Part shown: positions 1 through 64,000 of the stretch, in pieces
Layout: each line of letters starts with the position of its first letter
Numbering within the stretch: the first letter of the stretch is position 1
From: Guillardia theta CCMP2712
Lineage: Eukaryota; Protista; Cryptophyta
Direction of reading: 5' to 3'
Length of the DNA stretch: 64,000 nt
Assembly: GCF_000315625.1 (NCBI RefSeq)
Contig: NW_005434655.1
Span: 804,807 to 868,806 of the forward strand
The notes under the pieces: model-generated
Told to the model about the DNA's origin: nothing
The model's input: only the letters and a program-made list of their open reading frames with translations
The model's database searches: none
Made by a program: the position numbers and the translations under genes

Positions 1-491
1 GGGTAGTCTTAAGCAGATATGGGTGCTTCTGGACCCCAGACGGCAAGCTATGCCCCCCTCAGGACTAATTGGATCTGGCCCACTGGGCCAGCCTTTGTAC
101 CAGAAGCATTATTGAGTAATTCAAGATCATGACGTAATGACGAGACGCTTGTGATGATCGGTGGCATCAAGTAAGATCAAGACGTCAGTGTGAAGGAACT
201 ACCTCACGCCCGCTGATCCTTGTCGGCTTACATGCCATCGTTCCTTCTCTGAGAATCGGCAGGGAACACGAATCATCACCAGGATCGCGTCCTTCAAAAG
301 GCGCCGGGCCCGCCACGCACCTGTGGAAGGAGGAGAGATGAGGGTTAGTGACGTGCGTAAGGCTGTGGAGATGAGGTAGTGTCAGAGTTGGTATCGGGGA
401 TGTATTTATTCAAGGCACTCTATCACATGATGCAAGGGAGGCTTCTGGGGGCCGCGACTCCCCTCTTTCTTCCCTCATCGATCTGTCGGCT

Positions 492-880
492 CTATCCTTG
501 CGGTCTGGAGTTCATTGCAACTACTTGAGAGTCGCGTGTCCACCCGTACTGTTTAAGTATAAATTCGTCTTCCACACGTTTCATTCTGAACTTGTAGAGA
601 TTCTCCTTTGGAACGACAAACACAATCTCAACCTTCCAGGTCCCCCCTTGCTCAATGCCCAAAGATTGCAGACACTCATACATGAACCGCAATTTAAGGT
701 CATGGGTCTCCGCAATGGTTACCTGTATGAAGCGCACCAACTTGTCATTCGAGTCCAAAATCACTGCATCATAGCCCCCCTGATTCCATTTCAACGGCTT
801 CAGGCACAACCTTGCTTCTCCTTGCTTCAGAGCCTTCTGGACTTCGCTTGCTTCAAGAGGTATTACGCTACACCGGAAGT
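492..880 (-). pseudogene. Crinkler (CRN)-like effector C-terminal restriction-endonuclease-fold fragment, 5'-truncated
   Basis: Translation LKPLKWNQGGYDAVILD...VRFIQVTIAETHDLKL...VEIVFVVP resembles the D...QxT PD-(D/E)xK-like core of CRN REase domains. The N-terminus runs into gypsy sequence. Confidence 0.6.
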
Positions 881-946
881 TCAAAGTTTGCCAGTCGTCG
901 TGCTGCTCGGACCGGCGGCTTGATTCTCTGACCTGAGGCCCAGTGT

Positions 947-3317
947 TTGATCTTTCCCTGGCATGCGGACTGGAACACGCTTCAGCCTCCTCCACCTGAG
1001 GATATGATGCCCTGGGCCATGGCGACCGTCTCCTCGCCTGTTTCTACCAGTTCGTTGGTCTCTCAGGTCGCCTCGTCGGACTCGCCGCTCGCAGCTCAGG
1101 CCTTGCAGGAGCTACTCGAGGATTTTTCCGATGTTCTGGTCGACGAACTACCAATCCAGCCACCTGTCTCGCGGGGGCAGTATGCCACCGACGTTGCGCT
1201 CCAGGAGGAGCTCGCTAAAATGATCGACTTCTTGTTGGCACGTGGCATCGAATGATTGAACGGAATAAAGGTCTTTCCTCTGAAGGAGTCCCTCAATTTC
1301 GTTTTTGTATTGATTATCGAGGAGTCAACAATCACCTTCTCGACGACAGTTTTCCGCCTCCCGTCCCTACCGAGCTCATGGAACGGATCGGGCGGGTGCT
1401 CTCGCAGCGTACTGAGTCCAGTACGGATACCCTATACTTCAGCAAGCTAGACATGGCTTCTGGGTTCTGGCAGCTAGCTCTCACTCCTGACAGCTCTCAA
1501 CTTGCCAATACACTGGGTTTGTTACTGAACAAGGATCCTACCGTACCAATTCCGCGCTCTGCCCTTTGGTCTGAAAACGGCCACAGCTGCCTTCCAGAAG
1601 TTCTCACAGGGCATCCTCGCAGGTATGGCCAACGTTTTAGTCTACGTCGATGATGTCTTACTCTTTTCCATGGGTAATCCTCGTTCACACCTACAGCAGG
1701 TGCGTCTCCTACTGGAGCGCCTCCGCCACCACCAGGTCTTCGTTAAACGGAGCAAGTGTGTGTTTCTTCAGACGCAGATCAGTTTTCTCGGATACACTTT
1801 GAATGCGCGTGGGATTGCACCCGAAGCTAGCAAAGTCACGTGCTGCCATCGAAGATTTTCCGAGTCCGCCTCCTGCATACTTGTACTACGCCTTGCACAT
1901 GATGATGCCGGCCATGTTGGTTCTGACAAGACCTACCTCTCACTTGTTGCCCGGCCGGTTGAAAGTCTACTGGAATAACATGAAGCGTGACGTCGAAAAT
2001 TACGTGCATTCCTGCCTCATTTGCCAGGCTGCGAAGAACTACAAACAGAAACCCATCGGTTTGCCCAAGAGTCATGACGTTCCTGCTGACAAATTTGACA
2101 GTTACGTCATCTCCGTCGATCTACATAGCGGACTTCCGACTACCTCCCAAGGTCATGATTCTCTCTTCGTCATGTTGGACTCGTTCTCGCAACATGTCAC
2201 GCTGGCTCCAACTCACAAGTCTGCTACGACCCAGGAACTTGTGGATTTATTTCTCCAATACTTCTATCGCACTCGTGGTCTTCCTGCTGCGATCCTTTCG
2301 GATAATGGGCCAAATGTCTCCTCGCATTTTTGGGATACAGTATTTCAGACGCTAGGCGTTCAGGCCAGTACGCCACTCTTCCAAGTACTATCCCCAGGCC
2401 AATGGTCGCGTTGAACGGATCAATGCATGCTCCGCACTAAACTCGCTCAGGGTTCCTCTGAATGGACAGTCCATCTTCCATTCATTGAGTTTGCCCTCAA
2501 TCATGCCCCCCGTAGTGGAATACGGCAAGAATCCGCGCTCAGTTATGGACTTGACCCTTGATCAGGTTCTTCCTCAAGCCCGCACGACTGTCGACAACAT
2601 CCGTGCAGGTGAAAACCTTAATCGAGATACCTTGGCCTCGATCGCCAATCGAGCAGAGACGCGTCTACTTCCTTCGAGTCTCGCCGCCCGCCGCCGCTTC
2701 GCTGGCAAGTGAAAGTTGGTGATTTGGTCTGGATCGACGCGCGTTTATTCAATCAGCAGTTTGAAATTCGCAAATTTCGAGATCGATACATTGGTCCTTT
2801 CCCAATCACCGAGGTTTGCAACAACAACAATTATCGAGTCACTCAGTTGATGTTCGCCAGCGCTTCCCTCGCATGGATCAAGATGTTTTTAATGCCAAGT
2901 TCCTACGCCCCCATGTGCGCAGGAAAGATCATTTGCAACAGCCTGTGGTTTCCCAACCTGTGCGAAGCAATATCTGGTTCGTTGGAAGGGATTTTCCTCC
3001 GCCGACGACACTTGTCGGAACCTGTTGCCCATCTCTCGCGTACACCGGGGCTCCGTCAGTTGCTTCAGAAATATGAACAGCATCGCACGCGTCAAGATGC
3101 TTCTGCTTCTTCTCATGGCCCGCAGCGGCAACGTCGTGCGCCTCTTCAATTAGGATTTTTACGTGCTGCGCCTGGAGCGTGTCAGAGGAAAAACAGATTT
3201 GACAAGGCTGAGAAAGCGAAGTTTTCTGAGTCCGGAGCACTCCAAGAAAGCGCAGAGAAGAGCGTGTCAGAGCTCATAGGAACCGAGCCCGAGTCAGACA
3301 AAGGCCTATCAGGATGA
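947..3317 (+). mobile_element. Degenerate Ty3/gypsy LTR retrotransposon pol (RT, integrase), frameshifted
   Basis: RT motifs RFCIDYRGVN, FSKLDMASGFWQL, VYVDDVLLFS, KRSKCVF. Integrase HHCC (AHDDAGH...CLIC) and core (SVDL, ILSDNGP). Downstream GDLVWI...YIGPFPITEV. Motifs are spread over several frames. Confidence 0.92.
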
Positions 3318-3319
3318 AA

Positions 3320-3634
3320 GGACAGTTGGCTGTCTCGTACTCGTGTTCGAAGCTGACTTCTCCTGGATGACCCAGGATACTAGCATGGTATCCTCTCGAA
3401 GGTCAGAAGGGATGCTTGTCAACTTCCAAGGACAGGACACCCCTCCTTTCTGGAGCCAAGAGACGACACCCCTGGCTCATTCCTCGAAGCTATAAAAGGA
3501 AGAAACTCGTCAGAGCTAGGTGGTCCTCTTCCCCTTTCGTGTGTGTCCACGATTGTGTGTGTGTGTGAAAGAAATAAAAGAGAGTTAGATCTCCTTCTGT
3601 TTCACCGCTTTCCCTCTTAGTAGAGAAATCCAAC
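3320..3634 (+). mobile_element. Probable 3' LTR of the gypsy element
   Basis: Lies directly after pol. TATA-like TATAAAA at ~3491, AATAAA at ~3573, ends near ...TCCAAC. No matching 5' LTR was recognised. Confidence 0.4.
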
Positions 3635-3638
3635 GTGA

Positions 3639-3838
3639 GTTCTTATTGAACTGCGCTTGAAGGTCCACTCGAGAATCTTCGAGGTGTGACACATTCACTA
3701 GAACCTGTGGAAATTGCGCAAGCCACTACAGAGACAATGTTCTTATTGAACTGCGCTTGAAGGTCCACTCGAGAATCTTCGAGGTGTGACACATTCACTA
3801 GAACCTGTGGAAATTGCGCAAGCCACTACAGAGACAAT
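3639..3838. repeat. Perfect 100-bp direct tandem duplication
   Basis: GTTCTTATTGAACTGCG...CAGAGACAAT occurs at 3639-3738 and 3739-3838. Confidence 0.95.
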
Positions 3839-4022
3839 ACATTGTGACATCACGAGATTGGACAGTGCAGCATGTGGCTCTTCAAAGGCCCAAAGCTGAA
3901 CCATAACGTTTCTGGGAAAGTTGATGCCGAAGTTGATTCTAAATTGCGTAAGGATTGAGTCTTGATACATCGCTGTCTTGAATTTTTATTTGACAGATTG
4001 AAATAAACTACTATTCTAGAAT

Positions 4023-4919
4023 TTACTGTGCTGGCATGGGTCTCGTTATCCTTCTTATTCTCTTCTTCCTTGTCATGGTGCTCTGTATGGTTGGTATGTC
4101 CAAAGTTGCCTTGTTGCTCGATTTGATGATAAGTTTGTTGCGCATAAGGCTTGACTCTTGCTTGCATTCTTCTGATTCTATACCCATGAGTATGTTCAGC
4201 TCTTCTTCGATGTCGTTGTCATCAAATTCGTCTTCATGGAAGCTCATCTTCTGTGATAGTATGTTGTTGATATCCTTTACGTCAGAGTGTGTCTCTTCCA
4301 GATCTGTCATGATATCGTCAACATCGGATAACTTCTTGTCAAGTCCCAGGTTCTTCATTGCCGTTGCGGTCGTCTTGACGGCTGAGATGAGTGTCTGGTC
4401 CAATTCCGAGTTGACGGTAGATGACCTCGAGGTGCTGTTCAAAGCTTTCCCTTTTCCTTACGAGCTGTGTCAACTTCATCCTCTTCTGTTTTGATTTGAT
4501 TAGGAGTGGTTTCAATGTAGCACGGTCTCTCGATTTTACTACTGCAGCAATCTCTGCTATCGTCATCCCGCCCAGGCTTAGCAGGTGAGTCAGCTCTGCC
4601 AAGCTGCCCCCTTTGCCCCAGGGTCCTCTCTTGGCTCGGCATCTGCTCACATGTACGGCTGTGAACGTGGCAGTGAAGTCCTCTCTTCCCTCCCAGAGCT
4701 TCTCCGGCCTTGTGCATTGCGGAGGAAGGAAACAGTCACCGGGATCTCATCAGCACTCGCTATCTCGGATCTATACGGAGCCTTCCACATGATCGCTTTA
4801 CTCTCTTGCACTGAGTCTACGATCAGTCCGATCTCTTCGAACTTCTTCTTCAGCTTGTCCTCGTGGTTCACATACACCGACGAGATCCCCAGGAGAGTCA
4901 TGGAGATGAAGGAAGTCAC
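4023..4919 (-). pseudogene. Divergent Snf7/ESCRT-III (Vps32/CHMP4-like) gene disrupted by an insertion and a frameshift
   Basis: Reassembled: LKKKFEEIGLIVDSVQESKAIM / TIAEIAAVVKSRDRATLKPLLIKSKQKRMKLTQL..ESFEQHLEVI / VNSELDQTLISAVKTTATAMKNL..LSDVDDIMTDLEE..DINNILS..DEFDDNDIEEELNIL. This follows the Snf7 helix pattern and acidic tail. Confidence 0.7.
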
Positions 4920-5331
4920 CTCGTTGCCTGCTGTGGCAGTGTATGTCTCGACCTTCCGAAGTTCTGCTTCTTAGCTTCCTCCATCTGTTGCATAAACCAC
5001 TCTCTGGATGCGTCACTCCATCCAGCTAAAGCTTGTTGTAGAAGCTCACGTCGTGCCTGCTGACATGTCGAGCGGATGGCTTCTGCCGCGGATAGCGTCG
5101 GGGGTGCATCCCTCCACAGCCTTGCAAGCCTGAGCTGTCCTGCTGTTAGGAAATCGCACAAGCTCGCCCTGCGTGTGTTGCGAACACTTTCATCATACTG
5201 AAGAACCATACTTAGAAAGCTGTTTGAACTATACAGACCTCTTGCTCGCAGCTTCCTTCGCGCCCTGGCGGCTTCCCCTACACCGCGCGTGCAGTGGGCA
5301 TGCCTCGGCGCTGCCTGCAGCTGCCTGACTA

Positions 5332-5404
5332 ATATACCCGGCGCTGCCTGATATACCCGGCGCTGCCTCGGTGATATACCCGGCGCTGCCTGATATACCC
5401 GGCG
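5332..5404. repeat. ~19-bp tandem repeat (GATATACCCGGCGCTGCCT) x ~3.7
   Basis: Directly visible, followed by TATATAAAAA at ~5416. Confidence 0.9.
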
Positions 5405-5579
5405 AGACCACGAAGTATATAAAAATATGGCAGAGGAGGGAGCAGAGCAGAAGCACGGCTGCCATAGGGGCCAGCCAAGTCGGGCCGAACTGCCAGGTCA
5501 CGAGACTAGAATGAGAGCAAGGTGATGAAGTAACAAGCCATGTAAACCTACCTAGCATTCTAATAAACTCAACAACTAC

Positions 5580-5636
5580 TAGGGTTTAGGGTTTAGGGTT
5601 TAGGCGCCGGGTAGGGTTTAGGGTTTGGGGTTTAGG
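5580..5636 (+). repeat. Interstitial telomeric repeats (TTTAGGG)n, partly degenerate
   Basis: TAGGGTTTAGGGTTTAGGGTTTAGG...TAGGGTTTAGGGTTTGGGGTTTAGG. Confidence 0.9.
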
Positions 5637-6700
5637 ACCAGGCCAGCAAGTCCACAAAGGCTTAGGTCAGAAAGGCTTCGTCGCTGTAGGGGCCAACGTC
5701 ATCTGGAGGCAGAGAGAGGTCGAGTGGATCATCTCCTCAAGTGGCCGCCCAGAGGCGAACGACGCGGGATTTCGAGCTTTCCGAGAGAGCGAAGCGATGG
5801 AGGGAGTACACCTGACTTTGTTCAGCGAGGACCCGAAGATCAGGGAGGCGCTCGCAGTCGAGTTGACAGCTGATCGATTCGTGTCCAGGAACAAGCTCAA
5901 GAAGGCATCGATGCAGAAGAAGAAGGCAGGCGGCATCTACCCGTGGACTGCCCGTGGACCCCTACCATCCCGAGAAAATGCCACTTTGAAGATAACCCCT
6001 ATTCTTCCCCCACCCACCATTCTTCTTCCCACAAATGAGGGTCCCCCAACCGGTCCTAAATTTGCACATTTGAAGCATCTGGCGAACTCAAATTGAAATT
6101 ATCAAAATACCCCCTATTACTATACTTTTGGAAGGGGTATCTCTCAGCTACCCTTCATTCAGATATTGAGAAGTTCGAAATTGATACCCCGATGAAAATA
6201 ATTGCAAAAGGTTTGAACCCCTACCCACCTCCAAGTACCCCTACCCCCTTGTTCAGACAGGCTCGATCTGCTGCCATGCCGGCAGCTCGCGGTTGCTGAG
6301 TGTTGCCCCTCCCCTCCCCTCCCCTCCCCTCCCTCCTGGACTCTTCTTCCTCTTCCTGGCCTCCTGTCGTCTACCGCTCTCGCCGCTCCTGTTCCTCTCG
6401 TCCTCTTGCACAAGGTGAGGCCGTTTGTCAGTTTAGTGAACCAGCGCTTTGCTCGGTCTGCTGCACCTGCTTTCTATAGCGCTTGTTGTCACTTTCTACC
6501 TGATCACAGCGTTGAAGAGCTGACCCTTGACACAAGGTCGTGCCCATTCTTCATTGAGGAAACGTATATCTCTCTCGTTGTGGAGAGATCAAGTGTTGCA
6601 TTGGGGGGTCTGTCTGTGGACGTATCTAGGCGATCTTCATGATAGCTTGAGGGGTACCTCGCACAGAACAAAGGAACACTTGAAACTACACGACTACAAG

Positions 6701-9700
6701 ATGGTATCGAGCCGCAGGAAAGACTTTGGGTGGATTGCTCGATACCTCTCTCGAAAATCCTCCTGGGTTTTGTTCAGCCAACCAGTCATCTTGATGGCTA
6801 TCTTCTGCTTGAGCTGCTCACTCAGAGTTGATAAGGTGGAGGCCGTGATAGCACCAGGGTCGAATGAGGGCTACTCCGGTTACAGCGGCGCATTTGGCTC
6901 GGGGTTGGAGCTGAAGACCGCATCCTCGAGTGCTAGGTTGCAGAGATCTCGGAGTGAGTCTGCGCTGGCCATGCTTGAACGGAAACTGTCCGGGTCCTCC
7001 ATGGGCCAGGCAGGTTCTGTTCCCGTTCCCGGAGAGCGAATCATGACCTTCAGTGAACTGTTTGCAAAACTTTCTCGCCCTGAGATGCTCGAGGGTGTGA
7101 GACCTGCATACATTAACTCCAACTCGGAGGCTCTGGACAGGAAGCAGCGGGAGAAGCTTGTTGTGATCTTGGTTGGTCTTCCTGCGAGAGGAAAGAGCTA
7201 CATTTCACATCGACTGGTAAATTACCTGAATTGGTATGGAATTCACTGCCGTCTGTTCAATGTTGGGGCATTTCGAAGGCAAAAGATGGCAGAAGATGCG
7301 ACCAAAGGCTCCCGCGCTGATTTCTTCAACAAGGACAACAGGGATGCAGCTCAGAAGCGAGAGGAACTAGCAGCTGAAGTTCTAGATCAACTTCTTGATT
7401 GGCTCGTCAACGGTGAGATCTTGACGTGGCGTCTGTTTCAGTCTGTGATGAGCTGATCAGGTGGAGGGAACCTTGCTATTTTCGATGCAACTAACACCAC
7501 GAGAGAACGAAGAAAGCGTGTGATTGAGCGCTGTCTCAAAGAGAAAGGGATACAGTGCATTTTTGTGGAGTCTATCTGCAATGATGCAAAGGTTGTTGAA
7601 GCCAATCTGGCAGAAAAGGTGACTCAGATTGACGCCCTTGTCTGTTTTTAAACTTTTCGTTGGAAGGTTCGACTCTCTCCTGATTTCAAGGGCATGGATT
7701 TCCACACCGCGATGAAGGACTTGAAAACAAGGATTGCGAATTATGAGGCAGTGTATGAAGAACTAGATGAAGCTGAAACTGACTCCACCGGGAAGAGCAT
7801 CAGCTTCATCAAGGTAATCCGATGGGCCTTCCTTGCGGATGCGATGTCAAGCTTTTGTTAGGTCATCAATCTCTCCTCCAAGGTCATTGCGAACAACGTG
7901 CACGGAGGCATCGCACGATCTGTGCTCACTTTCTTGATGAACCTCCACATTGTTCAAAGGCCCATATTTCTTGTACGTGCACCGAATGCAGATGGTCTCG
8001 AAGATCAAGAAACTACCTTTCCAGGCCTGCAGATGCCTGGAGGTATATGATGACAATATTATGCCTTTAGAAGAGGCTGACACTTTACTTTCTTTCAAGG
8101 TGTGTTGAAAGACATCTCAAAGCTGGATGGAAAAGAAGTTACTGAAGGAAGCGAGACTGACCTCCGAAACACGGGCAAGTACGATAGCCAAGTCGATCCT
8201 GTAAGGCGTAGAACTTCATACACGGATTTGTATGGAAGATATCAATCTTCCGAGATGAACACTCAGCCTATCGTCCAATTCGAGGATGAAAGATCGGCTG
8301 TTCTGGAACTGGCTGGTGAAGTGAATGTAGTCGTTGTGCGCAAAGGAGACAACACCTTGCCATGCTCGGTTCATTTTCAGACCGTGGATGGATCAGCAAA
8401 GGCAGGAATTCACTATGTTCATAATTCCGGAGTACTTAATTTTGCATCCTTGCAAAGCAGAGCTGAAATTAAGGTTCGATATGATCGAACTTGGGGACTT
8501 GTGGATTCTGACTTTCCTTCTTCCATTAGGTTATGATTATGGACTGCCAGAACTGCCATGAACCGGATGAAAATTTCTCTATTGTATTATCTGGAATCCA
8601 ACCTGCTGGTGTCAGTCTTGGGAGAAAGCAGCAATGCACTGTCACAATATTGAACGACGATGCAGGATTGCCAGAAAGACTTCGAATGGATTGGTCCAGG
8701 CTTCGATTCCCAGACTCGTCAAAATTGACAAGGGGACTCAATGATGGCGGCAGGGAGGTCGCAGATAGGCTGGGAGTTCTTCTTGAAGAGCAAGTCCAGG
8801 AGTTCTACATGAGGCAGCACAAACAAAAGTTGGAGAAGGTCAAAGTTGTACGAGATCTGTGCCAAGTCAAGCTGTTGGACATCCAAGAGGACATCAACAG
8901 CACCATTCATCGACGAGGTGTGGTGGAAGCAGCCATGCAGATCCAACACAGACTGGATGGAGAGGTAGTTGACTCGTCCAAGCGCGCGCTTCTGTTCTCT
9001 GAACCATATCACTCAGGGAAGCTTTGGAGGAGCCAAGATGCATCAAAACATCACCTCTACGATACGCTTGACTGGCCACCTGTACAACCGTCATCTTTTG
9101 GAGAAGGTGTTTCCCTAATTTTCTATTGTCGAGTTTGTGATCTTGGTCGATGAAGGCGCTTGATATCATCGAAGAAAAGCAAGGTCTTACTCGCAGTGTC
9201 GGGGAACCAGTAATGGGGGGTCACACGAATCGGCTATCGCAGATCACGTTAAAGGTTCTAGCTGCAGCTGTTGATGCGTGTTGATTGACTTGTTGATTTG
9301 AAGGTTCACTGCGTCCGAGCCAAGTCCGACATGAAAGAAATCATCAGCCGGATCAAGGAGATTTTCGAAGAAGATCGTTTGAAGTGAAATCCTTCCGAGT
9401 GACATTGGGTTCCCTCACTGGGTATGCAGACGGATAGAGGAAGGATGGGCAACAGAGGAATCTGAGATGGTGGAGGGAGTCGAAGTGAGTGTAGCTCTTC
9501 CCTTGTCATGTTGTTCGCTCACTAGAGGAACAAGGTCATCGAAGCTGCCAGGGACGTGGGGGAATTGGGGAAGCTGAAACAGGTGAACTTGGATCCTCTA
9601 CACTTGGTGGGACTGACAGGGAGACAGCGGCTGGATGAAAAGCAAGAAGCGTTGAAGGCCTGTGAGAAAGAGCTGGAGTGCGCCGAGGTAGCAGTGGGCT

Positions 9701-10853
9701 GCGATTGATTTTTCGAAGTTCATGCTGTTCCTCCTCGCAGAACACAGTCAAGGAGATGGAAGGGATGTCGGAAGAGCAGATACAAGAGTACTGCAGCAAG
9801 ACCTACGCGCCCCATGTGATTCTATGGCAATCTTGCGGGTCAGTCGCTGACTGGAGCCTGCCAGGTGTTCACGAGCACACTGCCGTTGGCTTCAGGAACT
9901 GGCAAGAGGCTCTTCCTTGAGGCAAGAACTGCCCCTTGTTGATGTCGCCGGGCTGACGTGCTACGCGTGCAGGAGGGTTACCATGAGGAGACGAGTGCGC
10001 TGAACATGGTGGACATCGGAGCTTGCCATGGCATGACCCTTGCCGAGCTCTATGACAGCATGTCAAAGGTGCCCTGCAGCCACTAGTGTTGTCCTCGGTA
10101 ACGCAAGTCCAGGACGCGATCAGGCAGTTCCTCGTCTCCCCTTACACGGCCAAGGTGCCGGGAGGAGAGTCGCTCAGGTCTGCTGGGCTCGTGCTGGAGG
10201 GTCTGACCGTCTGATCCTTGTGCATCTCGTCAGGGATGTTGTGAACAGGCTTGAGCCGTTTGTTGTCGATCGTATTGAGCGCCAGCGATCGCCTGTGGTT
10301 GTCGTTTCGCACCTGTCGACGCTGCAAGTCCTCTACCAATACTTCGTGGGAACAAGCTCGAAGACACCTTTTTGGAAGCTGCACATCCCGCATGGAAGGT
10401 AGACATGGAGGAAGCGGAGGGAGGTGGGAGGAGCAGGAGCAGGAGCAGGAGCAGGACGAAGAGGAGGTAGAGTTGTGGTGGAAGAGGATGAAGGGAGGAA
10501 GAGAAGGAGTGTCTAGGAATGGAAGGAGATTGTGACGGCAAGGTGATGACTGTTTGGGTCTTTTCAGTGTGATCCAGCTCGTGCCGCATCTCTTCGGCTT
10601 CGAGGAGAGGAGGTGAGAAGAGCAAAGGAGAGATCGAGGAAGGTATGACTCCCGTGCTATCAGATTCACGTTCCGATCGGAGGGGATGAAGAGGATAGAG
10701 AGCGACTCAGCGGTAAGCTGATAACTTGTGTTATTGCTCGTTCAATACTCACTTCCTCCTCCTCTCTTCCTCCTTGCCCCCTCCTCTGACTTCCTCCTCC
10801 ACCTCCACCTCTCCTTCCCTACAGGCTGTCCACATGTCGTCACATTGGGAGTG
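6701..10853 (+). CDS. 6-phosphofructo-2-kinase/fructose-2,6-bisphosphatase family protein with inserted Calx-beta domain (multi-exon)
   Basis: Kinase P-loop VGLPARGKSYIS, FNVGAFRR, AIFDATNTTRERR, FVESICND. Linker LMNLHIVQRPIFLV. Phosphatase-like parts VFTSTL, LNMVDIGACHGMT, PGGESLRDVVNRLEP, VVVSHLSTLQ. Calx-beta at ~8270-8660. Confidence 0.9.
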
Positions 10854-11169
10854 ACACCAAACTATTGTACAGTAATGCTTCTGTCTCTGTTAATTTTTCT
10901 TCACTTGAAAAGAATAACTCGATCTGTCTCCCTCTCCCTGCACTACAGCCCCTCCTTCCCGCTACACTTTTCCCTTCCGATGGTACATGCTCCCCTGCAT
11001 GTGCTCTTCTGGTACAAGATGGGCATCAAGTTGCAGACGAGGCAGAGGGACGAGGACGAGGATGGAAAGAGGAAGAGAACAAGGAGGGGGTCAACGAAGA
11101 GAAGGAGGACGACAACGAGGAGGAGGAAGAGGAGGAGTGGAACGAAGAGGAGGAGGAGGAGGAGGAGAA

Positions 11170-11804
11170 ACCTGGCACAGCCCAGTCGACATGCTGAGCA
11201 GAAAGTCGCTGGATGTACTCTTCCCTCCGCAGAACCTCCCACGTGCCCTCCTGGCCCTCCCCCTGCCCTCAGTGTGTCAGTGGAGCTCGGAGCAGCTTCA
11301 GCCTACGTGGAGGAGGAGGATGTGCGAGTGGTACTTGACGAGCGTGTCACGATGACCGACGGATACGAAGACGGAGCAGAGCGAAGGGAGGAGAGCGTAC
11401 AGCCTTGCCTCCGAGCTCGTGTCTAGCGCGCTGGTGGCTTCATCCAGGAACACCTGGAGGAGGAGGAGGAGGAGGAGGAGGAGGACGAGGACGAGGACGA
11501 GGAGGACAAGGAGGACAAGGAGGAGGACGAGGAGGACGAGGACAAGGAGGAGGAGGACGAGTCAGCGGAGAGATGACAAGGGAGACTGCAGAGAGGGTTG
11601 GTGGAGACCTGCTGGACTTTGCCGTAGTTGATAAGACGGGCAAAGGAGAGTCTTTGCTGCTCCCCGGGAGAAAGTCTTCGGCTCCAGTCAACCTCCTTGC
11701 TGCACGTGTCAGGAGGGAAAGAAGAGGGAGGAGGAGGAGATGCTGGTGGAAGGAGCGAAGAAGATCACTGAAGCAGAGGAGAGCGAAGGTGGGCAGAAGC
11801 AGGT

Positions 11805-11838
<34 letters not shown>

Positions 11839-13243
11839 AGGCGAGGAGGAGGAGGAGGAGGAGGAGGAGGAGGAGGAGGAGGAGGAGGAGGAGGAGGAGG
11901 AGCAGCAGCAGCAGCAGCAGAGCAGCAGCAGCAGCAGCAGCAGACGAGGAGGAGGACGAGGACGACGACGAGGAGGAGGAAACAAGCTGTAGCCGCAGCT
12001 GCAGCCGCAGCACTCATTCTCACCCGGACCGAGGTCTTGTCCATCGAGACGCCCCAGCCCCACCTCGTTGAGCAGCTGGAGCAGGCGAGCAGAGTCCGTG
12101 ACAGACCCGCAAACTCCGAGGTGGGGGTAGCAGATGCAGTCAGCGAGGCTGCCCATGGGCATGTAGACCTTCTGCGGGAGGAAGAAAACCGGATCCCCCA
12201 GCTGGACTGAGCCTGACCCTGACTCCCAAAGGCCGCAGAGGACGCGGAGGAGGGAGGTCTTGCCTGCTCCGGAGGGCCCCATGATCAGGAGGGACTCGCC
12301 GGCCTCCAGCGTGACCCGAAGATCCTGCACAAGCTTGCGGACGGTGCGGGGGACGCAGACTGACAAGCTGCGGATGACGAGGCCTTGGCCTTCAGCCTGC
12401 TGTGAAGGCGGAGGGGAGGAGGAAGAGGAGAAGGTCTGCATGCTGATCTCCCGCTCTCCTCGCTGAGACCTGTCGAGGAGGGCAGAGTCCGTGCTGCGAT
12501 TGACGTCCTCGAAGGTGAAGACCTGTTCGAGCTGCTTGCTCCCGACGATGGCGATCACGAGAGCTTCGAGGCGATCGAGCCCGGTGGCGAAGGAGGAGAA
12601 CTCGTCCGTCCTGTTGGCGATGACGAAGAGGGAGTAGCGAAGCATGAAGAATGCATCCTGCGCCTGCTTCACGACTCCAAACTCCACCTCTCCTGCAAGG
12701 TACTGCGGAGCCACAAGGACGGCCGGGAGGATCCCAGTGAGGTACTGGGTCGCGTTCTGGAACATCTCAAGTCCGAACATGCACCAAATGACGTTGCGGT
12801 TGTTGGCGATGAGAGCAGAGAGGAAAGAGCGAGAGGTCTGAAGCTCCCGCCCCCCCCCGTTGTACATGGCGATCGACTCAGCGTTCTCTCGCACCCGGAC
12901 GAGGTTGAAGCGGAGATCAGCCTCGCACTTGCGCTGGATGAAGTTAAGGACTGTGAGCCTCTTTCCGAAGAGCCAGGTGATGGCGCCGGTGATGAGAATG
13001 GAGTAGAGGATCGTGAAGACTGCAAGCTTGCCTGAGATGTTGTAGAGGATGGCGCCGAAGGAGAAGATCTGAAGGCCAGCGCCGAGAAAGACGACCATGA
13101 AGTTGAGAGAGGTTTTTGTGAACGACTCGATGTCACTGACGATACGCTGATCCGGGTTGTCGATGCTGTGTAGAACGTCCTCATCGTGGCTCCCCTCCGA
13201 TGACTGCAATGGTTCATGTCAGAGTTTGCGGGGAAGAAAGGGT

Positions 13244-13287
<44 letters not shown>

Positions 13288-14124
13288 AAAGATGGGAGGG
13301 GAGAGAGAGGAGGAGGGAAAGAAGGGGAAAGAGGAAAATGCCAAGTGCAGGTGGAAGAAGCTCGAGAAGCAGAGCAATGCACAACGGAGCAGATGAAAAG
13401 ATAAGGAGGACGAGGACGAGGACGAGAAGGACGAGGATTAGGACAAGGATTAGGACAAGGAGGACGAGGACGAGGACNNNNNNNNNNNNNNNNNNNNNNN
13501 NNNNNNNNNNNNNNNNNNNNNNNNNNNNNNNNNNNNNNNNNNNNNNNNNNNNNNNNNNNNNNNNNNNNNNNNNNNNNTGAAGCAGATGTTCTTTCCGCCT
13601 CCGCTTCTTCCTCGTCTTCCGCCATTGCACCTGACGATGACGCCGTCGTCGACGCCGCGGTGGACGAGGAGGAGGAGGAGGAGGAGGAGGACGAGGTACC
13701 TCAGCAGCTAGCCTGAAGAATGCTCTCTCATTGCAGTAGTACAAGGTGATGAGGTGGTTTGTCATCCACTCCCTCCACATGAGCGCCAACCTCTGCAGCG
13801 TCCACTCTGGAAACATTCTCAGGCGCTATGCTGGAAGACGAGGAAGAAGAGGAGGAGGAAAGAAGATGAGGAGGAAGGGACCTTTGAGAGCGAGGACGGG
13901 AACGGCCACAGCGATGATGAGAAAGTAGAGGAGAACAGCACCCCAGAACCTGCCTTCCTCCTTTTTGGAGAGGGCCTGCCAGACTTACAAGGTCAGGGAG
14001 CTGTTGGACAGAGGAAGAGGATCAGAACCGTGAAGAACTCTCCCTGCTGGAAGTTGAGTTTGACAAGGAGGGAAGTCGTGCCGAAAATCTGAGTCGAGGT
14101 GAGGAAGACGATGGGAACGCAGAG

Positions 14125-14181
<57 letters not shown>

Positions 14182-14187
14182 CACGTG

Positions 14188-14222
<35 letters not shown>

Positions 14223-14420
14223 TAGACAGAAGGAAAAGGATAGGGAGAAGGAAGAGGAGGAGATCAGCAGGAAGGAGGCAAGGACGAAGGATAATCATTT
14301 TAGTCTTGAATATGGACAAGATCATGAGGGAGGAGGGCGAGGGGAGGGAGGAATGAGCTGAAAGCACATCCCATGATGGTCTACAAGTGACTCTTGACCT
14401 CCCCAGTCTGCAGCAAAGCA
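11170..14420 (-). CDS. ABC transporter subfamily D half-transporter (multi-exon; 5' end uncertain, may extend further)
   Basis: IDNPDQRIVSD, EADLRFNLVRVRENAESIAMYNG (EAA motif), Walker A GPSGAGKTS, FFLPQKVYMPMGSL, Walker B VFLDEATSALD, SVGHR. Confidence 0.9.
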
Positions 14421-16410
14421 TCAGCTAGCCACGTGCTGGAGGTGAAGGAGGAGAATGAAATCCTGGGTCAGTGCCCTCATCCTCTGGCTCCTCTTCAACA
14501 TGCAGGCTGCACCCGAGGCTCGGAGTGACCCTGGACATGTCGATGCCGCAAGAGCTCCCTGCGCTCTTCGCTGGAGACTTGAGCAGCTGGTCTTGAGAGG
14601 AGGGGTCGATGATCAAAGGCTGCAGCAGACATGGAAGGACGTCAGTGTCATTCCTCTCCCCTCTTTCGTGCCTGAGAGCAAGTTGGCAGAATCTTTCCCC
14701 ACTGGACCAAGAGCTCAGGAGGAGGAAGAGGAAGTGGAGGGAGGCTGTGCAAGAAGAAAGTTCTGACTTCGTTGAAGAGAGCAAGGAAAGCCATTCAGTG
14801 CCGCCATAGTTCTCCTTCCTGTCCTGCTGACGCGCCTCATGCAGGATCTGGACCCTGATCGCCCTGATGCCTACGTGGAGCCCGAGGTGACTAGTCAAGA
14901 CCTTGCGCGAGCTCGCTGCTGATTCCTCTCAGGAGCCTGTTGAGAATGAAGACTTCGATAGAACCGGTATTGTAGTCCCTCCCTCCCTCCCTCCCTCCCT
15001 CCCTCCCTCCCTCCCTCCTCTCCCTCCCTCCCTCCCTCCCTCCATCCATCCNNNNNNNNNNNNNNNNNNNNNNNNNNNNNNNNNNNNNNNNNNNNNNNNN
15101 NNNNNNNNNNNNNNNNNNNNNNNNNNNNNNNNNNNNNNNNNNNNNNNNNNNCAATTCAGGGTCGAAAGACCAGGAGGAGGAGGAGGAGGAGAGAGAGAGG
15201 AGGAGGAGGAGGAGGAGGAGGAGGAGGAGGAGGAGGAGGAGGGGCGACCGACGGCGCAGCCTGACCGCAGCGACAGCATTGGAGGTCATGCCGGAGTATG
15301 AGGAGGAGCCCTTGACAGGCAAGCTGAATGTGAGGTTGAGAGACAAAGTACTTGTGTTCTGTGTGCTGCCTTCTGTCCTCTGAACGCTATCGCAGCTCAC
15401 TTTCATGTTGACTAAGAACGATTACAAGAAGGTGCTGCCACCAGTCCTCTGCCGCGTCACCTGCTCGTTCACCCTGATCTCCTCCTCCTCCTCCTCCTCC
15501 TCCATTCCCTCTACGCGCCTCTTCTTCCTCCTCAACTTCTTCTCCTCTCCACCGTCTCCTCCTCTCCAACTCCTTCCCCCTTCACTTGTCCACCTCCTCT
15601 GCACCTCCTTTTTCCTTCCACTCTTCCTGCTCCTCCTCAGCTGCTCCCCTCCCTCCTCCTCAGCACCTCCTTCGGATTATCTTGGTGTGATGTTCAATTG
15701 AAACACGTCTCCAGCGACTGTCATACTCGGAAGCTATCGAGGTCTGCGTTCCCTCCTCCTGATCCTAACCTTGACGCTCCAACAAACAGGTCGAGCGAAT
15801 ATGGCAGAACAATCGAGCTGTCCTGCAATCTCAGAGGTAAAATTCGCTCTTCTTATTTCATTTCCTCAGCTCCTAATTCGGCCACATCAGCGAATCAGAC
15901 CACGACAACCGAAACTTGCTGCCGTGGGAGCAGGTGAGGAATCAGATGATCGTGGAGACGGTGGAGTGAGGATGGGATGGTGTAGAATCAGGGGGTCGAT
16001 GCAGAGAAGGGCGGCGACAAGGAAATCGGGGACAATGGTCCTCTCTTGACCATGCAGGAAGCAAGCCAGATGCTTGACGAGGCTATCGAGTACGTCAGGG
16101 AGCGAGATCGAGGTCTTGAATTGTGGGCAGAGGAGACTAGAAACTGACGGAAAAGCTGTCAAGCTCGACTGATGTACCGCGGCGAACTGTACAAAGACAG
16201 TGACGGTGAGCGTGGTTGAGTTGTTTCTGCAAAGGTGACTGTACTGCAGATGTAGAGATGAAAGGGATTGAATACAAGGGTGAGGCATGAAATGTTAGTG
16301 TCGGAGTTGACAACCAAAAGATAGACAACAAGAACGACAACAGACATCACCATCACATTCTTGACAACAAGAGTCAACACCAAGTTCACTACCTCAAGGG
16401 ACAAGAGACC

Positions 16411-19400
16411 ATGAGCAACACAAGTCTACAAGATGCCTTGATGGCTCCCGAGGACCCCGAGCCAACGCCGAACCTGTTCGATGACTACGAATACTGTGAT
16501 CTGAAATCATGCATGAGATATGAAGCCCTGAAGGCTGTTGCAGACAAGGAAAAGAAGAAACGAATCGACTCCGACGACGTATATATTGTGTCTTGTTCAT
16601 GATCATGTTTTCATTGGCTATGATGTCTTCTTGGCCATCATATCTGTATCATCCAAGATGTCTTCACTAACCAAACATGTCTCTTTTCATCAACAAGCAA
16701 GACATCAGTCGTGTCTTGTGATATTTTTGCTCCTCAGTCGATTCGAAACCTCGTTGCCTCTGAACTCTTGAACGTTTCTTCCACGACAAGTAAGATTTCT
16801 TACGGCGAGCTTGTCTCCGGGGAACCGCCGTAAGTACCTCCTCTCCTGTCCTTGTTTCCTCCTCGAGATTGAATTTGATTTCTTCATCATGTCACTTCTT
16901 GTGACCGTGAAATTCTGAACGCAGCGACGAATGGCCTTTCCGACCTGGAAGGAGGACCAAGGATAATATTTTCGACCACGAGATAGACGAAAATCTCCTG
17001 GAAGTCAGTTGGACCTGGTGTTGTGCACGTTTCTCAGCTCACTGCAGAAGTACACCCTCACGTGGGACAAGATCTTGAAGAACGAAGAGTTCTGGATCGA
17101 GAGGATTAAGAGGTCTATGGACAGGGAGGTTTGTCCTACCTCTCCCGTGCTGCCCGTGTTGTCACCCCTGGGTTCTCATGACCATATATGCTGATGTGAA
17201 TTTGAATGAGAGATTCTCCTTCCCTTCACTCTCCTTCCCGCTAGTCTCTTCCCTTTCTCTCTCCTCTCCTCCCCACCCTTGTCTCCTCTCAATGCTCTTC
17301 CTTCCCCCCTCTGCTTCTCTTCAATCCCCTCCCCTCTCCTTCCCCCACCTCCTCTCCTCCACCCTGACCGCTCCCTGCTCGCCGCAGTACTTGGAGACTC
17401 TCCTGCAAGTGCGGGAGAAGTGGGGATTCGTCCCAGTGCCTGACGTCGATGTGGAGGGAGTGACATGCTGGAACTCGACTGTTCCTCCTCCTCTGCTCCC
17501 TCCTCCCTCTCCAAGGCGAGACGACCTCATCCTCCCCGATGCATTCAAGACGTTCGCTGCTGCTGTCTGGGCAGCGAAAGATGGAGAGAGAATCTTCTTG
17601 AGGGCTGGAAACCACACATGGAAGGGAGCAGAGTAAGAGGAGGAGGAGAAGGAAGAAAGTTGGGAGGGGAACACGGGAGGAGGAGGAAGAGGGAGGAGGA
17701 GAGATTGACAGCTGTTCTCCGCAGGTCAAGGAGTGACCTCGCCATCCAATATGACGGGATCTTTATGAACTCAAAACTCCCTCCTCGAATCATCGAGGTG
17801 CTCTTTGGCATCGTCAGCGTCCCCAACTGTGAGCTAGATCCCTTCCTCCTGGCTTCTCCTGACCTTCCTCCTCCTCCAGTTCTCCGTGCAGAACCGACGC
17901 TGAACCTCCTGGAGCTCGAGCAGGCAGGGCAGGAGGAAAGTTTCTGCTTGCATGTCACCGGAGAGGAAGGAGCGAGACTGTGCGGGAGGATGATGCTTCA
18001 GGCCAACTCGGTCGGCTCCTTCCTGGGGGTGCGACTGGCGATGGAGAACAACAACAGCTACCTGGAGGACGAGAAAGACGATGCGGTTTACATGAATGCG
18101 ATAGAGACGAGGGGGGGGCCATGGCTGTTCCAGCACTGCGAGCTCAGAGCTTGCGGGGCCGTGGCCCTGTGCGCGGCGAGACGATCGCTGACCAAGATAC
18201 GGCAGAGCGTGATAGGAGGGGTATCTCACCAGCGGGAACGTCACTCGGGAGGAGGAAGAGCGACGTGCGGGCTGCTGGCAAGGGACTTTGCCAGGGTCGT
18301 GCTGAACGAAGACACGATCGAGATGACAGGGACCGTTATCCTACCTGCGCTGCATGCGGTCGGGATGAGCCAGGTCTCCGTAGACAGGAGCGTGTTCCAG
18401 CGTAACATTCACTCGGTCGGCGTGCTGGACAGAGCGCAGGTGAAGCTCTCGAGCTGCTTCCTGCAGAACAACTTCCAGGGCGCGTTCCTCGCAGTGAACA
18501 AGCAGGGGGAGGTCGCACGGGATGACGAGCTGGGGGAGGAGGAGAGAAGGATGGTGGAGGTTATGCTGACAGAGAGGGCGAAGAAGGAGCAGGGGATGAG
18601 AAAGTTCTTCCATCAGTTCCCCATCCACTGGGACAAGTACAGGAGAGCATGGACGAGGGTCCCGTCGCGGCCCACCAGGAGGATGGACCCCCTGCTGGGG
18701 AACGTGACAGACGGCTGGCTCTACGGCCTTCCTGGATGGACCCATGGAGTCCCCGACAGCGTGAAGGAGCGAGTGGAGGCACTGATGGACGCAAGTATCG
18801 CCTCGTCCTCGAACCTGCTAGAGCTCTCCTCCTCCGTCTTCAAGTGGGGCCAAGTCGGCTGCCCGCTGTCCCTCCGGATCGCCAACGGAGATGCGGAGGG
18901 TGACCAGCTGACCATCAACTTCAACGGAGGCTCCCACGAAGCCTCGCTGCACGTGCGGGGCTGCAACGTGTCCGGGGCCCTGTGGTCCACCAACGATCGT
19001 CCGGGAGTCTTCAGGAGCGAGGACGTGCTGGAGATGCAGGACGTGTGGAAGGAGACGTTCGTTGAGGGGCCCTACCGCATGAACTGCTCCCACATGCTGG
19101 AGCAGTTTGGGTTCAAGTGGGACGAGAGCATGCGGGACTGGCTGAAGCCCGTCCGGCGAGCCGACGGCTCCTACGTGTTCGTGCGATGGAACGAGACGAG
19201 GTTTGAGGACGAGGCTCCTGGAGGGTATCCGGGGACACCGGAGGACTACCCGATGTTCGACCCTGAGACAGGAGCAGAGATCTTGCCGCTGAACGAGACG
19301 GTAGTGAAGAGGAAGTCTATCCCCTTCCTCAACTTCGAGACCGGCGAGCCCCCAAAGGCGATCGCCGAGCACTGGAAGAAGGAGAAACGCATCATCCAGC

Positions 19401-19892
19401 TGAAGGAGCTGCTGGAGCTGAAGAGGCTGCGGGAGGACCCCGAGTACTTGACCATGAAGCTAGGTGAGCTCGAGCATGCTCCTTCTGGAGGGTTGCTGAG
19501 TCGAGGATGCAGCAGGGGATCCGGAGCCTGAGGAGGAGGGGGTGGGGCTGAAAATGAAATACTACAAGACAGACGCCGAGCGCCGCGTCGCCTCCATGCG
19601 CCTCCTGGAGAAGTTCTTCAACCGACCCTACCGGGGCAAACTGTACGTGTCCACTACCACCAACTCCTCCTCCTCCTCCTCCTCCTCTTCCTCCTTCTCC
19701 CTCCTCCTCCTTCCTCCTCCTCCTTCTTACTCACACCCTCTTTCTCCTTCCCCCTCATTCCTCCCTTGCAGAGAGGCTGGCAACGAGGAGCCTATCACCC
19801 TCTACGACTTTCAGCCCAAGGTCAGGAAGCATTTCCTTGGGGTCAGAAACGCAGCTGACCCCGACGCCCGCGTGTACTATTACTGTGTTTAA
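16411..19892 (+). CDS. Hypothetical protein with probable right-handed beta-helix (pectin-lyase-like) region (multi-exon)
   Basis: DLILPDAFKTFAAAVWAAKDGERIFLRAGNHTW, GPWLFQHCELRACG, periodic V-x-L/I-x-x-S/C-x-I/F repeats. Long exon with C/G-ending codon bias. Confidence 0.6.
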
Positions 19893-20219
19893 GTGAGTAA
19901 AAGTTCAACACCGTCAGTCAACATCGGCGGCGAGTCAGGCCCGGACCGGGCCTGCCAGCACTCCGGCAGTCACTGTTGCTGCGTTCGGCCTCAGCCCGGC
20001 CGACTCAGCCGCTCAGTGCCAGCGGCCCGGCGCTCCGAAGTTTGAAGCCGGGCCGGGCTCGGTTCAAGTTCGCCGAGTCGCGGCAGCGAGTCCCGGTGAC
20101 GGTGAAAGGAGGGAATGAGGGGGATGAGGTCTTCACGTGTGCTGGGGAAGTTTGGACCATCGAAGGAGAGGAGGAGAAGGGAAGGGAAGGGGAAGGAGAG
20201 GAGAGATGAGGGGGAGACA

Positions 20220-21742
20220 ATGGCGGAGCAGATGAACAAGATATCAAGAGCTTGTACTCAGGTTGTCGAAGTCTACGGGAGAAGTCTGGTTAAAAGCACA
20301 TAGATACTCGCAGATTACATGTCCAGAGTGTTCATCGATGCTGAGAGTGAAGTGAATCTAATGGCAAAAAGATGCGAAGTGGATTAGGATATCAGATACC
20401 CGTGGATTCAGGGAGAAAATGCCAACCGTGCAATGGTTGAGGACATCGCATGTGCAGGAGGGATGCGGCCGATGCTGATCTCGATGTCAGGGCGACTCTA
20501 TGGCGTCAAAAAAGACTCCTCCTCACAGCATCAAGGTCTTCACACGTCAAAGAAGCTCTTCTTCCATCCCCTTGACAACTGTTTGCACAGCTGAACAAGC
20601 GAGGTGACAGACTTGAAGTTCGCGTCACCCTCCCGCGGCACATACCGGATTCCGTCTTAGATATCAAGGCAGATAATGGAGGTAACGTATCAAACGTCCT
20701 CCTCATCGTCTCCTCATCGTCTCCTCATCGTCTCCTCATCGTCTCCTCATCGTCTCCTCCCTCCAGTCTCCTCCCTCCAGTCTCCTCCCTCCAGTCTCCT
20801 CCCTCCAGTCTCCTCCCTCCAGTCTCCTCCCTCCAGTCTCCTCCCTCTACTCTAGTCTCGAACTCACTTGCCCCGTAGGCTTCAAGTTGGACACCGGAAG
20901 CTGGGGAGGGGGCTACCACCTGGAGGCCGCATGGCCGCAGAATGTGGAGGGGAAGGTAAAAGCAGGAGATGATGTGGAAGTGAACGCGAGCATGGAGGCG
21001 GGGGTCCTTCGGATGTTCTTCGAAGTTGAGCAGGAGAATGCGGACGGAAACAGCAAGAGAGCCGGAGACAAGGTGAAGACAAGCAAGTCGAAGCAGCCGG
21101 CGAAGGGGAAGAAGGAGACAGGGAAGAAACAAGGCAAGAGGGGCAGGGCAGAGGTAGAGGAAGGGGGAGACTCGGCAGAGGTGGGCGCGAGTGACAAGAA
21201 GCCGAAGAAGAAGGCAAAGACGATCGTGTCGGATAAGAGCACGGCTCTTTCTCTCATGGAGTCGATCGTCGATAAGGCAGAGGCTGAGGTGGAGGTGATG
21301 CTGTTTGTCCTACGATGTCGACGCTCGTGATGTTGCTTGCTGTGCCAGACCAAGCTGAAGAAAGAGAAGGAGAAGAACGACAAGATCAAGCAAATCATGG
21401 TAGGTGTGCGTACATGCTGTTTTGGGACATTGACGTCTTGGAAGGATAAGCGCAATGAGAGAAAGTCGATGAAGCAAGAGAAGAAGACTGTGAGTTTGCA
21501 CATGTCATCCATGCTAGAGATGATTCTCATCCCAGGTGTTGATGCAAAAGCTCAAGGAGGTGAGCTCCAAGAAGCAGGCGCAAGAGAAGAAGAAGGAGGA
21601 GGTGATTGTGTGGGATGATATCTCTTTTCTCTCAACCGCCATTGCAGGCCCCAGAGACAAAGAGCAAAAAGAAGCGAGTGAGCTGGGGACAGAACGAGTC
21701 AAGATGACGAGGGAGGGGATTACAATGAGAGTGAACTTTTAA
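20220..21742 (+). CDS. Hypothetical lysine-rich protein (multi-exon)
   Basis: ATG at 20220 after a GC island. Coding-like exons (e.g. 20880-21293) separated by short GT-AG introns. No family recognised. Confidence 0.5.
20697..20848. repeat. Compound intronic minisatellite: (TCCTCATCGTC)x~5 then (TCCTCCCTCCAGTC)x~6-7
   Basis: Directly visible. Confidence 0.9.
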
Positions 21743-22000
21743 TCTTAGAGACGATGCTCTTCTTCGAGTGATGTGCCTGCACTACCTTGTTGTCATAGAC
21801 CACAGCCGGCTCCTTTAGCCTGTCAGCCATCAAGTCCCGATGCTCATTCAGCCCTCTGCTTGCAAGACGGTCACCTCATGATCCCCCCGACTCAAGATGA
21901 AACTGCACTTGCCTGGTCAGAGTCGACACATGCTCGTCCCATCGATGGTTGTGTATGATCTTGCTCCTGGTCCTCTCATCTAGTCGCTGATACCAAGGGC

Positions 22001-23030
22001 TCAGTTTGACCCTTGGATAGCCGTACTTACCGAGCACTCCAGGCAGACCTCGTTCGCCGCGTGCTTCCTTCCACTGCATCGTCCCCAGGGACCATACTTG
22101 GCTACATGGCCCACACTGCCAGGCCCCGTCAGCAGGAGCGAGAGCAGGAGGAGGAGGGCAGAGGAGTTATGGGAGCAGGGAGACCCGAGGGAGTTTGTCG
22201 TCAGCATCTTTGACTCCTGCAACCATCAACCCGTTAGATCACAGTGGAGAGGAGAAACTTGGTACCATGGCTGCCGCAGAATTTCTCGCGTCCATGCGCC
22301 CCTCCTTGGTGCTACAGCACATATCAAGGGCAGGACGAGACAAGAGAGTCTGAGCATCACGATCGAGCTTGTCTCTCCCAGATCTGAAAGGTCGTGCTCT
22401 TGTGATTCCGAATCAAAGAGAGCTTCTCCTCGAACTCCTTGACGGCAGCAGATTTCTTGGTTCTGCTCTTCCTCTTCTCCTTTGATTGATGCTTGCTGCT
22501 GTTCTTTCTCTCCGCCTCCCTCTTTTCCGGTGGTTTCTTCTTGGGGTCCTCCTGCTTTACTGTTGACCATCGTTTCAGAAGCGACAACGATCATGTTACC
22601 TCGGCCAAGTCCTCATCGCTCTCTGATTCTGCATGATTGATACGCTGTGTAAGTAAGTCCCCGGAGATGTCCTTCCAAACAAACAGTCATCCTTCATACC
22701 AACATCGCTCAACCACTGCAGCTGTACATATTTCGTGATGGAGTTGCCGAAGGAGTCGAAACCTCTCCACATGCTGCTGATGAATTCTCCCACCTGGAAG
22801 ACCACAAGTGCTATCAGCTCTCAACCGCATCCGCTATCATCTGCCGCGCGAGCGAGAGGGTAACACACAAGGTCACGAGTACTACATGCCATCAGGGGCA
22901 TAGCGCGACACGGTCTTTCAAGTTTACAGCAGCATCTGCGAATGGCAATGGGACATGGCAAAGTTCTCTGAGCATCCGATTACATCGAAGCTGTTGCCCT
23001 TCGATCTCTCTGCCGCGCCTTCCATGCCCA
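22001..23030 (-). CDS. Hypothetical protein (multi-exon)
   Basis: Coding-like segments (MWRGFDSFGNSITKYVQLQW...; KKPPEKREAERK...) with short intervening introns. No family recognised. Confidence 0.35.
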
Positions 23031-23099
23031 CCGCTGCTGCCCCTTCCTGCGCCGCTGCCATGATGCCAGCCTTGTCCCAGCGCTGCCCGACAGCTGAAC

Positions 23100-23560
23100 A
23101 GAGTGTGATCCGATCATCCGATCGGGACTCCAGTAGGGCCGGCCCGGGCCCCGCCGGCGGCGCGCGGCCCGGGCCCCGCCGGCCCGCCGGGGCGGCGGGT
23201 CACCGGGTGCCGCAGTGCCCGGGGGGGAGAGAGCGCGGCCGGGGGGGGGGGCCGCGAATCATCGCGGCCAGTGCGGCACTGACGGTGACTGCTGGCCGCG
23301 GGCTCAGGGCTTGGAGTCCGACCGACCGTGGCACGGCCGGGCGTTGCACCCTGAGTCCGGGGCGGACTCGTGCGGCCCAGTGCGGCCGGCGGGCCATTGG
23401 CACTACCGGGCTACCGTCTACCGAGGCTCAGGCTACTACCGACGCACGAGCGGGGGCGGCGCCCAGCCCGCCCCCCCCGCGTGCCACTGACAGTGAGTCG
23501 GCGGTGCCGCCGCACCGTCACTGGCAACAGGCAAGGCTGCGCGCAAGACAAGTTGAGTCA
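23100..23560. promoter_or_regulatory. CCGG/GGCC-rich intergenic island (largest of six similar ones)
   Basis: Very GC-rich with dense CCGG, GGCC, CAGTG and GACTC/GAGTC. Lies between divergent gene starts. Confidence 0.45.
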
Positions 23561-24552
23561 CAAATATAAATTAGTTTCGCAGGATCAAGTTGGAATTCTG
23601 CTTGCAATCATCGGAGGGCCACCTCTCGTTTTACTGGGGCTGGACCGGGTCCTTTGCGTTGCTTACACCACCCCACCCCCCTATCCTCCAGTACATTTCA
23701 GGCTCTCAGTTGGGGGGGACTCGCACCGGATATCGGGGGAGTGCGGCGGAAGATAGGGTCGTGATTGTGGAGTGTGGTGGGTAGGGGTGGTGACGAAGGA
23801 TCTTCTAATCGGGGTGGTGGGGGTTCAATTCTTCCACTTCTGGGGGAATCGGTGCTGTAGTAAACTTACGCAGAATTGAGGGTGGGGGTCCAAAAGTGCT
23901 CTTCGGCGGTAGGGTGGGTCCCCCATGTGCGGTACCTCCAGGCATGTGGTGGTGGGTACTCTTCGGTTTTTGGGGAACTGGGGTGGGTAGTTTGAGGGGA
24001 AATGGAGGGGTGGGGTCAAAAAAGAGTCATGGCGGTTTGATCACTCATCCCCCGTACGCACAAGTGGAGGACTAGGAAGGGGGACGAGCCGCGTGGCAAT
24101 GGCAGGAGGAGGAGGAGGAGGAGGAGGTGGTGGTGGTGGTGGTGGAGCATCAGCAGGTAGAAGGAGCTGGAAGCAAGAGCAAGGGCAGGAGCAGGAGCAG
24201 TCATGTAAGATCTGGAGCAGGAGCAAAGAAAAGGACACTGAAAGTACCTTGTAGGCTCCTCAGAAGGGGAGGAGCTCGGAACCAGCTCAAGACGATGAAG
24301 CTAGGACCCTAGAAAGATGGAGACGGCTGGAAAGAGAATAAGGATAGCAGGGGGGGAGCGAGGAATCGAATGAGTGCTAGGGGGAATAGAGCACCTTGCT
24401 TCAAAGGTGGGGGCGAGGTACTAAATGTGCTGTAGTGACGGAGGCTCCAGCTTGGGGAGTGTCAGGCAGGGAGCAGATTGCTAAGTCTCAGGTGCAAGCT
24501 GCATGTTTCGATGGATACACATACTGCATTCCTCTGACTCCTCTCATCACAG

Positions 24553-27500
24553 ATGCGCGTTCATCCTTCAAGCGAGGAAGGAGCGGATTCAGTGAGTGAT
24601 GCACTGCCCTCCTTCGCACCTGCGCACAGGTCGTGGGATGCGCGACCCATGTACAACAGGAGGGTCTCAGCAGACGCGCTCGTCACGGGCTTGGAGGACA
24701 GGAAGGCGAAAAATCGAGTGGTGAACGGAGCACACAGAGCAAGGTCGAAGAGTGTTTATGATGCTGAGTCGGTCAAGAATGGGGTCAAGGAGCAGAGGAG
24801 GACAAGTTCGGACTCAAGAAGGCCAGGCTTCGCCGCGCATGAACTCTTCCAGAAGATTGAGAGCGAGCGTAAGTTCTGAGATCTGATGGTGTTCCCTTGG
24901 TAAGCTTTGATGGCGCAGGCGCAATACGGAGGAATTCCTCCAACGTCGAATTGAACAAGGATCTGTCCATGAACGGGAAAGAAGATGGGGGGCAGGCAAA
25001 GAATGGAGGTGCTCCATCTCAAACCATGCCAGAAGAGAAGCTGGTCGTCAAAAAAGAGGGAGAGGTCGAGAGCGGTGGTGGGGATAGAGATTGGCGGAAG
25101 AACAGGGGGATTGTCGAGGACAGGATTGTGGCTCTCAGGAGATTTCTGACCTTGATCAGTGCCTCTAGTATCCTCTTCTCTTGCTTGCAGCACGAGATGA
25201 TCATCCAGAACACCAATCCTCACTCTCTTGCCATCAACACCCTCAAGATCCTCTGTCTCATCCTCGCCTTCGTCAGCGTCGGTGATGCTGCACTAGCTCG
25301 CGGATCCTCGGCTGACATGTTGTTTGACTGCAGTCACTCTGTACAGGATCTTCTACCTCAAGAAAATCTTCATCAGGATCCAGTTGCATCTGCGATCGCT
25401 GCATCGCCTGGATCTCAACGTCGCCCCTCTCAGCATCGTGAAGGAACCCAAGTTCCTCCTGCAGACAGCCATCTTCCTCCTCCACGTCCCTCCCTTCGTC
25501 TCCTTCACCATCCCCGTCCAGTTCGGCCAGAACTTCATCCTGTACCAGATCGAGTCGGTCGGCGCTCTCTGGAGCACGACGAGGGTATTCCTCCTCTGGT
25601 CCTGCTTGCGCGACTTCGTCCTCCGATCGCTGCCCAAGAGACACACTGTCTCCAACTTCACCGAGATCGACCTGGGAAGCGCGTTTGCGGTCAAGACTAT
25701 CATGCATGGTTACTATGCTGTGTTCTTCATCGCCATGGTGTGGATAGTGAGTGTTCTGCTGGCGGCGTACTGGTTCAGAGCCGTTGAGGTCACAGCCTGT
25801 CAGTTCGCGTTCACGACAGACCCGCGATGTCTGCGGGTCAACGCGAGGATGTGGTGGAACGAGCAGGGGGAGTACGAGAAAGTGAATGACCTGTACATGC
25901 AAAATGCGATGTGGGCGATGTTCACGACGAGCACGACAGTCGGTGAGGAGAAGAGAGGGGAGGAGTGGAAGGAGGAGGACGTAGAGATGCGATTGAGGAG
26001 GACGAGGACGACGGGGGGGAAGGAGGAGGTGGCGGAAGATGAGGAAGGGGGAGGAGTGTTTGGGGGGGGGAGGAACAGGGGAAGGAGGATGAGGTACGCT
26101 CGAGCTGACTGTGCTCCCTCCAGGATACGGGGACGTGCTTGCAACGACTTCACTTGGACGCCTCGTGTCGATCTTCATGTCCATCATCGGGCTGTCCATG
26201 GTCGCCATGCTGACCGCGTCGCTAATGCAGAGACTTCAATTCACGAACAAGGAGCAGACGGCGCTGCTCATGTTCGACAAGCTCTCCGCCCTCCACCACC
26301 TGGAGAGGCACGCGGCAGAGTTGCTGCAGGTGTGGTACAGGATCAGGCGGGAGCAGAAGCTGAATGCCAGCAAGAGAGAGAGCGCGAGGAGAGTACACTT
26401 GCAGCAGATCAAGGACGACTTCAAGAAGAAGAAGAAGGTAGCCCGCGCAGAGATGGAAGACTGCTTCTCCGACCAGGCCAAGATCGATCAGATCCACGAG
26501 CGCCTGAAAACCTTGTGCTCTTCCCTGCAAGAGAGGATGCAGAAATCTTCACCCCGCGGTAGCCTGAAGCGTCAGGGGTCCCACGATGGCTCCGTGGTCT
26601 CCTCAAGCTCCAGAAGGAGCAACGGTACCAATCCTCTTCCTCCTCCACCTGTTCCCCCTCCTCCTCCTCCCGAGGCTTTGTTGGTCTCGTCCTTCGCTCC
26701 CCGGGACTGGCGGCGGAGCCCTGTGAAGGTGGACGAGCAGATCACCAGGAGCAGCAGGCTTGCTCTCCTCTTCGCCTCCCTGGGGACCCTCTTCGCGCTC
26801 CTGCAGAACGAGCTGATCTTCGCCGAGGAGGATCCTCATGATACTAGGATCAACGCGCTCAAGTTCGCCAACACTTGCTGCTCCGTCGTCTGTGTGGTGG
26901 GCTAGTGCTCCCCCTCTCCTCTCCCCCTGGTCTTTTTCATCTCTCTCGTATCCTCCATCTCGACCTCCTCCTCGTCATCGTCGTCATCATCCTCCACCTC
27001 TTCCACCTCCTCGACCTCGTCCTCGTTCGCTCTCTATCCCCGACCGGTTGCCGCTGACTTTCTCTGCAGGTCTTTCTTCATCGTATCTACGCGCACGAGA
27101 TTCTCCTGCAGCGCATCATCGGGCACATCCAGCGAGGCCTCGAGCTGAGCACGCACGTCCCCGTCTCCTCCGTCTTTCACAGCAGCAAGTTCTGGACGGA
27201 AGCAGCCGTCTGCCTCCTCCACCTCCCTCCCTTCTTCACCTTCGAGATCGCCAGCATGATGATGGGCAACATCGTGGCCTACCGCGGGGAGACAGTCATG
27301 TGCTCTTTCAACATTCTCCGCGTCTACCTCGCATGGCGCGTCTTTCGGCAGAAGCATCTCACCCACCTGCCCAACCGTCACACCATCGAGCTGTTCACAC
27401 GCGTCAAGTTCAACTCCATCTTCGTGCTCAAGCTCATGCTCAACAGCTGGAACGCCGTCTTCTACCTCCTCCTCTGCGGCTTCCTCTTCGTCCTCCTCGT

Positions 27501-28455
27501 CGGCTACCTCTACCGCAACGCCGAGATCTCCTCCTGTCTCCTCGCCACCACCTCCCACCCCATGTGCCTCCTCCCCGAAGCCAGGAAGTGGAAGATTGCC
27601 GGCAATGAGTTCGACAAGACCAACGACTTCTTCCTCCTCAATGCGTGCTGGTTCATCTGGACCTCTGTCCTCCCTGGAGCAGGAGGCGGCAGCATGTGCT
27701 CCACCCACTTCAGCCGCTTCCTCGCCGCCATGGCGGCGCTCTACGGCATCCTGACCTCCTCCATCACGGCAGCGACGCTGGCGAACCTGTTCAACTACAG
27801 CACGGAGGAGAGCACAGCGCTGGGTATCATTTCCAGGGAGAAGTCGAGGGAGAGGGTCAGGGCGATCGCTGCCGACATCCTCATCCTCTGGTGGAAACGA
27901 GCGACCGGCCGTCCTCTCACCCGCAGGCAGAGGAACCTGAATACCTCCAGCTTGAGGTGAACCCAGCTCTCTCCCCCCCTCCTTTCCTCTCTCTCCCCCT
28001 CCTTTCCTCTCTCGCTCCCCTCCTGTCCTGTCCTGTCCTGTCCTGTCCTGTCCTGCCCCCACCTCTCGCTTCCCCTCCCCTCTCCCTCCCTCTCCTCTCT
28101 CTTTCTCTCTGCTCTCATCTCCCACGTCCTGCTCTCCTTGTCGCTCGTATCAAGGGGATGACTATGTGCTGCAGGCAAGCCCTGAGGGAGGAGAAGATGC
28201 TGGTGAATGTCGAGCTGGAGGATGTTGCCAGCAGCAGCAGCAAAGTACAACAGGTAGGAGGAGGAGGAGGAGGAGGAGGAGGAGGAGGACGAGGAGGAGG
28301 AGGAGGAGGAGGAGGAGGAGGAGGACGAGGACGAGGACGAGGAGAAGGGCAAGGAAGGGGAGGAAGGCAAGACAGTGAGGTCTTTTTCTGACTGACTTGC
28401 TGTCTCTTGCTCAGATCTCCAAGAGGTTGAAGTACATTGAGAGTTACTTGGAAAG
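24553..28455 (+). CDS. SK/KCNN-like Ca2+-activated potassium channel with two tandem 6TM domains (multi-exon; 3' end runs toward gap)
   Basis: Domain 1: LFSCLQHEM, FLLHVPPF, NAMWAMFTTSTTVG|YGDVLATTSLGRLV, FTNKEQ, AAELLQVW. Domain 2: LFALLQNEL, CLLHLPPF, NACWFIWTSVLPGAGG, YSTEE, IAADILILWW. Confidence 0.85.
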
Positions 28456-28619
28456 GGTGAGCGAGGAGGACAAAAACGAGAACTCCTCCTGATGTTCTCT
28501 GCTCCTGCTCCTGCTCCTGCTCCTGCTACTGCTCCTGCTGCTGCTCCTCTGCTGCTGCTCGTGCTCCTAGCTCCGATTAGTAGATGGAGTTTGCAGCCTC
28601 TCGTCCACTTCGACGTCTC

Positions 28620-29617
28620 NNNNNNNNNNNNNNNNNNNNNNNNNNNNNNNNNNNNNNNNNNNNNNNNNNNNNNNNNNNNNNNNNNNNNNNNNNNNNNNNN
28701 NNNNNNNNNNNNNNNNNNNNNNNNNNNNNNNNNNNNNNNNNNNNNNNNNNNNNNNNNNNNNNNNNNNNNNNNNNNNNNNNNNNNNNNNNNNNNNNNNNNN
28801 NNNNNNNNNNNNNNNNNNNNNNNNNNNNNNNNNNNNNNNNNNNNNNNNNNNNNNNNNNNNNNNNNNNNNNNNNNNNNNNNNNNNNNNNNNNNNNNNNNNN
28901 NNNNNNNNNNNNNNNNNNNNNNNNNNNNNNNNNNNNNNNNNNNNNNNNNNNNNNNNNNNNNNNNNNNNNNNNNNNNNNNNNNNNNNNNNNNNNNNNNNNN
29001 NNNNNNNNNNNNNNNNNNNNNNNNNNNNNNNNNNNNNNNNNNNNNNNNNNNNNNNNNNNNNNNNNNNNNNNNNNNNNNNNNNNNNNNNNNNNNNNNNNNN
29101 NNNNNNNNNNNNNNNNNNNNNNNNNNNNNNNNNNNNNNNNNNNNNNNNNNNNNNNNNNNNNNNNNNNNNNNNNNNNNNNNNNNNNNNNNNNNNNNNNNNN
29201 NNNNNNNNNNNNNNNNNNNNNNNNNNNNNNNNNNNNNNNNNNNNNNNNNNNNNNNNNNNNNNNNNNNNNNNNNNNNNNNNNNNNNNNNNNNNNNNNNNNN
29301 NNNNNNNNNNNNNNNNNNNNNNNNNNNNNNNNNNNNNNNNNNNNNNNNNNNNNNNNNNNNNNNNNNNNNNNNNNNNNNNNNNNNNNNNNNNNNNNNNNNN
29401 NNNNNNNNNNNNNNNNNNNNNNNNNNNNNNNNNNNNNNNNNNNNNNNNNNNNNNNNNNNNNNNNNNNNNNNNNNNNNNNNNNNNNNNNNNNNNNNNNNNN
29501 NNNNNNNNNNNNNNNNNNNNNNNNNNNNNNNNNNNNNNNNNNNNNNNNNNNNNNNNNNNNNNNNNNNNNNNNNNNNNNNNNNNNNNNNNNNNNNNNNNNN
29601 NNNNNNNNNNNNNNNNN
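28620..29617. other. Assembly gap (~1 kb of N); further ~100-N gaps at ~13.5, 15.1, 34.9, 52.4 and 56.2 kb
   Basis: Runs of N, each flanked by low-complexity sequence. Confidence 1.
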
Positions 29618-32600
29618 NTTTTACTCCTCGAACATATGATTCTGGAAGTCCGTCCCTGCCAACCAGCCCGTCAAGTCCTCCTGTCTTCTTCACCTCCTCC
29701 TCCCTCTCCTCCTCCCCCGCTTCCTTCCGCCCTCCCTCTCTCCTCCTCCCTCCTCTCCTCCCTCTCCTCCTCCCCCTCTCCTTCTCTTTGCCTTCCTTCC
29801 ACTCATCTTCCCCCTATCTGCTTTCCTTTCCCCTTCCTGCCCTTCTCCTCCCTCGCCTCTTCCTCCCACTCCTCCCGCTACTCTCAACCCGCTCTCCTCA
29901 CCGTCTATCTCGTCGTCTCCATAAAGATATTCCTTCACCAGCCAGTGGGGACGATGAGGCTGAAACATCCAGTGAGAAGGGAGGAGGAGGAGGCAGAAGG
30001 AGGAGGAGGAGGAGGAGGAGGAGGAAGGAGGCTGATCTATTGCATGATAGATGGGAAGCGAAAGAGATGATGTTGAGAAGGAACGACGGAGGAGAGAGAA
30101 GGGATGGATTGACGGCAGGGGGCTAAAAGAGGAGGAGAGAGGAGGGAGGAGGGAGGAGGGAGGAGGGAGGAGGGAGGAATCACTTTCTACCTGAACAACA
30201 TAATCGGTGACCAGAGACCTTGCGTACTCCTCCTCGTCGCTGCTGGAGTACCTGGAGGAGGTGGAAGGTAAGCAAGAGAGAGGGAGGGGGGAAGGACGGG
30301 AGGGAGGGAGGGAGGGAGGAAGGATGAGGGAGGGAGGGAGGGGCAGTTGCTCATACTTCGCCTTCCCATCTGAGAAAGAATCGTCGGGGATGTTACCCAA
30401 GTCAAGATCCTCGTCATCATCCACCAGCCCCAGCCGCAGCCTGTTCCTCTGCTTCCTCGACCTCCCCAGGTGCTGCGAGCCCGGCAGGTCCCGCACGTCG
30501 AAGGATGCGTCCCTGTGGTGATCTGGGCCCAGCAGCTGCTCGTGACCCTTCCATGCTCTCTTGCAGTACTTGTCATACAGCCTCTCCCCCGGACGATCCT
30601 TCTCCTTCCTCTCCTCCCTCTCCAGCACCCCGTAGCCGAAGAAGAGGTCGAGCTTCAGCGGAGGAGGAGGAGGAACGACCCCTTCGCTGACCTTCCACTG
30701 CTCAATCAGCTGGTCCTCCTTCACCCGCGTGATGGGGCTGAACGGAGAGCCGAATCTCTTTATCTTGTTCGCTATCCTCTGCTCGCACCCGAACGCCAGG
30801 TTGTGAAACAATCCCGACGCTACTTGTATCCTCCTTCCGAACATCCCTACGACTGGCACCGCCACCATGCAGTTCCCATGGTTCCCCTGCCCCGTCTGTC
30901 CCATGTCGCTGCTTCCCATCACTCGTACTTGCCCGTCAGTGGTGACCACCAGTGAGTGCTCCGACCCGCATGCGATGTCGACGGCGCGGTCGAGCACAGT
31001 CTCGTCCTCAAGACCCGCAACGAAGGCCAGCTCCTCGGGCAGGAGGTGGTCCGTCTCTGATCCCTCCGACCACCTCAGCCCCAGCTGCCCCAGCTGGTTC
31101 TTGCCGAACCCGAACAGGGTCCCGTTGGTGAGCAGGACGAGAGTGTGTTCGTCCCCGCATGCGATTTTTCTGATCTCGCAGCCGTCAAAGAAGCTGACCC
31201 TCGTCATCCTCCTCCTGTCCTCCTTGTCCCCTAGCCCCAACTGCCCGTTGCTGTTGCTCCCACACGCGTACAGTCTCCCTCCTTCCGTCGCAATCATGCA
31301 ATGCAGCGACCCGCACGCCACCACTGTCGCTCTCGCCGCGCCTCCTTGCTCCTCTGGCAGCTCGATCACTCGAGGTTCGCAGAACATATCATAACCCTCT
31401 TTACACCCGCCCGCCCCTTCCACCACCTGTATCCCCATCCCCAGCTGCCCCTTTCTGTCCCATCCCCATCCCACCACCTTCCCTCCCTCCAGGATCGCGA
31501 GCGAGAAGTCCCATCCCGCGGCGACGCACAGCACGTTCTCTCCGCTGAGCGCTGGCACCAAGCAGGGCGACCGATCGCTCATCCTTAAGTCCGTGCCTCC
31601 CCTGCCCAGCTGCCCGACCTCGTTGGCTCCAGCAGAGAAGAGCATCCCCCTCCCTGTCCCCTCCTCCTCCACCAGGAACAGCGTGTGGAAGAGCCCGACA
31701 GCGATCTGAAGGATGCTCGCCCCGTCCAACCCACGGACGCGGCAAGGAGCCGGCACGTCGTCGGGATCCACATCGCAGACACTCTTCATCTCCTGCACCA
31801 CCTCCTTCCACCTGCTCCCCAGCATTTCCCTCGCCTCCTCCTCGTTCAACTCGTCCAGGGGAGACTGTCCCGAGGCCTCGTGCCTCAGCCCCAGCCCCAG
31901 CTGCCCGAACTTGTTCGACCCGAACGCCAGCACGACGTTGGGATTGTGCAGGCAGACGAAACTCTGCATGCCTCCTGCGTAGATGGCAGAGATCCTGCCA
32001 TGAAAGGGAGTACCTGCTCTGAAAAGGGGATGTGAGATCGCAAAAGTCTGTTCAGCCTCATAGGGCAGTCCCAGCTGTTTGTCCAGGTTGCTTCCCCACA
32101 AGAGCAGCTGCTCCTGACACTCTCTCATCTCCTCTGCTGACTGTGGGTGATGAATGTTTCTCCGCACATACGCTGCGTTCCTCTTCCTTGCCAGGTATTC
32201 GATTTCAACCTGCCAACACACCCTGAGTGAGAGCAGGGCAGGAGGAGGGAGAGGAGAGGAGAGGAGAGGAGAGGAGAAGGGAGGGGAAGGGAAGATGGGA
32301 GGAGGGAAGGGGAGGGAAGGGGTGGGGAGGGGTGGAGGAGAACTCAGAGGACCAGGTGAGAAGACAAGGGTTGAGGGGCAGGAGGACAAGGAGGAGGTGG
32401 TCTGACCATCTCCAAGACAGGGGGGAGGGTGTCGGGGATGTAGGTCATGTCAACGACGTAACCGTAGTCAGGTCGCTTCTGTATGTAGCAAGGCATCTCC
32501 ACCGGCCCGTCGCCTACCCATGGATCGATTTCTGACTCCCCGTCCACGTAACGCTCCCTCGCTGCCTCCCTCCAGGGCTCCTCGACTCGCTTCTGGGTCT

Positions 32601-34137
32601 TGAAGTAGTCCATGTTCGGCATGTTCTGGTGCTTCAGATTCACTGGGATGTGGAAACCCTCGACCTCGATGCTCTTGTCCTTGCCTTGAATACTCTGAGA
32701 GATGTTGTACATGAACTCCTGCTCCTGTCTCGCCTCCTCCTCCCTCTCCAACTTCTTCGCATGGGCCATACTCACTGACCGCCGGTACTCACGGGACTCT
32801 TCGTCCGCCTCGTCATCCTCCGGGACTCTCTTGTCCAGCCCCGTCGATCGGATCAACTCCGGTATATGCCGTCTCTGCCACTCTGCCATCCTCGTGTCGT
32901 TGTACTTGAGGAACACTGAGCATCTGGACTCGACCATGTCGATCAGCTGCCTCGCCATCGTGTGCAGGACCCTCCAGTGTTTCGTCACTTGCGCAAAGGT
33001 TCGCAGCTGCTCGAGCTCTGGGGAATTGCTCTCATTGAACGAGTGCTCCTTCAGCAAGTTCTCCTTGCACATGAGCACCGGGTTCACTCGCTTGTACCGC
33101 TTCGGCAGCATCCTCCCATACTGATCGCGGTCCTCAAACCCTGCAGCAGAATCTTCCGAAGCGGGGAGGTCGAGGTCGTCGAGACAAGCTTGCAGTGGGT
33201 CATCTGTGCTCTCGTCCTCCTCCTTCCGCATCTGCGCTATCCTCTGCTTCAACGCTGCTTCCTCTGACCGACAGTTCTCACGCTTCGCCACCTCCATGCA
33301 AATCTTCCTCGCAGTCTCTCTTTGCGGCAGGTTCTCCCCGCCCACGTCCTCCAACAGCTCGAGGAAGACCTCTGCTCCTCTCCTCTTGACGTCAATCGTT
33401 CCTTGACTCCTCGCCGCATCCTCCTGCTCTTGAGCAAACTTGTCCGCCCCCGGCCCATGCCACTGGTCCAACGACACAAGATCCTCCGGCCGTCCAATCA
33501 GCCCAGGAATCTGTCGCACATCCTCCCCCCACTGCAGCGGTCGCACACCAGGGCCCCTCCTTTCGCTGGTCTGTAAGGAGTTGAAGAAGTCTGCATTCTC
33601 TTCCAAGATCAGCTGATCCTGCTCTTTGAGCCTTTTATCATAGATGGGGATCCGGATCGCGGGTGGACCTTTGGCAGGGTCGTCCTCGATGCTATCAACC
33701 TCATAGATCCCTCCAGGAGCGTACTTGGGCTCCTCCTCCTCCTCCTGCGCTAGGTTCTCGTCGCCAACCATGCTCCCCGTCCTCAATATCTGCTCGGAGA
33801 TGACCTGATGCAGTTCTGCCTCGGTATCCTCCACCATCTCCTTCTTGGTCTTGCGGTGCTTCTTCATCAGCGTCTTCTCACGGCTCATCCTTGCCTTCCT
33901 CTCCTCCTGCCCCTGAATCATCTTCATCTCCACCTGACTGCTGTACGACCCGAATGCCCTCGAACCACCTCGGATCCTTTGCAGCGGCGGAAGCGACGAG
34001 AGGAGAACTTTTGTGAAATCTCCTCTGCAGCTGTGAACCTTCTCCTCAACTGTCAAGGAATGTGCGATGGAGGAAGGATGAAAGCACATTTGTAGAAAGA
34101 GGAGGAGAAACAAGGTCAAGAATGTGGCAGGCTTCAT
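29618..34137 (-). CDS. RCC1-repeat protein with N-terminal signal peptide and long acidic N-terminal region (multi-exon; 3' end in gap)
   Basis: Repeats FGSNKFGQLGLG, AVGLFHTLFL, AGANEVGQLG, ACGSLHC, CGSNSNGQLGLG, IACGDEHT, FGKNQLGQLG, IACGSEHS. Exon 1 (34137 to ~32404) begins MKPATFLTLFLLLFLQMCF. Confidence 0.85.
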
Positions 34138-35630
34138 CGTTGCTTGCCCCTTGTGTGCTCTGTCATGCCTCCCGCACTCCCAACGTGCTACTCATCTCGT
34201 CCAGCCAAATCCCTGTGGGCTCTTCCATGAGAGAGTGATTTGTAATGCACGCTACTTTCTAATTGATGACATCTGGTACGCAACTGCTCCTCTCCAACAA
34301 CGTTTTCACTCCTCTACCGCAATCCCATTCTTCTTTGATTCCACCTGCAAACAGAACTTGGTTCAACAAGAGGAAGACAGATTACAGGCATGTGTCTCAG
34401 TTTCTCCATTCTGAACTTCCATCCCTTTCGGAACCCTGCTTCGCATCTCGTTCCGACCTCCTCCTCCTCCTCCTCTCTTCCACAACACAATTGATCCGGA
34501 TTCTACACCATTCGGTCGTTCCGTCTTCCCCTATCCGGGCTCCTTTGGTCCTCCCATTCTTTCGACTCCATTTCTAATGTTCACTCCCTATCTCTCCACC
34601 TTCGAAAACAATATTTATGATTAACTTTCGATTCATGTGCATCTGTCGACGACTTCCTCCCTCTTCCCTTGCTCCGTTCTACTCCAAACCTAAATCATTT
34701 CCTGATCTCCCGTCAAACTTTCTCTTCTTCTCCTCTCTACTTTTCTTCTCATAACCTCCTCCTCCTCCTCCACCACCACCACGAGGTGGTATTTTTCAAT
34801 ATTGGGGGGTTGGGGGGGGGGGGGGGGGGCTGGCTGCTTTACGGGGTTAGTGGGGGGGTGGGGGGGAGGTGGGGTGGGGTGGGGTGGGGGGGGGGGGGGT
34901 TTGGGGGGCGGCGAAACACAGAAAATACTAAAAAAGCAANNNNNNNNNNNNNNNNNNNNNNNNNNNNNNNNNNNNNNNNNNNNNNNNNNNNNNNNNNNNN
35001 NNNNNNNNNNNNNNNNNNNNNNNNNNNNNNNNNNNNNNNCATAATCAAAGGGGTACTAAATAGAGGATATCACAGACCAAATAGGGGTACTAGGAAATCT
35101 TAGCTGAGTGGGTAGGGGTACCGTTTAGTGCGATCATATGGGAAAGAAGGGAAGAAATGCAGGGATGGTTGTCAGGGAGGGAAAGGAAGGGAAGTGAAGA
35201 GGATGGGGAGGAATCGAGAGGAGGAAGAGGAGAGGATGGAAGCGTATGAAGAAGAAGAAGAGTAGCTGAGAAGGAGGGGAGCATGAGGATGAGGGGAGAG
35301 GAGAAGGGGAGGGAACGAAGGGAAGAATGAGGAAAGGTCGGAAGTGAAATGGAGACAAGAGGGAAGAGGAGAAGAGCGAAGAGGAGGATAACGAGGGATC
35401 TTACAATGGATAGGAGCAAAGATGAAACAAGAGCGAAGATCGTAATGAGCATTGAAAGAAAGCAAAGACAAGGAGGGTTGACGGTGAGAGTACAAGCATG
35501 ATCGCCGTCAGCAAACAAAGAAATCCTGGGAAAGACACATGTCTTGATCTCGAAGAATCACAAGAGTCACGGCACATTCTTTGTACCCAGAGTTGACATC
35601 CTATCGAAAGGGCAGATGGTGAGATAAAGA

Positions 35631-38435
35631 GTGGGACACGTCCTCGTTGATCTTTCACATGATCTGAAGGTATCTCCACTCCTTGATGTGCATGATCCTG
35701 ACTTTCACGTGAAGATGGTCGATGCAAACCAGCAGCTGGATGATGCTCATACAGAGGATAGGAGCAGCGGCCACGCAGATGCTGGAAATTCGATGGCGGC
35801 GGTTCCATTGAACGATCGGAGCAACATGGCCAATGGAAGGATTTATTCCTGGAAGCGATTTGTACCAGAGGTAGACGATATTCTTGAGCTGCGAAAGCAA
35901 AACGAGGATGAGAAGAGCGCATGGTCAGTAACGAGCGGATATCTTTTGTTCCTGCTGACGGATCACGCTCAGGTGTCATGCCAAAGTGCAGGAGGTGAAG
36001 AGGGACGAGGAGTCCAAGCGGGTCGAATGCCTGCTCAAGTACTTGAAAGATTGCTTCATTGAAGACAATCAAGTGGCAAAGGCCGGTGATGAAGAATGGG
36101 TGGAAATCAGCGACAAAGTATGCGACGCGAGCACCGACTTTGAAAACCCCAAGAGAACGGTAATGATGACCTGTGCGACTGGACGTGAAAGATGCATCTT
36201 CTACTGAAGTTTTAATTTCTGGCTTTCCCTGCAGATTTGGCCGAAGAATGGTCGATATTTCGTCAAACATGAGAACGAATCTCTCTTCTCAATTGGTAGA
36301 CTGTGTGATCTCAACTGTGGTCGAGAGCTCACGATCTGTAAACCAGGGAGGAAGTATGGGATTGCTTGGGAAGCTCTCGCTGCCTACAACGAGAATTTTC
36401 ATCCGACTCTGTCAAAACATTCAAGGATAAAGAGTGGGAGCGTGATTTATCTGCCTAAGGACAAAGTAAGTTTGTCTCAGGGATTGTTATCCGCAAAATC
36501 GCTATGCAAGTCCTCTCGTGACAGCTTGGTCCAGGAGCATGAAGGGCAAGCCAATGACGAGAATGCTGGAGTGGGTACCAGTCGGTCAGCAAGGAAGAGA
36601 CGTGTAGACAGGAATCTTTCGGACTTCTCACCTGCCAAAACTGAAAAGTCTCTCACGGAATCGTTTGAGGAATCCTTCGGTTCGCCGCAAGAAGACCGTG
36701 ATCTCACATCTGGCAGGCCTGCCAAGACTAGGAGGTCGTTGGTTTCGAGGAGCAGGAGTATTGAGAGAAAATATCACGAATGCTTGTTGCTGCGCGACAA
36801 GCCAGAAAATTGCGTTTCATCGTATTGCGTCAACTTTAGACAAACTGCGAGGAGAGGATTGCTGGAAGAGATTTTGCCGACGGACCATGATGTCGATCTG
36901 TACCACAACATGGAGAAGAAGACGACGGAAAAGGCGTCGAAAGATGCCGATGCGCTCCTTCAATACTCAGCCAATGGACTCAGCAAGATCTCGAGAGGGT
37001 TGGTTGGCTTGTGCAGCGTGCTCCCTCCCTGATTGCTCTTTGCAGAACTTTGAATCACATGTCTCCGGAGTCAAGCATCCTCTACAAGATGGTGAAGAAC
37101 AAACGGTAACCCACCTCTGCTGTCTCATCTCTCCATCATCTCCCTGGTCAGGTCGTTGGACCAGAGGATCTACTGGCGGGATTATCGTGAGAAGGAGACC
37201 ACCGGCGAAGAGGGTGCTTCGCCCGTTTCACACCAGGAGCCGCGGGCTGTAGAGGAGGCAGACTCAGGGTCTTACAGGTCTGCCTTGAGAATCTTTGGTG
37301 GTCGGCTGGAGCTCAATGCCCCGATGCTCTGCAGGGAGATCGAGGAGTCCAACGCGAGCACCTCTGGATGGAGTTCATTCGTCCCTTCCCATCCCAACTT
37401 TGCCAACACCTTCTCCATGATCGATTGTAGCAAGAGGCTGCTGACTGATGCGCTCAAGGTAACGGGCCCGCTTGCTTGCCTGCTGGTCTGACTTGCCCTG
37501 ACACTCAAGGCTTGCGGGAGGCCGCGCACTGAGGTGGAGCGGCAAGTGCAGCTGAACTTGGCAACAGACTATCTTGAGGTTATCTTCGGGATGCAGGGGC
37601 AGGCCTTCCGGTCGGTGCTGGAGACGATCTCCAAGAGCATGTCGGAGGTTGACAACAAGATTCAGAACCTGCGCGAGCTGCATGCGCAGCGCACTGGGAG
37701 CAAGGAAGAGTTCAACAACAGCGCATTCCTGCCCTTTCATTCCATGCAGTCGACTGCACCCAAGAGTTCTGACCGGAGAGACATCAAGAACAACGAGATG
37801 CTGAGCGAGTTCGAGGCCGCGTATGGGTGCGAGCGGCCAGCAGCTGAAGCGAGCAGGAGGAAGCTCACGGCTGGGAGCTCGCAGGCGCAGGAAAGGAGGA
37901 GGTTAGAGACACCGATTGAGATGACGAGGAAGAAGAAGACGATACAGGGGGTGGCATACAAGGACACGTCGAATGGAGGAAAGAGCGAGAAGAGCGTAAG
38001 GCAGGGTCAGCAAGAACTTCACGTCGACAAGGAGCGGGGAGTCCAAGAGCCCGCAAAGAGTCTGAATGTTGAGGTGACTCCGCCCAACGAGCCACATCCC
38101 GCAGCAGCTCCCAAGCCACCCATGACTGAAGACAAGACCCTTGACTCCTTCCAGGAATTCTTTGGAGGAGATCCCGACGACACAGAGGAGGAGGAGGAAG
38201 ACGACGAGGAAGAGGAAGGGGAAAAGGATCGATTGCCTTCTCGAGGGGGAGAGGATACGCGCGCAAGCAGAGGCAGCAACGTGGTGAGCGACATGAAGGA
38301 GAGGGGGTCATGCTCATCGTTGGGGCAGGTGGGTCAGTCGGGTGGGTCAACACCAACAAGGGTGAAGAAGATGGCATTTGTTGTCAAGGTGAGATGCGAT
38401 GTGTGTTGGAGAATGCAATGACATGTTCAGCAGTG
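35631..38435 (+). CDS. Hypothetical protein (multi-exon)
   Basis: Chain of open frames separated by ~50-nt GT-AG introns. Charged low-complexity C-terminus. No family recognised. Confidence 0.55.
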
Positions 38436-38735
38436 AGGGAGACAAGCAGAGAAAGTTCTTTACTGTCAATGATGAACGCAAACTAGGTCCAATTTCCAAA
38501 CACACTCATTTGTGGAAGGTAGATGGCATAACATGTTATAATGTACATAACCAGCAAGACATGTGTGTTGTTGTCTCTCGTGCACCTTTATTCGAGAAAA
38601 GAATCTATGAGATACAGATTGTAAGAGAAGATCATCAAGCCAGCTTAACCAAAGGAAAATCTAAAAATGCAAAAGAATTGTCTCTTGCCCGAGGGAGTCA
38701 AAAAACCGCTAAAGTCCTTGTCGCAAATCTTGTCG

Positions 38736-39667
38736 CTTATTTCGATGCCGGGCCCTTCTTGACAACCTTTGCATCATTCGCCACCTGCACGAGATCAGGA
38801 AGCAATCGCAAGATACATCAAGGGAAGGCATGTCGCGAAGAAGCAAATAGAGCAGGGGAAGGGGACAAGCAAAAGCAGCAGTATGGCACCTGCTTCAAGA
38901 GCTTGAGAGAAGCCTTCTTCTCCGCCTCAGCCTTGGACTTCTTGGATGCTGCCTGCTTCTTGGCCGCTTGTCTCTGCGAGGTCATCACACTCAGTGCTCA
39001 TCCTCGACAAGACACAAGCCCGACCTTCAACTCCCTCTTCTTCTCCTCAACAGCAGCTTCCTGCTTCTCCTCCGCCTTGTCACCCTCCTTTGTGATCTTC
39101 TCGACCTTCTGCTCCGCCTCGGCTTGTTCGAACATTTTTTCTAGGTTTGCAGGAAGAGCGTCCTTCCTCACCTGACATGAACTTCAGAGGAGACTCAGTC
39201 AGCACAGAACAGTTCTCACCTTCTTCACTCCCAAGCTCGGCATGCTCCTCTGCTCCTCCGCTGCTTGTTGCGCTTCCTTGAGAAGATTCTCAGGCACGGG
39301 CTGCAATCCCTTCTCCGCGAGCCCATCCGCCTTAGCAAGCGCGTCCGCCACCTTCAGGGATGTCAGAAGGGCTACATCAGAGGTCAGCAGCTCGTGCTCG
39401 CTACCTGCAAGTGGAGGTTCATGTCGTCTGAACCCGCGTCCTCCTTCTTCCAGTCGACAAACTTTGGCACGACCTTGGGCAGGGACTCGAGAGAGGACTT
39501 TTGGTTTGGAGTGAAGCTGGCGAGAGCCAAGACAAGAGCAACGAACGCCGCAAGAGAAGCCGCGACGACGAGCAACCTGGTGGGTCTTCTTGATCCGGCA
39601 ACTTTGGCTTCCTCCCCATTGTAAATTGGGACAGAGAGCGAAACTGGCTCGATGTAACTGTGCATTC
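38736..39667 (-). CDS. Hypothetical type II membrane protein with Ala/Lys/Glu-rich coiled coil (multi-exon)
   Basis: TM segment LLVVAASLAAFVALVLALASF, then short exons rich in A/E/K separated by ~50-nt introns. Confidence 0.6.
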
Positions 39668-40548
39668 TGACCCCCGAGTGCACTGCACAACGTGTCAGAC
39701 ACGGACAACGTGATTGACAATCCTCCATCATGAGTGATGCTTCTCAAACATGAAGAAAGTTCAACATCTCTAACTCTCTTCCAGTATTCTAAGGAGTGAA
39801 TCATTTACGACCAATACAGGTTGTTGGCAATTTCCGCTAGTCACCACAAGTACGATGAAGGTATACGCTTCATATCGTTACAATGTAACAACACCACATT
39901 ACATCGTGAGACATCGTGAGAAAGTATCCATAAATGTTGCAAGGCAAACTTCCCTCACAAAACTCTCCCATTCCAACTCTGGAAGAATCCATCAACTCTC
40001 TAGGTACAATACAGACTTGGCACGATGCGAGCAAGATGCAAGCGTCCTTGTCAGGGAAACACAATTGGTTCAGCTTTCTCCAAGATCCTCAAACATTGAA
40101 ATAACCTCCACTTTGAACCTCGATCTCATTCTTGCTTCTACAGCTCAGATCCATCTCAATTCGAACCTATCCCTGACTACACAATCTACCCTCTTCCATC
40201 TTACACTGGATCACCCTCTGGCATTACATTCAACTTTTTCTCTCTCTCATTTTTTGCTTCATTTCTCGCCATCTCTCCATCCTCTCTCTCTCCTCTCCCT
40301 TCCCATCGCGCTCTGCCCTCAGTCCCTCCATCCCTCGCTTGTTCTATTTCTGGGGTGAGTTTTAATCACCCCTACCCCAGAATTCCACCACCCCACCTCC
40401 TAGTCGACATTTTTTTCACCCACCCTTACCTTTGACAGAATTATGCCATATTATCGTACCCCTCTTTGAGACAAAAAACCCACCCTCACCCCATATTCTT
40501 TTTGGTTTGGGACCTCCCAGGGGCACTGCTAGAGGATATTCGGAATCA

Positions 40549-40614
40549 AAGTTCAGAAGTTCAGAAGTTCAGAAGTTCAGAAGTTCAGAAGTTCAGAAGT
40601 TCAGAAGTTCAGAA
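40549..40614. repeat. (AAGTTCAG)x8 tandem repeat ~70 bp upstream of ATG 40681
   Basis: Directly visible. Confidence 0.95.
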
Positions 40615-40680
40615 TTTTGTAGACCTGGACCCCCGCTCAGGCAGCACCCGGCCGACTAGCTGAACATTTTTTTTGGCGCC

Positions 40681-41961
40681 ATGGAGAAGTTTGTGGACTT
40701 ATCGGAGCGCATGCGAGGGGAGCGAATCGTCCGCAATGACGTGATGGAAAAATATACACAGAGGATCGAGCTTCTTACAGAAAATATCACGAAAAATTTT
40801 GAGGTATTCAAGAGTTTGTCAGAGAAACATGAGAGGAAGGTACTCTTTGACCTGAAAGGTGATGTTGTATGTTGTCTTTTGATGCGGAGTGTAATGACGT
40901 AAATGATCCGATGCAGCGAAGAAGATGCTCCCTGTGATTCGTTTTCAAATTCAAGGTGACATCTTCGATTGTTTTTCCATGAGTCTTAGATCCCACTGTC
41001 TCAAGAATGTCGGGAACAAATGGATGCGATTCGCAATACCGTGCACAGGAAAGGAGAATCCATCCTATTTGAGACAGGGCAAAGTACGATAGATTTCCAT
41101 CTTTCAGCCATGCAGGATTGAACGTTTTTTGTTTTACAGCACTGATACAGTATTGTGGTTGGTTTTCAAAGAGCTGTGAACAATTCATCCATCAACAAGG
41201 GAAGGTAGAATTCAAAATTCGTTGTTGTTTCGCCAAGGCAAAAATACTCAAGAAGAATTTTTCTAACCTGCGCTCACAAGCTCTTGAATTGAAGCAATAT
41301 GTTCTCGCGGACTCAGAGAAATTGTTCAAATGCTTCAATGAAATGGCATCAAGAATGCAGCAATCCAATCTTGGTAACGACGAAGCGAAAAGTGAACTAC
41401 TGGAATTTTTCGAGAGAGCGGATTCAATGAATCTCAATGATTTCGATCTACCACTGTCACAGGCTTTGAGTACCTTCCAAAGCTGCCGGCACGAATTAAG
41501 CAAAATCAAAGAAGAGGCCTTCCAAAAGATTGACGAATGTTCCTTGTTTTTTTCAGATACTCATTTGCAATCGGATAGCAAATTAGAGATCTACGGTAAG
41601 TACAGTTTTCAATTGTCAATTGAAGACTTTTCATGGTGACTTGATTCACTCAGCCTCTATGGATGATTTCCGAACAAAAAGACAGAAAACGAGTTATTGG
41701 ATCTATTTGGAGAAGGAGTACATGAGGAAGTGTTTGGAATACCAGCAAGAGATATGGAATCTCAAGGCAGAGAAGGAACTCTTGTACGATTCTGGCTCAA
41801 ATTCTCACAGTTTTGATCTTGCCAAAGTTTGCAATCCTGGGATTTTGAATCTCGATGGTGCTGATTATTATGGTGGAACAACGGACTTCGATTCAATTCT
41901 TGAAATGGAAAGTCACTCAGAAGAAATTAGACGGGGTCGCAAGCGCGCTGCTTATCACTGA
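40681..41961 (+). CDS. Hypothetical coiled-coil protein (multi-exon)
   Basis: MEKFVDLSERMRGERIVRND... followed by heptad-like exons. AT-richer than neighbouring genes. Confidence 0.5.
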
Positions 41962-41994
41962 AATCTGGCATACCATTCCTGAAAGATCCGATCG

Positions 41995-42505
41995 GTGACG
42001 GGCAGCTTGGTCGGTGACAAAACGGTTCAGGCACGGTATAGTAACTGTTTCATCGGTCCCTTCAAGATCCTCTCCTTTGTTTCTCACAACACTGTTCATC
42101 TCATTGAATACGAAGCCTGTGGAACAGATTCTCGACAAACGTCAACGTGGTCGTGGTATCCAGTATCTTGTTCATTGGAAAGGCTATCCTAACCCGGCTG
42201 ATCATTCAATTTGAATCTTCTTTATTAGCTCAAGCGTCACCTTCCCGCCTCTCTTCTTCCTCTTCTTCTGCAGAACCTTTACTCAAGATTCTTCTGAGCG
42301 AAGTCCACGACAGGGGGACCTTCTTGTTGGCACGCAGTGCCAGGTGGGAGCGATGTTGTTTCTGGACTCATACCGGACGCCCCTTGGACGTAGCGTGGGG
42401 AAACAGGACTCGGGATGACGATGCCAAACAGCTCCAGTGATGCTGCTGATCTGATGAGTGAGTGTGCTTAATAAACAGTGATCCTGAGATAATCTGAGTT
42501 CAACG
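41995..42505 (+). mobile_element. Chromovirus (Ty3/gypsy) remnant: integrase C-terminus/chromodomain plus possible LTR
   Basis: FIGPFKILS; VEQILDKRQRGRGIQYLVHWKGYP (chromodomain). Downstream TGTTGG...AATAAA...TTCAAC could be an LTR. Confidence 0.7.
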
Positions 42506-43263
42506 GCTTACGCAAGGTTGCCAGTGTATACAACGCGATCAAAATAAGAACTGCGATTCTTTCATCGCGGTTAGTTAAAAATTGAAAAGTCAGATTTTTA
42601 AGCTCCCCTAGCTGTCAGCGGCCGGACTCCGTGTCCGAGTCGGCTTCGCAAGACGCTCAGCGTCTCTCAGGTGATCCGACCGTACGACATGGCAAACGCA
42701 TCCGATCGCCGCGTGTGAGTCCAGGATCTTTCGTCACTGAGTCACCTCAACGCGACGGTGGTAGGGGTGCATCGAATTTTGAACCGGCGGGGCGTGTCCA
42801 TTTGTTTTAAAACGGCAATGGATTGTTTATTCGTTCATGTGAAGGACCGCAGAGTAAGAAGATGATCACAAGGTACACTTGGCATCAAGAATCCAGCACA
42901 AATTCTTACTTGGTGATCCTGCAGAAGTGGAGACTAAGTCAATCGTATCATCAATTTTCTCTTTTGAAAAGTGAACTGAATAATAATATCTGTAAGATCA
43001 TGACGAGTCCGCTTGATTAAGGCGCAATCACTGCATCTCACTTGACTCCCTCCTCGGCATATCTTCTATACGCTTTGTTACATCGTTGCTTTACATTTTC
43101 AGAACAACTTTGATGATATTTGAATTTTTGAAATATGCCAATTAGTTGACTCTCACGAAGCTCTTGTTGAAGTATGTTCCCTCCTCTCTCCAAACTCTCC
43201 TCACTCAGGTCATTTGCATGTTTGCATATTTCCTGAAATACATCAACTTTGCTTTGCTTCCCT

Positions 43264-44244
43264 GATGGCGGAACTGTTGACGTCGAAGTACGCCTCAGAT
43301 CGCATCAGGGATCAAGTCTCGAGCTTGTAAGCTGGCATGCAAGAATCTGTTGTGCGTTGCAACCAGACTGCCATGAATGTAGAATCAAGGTTGGAGGTGA
43401 TATCTGATTTGACATTTATTATTCATTCGAAGCATTCATCTCAGGATGTCGAACTACCAGCAAATTGACACAGACACACAGACAGAGAGAGGATGGAGCA
43501 AAAAGGTAGTGGTAATGAAGGCTATTCTCGAGACTGAATCAGGATCTTTGCCTCTCATATTTCAATGCTCCCTTGAGTGCAAGCCCCAGTAAGGCGAAGG
43601 ATGCAGTGAGCACCAGTGCACTCACCTGTTTCTATGAGTCATGTTCCGACTTGGGCCGCGACTCAATAAGGCTGCTTCCTTCCCGGATCGAGCTTGTTCC
43701 AACTTACTCAAGAGTGTTGGGTCCTCGTGACCTGGTTCGGGACCTTCCATGATGGCGATTGTGTCAATTGGTCATCGGTGGATCCAACGGCAGCTGCATT
43801 TCAAGTAAAATTTCGAGTTTTGGGAGGGAGCGAGGAGGAGTAGAGGGGAGACAGTAGGAGAATGGAATCGAGAGATCGGAATCTGAAATTTGCAGAAAGA
43901 AACACAAGGAGAGGGAGGGAGATGGCCAGCTAGGTGCAAGGGGAAAGAGGGAGATGTGCCAGGTCTATGTTGGAAGGGAGGCATACAGCCACATTGACTT
44001 GCGGTCATCCTCGGTCCAATCGAGAGCATAAACAACGAGTACCTGGTAGTCTGCTCCGCTCCTCTCAACCTGTTCCAGTGACGCAGGGAGGGCTTCAGGT
44101 TCAGTACCTGACTGATCTGTTCATCCAAGCGGACACCAACCAGAACGGAAGATTGGTGGGATGGGTAGAGGAGAGGCGCTGTCGTGCTGATGGTAGTGAC
44201 AGGACAAGAAGGAGTTCAAGGAGCTGATGTTGCGGGCTAACTGA
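43264..44244 (+). CDS. Small EF-hand-containing protein (multi-exon; 5' structure uncertain)
   Basis: Spliced C-terminus YLTDLFIQADTNQNGRL|DKKEFKELMLRAN* gives a canonical EF loop D-x-N-x-N-G-x-L-D-x-x-E-F across a 47-nt intron. Confidence 0.6.
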
Positions 44245-44455
44245 CAATGTTGTTAGTTCTCCAGGCTTGACTACGTCGCTCATGGTTCCAGGCATCCATC
44301 TTGAAATCCCTTATCACAATAACCTCAGGTCTTCATCTGGCTCGCTTTTCGTCTATATCTGATCCTCTGCTCACTATTAGCCTGTCGGCATTTAGCTGAC
44401 GTAGTCAGCCTGGAGAACTAACAACGTTGTCAGTTAGCCCGCAACATCAGCTCCT
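44219..44455. repeat. ~59-bp inverted repeat with ~120-bp spacer
   Basis: 44219-44277 is the reverse complement of 44398-44455, with one substitution and one 1-nt indel. Confidence 0.95.
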
Positions 44456-44651
44456 CGACGCGAAACCCTGTTCGAATGATACACATAAGAAACAAGGGGA
44501 CACTGCAAGTGCGCACAAGCATTGGGATGACATCGAGAAAGAGGATGATAGCTTTTTAAGTCTTCAAAACTTTGAAGTATCTTCTTCATTCATTGCCTAT
44601 TGAAAGGCGAATAGCTAGTGAGCGTCGCAAGATTCTCTCAGGAGCCATTCA

Positions 44652-46850
44652 TCAATGCAGACTTCGCACTTCAAAGATGGATTTGTGCCTTAGCTTCAAG
44701 ACTGACAACAATCCCCATGGGTAAAACAGGTCTCGATCCTCGTCATAGGTGAAACAGAAGAAGTTGTCACCATTCTCTGTTGCACAAACATGATTCTTCT
44801 CGCATACCCAAACTTCCATGACATTTGGGACCATCAACTTGCCAAGTCCTCCCGTGATAAAGAAATCATCTTTTTTGTCCTGAGGTATCTGTGCCAACTG
44901 TTCCCAGTTGTACTTGGCCGTACAGCTTGTAAACTCTGATTTGTGCGGCCATAATGCGTCAGGAAGGCACGCAGAGAAGTTGTTGCTCGTTCCATCTGAG
45001 CCGAGGATAGTGTTGCTTAGCAAGATTCGCTTGTATCCATCCGTGCATTCCCATGACTGTGAGGTCGAAGGCTCAGGGGTCATCATAATCGCAGTTTCCG
45101 ATGGAGTTGATGCAGATGTTACTTGCGTTGTTACGGGAGTCTCTTCTGTTGGTACCGAGGTTTGGTCTGGCTGAAGGCCGAGAGGAGTGATAGTGTAGTT
45201 TGAGGAGTAAGAGCTGGAGTTCACCGATGAGAACATGTCTACCCCCAGCTGTGCCTTGACTCCCTCCTCGTTGAGGTTGATGTCTGTCAGCCGTTCCATT
45301 GCCATCGATGTGTATACCCTGCTTTTGACCATAATGGCAAGTTCGATGAAAGTAGACGAATCCGATTCACTGGTTTCGCTGTTGATGATCACGTCGCTTT
45401 GTAAAGCCGGAGGTCCGGCAACATTTGCAACCACGGCTCGGATCATGTCACGTGTGGTTGAGTCAAGAGTATCAGAGGCAGCTGCATAACTAAAGCTCAC
45501 GTTGAGAAAGACATCCGAAGATGGCTGAACGATGACCTGTGGAACACAGTCGTGAAACATGCATCCGACTGCCAACGTGGCGGTGTCATCCCAAAATCCA
45601 AACTTCACAGGGTCCATCTCTGTCTTTGAGAACATTTTTTCTTGACCGATGTCATCCAGGATTGACTGCAGATGCGTTTCATTTGTCACATTCATAAAGA
45701 AAGATATCTTGACAAGAAGGGGTTCTGTTGTTGTTCGCAGCTTTCCATTCACAATCCTGTTCTTCCGGAAGCGACGGTTGGCCGCCCTCACCGCATTCTT
45801 AATTATCTTTGACGCCTTGGCCTGTCCTGATAGGGCTTTTCCAACGTCTACGAATTGATCGAGATCTAGATTGTTGGAAACCACTTCCAAACTAGCTTCC
45901 CACACACTTCCAGTCTTTTGATATGTAGTAACAAAGTCATAGGCACCCCATGCAACCTGAATCACCGTCCCATAGGGAGGTGGAACGAATCCCGTGGCCG
46001 TCCTGAATACGTCAAACAACAGTTCCTCAGTAAAATCTTCATTCGTAATCATGTCAGCAGTCATCGAGAAAGAAGTCTTGATGATGTCGACCTGAGCAAG
46101 AAGCTTTGGTTGCAGAGTATATTCTAGGGCGAGATCAGTGAGAGTAGAGGTTGCCTTCTCCGTCATGAATTCGAATGTCACAGAGGAGAACGTTGTCCCG
46201 CCACAACTACCCCTGCAACCCCAGAAGAATCCTGAATCACAGCATCCACAGGAGCCTGTAGATCTGAGACTGCAAGGACCGGTCCCTGGAGCATCTCCGC
46301 ATGTTCCAACACAACCGTAGACAATTCCCTGGCTACAGCATCCACACTCACTCGATGCTCGTTCGCTGCAAACCCCATTGCCTGCGCCACCACAGACTCC
46401 TGAGCATCCGTACAGCCAACCATCGTCGCAACAGCCGCAATGGTAAGTTCGGCGTGTGGAGCATGGGCCTGGGTCTGCAGCGCATGGGCAACATGTGGAG
46501 CAACCATATAGATATCCTGATTCACAACATCCACAATCACATCCAGAATCATCGCGAAGGGATGAAGATTTCCTAGGCGTCGTTGATAAGCTTTTGTTGC
46601 TCTCATCATGCAAAAACCTTCTGCTGGATATGTACGTCGAAACAAATCGCTTTGATCTGAAGCGTATAAGGGCAGAAGTCCTCGCCAGAGCAGATCTATA
46701 CTTGCTTTTGGTATTCACGATGATACCCAAGTAAGCGCCTACAGAGAGCAAGAGCACAGCGATGAAAGCTGCCACGGAGCTGCAAGACCAGCGTCGTGTC
46801 TTCGCCATCGCAGGCTTTGTACATCCAGGCGCCTCACCGCTTGTCATCAT
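44652..46850 (-). CDS. Intronless 732-aa membrane-anchored protein with four Cys-rich repeats
   Basis: Uninterrupted ORF. N-terminal TM. CGCC-x2-G-x3-GC repeats. S/T-rich stalk and Cys-containing C-terminal domain. Confidence 0.8.
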   Translation of the reverse strand: MMTSGEAPGCTKPAMAKTRRWSCSSVAAFIAVLLLSVGAYLGIIVNTKSKYRSALARTSALIRFRSKRFVSTYISSRRFLHDESNKSLSTTPRKSSSLRDDSGCDCGCCESGYLYGCSTCCPCAADPGPCSTRRTYHCGCCDDGWLYGCSGVCGGAGNGVCSERASSECGCCSQGIVYGCVGTCGDAPGTGPCSLRSTGSCGCCDSGFFWGCRGSCGGTTFSSVTFEFMTEKATSTLTDLALEYTLQPKLLAQVDIIKTSFSMTADMITNEDFTEELLFDVFRTATGFVPPPYGTVIQVAWGAYDFVTTYQKTGSVWEASLEVVSNNLDLDQFVDVGKALSGQAKASKIIKNAVRAANRRFRKNRIVNGKLRTTTEPLLVKISFFMNVTNETHLQSILDDIGQEKMFSKTEMDPVKFGFWDDTATLAVGCMFHDCVPQVIVQPSSDVFLNVSFSYAAASDTLDSTTRDMIRAVVANVAGPPALQSDVIINSETSESDSSTFIELAIMVKSRVYTSMAMERLTDINLNEEGVKAQLGVDMFSSVNSSSYSSNYTITPLGLQPDQTSVPTEETPVTTQVTSASTPSETAIMMTPEPSTSQSWECTDGYKRILLSNTILGSDGTSNNFSACLPDALWPHKSEFTSCTAKYNWEQLAQIPQDKKDDFFITGGLGKLMVPNVMEVWVCEKNHVCATENGDNFFCFTYDEDRDLFYPWGLLSVLKLRHKSIFEVRSLH

Positions 46851-48419
46851 GACAGCGGCTCAGGTGAGGGGGCGACGGCGCAGACGACTACTTAAATACC
46901 TGCACGCGCACGCGTCAGTCAAATCTTCACTGAGGGGGTGGGTGGTTGCTGTACGGTAGGGGTGTGGTGGGCTGTGTGGTCAAGTCTGCCGTGGGCTGTG
47001 TGGTCGGAACTTGAGGAGTGTTCGGGTGGGTGGATGGCTGGGCAGTTGCCTGCATTAAGATTGGTCATACCTACATCATTTTCTAATTGGAACAAAGGAG
47101 AAAACAGCCATGGTTGAAACACAGATGCATCAAGATGTAGATCACCGATAGGGGGGCGTTGAAAAGGGCATTTGTCATCGATCGGGGAATGTATAGTTTT
47201 GTTTGTACGGGTCCTTTTAGTCCCGGGGTGGGTATTTCGGAGGGGTTGGGTCAATAGTGTATCAGCAGGGGTATACACTGAAGAGTCAGCAGAATTGACA
47301 GGGGGGTGAGGGTACAGGGGCGGTCAAATAAAATTTGCCGAATTGGGCTACCCACCCAGATTCAAGATTCAAGGATTTCTGGCTGAAAACTACCAGTGGG
47401 GTAACTTGTGACGAGAATGTTGCCCCGTCACCCCGCGGACCGGCCCCGGGCCCGGGCCCGGCCCCCGTGAACCCGGAGCCAGTGACTCACCGTGAATCAT
47501 TGAATGATGGTGGGATCATTGTTTGGTTCAAAGCCCATGGGAGGTAGGATAGGGTGGGTCCCCTACTCCACCCCTAGTATGGGTCTGAGATCCCCTCTAC
47601 CCAAATAATCATATTTGATGTTGTACCCCTCTATTTTAACCCCCACCCCTCGAAAATCCGCCTATGTACCCCAAGTACGCCTTCCACAATCCGTCTTACG
47701 GATCACCCCTACCCCACCCCTACCCCCTAATTCCTATCATCACCACCCCATGCTCCTACCTTCTTGAATTACCCGCCAGCCACATGCTGACAACCCTAAC
47801 ATTCCACTACCCCTTGTAATAATTAGGTACCCCTCCTTTCTTTCAAACACCCCATCAATTCTAAAATGTACCCCGTATTAGTCCTCTTGTGTGAGGGGTA
47901 CTCTGAGAATTTGAAATATACTTCGAGATCTGGACCCCACCTTTTCATGCCCGTACCCCAGTGAATTGAACGAACTAGCCTCCCCGAGAAATCCGCTCCC
48001 TCCCTCCCGCCCTCCCTCTCTCCTTCCTCCCTCCTCATCCCCCCTTTCCCCCATCATTCTCTGCTTCTGATCCTGATACAAGACCTACCTCTACTCCGTT
48101 ACCCATTCTCTCTTTGGTTGCTTCAGTCTTGCTACTCCGTTTTCTCCACAAGTGTTTCCCACTCGTCTTTCACTGCTGCTCCCCCGACACCTTGCCCTAA
48201 CATCAAACACTTTACCCTGTCTCTCTCCTAGTTGCTATCGTCGAAGTCTACAAACCTGTACAAGTTCGTTCTACTGATGTTCGAAGTGCTTTGAGTGTGA
48301 GTTGGCTTTCTGATCGTATTTGTCCTCATCCGGATACCGATTTCATTGATCCACGCCATTATTTTTCATTCCCCGAAGACAGGGTAACGACCACCCATAG
48401 TGAACAGCAAGCAAGCACA

Positions 48420-50412
48420 ATGAACAGAGCCATTCTTAGAGCGATCTCGCTGGGATGTGCTCTGCAAGCTGCTGCTGCCTTCGTGATCCCTTCAAGACTT
48501 ACACTTGCCACCGGTCACCTCCCTTGCCATTCTAAGGGACTGTGCAATCTTCATCTTGCCCTGAAAGCAAACAAATGTACCATCTCTCGACAAAGAGGTT
48601 TACACCATCTTCCTCGTATGTCATCAGGAGCGTCCAACACAGGCAGCATAGCTGGATTTGGCGAATCGGGGGGTGACAGTGTTTCAACGGGTCTTCAATC
48701 AAATAGCGCAGCACGCAAGAAATCATTCCTCCGAGTCCTGTGGGACTTCACCAGACCTCACACCATAATCGGTTCGATCTTGTCTGTCGTGTCGTTGCAT
48801 CTGTTCGCGCTGACAGCACCGGGTTTGAAAGCTTCGCAGCAGATTGTCAGGTCATGTTGATGGTTCCCCTCAGGTGTCAGCATAATCAACTTGTCTGCTT
48901 TCATGGTTGCACTCACCTGGTCACTTGTGTGCGCCTCCTTGGTGAATCTCTTCGTCACGGGGCTGAACCAGGTCCTCTTGCTCCATTGGTATTGTAGTGA
49001 TTGATCTCGGTCCAGATTTATGATGTAGATATTGACAAGATTAACAAGCCGTACCTGCCCATCCCAGCGGGAGAATTGTCCCTGCAGAAGTATATGCAGG
49101 TGATCATGAAAAATTTAAGATCTGAAATCTTTCACAGTGCAAAAGTCATCGTACTTGTTTCCCTGATTCTTGGGATTGTAAGTTGCATCCGAATCTCACG
49201 ATCCCCCTTACTTGCCAATTTTCCAGCTCCCGACCATCTTGTTTTATCCGTTTGACAAGATCCCGCTCCTAGCTGGTCATATCAGAGACGTAGGAGAGAA
49301 AATCTGAGACTGACATGATTCCAGTCACCGGAGGATCATGCGTACTGGGTACACTTTACTCCATGCCTCCCTTCCGCCTCAAACGCTTCCCCTTACTGGC
49401 TGCCATGTACGCCTTGGTTCAGGATTACAATCAATCTTAGAGCTCTGTTGTCGCAGATGCATCATCGTTGTGAGAGGGACGCTGGTCAACCTTTCCTTCT
49501 ATGCACACACTGCAGCTGTAAGTGCTTGGCGCTAGCGAACAACTTCTCCGCTCATTGTGGTTCGTTTTGTGCAGATCCTGGGCACGGAGATGCTTCCTGC
49601 AAGGAGTTGGATCGCTTCTTCATTCTTCGCACTGTTCGGATGGTACTTGTTGATCGTGCTTGCCTCGTTGACTCACCCGTCCTCCTACCAGCGTCATCGC
49701 GCTGATGAAAGACGTGCCAGATGTAATGCCCGTCCCCTTGCCTTGCTCATCTCTTGTTCCACTCCTCCGCATTCCATTCCCTTCCTCCTCTATTCCTCCT
49801 CTACTCCTCCATTCAAAGTTATGGGCAGGTCAGTGGCGATAGAGAATTTCAAGTCAAGACCCTTTCTGTTCGGTTTGGATCTCGCACGGTACTTGTTTTC
49901 GACTGCATTCTTTCAAGGTTCTTTCTTCTCATCTGTCACCCTCCCTCCCTCCCTCTCGTCTCTACAGATTTTGTCTCTCGGAACTGGAATCCTGTCCGCG
50001 AGCTTCACTGTGGCTTCTCTCTTCTGTCTCTACCATAGCGTACTTCTCACAAGTGATCGTTCTGGTCGAGAAAGCACCAAGCGCTGACCCAACTCTGCTA
50101 GATCCGGTCTTCAAGGCCTTGCGATTCGTCGTTGCTTTGTTCTCAGGGGTAACTCATACTTCCCGCCTTCAGCTTTAGCTTGCTTGACCTTTGGCTGTGC
50201 CAGATCGCGGCGGTCTGGGTTCACAAAAGCAGCAGACTTCTCCTCCAAGAAAGTGAACAGGACGAAGAGAAAACATTCAGCGAAAAGGCGTACAGGTATT
50301 GGCTCATTGCAAACCCTCTCTTGGTGTTCTTAATGTGTTTGCCATCAGCTACTACATGGATCTGTGGAAGTTATTCTACGCGTCATATCTGCTTCTTCCC
50401 TTTGCTGTTTAA
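48420..50412 (+). CDS. Plastid-targeted homogentisate prenyltransferase (UbiA family; HST/HPT type), multi-exon
   Basis: Bipartite leader [106 protein letters not shown]. Confidence 0.93.
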
Positions 50413-50738
50413 CGTTGAGAAGATGAAAACGAAAATGAAACATTCCCTGGCTCTCTCTTTGTCACGTCGGAACTGAGGTCATGTTGGCCCGCTGCTGGGG
50501 CTCGGCCGCCGCATGACAGCCCAGATCATCGTAGTAGTGACGGGCGCCGGCGGCCCGGCGGGCGTGCCCGGACGGCCCAGTAGTACGGTCGGGCCCGGTG
50601 GCCGCGCGGACCGGTCCGATCACCGGGTGCCACAGACGGCCGGGCGTGACCGGACTGTATGCCGGTCACGAGCCGGTGAAAACAAATACCGTTTAAAGAC
50701 CCATCGCCCATGGCGCCGTAACCTAGTGAGGCAAGGCG

Positions 50739-52348
50739 ATGAGGTCGGCGCGGGGGCGATGCAGTGAGAGCACGAGAACACCTCCAACTTCTGCTCATGC
50801 TACTCATGCTGCTCCTGCTACTACCTATCTTCTTGCCTGCTTCTTGCTGTCTTTCACTGCCTCCAAGAGTGAAGAATCCTTGCATGGGATCTCTTTGACC
50901 GGCACGAGCGGCAGGGCAAGCCGCGGTCAAGCGATCCTCCTCCCTCCCCGTCGCCTTCTCCTCCATGGCGGGAGAGACGATGATTCGGAGCCTCCTGGAG
51001 AGTTGCTGGAGTCGTTGAAGCGAGAAAACTCACACCTGAGGGGCGACGAATGGTTCTTTGTTGAGAAGAAGGAAGGCAGGTACCAGGCGAACGGCCCTTG
51101 CGATGGCGACTGGATCATCGGGCAGATGGAATTCAATATCATCAGTCCTGAAACATTCATGTGGCGACCTGGCATGACGAGCTTTGAAAGGGCCAGCGCT
51201 CTCTCTCGGTTTCTACCCACCGAGGATGTGCAAACTGCATCGTCATGCTCTGACCGCGGGTCCTCGGCGATCTCCAGGGCCTTGCCGGATGAAGCTGTCG
51301 TGAGTGATGAGGAGACGAAGGAGGTTGAAGCCCAGCAGGAGCTAAGAGGGTCGAAGAGGAGGAAGTGGAAGACGAGGAGGGTGTACGTTGAGAAGCAGCC
51401 GCCGAGAGGAGAGGAGGAGGGACTGGAGCAGGACTCCAACTACATCCTGTTCGAGGACGAAGAGCCATCCCTCTGCAGGCACGAGGAGGAGGAGGAGCTG
51501 GGAATCGGACAACAAGTTTACCAGGAAGAGAAGAGAATGGAGATGCTGGACGAGGAGAGGAGCGAGAACGGGGGCATGATAGAGGAGGAGAGGAGCGTGA
51601 ACGGGGCCATGATGGAGGAGGGGAGGGGCGAGGGGGAGATGAAGAAGAAGCAGAATTTCCCGCCGCTCTTTCCCAACATGAGCTTGTACAAGAACTTGAT
51701 ACGCATACCTCAGCCCTATGAATCCTTCCCGACGGACCACAAGGAGCTGCGCGAGATAGGGGTGATCTACCTCCTGAGATAGTAAAGTAGGCCTCCTCCT
51801 CCTCCTCCTCCTCCTCCTCCTGCTTGCTCCTGCTTGCTCCTGCTCTTGCTGTCCCTCTTGCTGTCCCTCTTGCTCTTGCTCTTGCTGTCCCTCTTGCTGT
51901 CCCTCTTGCTCTTGCTCTCGTTCCTGCTCTTTCTCTTCATGCCACTCCTGCTTGACTTTCTATCGTCTACCATCACCTTCCTGTACATCGCCGACACCTA
52001 CAAGTTCTGGCTCCTTGTCCTTCTCTCCTTTCCTGCCCCGTTCTCACCTCCTGCTCCTCTCTCCTACTGCCTGAGCATGCAGAGATTCTTGTCGTTTATT
52101 TCATGCAACCACCGATTCTGTACCCTTCCTTGGCAAACTTGTGCCGCGAGGATGGAGGAAAGAGGAGAAGAGAGGTCAAGGAGGAGAGAGGAGGCAGGGA
52201 GGAGGAGGACGAGGAGGACGAGGACGAGGACGAGGACGAGGAGGAGGAGGAGGAGGAGGAGGAGGCAGAAGGAAGGAGGACCAAGGTGTTTGGGGGGCGT
52301 GTAGAGACCCTTTGGAAGAATAACGATTTGACCGTCCAGGATCATATA
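50739..52348 (+). CDS. Hypothetical acidic protein with GYF-2-like segment (multi-exon, runs into gap)
   Basis: 347-aa first exon. WFFVEKKEGRYQANGPC...ISPETFMWRPGMTSFE resembles GYF-2 motifs (GP...ITPET.VW..GM..W). Confidence 0.5.
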
Positions 52349-52634
52349 ANNNNNNNNNNNNNNNNNNNNNNNNNNNNNNNNNNNNNNNNNNNNNNNNNNN
52401 NNNNNNNNNNNNNNNNNNNNNNNNNNNNNNNNNNNNNNNNNNNNNNNNNGGGGGGGGGGGGGGGGAAGGAGGGAGGGAGGGAGGGATGGATGGATGGATG
52501 GATGGATGGATGGATGGATGGATGGATGGATGGATGGATGGATGGAGGGAGGGAGGGAGGGAGGGAGGGGATGACGAGGAGGAGGAGGATACTGTTTCAG
52601 TTTCTTCGCTCGCTCATGACAGCATCTTGCAGGC

Positions 52635-54626
<1,992 letters not shown>

Positions 54627-54680
54627 GCACAGCGACTAGTTTACAAGCGCACACGAGCAAAGGTCTCCTTCCTCCTCCTC

Positions 54681-57600
54681 TCAGAACCCAAACAAGTCTG
54701 CTCCTAACGTCACCACCCTGCCACGACTGTCAGAAAACACCAGCGACCTCTGCTTCTTCCTCTGCTTCACTACCACCCTCCTCTCCCCACTGACAGTCCC
54801 CTGCACCGCTTCCCCTCTGCACCCTCCTTGCCCCCACCCTACCAACTCACAACCCCTACCTCCTCCTCCTCCTCCTCCTTTTCCTCCTTCACCTCGTGGG
54901 CAAGACTTCCTTGTTGGGCACCGTGCTCCTCTTGGAGGCGTTTGCTGGCTTCAGCTTCTCCGCGATCTTCTCTGTCCTCCTCAGCTTCTCTGCCGCCTTG
55001 AGAGCCCAGCCAGGTCGGAGCTTCCTCCCCTCCTCCCTCTCCTCCTCTCCCCCCCCTGTCGGACTGGCCTCCTCCTCCTCCTCCTCCTCCTTATCCTGCT
55101 GGCTCTCCCTCCTCGAGAACTTCGCCAGGTACGCAGCAGGAGCCGAGCTGGACTTGAAGTCTTCGTCCTCCCACCCCCCCAGTCCCCCGCAGTCCTCCTG
55201 GCTCGCCCTGTCCTCCCCTCCGCCTCCCCTCCCCAGCAACCCAGCAGGATCAACCCCTGGGGGTCTGCTGGACTTCTTCTTCTTGATCTTGGGGGGCTTC
55301 GGGGGCTCCTTCTTCGCCTCCACCTGCAGCTCCAGCTGCTGCTCCCTCAGCTTCCTCGTCCTCGTGTCCCGGTTACTCCCTGCTAGCGTGTACTCGGGCG
55401 GCTTCCCGACGAAGACGGTGTGAATCGGGACCTCCGTGCCCACAAGCGCGAGCTTGCAGCCGAAGGCGCTGATGGGGAACGAAACTTCCTGCTCCCCTCT
55501 GTGCACCAGCTCCCACCCTCCTGTCTCGCAGCCCGGCTCCTTCTCGAGCCTCCTCCTCCCCCAGTTGAAGTCCTTGGCGTCCACTATGACTCTGATCATG
55601 TCCTCCATCACTCTCTCCGTCAGCCTCTCCGTCACGTGCGTGCTCGCCGACATGTCCGGGCTGGCGTTCACCTCGAGCAGCCAGACGTTGAGCTGTTCGT
55701 CGAGGATGAAGTCGTACCCGTAGACCTCGCACGAGAACTTGCGGTTTTCCAGCATGTCCTGCGCACACATGAGGGCCCACTTGGAGATCCTCTTCATCTG
55801 CGGCAGGATCTTCTCCTCCCAGGCCTCCTGCTGATTGTGGGAGAGGAGGAAGGACTTGAACGAGTCGAGGTCCCACATGGAGCTGTTCTTGACCTGCTCA
55901 AAGTTCTCTCCCTCCTTCTGGATGCTGTTGTTGCACAGGTGCGTGTAGTTGTCCTCCAGGTCCTTCATGGAGAAGTCTGACATGCTGAAGCGAAGGTAGC
56001 ACTCGTCGTAGAACCAGACCTGTGGATAAGTGAGGAGGATAACGGAGGGGAGGGGAGGGGAGGAGCTAGGGGAGGAGAGGAGAGCATAGAAGAGAAGAGG
56101 AGAAGAGAGGAGGGGACGAGGAGAGGAGAGAAGAGGAGGGGAAGGGAGAGGAGGGGAAGGGAGANNNNNNNNNNNNNNNNNNNNNNNNNNNNNNNNNNNN
56201 NNNNNNNNNNNNNNNNNNNNNNNNNNNNNNNNNNNNNNNNNNNNNNNNNNNNNNNNNNNNNNNNGAGAGGAGAGGAGAGGAGAGGAGAGGAGGGGAAGGG
56301 AGAGGAGGGGAAGGGAGAGGAGGGGAGAGGAGGGGAAGGGAGAGGAGGGGAAGGGAGAGGAGGAGAGAGGAGGGGAAGGGAGAGGAGGGGAGAGGAGGGG
56401 AAGGGAGAGGAGAGGAGAGGAGAGGAGAGGAGGGGAAGGGAGAGGAGGGGAGAGCAAGAAGTGGGAAGGAAGGAGGGAACTGACCGTCAGAGGATTCCAG
56501 TCGGTGACCATGACCCACTGACGGATGTCAAACTTGCGCCTGTTGATGAGGAAAGGTCGCTCGAGGTACTTTTGCACCACCCAGTGCATCTCCTTCCCGG
56601 AGATGCCGAAGCCGATGTACTCGAGGATGCGGTTGATGCGGTTGGCGCAGATGATGTCCCGTCCTCTCGACTTGCCCGCTGGCTTCACGATCCACACGTT
56701 GTCCAGCCCGTTGAGACTGGACTGCACGTTCATCTGCTGCAGCTGCTGGAGCAGGCTCTCACTCTCCTTCCGCAGCTCCCCCTCCTCCCTCTGCTTCAGC
56801 TTCCTCGCCGCCTTCGACTCGTTGACGATCTCCTCCAGCGTCATCTTCGCCCCCTGACCGAACTCCAGCTTCCCTCCGAACGGCCTGTATCCGACCGTCC
56901 TCTGCCTTTTGGAGAGAGCAGAGGTTGTCTCGGTGGTGGTGGTGGTGGTGGTGGTGGTGGTGGAGCGACGGTCGAGGACAGGGCAGGGCTCTCCGAGGAT
57001 CATGGTCCACTCTGCTGTGGTGAGCTGGAGCTGGGAGGAGACATCGTCGATGTCAAGCACGTTGCAGCGGCGGATGAAGGAGTCGACCGCCAGGCATGTC
57101 AGCTGCACGCAGTAGAGGAAGTGCTCGCCGTAGGCATGCCCCTGCACATAACGCAGTGAGTGGAGGGAGGGAGGAGGAGGGAGGAGGGAAACGGCAGGGA
57201 GCATTGGGAACGATGGGAGAGAAGGAGAGAGCTCAGTGGAAGGGAAAGGGCCACATGAAGGAGGAGGATGGGGACGAGAGAAAGGAGAACGACAGGTTGT
57301 GAGGAGGAGCTGACCTCCGGGTCTACCATGGACGCTCCGTCCTTGAGAAATTTCTTCAGTAGGTTCTCTGCACAGACCTTGACGGAGGTCAGTTGGAAGT
57401 GACGGGAGAGAGGAGGAGGAGGAGGGTTGGGATAGTAGAAGCTAGTGAGGAGCACATGGATGAAAGCGATGAGCAAGGAGAACGGAAAGGAAACAGTGAG
57501 CGGAGGAAGGAGAGAGGATAAGGGGGGAAGAGGAGGAGGGGAGGAGGGATAGGGACCATTTTGAAATCCTCAACGAAGTCAAGCAGCTCTTCGGAGTCCT

Positions 57601-59717
57601 GCAGGTTGTAACTTCGCGGGAAGAAATCGTCCATGTCGACGTCCTGACAACAAAGTGAGAGAGGGGAGGGGAGGGAGGAGGAAGCAGAGAAACAAACGAC
57701 GTGAAGAGTTGTGGAGGAGGAGGAAACAACGGGGAGGGTTGTGGTGGTAGTGGAGGAGGAGAAAGGACATGAGGAGAGTCTGAGGGAGCGGACGATTGTC
57801 CTTGCTCTTCACCTCAAACCACTTGAGGTTGCGCAGATTTCTGGTCAGCCCAACTTTCGTCGTCAAGTTGCCATTCCTGGCAAAGTGATTCACCACTTGC
57901 TCCTTGTTGAGAGCCTGAAGAAGGAACGTAAGATGCACGCAGTGGAAAGAGCGATCCCATAGGTTGTAGGGAGGGAGGGAAGGAGAGGACAGGAGGATAA
58001 GAGGACAGGAGGATAAGAGGATAGGAGGATAAGAGGATAAAGGAGGGTAGGCGGGAGGTAGTAGGGAGGGAGGGAGGGAGGTAGTAGGGAGGGAGGGAGG
58101 GAGGGAGGGAGGGCGAGGGGGTCCTTCAAAGAATCACCTTGAATGGGATGTCGCTAGTCTTCACAGTCCACTTCAAGTCAAAGATCATACTCTCTTCCTG
58201 CTCCACTTCTCAGGGCGAGCAGGTGGAAAGGCAGTGGCGGGGGTCAGGAGGAGGAAGAGGAGAGAAGGGAGGGGGGGGGGAAGAAGGAGGAGGAGGAAGA
58301 GGAAGGAGTAGATATGTGCATGGAAACGTGGAGGGGACAAAGATGAGGAGGTGAAGGAGATAAGAACCTCTCTGTGCTCCTTCCATCCTCGGGCTAGGAG
58401 CGCTTTCCTGATCCCTTCATAATTGTGTCCCCCTCCCGCAATGCAGAAGAGTTTGTCGGACTCGGAGAAGCCGTACCTGCAGCACAATCAACACCCCCCT
58501 CCCCTCCCCTCCTCTCCCGTAGCTCACTTCTTCCTTAACCACTGCTCCTCCTCCTCCTCACTGCTGAACCTAATTACGACAGACACGTCAGCGTTCTGAA
58601 TCAGAGCAAGGACGTGTTCACCTGTCCTGGTACCGCCGCGTCCTCGCCGCGATCTGGCGCTCGATGTCGGATCTCTTGGGACTCGCCACCTCCTCGTTCT
58701 CCTCGTTCCCTTGTCGCCGCTGACGTGGCTCGGCGCTCCCCTGGTTCGCCTCGGAGCTCTCCTGCGGGTCCTTCGCTCGCTCGACATTCTCCATCGCCTT
58801 CTCCCGCAGCCGCCGCTTCAGCAGCTCCTCCTTCCTCTGCCTCTCCTCCTGCTCCTCCTTCTCCGTCCTCTGCTTCTCCACGAGCTTCTGCAGCGCTTGC
58901 TTCGTCCTCTCGAGGAGAGCCTTGTTCCGAGCTGCCGCTTCCTTCTTTGCTGCGAGCTGATTTTCGTCCAGATCCTTCTCCTCTACGATGGCTTCCTCCT
59001 TCCTCTCCCACCTGTCGTTCTCCTTGTTCTCATCCTCTGCCTCCATCCCTTGGATCCACGACTGACTTCTCGGCAGCATGAACTTGGGAGCGACATTGTC
59101 GAGCCCCAGCTTGCTCTTCAGCTTCGCCGCTGCCTCCACCTGCTTCTTCAGCTTCTGCTCGTTGTCCTCCCTCGCCCTCCGCCCCTCATCCTCCATCCTC
59201 TTTATCATCTCCTGGTAGCGCTTGCGATACGCGTTGCGCTGCTTCCCCTCCATCGAGCTGCCGTCTCCCTCCCTGGGGAGAGAGCTCTTGGGCAGGGCGA
59301 TCAGCGCCTGCAGGTAGGGTGACGCCTGGATTGACTTTGACAACGTCTCCTTATCCACAACTTTCTTGCTCAGCCTCGTCTTGCCGTCAGCCTCGCTCCT
59401 GGACTTCTGCCCGTTCATGCCATGGATGAACTTCTGCAGGTTCTCCTCGAAGATCTTCATCTTTGCCGACTGCTTCTGGTCCCCATGGCGATGAGCTTCC
59501 CCCTCCCGTCCTGCACCTTGTCGCCATGCAGCCGGGGGAGGTTGCCGTTGACATCCTCTTCGTCGTCGTCCGCACTGATACCATCTCCATAGGAGGATCT
59601 CCTCGAAGACCGAGATCGGTTGGTGTGCTGTCCTGACGCGTTCACAAGGGGAGGGAGTAGGGTCCCCTCTCTCCCAGGGGCAGGAGGTCGCTGGCTCGAC
59701 ATGGGATTGTCCATCAC
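54681..59717 (-). CDS. TTLL3: Tubulin-tyrosine ligase-like protein, TTLL3/8 (tubulin monoglycylase) type, multi-exon
   Basis: VNHFARNGNLTTKVGLTRNLRNLKWF, DDFFPRSYNL, NVWIVKPAGKSRGRDI, VVQKYLERP, KFDIRQWVMVTDWNPLT, HLCNNSIQK, YGYDF, WLLEVNASP. Confidence 0.9.
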
Positions 59718-60766
59718 GGCTCAGCGATCTCCAGCAAGATGAAGCGATCAGTCCTCCAGCATGACCTGCATTGAGCGCGACGACAATGCGAGGACAAGCT
59801 CGGCAAGCCTTACTCCATCATGCCTGTCATTCTACAACTTGACGTCAGTAAACGATGAAAAATCCTCCAAGGAAACTTTCAAGTCTTTCTGACTTCCCTC
59901 TGATGAAGCCATCTGAATCCCATCCTTAACAATTCTGCAGCTCCATCCTCCCTCTCCTTCGTCGACAGGCCACTCCTACGTCTCACGTCCGTTGATCTCT
60001 CTTCCTCTTTCACATGGTTTCACACCAATGAAATCATCCCCAGTCGACAGAGCTCTCTTTCCGTTGAACCATCCTCTCTCGTCTCGTTCATCTCCTCCTC
60101 CTCCTCCTCCTCCTCCTCTTCCTCCTCTTCCTCCCTGCCTCTTCTCCTACCTCCCCTCCTCTCTCACTCTTCCCCTCCTCTCCTCTCTCCTCCTCTCCGT
60201 CTTGCGATGTACTGACATCTCAAACGCTCAACCACCACCACCCACCCCCTGCTTTCCCCTCATCTCGGGCATCAAGTACCCCGGTAAATTGCATGTCAGA
60301 ACACCGGTACTCGTAAAATTTGACCAAGGGTGATAAAGCGACCCACATCGATGATGGGCGACGGATATGTGGAGGAGAGCGAAGAGAGGGAAGAAGGGGG
60401 GGAGAGGAGAGGAGAGGAGAGGAGAGGAGAGGAGAGGAGAGGAGAGGAGAGGAGAGATGAGGTAATGAGGAGGAGACGAGATGAGGGAAGAGGGGGAGAT
60501 GAGATGGGTGTGGAGAGAAATGGAGGCGAGGCGACAACAAAGCAAGGAGAGAAAAGGTTTCGGGAGACGAGGGAACAGAGTCGACATCATGGTAAGAAAA
60601 CGGCACAGCAAGGTCGAAATAGAAGGATTGGGGCAGACTGAGATGAAAGAGTGGCAAGACGACATGCTGACCAGAAGGTATGAGTGAGAGACAGTGGGAC
60701 AAACAAGAGTTGAAGAGCGACGAGCAATTGATGAATGCAAGTGAGGAGCAGTGAGACAAACAGACG

Positions 60767-62200
60767 ATGGTTTTCTATTTATCTAGCAGTCCATATGTCG
60801 ATGCGAGAATTAAGACTAAGAAACTGTTTTTCGACGAGTCAAGTGCAATAGTCAAACCCGCTAGTCTCCGAGGAACGTCGCATACTGCAATCTTGATCAG
60901 GACCTTATTCGCAACTTGGTTGAGAAAGATGTTAAGAGAGTTGCATCTTGAGATCCGGCGCAAGATGTGCGACCAAGAGATATTTTCTACTGAGTGATTA
61001 AAAATGCCAAACATTGCTATTCCCACCGATTCCTTCGAATCCTCGATTGTCAACCTCATAGCAGCTAGGTCGTCAAAACAGAGTCTTCATTGGGATGGAA
61101 TGCCGCCATCGATGGCGTCCCGTCTGAAGCATGGTTGGTCGTATCATGCCTTCAAATGAGTAAGTGCTGGTGCTGGGGTGAATCTTCAACTTCATAGCAG
61201 AAAGTTGTCGCAAACGTGCAGGTCATGCGACAAGTAGGGATCGATCAAGTTAGGTGCTGCACCTCGCATGATATTTCGATGAAGGCCAACATGAATTGCA
61301 GGGCAGCAAAAGGACTTGCGTTTCCGTTATCCAGGAAAATACACCAGCGCTGGAAAAATTCATGTTGTCACTCACGGCATGGACGATAAAAGAAGATTCT
61401 TATCATGCAGACGAAGTATGTTTAAGAGTTATCACTGCTTGCTTATGAGTGCAATGATATGTTGTCTTTATTGTTCCTTGACCAGCTAAACATCTACACT
61501 CTAGACAAAGCGTCTCCATGATTGTTGAATTTTCGTTTTATTTTCTCATCTGACGCAGAAACCTTGTCAAGTGATACCTGTTACCCTCGTCAAAGTTTGA
61601 GATGGATGGAGCACAACAGTGACCTCGATGTGTCTTTCATCTTTGATTCCCTGTATGTCTTCGATGTGCAACGGTCCACTGCCAGCTCTTCAGCCGAGCA
61701 TTTCGAGCCTACAGGAGTGAGTCACCATCTGAGGCAGCTTTGCAACTCAAACTTACGATCCATGTTGTTGTTCTGAAAGCAAGTAAGCATATTTGCTAGC
61801 AGTTCTTGGCAAGGGCTGGAAAGAAAGTCAGTCATGCTCCATGCCATCTTGAACATTAAGTTCGAAAACTAAACTCACTCAAAGAATCTCTGCTTTTTCT
61901 TCCTGGGACGGGGGGCCATGTCGAAATCCCTTGGTCCAGCTCCGTTATAAGGCATACATTCTGCCACCTGGAATATTTTTCAATCAACACCAAGCTTGTA
62001 CAAAGCGATGCTGGTGGGTGAAAGACATTCAAATGGGAATATGCGTTACGAGATACTTGAGCATCATTCATGGGGGGTTGAAGGGAGGAACAAACAAGCG
62101 TGGGAGGCATCGAGAGGAGATTCTCGGAGCATGACATCAAGGCAGAGCATGCGAACTTGCACATGGCTCAGGTGTTACCGTCACTATGCCTGCTCCCTCC
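60767..62200 (+). pseudogene. Degraded AT-richer coding-like remnant, possibly a decayed transposon
   Basis: Protein-like reading frames broken by stops, with no microsatellite introns. No family confidently identified. Confidence 0.25.
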
Positions 62201-62793
62201 AGCACGCGGCTGATCCTCGCTAGCATCTTCTGCGGCGAGCACGGGTGACCCTCGTCCCCTCTATGACCGATGTTGGTGAAGGGATCAGGGTGGGGATGAG
62301 GGTATTTCTTGTATAAGCTCGTGAAGGGCAAATCGGATTTCCGTCCCTCCTCTCTCCGCCTCCTCTACCTAGCCTCCCTTCCGCTGCCGCTCCTCTTCAC
62401 CCCTCTCTTTCCTCTCTTTCCCCACATCTATCCTCTGCCCTCTCTCTGCTTCTCTCGCGCTCCGCATTGCCATGGCATGTTCCGCACTACGACGTAAGCG
62501 AAACCACAATGTTTGTTTCTTAGATCCATTGCTCCATGTTCCATTACTCCCTGTATTCGTCTCCCTCTCTTTGTATAATCGATCTCTGGCCGCACAAGCA
62601 AGTCCATAAGCGCATGATATCGCATTTGGTACCTGACTCGCGCGCCTAGATTGAGTCCTTCTGCTATCTTTACTTCTTTTTCTGCGAACAACAACTGGAG
62701 ATGATAGCGGTAGGCATAAGCATCAATGTCTTGAAGCTGTGCAGCCCCCATGTGTTCCTCATCTCTTTTGTTTGTGCGTATCCTCCCCTTCAC
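62137..62793 (-). CDS. Hypothetical protein fragment(s)
   Basis: Complex-composition ORF 62428-62793 and a possible downstream exon. Lies downstream of a GC island at 63.4-63.6 kb. Confidence 0.3.
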
Positions 62794-62910
62794 CTGGACA
62801 AGAGCTGCTCTGTGGCTATGAGAGTCTGGGGTACTTAGGAGGAAACATCAAGTCTTGAGCGTGTGCCTCGATTCTCTCATGCCTGAGCATGAGGGGCCGT
62901 TGGCGATGCT

Positions 62911-63010
62911 AACATCTGTGCTCTATCCCTCCTCAAAACATCTGTGCTCTATCCCTCCTCAAAACATCTGTGCTCTATCCCTCCTCAAAACATCTGTGCT
63001 CTATCCCTCC
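62911..63010. repeat. 26-bp tandem repeat (AACATCTGTGCTCTATCCCTCCTCAA) x ~3.8
   Basis: Directly visible, no spacers. Confidence 0.95.
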
Positions 63011-63869
63011 GCAAGTGTGACAGCTGCTGACTTGCCCAACAGCGCGATGGTCAAAGTCTCACCCGGAGCATGCTGGCAGATGACTGCAGGGTGACGAGCA
63101 AGGACGAAGACGAGGGCCGGAGACTCGGGAGGAGGGAGGGGCAGAGAGGAGCATGAGGTGGATCTTGCGGCCAGCCCTTGTGGGTCAGAACTCTTGTAGG
63201 TAGGAACTCTCATCCGTGTTACCTGAAGAGGGCAGTTTAAATGTGCAACCTGGCATGTGTCAGTAGTGTCACAGTATCAGTGATGTTGTCTGTAAAGTAG
63301 CGAATCTTTCAGTCCACTACACTAGGCTTCAAAGCTTCGCACTCGAGTCGCTCCTGGAGTAGTCCACACAAGTTGACCTTGCCTAGAAGCCACGAGGCAG
63401 AGGCGCAAGCCTCCTCGACTCTCCTGATTGTTTTGAGGCGGCAGTGACCGGGGGTCTGGCGGCTCTCATGCACGTGCAGTGCCGCGCCACCGGCCGGGCG
63501 GCCCGGTGACAGTGCCACTCGTCCGGCGCCGGCCGTCGGGCCCGGTCCCGGCCCGGCAGGCCCGGCAGGCCGTCACTGGCTTACGATAACTACCCCCTGT
63601 TTTACTGATGAAAGTACCCCTCATTCATAGTGCTTCGACTTTTCCTTCGAAACGTCATGACTCTTGCTTTCAAACGCCAGCCCCCACCCCACCCACCCAT
63701 AAGTCCATTTCTAAAAAGTAACCCGTACTTTTCCTTGAATTGATTATTCGAGGACCCGGGTACTATTGACCGCCATCGTACCACTACCCCTGACTCCATA
63801 TAGTACACAAGCGATCTGGACTTATCTTCCCTTCCCCCGCCGCCCCTGTCGCACTTCACTCTGTTGACT

Positions 63870-63915
63870 GGACTTGTTGTAGACTTGTTGTAGACTTGTT
63901 GTAGACTTGTTGTAG
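63870..63915. repeat. (GACTTGTTGTA)x4 tandem repeat
   Basis: Directly visible. Confidence 0.9.
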
Positions 63916-64000
63916 TGTCTTGTCTTGTTTTCTTGTCTTGTTCTCTAGTTTGGTTTTCTCAGAGTTTACACCGCTCCGTGTTTCATCGTTCATCTCACAA

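What the first reader, a model, noticed from the sequence alone, without database searches (positions are those of the whole stretch)
7950..10400. PFK-2 with an apparently dead bisphosphatase that hosts an inserted Calx-beta (Ca2+-binding) domain
Seen: where histidine phosphatases have RHG (IYLxRHGES) this gene has PIFLVRAPN. The second catalytic Arg motif (TSxLxRAxxT) reads TSTLPLASGT. Shortly after the lost RHG come ~100 aa of Calx-beta (IVQFED..VLELAGEVNVVVVRKG..SVHFQTVDGSAKAGIHY..SGVLNF..EIKV..EPDENFSIVLS..CTVTILNDD), and the phosphatase fold then resumes. The kinase P-loop is intact. Established: Calx-beta binds Ca2+ in Na/Ca exchangers, and Fru-2,6-P2 controls glycolysis and gluconeogenesis. 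Inference: a kinase-only enzyme in which a pseudo-phosphatase scaffold carries a Ca2+ sensor, directly coupling Ca2+ to carbon flux.
Basis: partly seen in the sequence, partly recalled or inferred. Interest (0 to 1): 0.85.

Follow-up and report, generated by a model that had tools for sequence, protein, structure and literature searches.

The report
Kinase-only PFK-2 with nested sensor domains
A cryptophyte alga (most likely Guillardia theta) makes a fructose-6-phosphate 2-kinase whose attached phosphatase half is catalytically dead but strongly conserved, and which carries two domains inserted into it: a Calx-beta domain of the calcium-sensor type and a small LOR/SDH-N domain. This is an undescribed way of wiring signals into the glycolysis regulator fructose-2,6-bisphosphate.

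Summary
Spliced transcript contigs from three studies, and a database protein identical to my 20-exon model (P0151, 975 aa), show one mRNA. It encodes 6PF2K (239 bits), Calx-beta (59.5 bits, full length) and His_Phos_1 (48.8 bits).

The kinase keeps every near-invariant family residue. The phosphatase has lost the nucleophilic His (RHG to RAP), Arg307 (to Leu) and Glu327 (to Met). Its whole fold is still predicted: 187 of 190 residues of rat FBPase-2, Z 21.7.

- a second insertion of about 240 aa (long helix, Saccharop_dh_N/ACT-like domain, return coil);
- a signal-peptide-like N-terminus;
- conserved basophilic Ser sites.

The architecture is conserved at 40-60% identity in Hanusia, Cryptomonas paramaecium and unnamed transcriptomes and metagenomes. 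These form one clade nested inside a wider dead-RHG PFK-2 clade. G. theta also has two intact RHG paralogues.

Calcium sensing is untested. Guillardia keeps 7 of 9 NCX1-CBD1 ligand side chains, but Asp447 is Cys and Asp498 is Asn. Across orthologues only two ligand positions are invariant.

Verdict: a genuine new variant of monofunctional PFK-2. The Ca2+ coupling is plausible (about 25-30%) but not shown. I found no earlier scan notes or papers on it.

The parts
6288..6414 (+). 5' non-coding exon. Its end at 6414 is defined; its start is only bracketed by the depth bin. The intron 6415-6536 follows.
   Evidence: transcript contigs carry 36-104 nt upstream of the piece that starts near 6531, and there is depth in bin 6288-6484; donor aag|gtgagg at 6414/6415 and acceptor acaag|gtc at 6536/6537.
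6701..10854 (+). Coding region of the PFK-2 gene, 20 coding exons. The likely start is ATG 6701 (MVSSRRK...). The database protein P0151 starts at 6794. The stop is TGA 10852-10854. Exon ends and starts: 7412/7461, 7618/7667, 7813/7862, 8042/8100, 8473/8530, 8964/9017, 9106/9156, 9254/9304, 9383/9430, 9484/9535, 9582/9628, 9687/9741, 9815/9865, 9921/9973, 10068/10113, 10177/10234, 10398/10568, 10612/10664, 10712/10825.
   Evidence: The first 15 junctions are listed in spliced contigs of three runs. The rest follow from the exact identity of the model to P0151.
6701..7135 (+). N-terminal leader. It has a basic n-region and a hydrophobic stretch (WVLFSQPVILMAIFCLSCSL) that looks like a signal peptide or anchor. 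A Ser/Gly-rich stretch and the conserved RLQRSRSESA motif (RSRSES at 6944-6961) follow.
   Evidence: The hydrophobic segment and RSRSES motif are conserved in P0176 and in the in-frame sequence upstream of P0177.
7136..7951 (+). 6-phosphofructo-2-kinase domain (P0151 115-338), with the P-loop GLPARGKS at 7175-7198.
   Evidence: Pfam 238.8 bits. E 2.7e-50 to human PFKFB3. All 90%-conserved kinase columns of a 46-sequence alignment are retained.
7967..7987 (+). Strand beta1 of the His-phosphatase fold with the degenerate catalytic motif FLVRAPN (canonical YLxRHGE). The nucleophilic His is replaced by Ala.
   Evidence: R-[AV]-P occurs in all nine family members that cover the site.
7994..8257 (+). 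Predicted disordered linker (P0151 353-421) carrying the basic-Ser motif VRRRTS (RRRTS at 8204-8218).
   Evidence: pLDDT 30-39. Only 28-32% identity to orthologues. The Ser is invariant and at least two preceding basic residues are kept in all seven covering sequences: RRRTS, KRRSS, GKRIS, RRRNS.
8258..8661 (+). Calx-beta domain (P0151 422-537), split by the intron 8474-8529. It is inserted in the loop after the former RHG.
   Evidence: Pfam 59.5 bits over profile positions 3-119 of 119. PDB sequence hits to CALX and NCX1 CBD1 at E 3e-12. Foldseek hit to 2dpk at E 1.4e-9, target TM 0.73-0.83.
8662..8745 (+). Junction AGLPERLRMDWSRLRFPDSSKLTRGLNDGG, leading into phosphatase helix alpha1. It is the most densely invariant stretch of the C-terminal half.
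   Evidence: Invariant columns L540 P541 R545 W548 S549 L551 R552 F553 D555 G567. 71-75% identity to P0176 and P0177.
8743..8961 (+). One long predicted helix (P0151 565-637). It begins as phosphatase helix alpha1 and continues as the outgoing limb of a stalk, the start of insertion 2.
   Evidence: AF2 helix H565-637, pLDDT 91-96.
9044..9439 (+). Saccharop_dh_N (LOR/SDH N-terminal, beta-alpha-beta-beta-alpha-beta, ACT-like) domain, P0151 648-731, spanning 4 exons.
   Evidence: Pfam PF04455: 24.6 bits in the whole protein and 28.5 bits in the excised piece, against a cut-off of 23.5. The same family scores 33.2 bits in orthologue P0006 and 26.3 bits in P0176. Foldseek hits to 3mgj (target TM 0.70, rmsd 2.1) and to AgrE and ArgZ, E about 1.4e-3 to 5e-3.
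9440..9809 (+). Return limb of the stalk (P0151 732-805): one strand plus helices 754-789 and 793-803.
   Evidence: AF2 secondary structure, pLDDT 94-97 for the main helix. Weak coiled-coil-type Pfam hits.
9810..10679 (+). Remainder of the His-phosphatase fold (P0151 806-955). TSTLPLA at 9871-9891 has Arg307 replaced by Leu. NMVDIG at 10003-10020 has Glu327 replaced by Met. VSHLSTLQ at 10304-10327 keeps the second His.
   Evidence: Pfam His_Phos_1 48.8 bits, profile positions 46-182. PFKFB3 E 3.6e-13. 1fbt Z 21.7, 187 of 190 residues, model range 341-955. 77-80% identity to orthologues.
9922..9972 (+). The only non-GT intron of the gene (GC-AG).
   Evidence: The joint 9919/9971 has 3 ambiguous bases. 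Only the shift of +2 gives a GC..AG boundary and keeps the frame.

Best explanation
The gene encodes a monofunctional, kinase-only 6-phosphofructo-2-kinase found in cryptophytes.

Shown:
- The N-terminal kinase domain is fully intact, so the enzyme should make fructose-2,6-bisphosphate.
- The C-terminal His-phosphatase domain has lost its nucleophile and most substrate-binding residues, yet it is as conserved as the kinase.
- Its complete fold is predicted in the canonical position relative to the kinase.
- Two modules are nested into its loops.
  - A CBD1-like Calx-beta domain sits in the loop after the former RHG, the old active-site lid. A disordered linker with a conserved basic-Ser motif precedes it. 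An invariant Arg/Trp-rich junction ties it to helix alpha1.
  - A Saccharop_dh_N (ACT-like) domain sits on a two-helix stalk between alpha1 and beta2.

Inferred:
- The dead domain is a pseudo-enzyme kept as an allosteric and regulatory platform.
- Inputs arrive through the two nested modules and through phosphorylation of the RSRSES and RRR[TN]S sites, and they tune kinase output.
- Degradation of Fru-2,6-P2 is left to the two paralogues that keep an intact RHG.
- For the Calx-beta module I consider a rigid, conserved docking or lever element the likelier family-wide role.
- Ca2+ binding at a reduced site remains possible in the Guillardia/Hanusia lineage.
For: Single mRNA and exon chain.

Domains.

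Kinase intact:
- E 2.7e-50 to PFKFB3.
- All columns conserved at 90% or more are retained: G128-K134, F155, N156, G158, R161, R162, R189, D215-N218, R223, R224, E243, S244, C246, N255, D265, R281, Y285, Y289, K308.

Phosphatase dead in every family member.

Fold complete and in canonical arrangement:
- Full-length AF2 model, pLDDT 76.6, pTM 0.68.
- 2bif: Z 29.6, rmsd 2.1 A over 399 of 432 residues.
- 1fbt: Z 21.7 over 187 of 190 residues, model range 341-955.

Purifying selection on the dead domain. Identity to P0176 and P0177:
- His_Phos remainder: 77-80%
- kinase: 74%
- junction: 71-75%
- linker: 28-32%

One origin: the Calx-bearing proteins form a clade with 100/99 support, nested in a dead-RHG clade with 99/96 support.

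Same architecture elsewhere:
- P0176 and P0177, as uninterrupted ORFs on transcript-like contigs.
- Cryptomonas paramaecium P0217.
- Metagenomic scaffolds L014-L016, where the next exon encodes the Saccharop_dh_N-like and His_Phos parts.

Intact RHG paralogues in the same genome: IYLTRHGQSE on C14 and IYLTRHGESN on C41.
Against: - No activity data exist. 'Kinase-only' and 'regulatory platform' are inferred from residues and conservation.
- The interdomain geometry of the nested modules could not be inspected, because only confidence values and fold matches are returned.
- The Saccharop_dh_N assignment is only just above the Pfam cut-off in the window protein.
- The signal-peptide-like N-terminus raises the possibility that the protein works in a compartment (ER-derived or periplastidial) where its role could differ from cytosolic Fru-2,6-P2 signalling.
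- Arg257 and His392 are retained, so residual ligand binding in the old pocket cannot be excluded.
Confidence: 0.7

Rival explanations
1. The nested Calx-beta domain is a true Ca2+ sensor working like NCX1 CBD1. Ca2+ fills acidic sites at its C-terminal end and rigidifies the junction to the pseudo-phosphatase. This switches kinase activity and couples cytosolic Ca2+ directly to Fru-2,6-P2.
For: - The best PDB sequence matches are the Ca2+-binding CBD1 domains of CALX and NCX1 (E 3e-12 to 8e-10).
- The best fold match is 2dpk, 'primary Ca2+ sensor' (E 1.4e-9).
- The window protein keeps the equivalents of E385, D421, D446, E451, E454, D499 and D500.
- In NCX1, D499 and D500 at the C-terminal end both bind Ca3/Ca4 and are clamped by an Arg of the next domain (PMC3386913).
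- Here ND(D/E) is followed directly by an invariant Arg-rich junction.
Against: - D447, a ligand of both Ca3 and Ca4, is Cys. D498 is Asn.
- The EF-loop acidic cluster is not conserved, even within the Guillardia-like branch: Hanusia has E451 to Ala, P0176 has Ser and Leu, and P0177 has Val and Val.
- The Cryptomonas-like branch has Gln at E385, Leu at E454, and Gln or His at D500, plus a long low-complexity EF-loop insert.
- Only the D421 and D499 equivalents are invariant.
- Calx-beta domains that do not bind Ca2+ in this way exist, for example integrin beta4 (a fold hit; its non-binding is from my own knowledge).
Confidence: 0.25
2. The Calx-beta domain is a Ca2+-independent structural or protein-docking module. 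It would act as a rigid beta-sandwich spacer that occupies the old active-site lid, or that recruits a partner or substrate complex. Regulation would come instead from phosphorylation of the flanking linker and from the Saccharop_dh_N module.
For: - Conservation is concentrated in the last strand and the junction (invariant L513 ... D555), not in the Ca2+-ligand loops.
- The basic-Ser motif lies in the disordered linker just upstream.
- The wider dead-RHG clade tolerates unrelated inserts of 48-276 aa at the same place, which marks it as a permissive surface loop.
Against: - Guillardia, Hanusia, P0176 and P0177 keep an acidic residue at the equivalents of E385, D421, D453, E454, D499 and D500. 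That would not be expected if the site were irrelevant.
- No partner is known.
Confidence: 0.4
3. The C-terminal domain is still a working phosphatase that uses the retained His906 and Arg347. It would be a bifunctional enzyme, or a phosphatase for another substrate.
For: Arg257 and His392 equivalents are retained in all members, and the domain is highly conserved.
Against: - The phospho-acceptor His is Ala or Val in all nine members covering the site.
- The Gly of RHG is Pro.
- Arg307 is Leu or Ile, Glu327 is Met, Gln393 is Leu and Arg397 is Gln.
- The H256A mutation of rat testis enzyme is the form the window motif aligns to (2bif).
Confidence: 0.03
4. Artefact. The Calx-beta exons would belong to another transcript, an alternative isoform or a mis-assembly.
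For: None found. Raw-read RNA run X19 had almost no coverage of the gene, so per-read support is lacking.
Against: - Identical spliced contigs occur in three runs from three studies.
- A database protein is identical to the model.
- Orthologues encode the same chain as single ORFs.
- Skipping exons 5 and 6 would shift the frame.
Confidence: 0.01

Closest known systems
Animal bifunctional PFK-2/FBPase-2 (PFKFB1-4; PDB 1bif, 2bif, 2axn, 1k6m)
   Same: Same two-domain core in the same relative arrangement (Z 29.6, rmsd 2.1 A, 399 residues, 34% identity). Same kinase motifs. Basic-Ser motifs flank the core, as in the liver and heart isoforms (their role here is inferred).
   Different: - The phosphatase nucleophile and most substrate ligands are lost.
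- About 460 residues separate the RHG site from TSTL, against 42-46 in canonical enzymes.
- Those residues hold two extra domains.
- There is a signal-peptide-like leader.
Dead-RHG PFK-2 clade of diverse eukaryotes (P0218-P0236, including Planoprotostelium fungivorum and the G. theta paralogue on contig C87). From my own knowledge, the monofunctional yeast Pfk26/Pfk27 and some trypanosomatid isoenzymes are similar.
   Same: Shares LVR[A/P/T/S/C]G in place of RHG, N[M/P]xD in place of NEID, and the VSH[L/A]STLQ signature. Shares a variable insert at the same loop. The window protein is nested in this clade with 99/96 support.
   Different: - Their inserts of 48-276 aa carry no Pfam domain, and they keep Arg307 (TSTLPRA).
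- Only the cryptophyte subclade has Calx-beta plus Saccharop_dh_N and has also lost Arg307.
CBD1 Ca2+-sensor domains of NCX1 and Drosophila CALX (PDB 2dpk, 3ead, 3rb5, 3us9)
   Same: Closest solved relatives of the nested domain in sequence (32-36% identity, E 3e-12) and in modelled fold (target TM 0.73-0.83). Seven of nine ligand side chains are kept. The acidic C-terminal end leads straight into the next structural unit.
   Different: - Here there is a single domain nested inside an enzyme fold, not a tandem CBD1-CBD2 in a transporter loop.
- D447 is Cys and D498 is Asn.
- The ligand set is not conserved among orthologues.
Saccharop_dh_N (PF04455) domains of MJ1480 (3mgj) and of cyanobacterial ArgZ/AgrE (6juy, 6lrf)
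   Same: Same small alpha/beta fold (target TM 0.70, rmsd 2.1 A, 73 residues). Pfam score above the cut-off.
   Different: - In those proteins the domain is part of amino-acid-metabolising enzymes. Here it sits on a helical stalk inside a pseudo-phosphatase.
- No function is established for the domain in either context.

Membership tests
6-phosphofructo-2-kinase (Pfam PF01591) | Profile match above the curated cut-off over the whole domain | tested here: met
   238.8 bits against a cut-off of 27, profile positions 7-221 of 223. E 2.7e-50 to PFKFB3.
6-phosphofructo-2-kinase (Pfam PF01591) | Walker A GLPARGK[ST], the FDATNTT.ERR motif, and the conserved Arg/Tyr residues of the Fru-6-P site | tested here: met
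   All columns conserved at 90% or more in a 46-sequence alignment are retained. The motifs are identical across the family. The assignment of roles to these residues is from established PFKFB structures, from my own knowledge.
6-phosphofructo-2-kinase (Pfam PF01591) | Catalytic activity: ATP + Fru-6-P to Fru-2,6-P2 | not testable with these tools
   Needs an enzyme assay.
Histidine phosphatase superfamily branch 1 / FBPase-2 domain | Fold | tested here: met
   His_Phos_1 48.8 bits against a cut-off of 21.7. 1fbt Z 21.7, 187 of 190 residues aligned, model range 341-955.
Histidine phosphatase superfamily branch 1 / FBPase-2 domain | Catalytic RHG histidine, second Arg, Glu proton donor and second His | tested here: not met
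   RHG is RAP, Arg307 is Leu and Glu327 is Met. Only Arg257 and His392 are retained. The domain is therefore a pseudo-enzyme member of the fold, not a functional FBPase-2.
Calx-beta (Pfam PF03160) | Profile match and beta-sandwich fold | tested here: met
   59.5 bits against a cut-off of 27, profile positions 3-119 of 119. Foldseek E 1.4e-9 to 2dpk, target TM up to 0.83 to CALX CBD1.
Ca2+-binding CBD1-type Calx-beta | Complete set of acidic Ca2+ ligands (E385, D421, D446, D447, E451, E454, D498, D499, D500), conserved in relatives | tested here: inconclusive
   Seven of nine are kept in the window protein, with D447 as Cys and D498 as Asn. Only the D421 and D499 equivalents are invariant among orthologues.
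Ca2+-binding CBD1-type Calx-beta | Measured Ca2+ binding | not testable with these tools
   Needs ITC, 45Ca binding or a structure with ions.
Saccharop_dh_N (Pfam PF04455) | Profile match above the cut-off and matching fold | tested here: met
   Against a cut-off of 23.5 bits, the window protein scores 24.6 (28.5 for the excised piece), P0006 scores 33.2 and P0176 scores 26.3. P0177 scores 21.3, below the cut-off. Foldseek hits to 3mgj, AgrE and ArgZ at E about 1.4e-3 to 5e-3, target TM 0.70. The match is marginal but consistent.

The most novel reading that the evidence does not exclude
The catalytically dead phosphatase domain has been turned into a two-input receiver. A Ca2+-binding Calx-beta module and a small-molecule-binding ACT-like (Saccharop_dh_N) module, both nested in its loops, would directly gate synthesis of fructose-2,6-bisphosphate. 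Given the conserved signal-peptide-like leader, this could even happen in the periplastidial or ER-derived compartment of a secondary-plastid alga. That would be a direct second-messenger-to-glycolysis switch with no known counterpart.
Probability: 0.2. Interest if true: 0.8.

Novelty: new variant of a known kind. Interest (0 to 1): 0.6.

Why it matters
**Regulation of Fru-2,6-P2.** Fructose-2,6-bisphosphate is the master allosteric regulator of the glycolysis/gluconeogenesis switch in eukaryotes. All well-studied PFK-2 enzymes are regulated through their termini, by phosphorylation. This family shows a different solution: a dead catalytic domain under strong purifying selection that hosts two nested putative sensor domains.

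**A ready test.** It offers a clean experimental test of whether a Calx-beta domain can act as a Ca2+ switch outside membrane exchangers.

**Pseudo-enzymes.** It is a clear example of a pseudo-enzyme reused as a regulatory scaffold.

**Cryptophyte carbon metabolism.** It gives an entry point into carbon-flux control in cryptophytes, whose starch metabolism lies in the periplastidial compartment (from my own knowledge).

**Limits.** The interest is limited by the narrow taxonomic range and by the incomplete, poorly conserved Ca2+-ligand set.

Tried and rejected
- **Pfam on single exons.** It found 6PF2K and half of Calx-beta. His_Phos_1 fell just below the cut-off and Saccharop_dh_N was missed. 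The full-length database protein was needed.
- **First AF2 job on the C-terminal 646 residues with a 15-row alignment.** It was poor (pLDDT 57.7) and did not assemble the phosphatase core. It was used only for the Calx-beta and Saccharop_dh_N fold matches. The 46-row full-length job replaced it.
- **ESM Atlas feature search.** No usable hit.
- **Literature searches.** Searches for PFK-2 with Calx-beta, with cryptophyte or with Guillardia, and for the SRA run numbers of the orthologues, found nothing relevant. I cannot cite a description, and the species of P0176, P0177 and the metagenomic branch remain unnamed. The tree places P0180 and P0012 with Cryptomonas paramaecium.
- **Raw-read RNA run X19.** It gave almost no coverage of the gene, so transcript ends, strand and expression level could not be read.
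- **Rfam scan of the very deeply covered stretch 5500-5893.** Nothing found.
- **Saccharop_dh_N six-frame search of the genome.** Nothing found, not even the window copy, because the domain is split over four short exons. That blank is therefore meaningless.
- **Earlier scan notes.** None bear on this gene.
- **Complex prediction.** Not used, because no protein-protein binding claim is made.

Full report
**What is in the sequence**

The region is a eukaryotic gene on the + strand with very short introns. Three-frame translation and a manual exon chain gave a 20-exon model. Its introns are 44-57 nt, with two longer ones (169 and 112 nt) at the 3' end. One intron is GC-AG (9922-9972).

Laying public runs on window 5500-11400 showed intron-less contigs in three runs from three studies (X1, X2, X8). 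They join the exons at exactly the predicted GT-AG positions, with 15 junctions listed. Such contigs can only come from spliced RNA. The kinase exons and the Calx-beta exons lie on the same contig.

A representative search with exon 6, followed by a cluster look-up, produced P0151. This is a 975-aa protein called on a 5.5-kb contig. Its last 892 residues are identical to my model.

Skipping the Calx-beta exons (374 + 435 nt) would shift the frame.

**Organism**

- The window's assembly is 87.1 Mb in 669 contigs.
- The nearest named protein, 94% identical, is from Hanusia phi.
- Another family member is from Cryptomonas paramaecium.
- I infer that the genome is Guillardia theta. This is an inference from assembly size and relatives, not a label given by a tool.

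**Domains**

Pfam on P0151 gives:

| Family | Residues | Bits | Note |
|---|---|---|---|
| 6PF2K | 115-338 | 238.8 | |
| Calx-beta | 422-537 | 59.5 | whole profile |
| Saccharop_dh_N | 652-721 | 24.6 | cut-off 23.5; 28.5 when excised |
| His_Phos_1 | 806-942 | 48.8 | profile positions 46-182 only |

Saccharop_dh_N also scores 33.2 bits in orthologue P0006 and 26.3 bits in P0176.

The first 45 His_Phos_1 profile positions (strand beta1 with RHG, the loop, and helix alpha1) are separated from the rest by two insertions:
- Insertion 1 is a disordered linker of about 70 aa plus the Calx-beta domain. It sits in the loop after the former RHG.
It follows helix alpha1 and consists of a very long helix, the Saccharop_dh_N-like alpha/beta domain, and a return helix.

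**Kinase intact, phosphatase dead**

The kinase domain aligns to human PFKFB3 at E 2.7e-50. It retains every column that is at least 90% conserved in a 46-sequence alignment, including the P-loop, FNVGxxRR, FDATN..RR, ESIC and R..Y...Y.

In the phosphatase, alignments to solved PFKFB structures and to the 46-sequence set show the following:
- IYLCRHGE becomes IFLVRAPN. The window motif aligns best to the H256A mutant 2bif.
- LKRT becomes LPLA, so Arg307 is lost.
- NEIDAG becomes NMVDIG, so Glu327 is lost.
- ICHQAVMR becomes VSHLSTLQ. The second His is kept, but Gln393 and Arg397 are lost.

The same substitutions occur in all family members that cover the sites.

**The fold is nevertheless complete**

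A full-length AF2 model with a 46-row alignment reached pLDDT 76.6 and pTM 0.68. Structural alignment gave:
- Z 29.6, rmsd 2.1 A over 399 of 432 residues of the rat testis bifunctional enzyme.
- Z 21.7 over 187 of 190 residues of the isolated rat liver bisphosphatase domain, spanning model residues 341-955.

The split segments therefore reassemble a full His-phosphatase fold in the canonical position relative to the kinase. The two insertions are excursions from it.

From the earlier partial model:
- The Calx-beta part matches NCX1 CBD1 (2dpk, E 1.4e-9) and CALX CBD1 (target TM 0.80-0.83).
- The second module matches the Saccharop_dh_N domain of MJ1480 (3mgj, target TM 0.70) and the same domain in AgrE and ArgZ.

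**Conservation and evolution**

Full-length or partial orthologues with the same architecture exist at 40-60% identity:
- P0176 (1051 aa)
- P0177 (948 aa)
- P0217 (Cryptomonas paramaecium)
- P0180, P0012 and P0009 (metagenomic)
- P0006

In the metagenomic scaffolds a 526-aa exon (kinase, dead RHG, Calx-beta) is followed after about 110 nt by an exon encoding the Saccharop_dh_N-like and His_Phos parts.

Identity by region, against P0176 and P0177:

| Region | Identity |
|---|---|
| Kinase | 74% |
| beta1 / dead RHG | 83-92% |
| Linker | 28-32% |
| Calx-beta | 59-64% |
| Junction | 71-75% |
| Saccharop_dh_N | 63-68% |
| Remaining His_Phos | 77-80% |

The dead domain is thus at least as constrained as the live one.

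A maximum-likelihood tree of the kinase domain shows:
- All Calx-bearing proteins fall in one clade (100/99 support).
- That clade is nested in a larger clade (99/96) of PFK-2s with a degenerate RHG.
- Canonical RHG enzymes are separate.

The wider dead-RHG clade includes Planoprotostelium and many protist sequences. Its inserts of 48-276 aa at the same place carry no Pfam domain.

The G. theta genome holds four relatives:
- this gene;
- a dead-RHG paralogue without Calx-beta on contig C87;
- two paralogues with an intact IYLTRHG motif, on C14 and C41.

Degradation of Fru-2,6-P2 therefore does not depend on this gene.

**Is the Calx-beta a Ca2+ sensor?**

Using the ligand list in PMC3386913 and the alignment to NCX1 and CALX, the ligand equivalents in P0151 are:

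| NCX1 CBD1 | P0151 |
|---|---|
| E385 | E438 |
| D421 | D465 |
| D446 | D498 |
| D447 | C499 |
| I449 | C502 |
| E451 | E504 |
| E454 | E507 |
| D498 | N535 |
| D499 | D536 |
| D500 | D537 |

Seven of nine side-chain ligands are kept. However, D447, which serves both primary sites Ca3 and Ca4, is lost.

Across orthologues only D465 and D536 are invariant:
- The EF-loop acids vary even between Guillardia and Hanusia.
- The Cryptomonas-like branch has Gln or Leu at several ligand positions and a long low-complexity loop insert.

The most invariant feature is the last strand together with the junction GLPERLRxDWSRLRFPD. It is appealing to compare this junction with the Arg-clamped CBD1-CBD2 junction of NCX1, but that comparison is inference.

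I put Ca2+ gating of the kinase at about 25%. A Ca2+-independent lever or docking role is somewhat more likely for the family as a whole.

**Other regulatory features (inferred)**

- A basic-Ser motif (RRR[TN]S in most members) lies in the disordered linker.
- A conserved RLQRSRSES motif lies ahead of the kinase domain.
- Both look like basophilic-kinase sites, analogous to the terminal sites of PFKFB1 and PFKFB2.

The likely start codon is ATG 6701. It is preceded only by a 3-codon upstream ORF and gives a basic n-region followed by a hydrophobic stretch. The same feature is present in P0176 and in the in-frame sequence upstream of the called start of P0177. This conserved signal-peptide or anchor-like leader leaves the compartment open.

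**Novelty and verdict**

Monofunctional PFK-2s with degenerate phosphatase domains are known, so the dead phosphatase alone is ordinary. The following appear new:
- a CBD1-like Calx-beta domain and a Saccharop_dh_N domain nested inside that pseudo-phosphatase;
- their conservation as one clade in cryptophytes;
- strong constraint on the dead fold.

I found no paper that mentions the combination.

The Ca2+ coupling remains a testable hypothesis with mixed sequence support.

Noticed in passing
window 6701-6860; L009:520-700; L010:230-360: The protein and its orthologues begin with a basic n-region and a hydrophobic stretch of about 20 aa, like a signal peptide or signal anchor. A Ser/Gly-rich stretch follows. 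In a cryptophyte this could mean ER or periplastidial targeting of a PFK-2.
   Followed up: partly
window 5500-5893: Contig word-depth in runs X1 and X2 is enormous here (about 29,000-48,000 and 11,800, against 15-400 over the PFK-2 gene). Several loose ends occur. No convincing ORF and no Rfam match were found. It may be an abundant unannotated RNA, or a repeat shared with other loci.
   Followed up: partly
window 9922-9972: One GC-AG intron among 20 otherwise GT-AG introns. Most introns are strikingly uniform in length: 16 of the 19 inside the coding region are 44-57 nt.
   Followed up: yes
window 10819-11400: Transcript contig X1 (5,515 nt) runs on past the PFK-2 stop. Raw reads of X19 lie on the opposite strand here. 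This suggests overlapping 3' ends with the convergent minus-strand gene at 11440-13209, an ABC-transporter-like ORF with long low-complexity Ser/Pro/Leu runs.
   Followed up: no
G000:C87:102000-105100 (L006:4400-7100, minus strand): A paralogue of the dead-RHG type (WLVRPGP, YIFTSTLPR, VISHLSTLQ). About 850 nt separate the RHG site from TSTLP, and no Calx-beta was detected. It resembles the P0218/P0223 type.
   Followed up: partly
G000:C14:947200-948850 (L007) and G000:C41:126100-127900 (L008): Two canonical PFK-2/FBPase-2 paralogues with intact IYLTRHG(Q/E)S motifs. The genome therefore keeps bifunctional enzymes alongside the kinase-only ones.
   Followed up: partly
window 10399-10567 and 10713-10824: The two long 3' introns are built largely of GGAGCA/GAGGAG and CCTCCT microsatellite-like repeats. 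The same repeats fill the intergenic DNA up to 11500.
   Followed up: no
alignment, P0218-P0236: In the wider dead-RHG PFK-2 clade, the loop between the RHG site and TSTL is a hot spot for lineage-specific inserts (48-276 aa, against 42-46 aa in active enzymes). None has a Pfam assignment. Other nested regulatory modules may be hidden there.
   Followed up: partly
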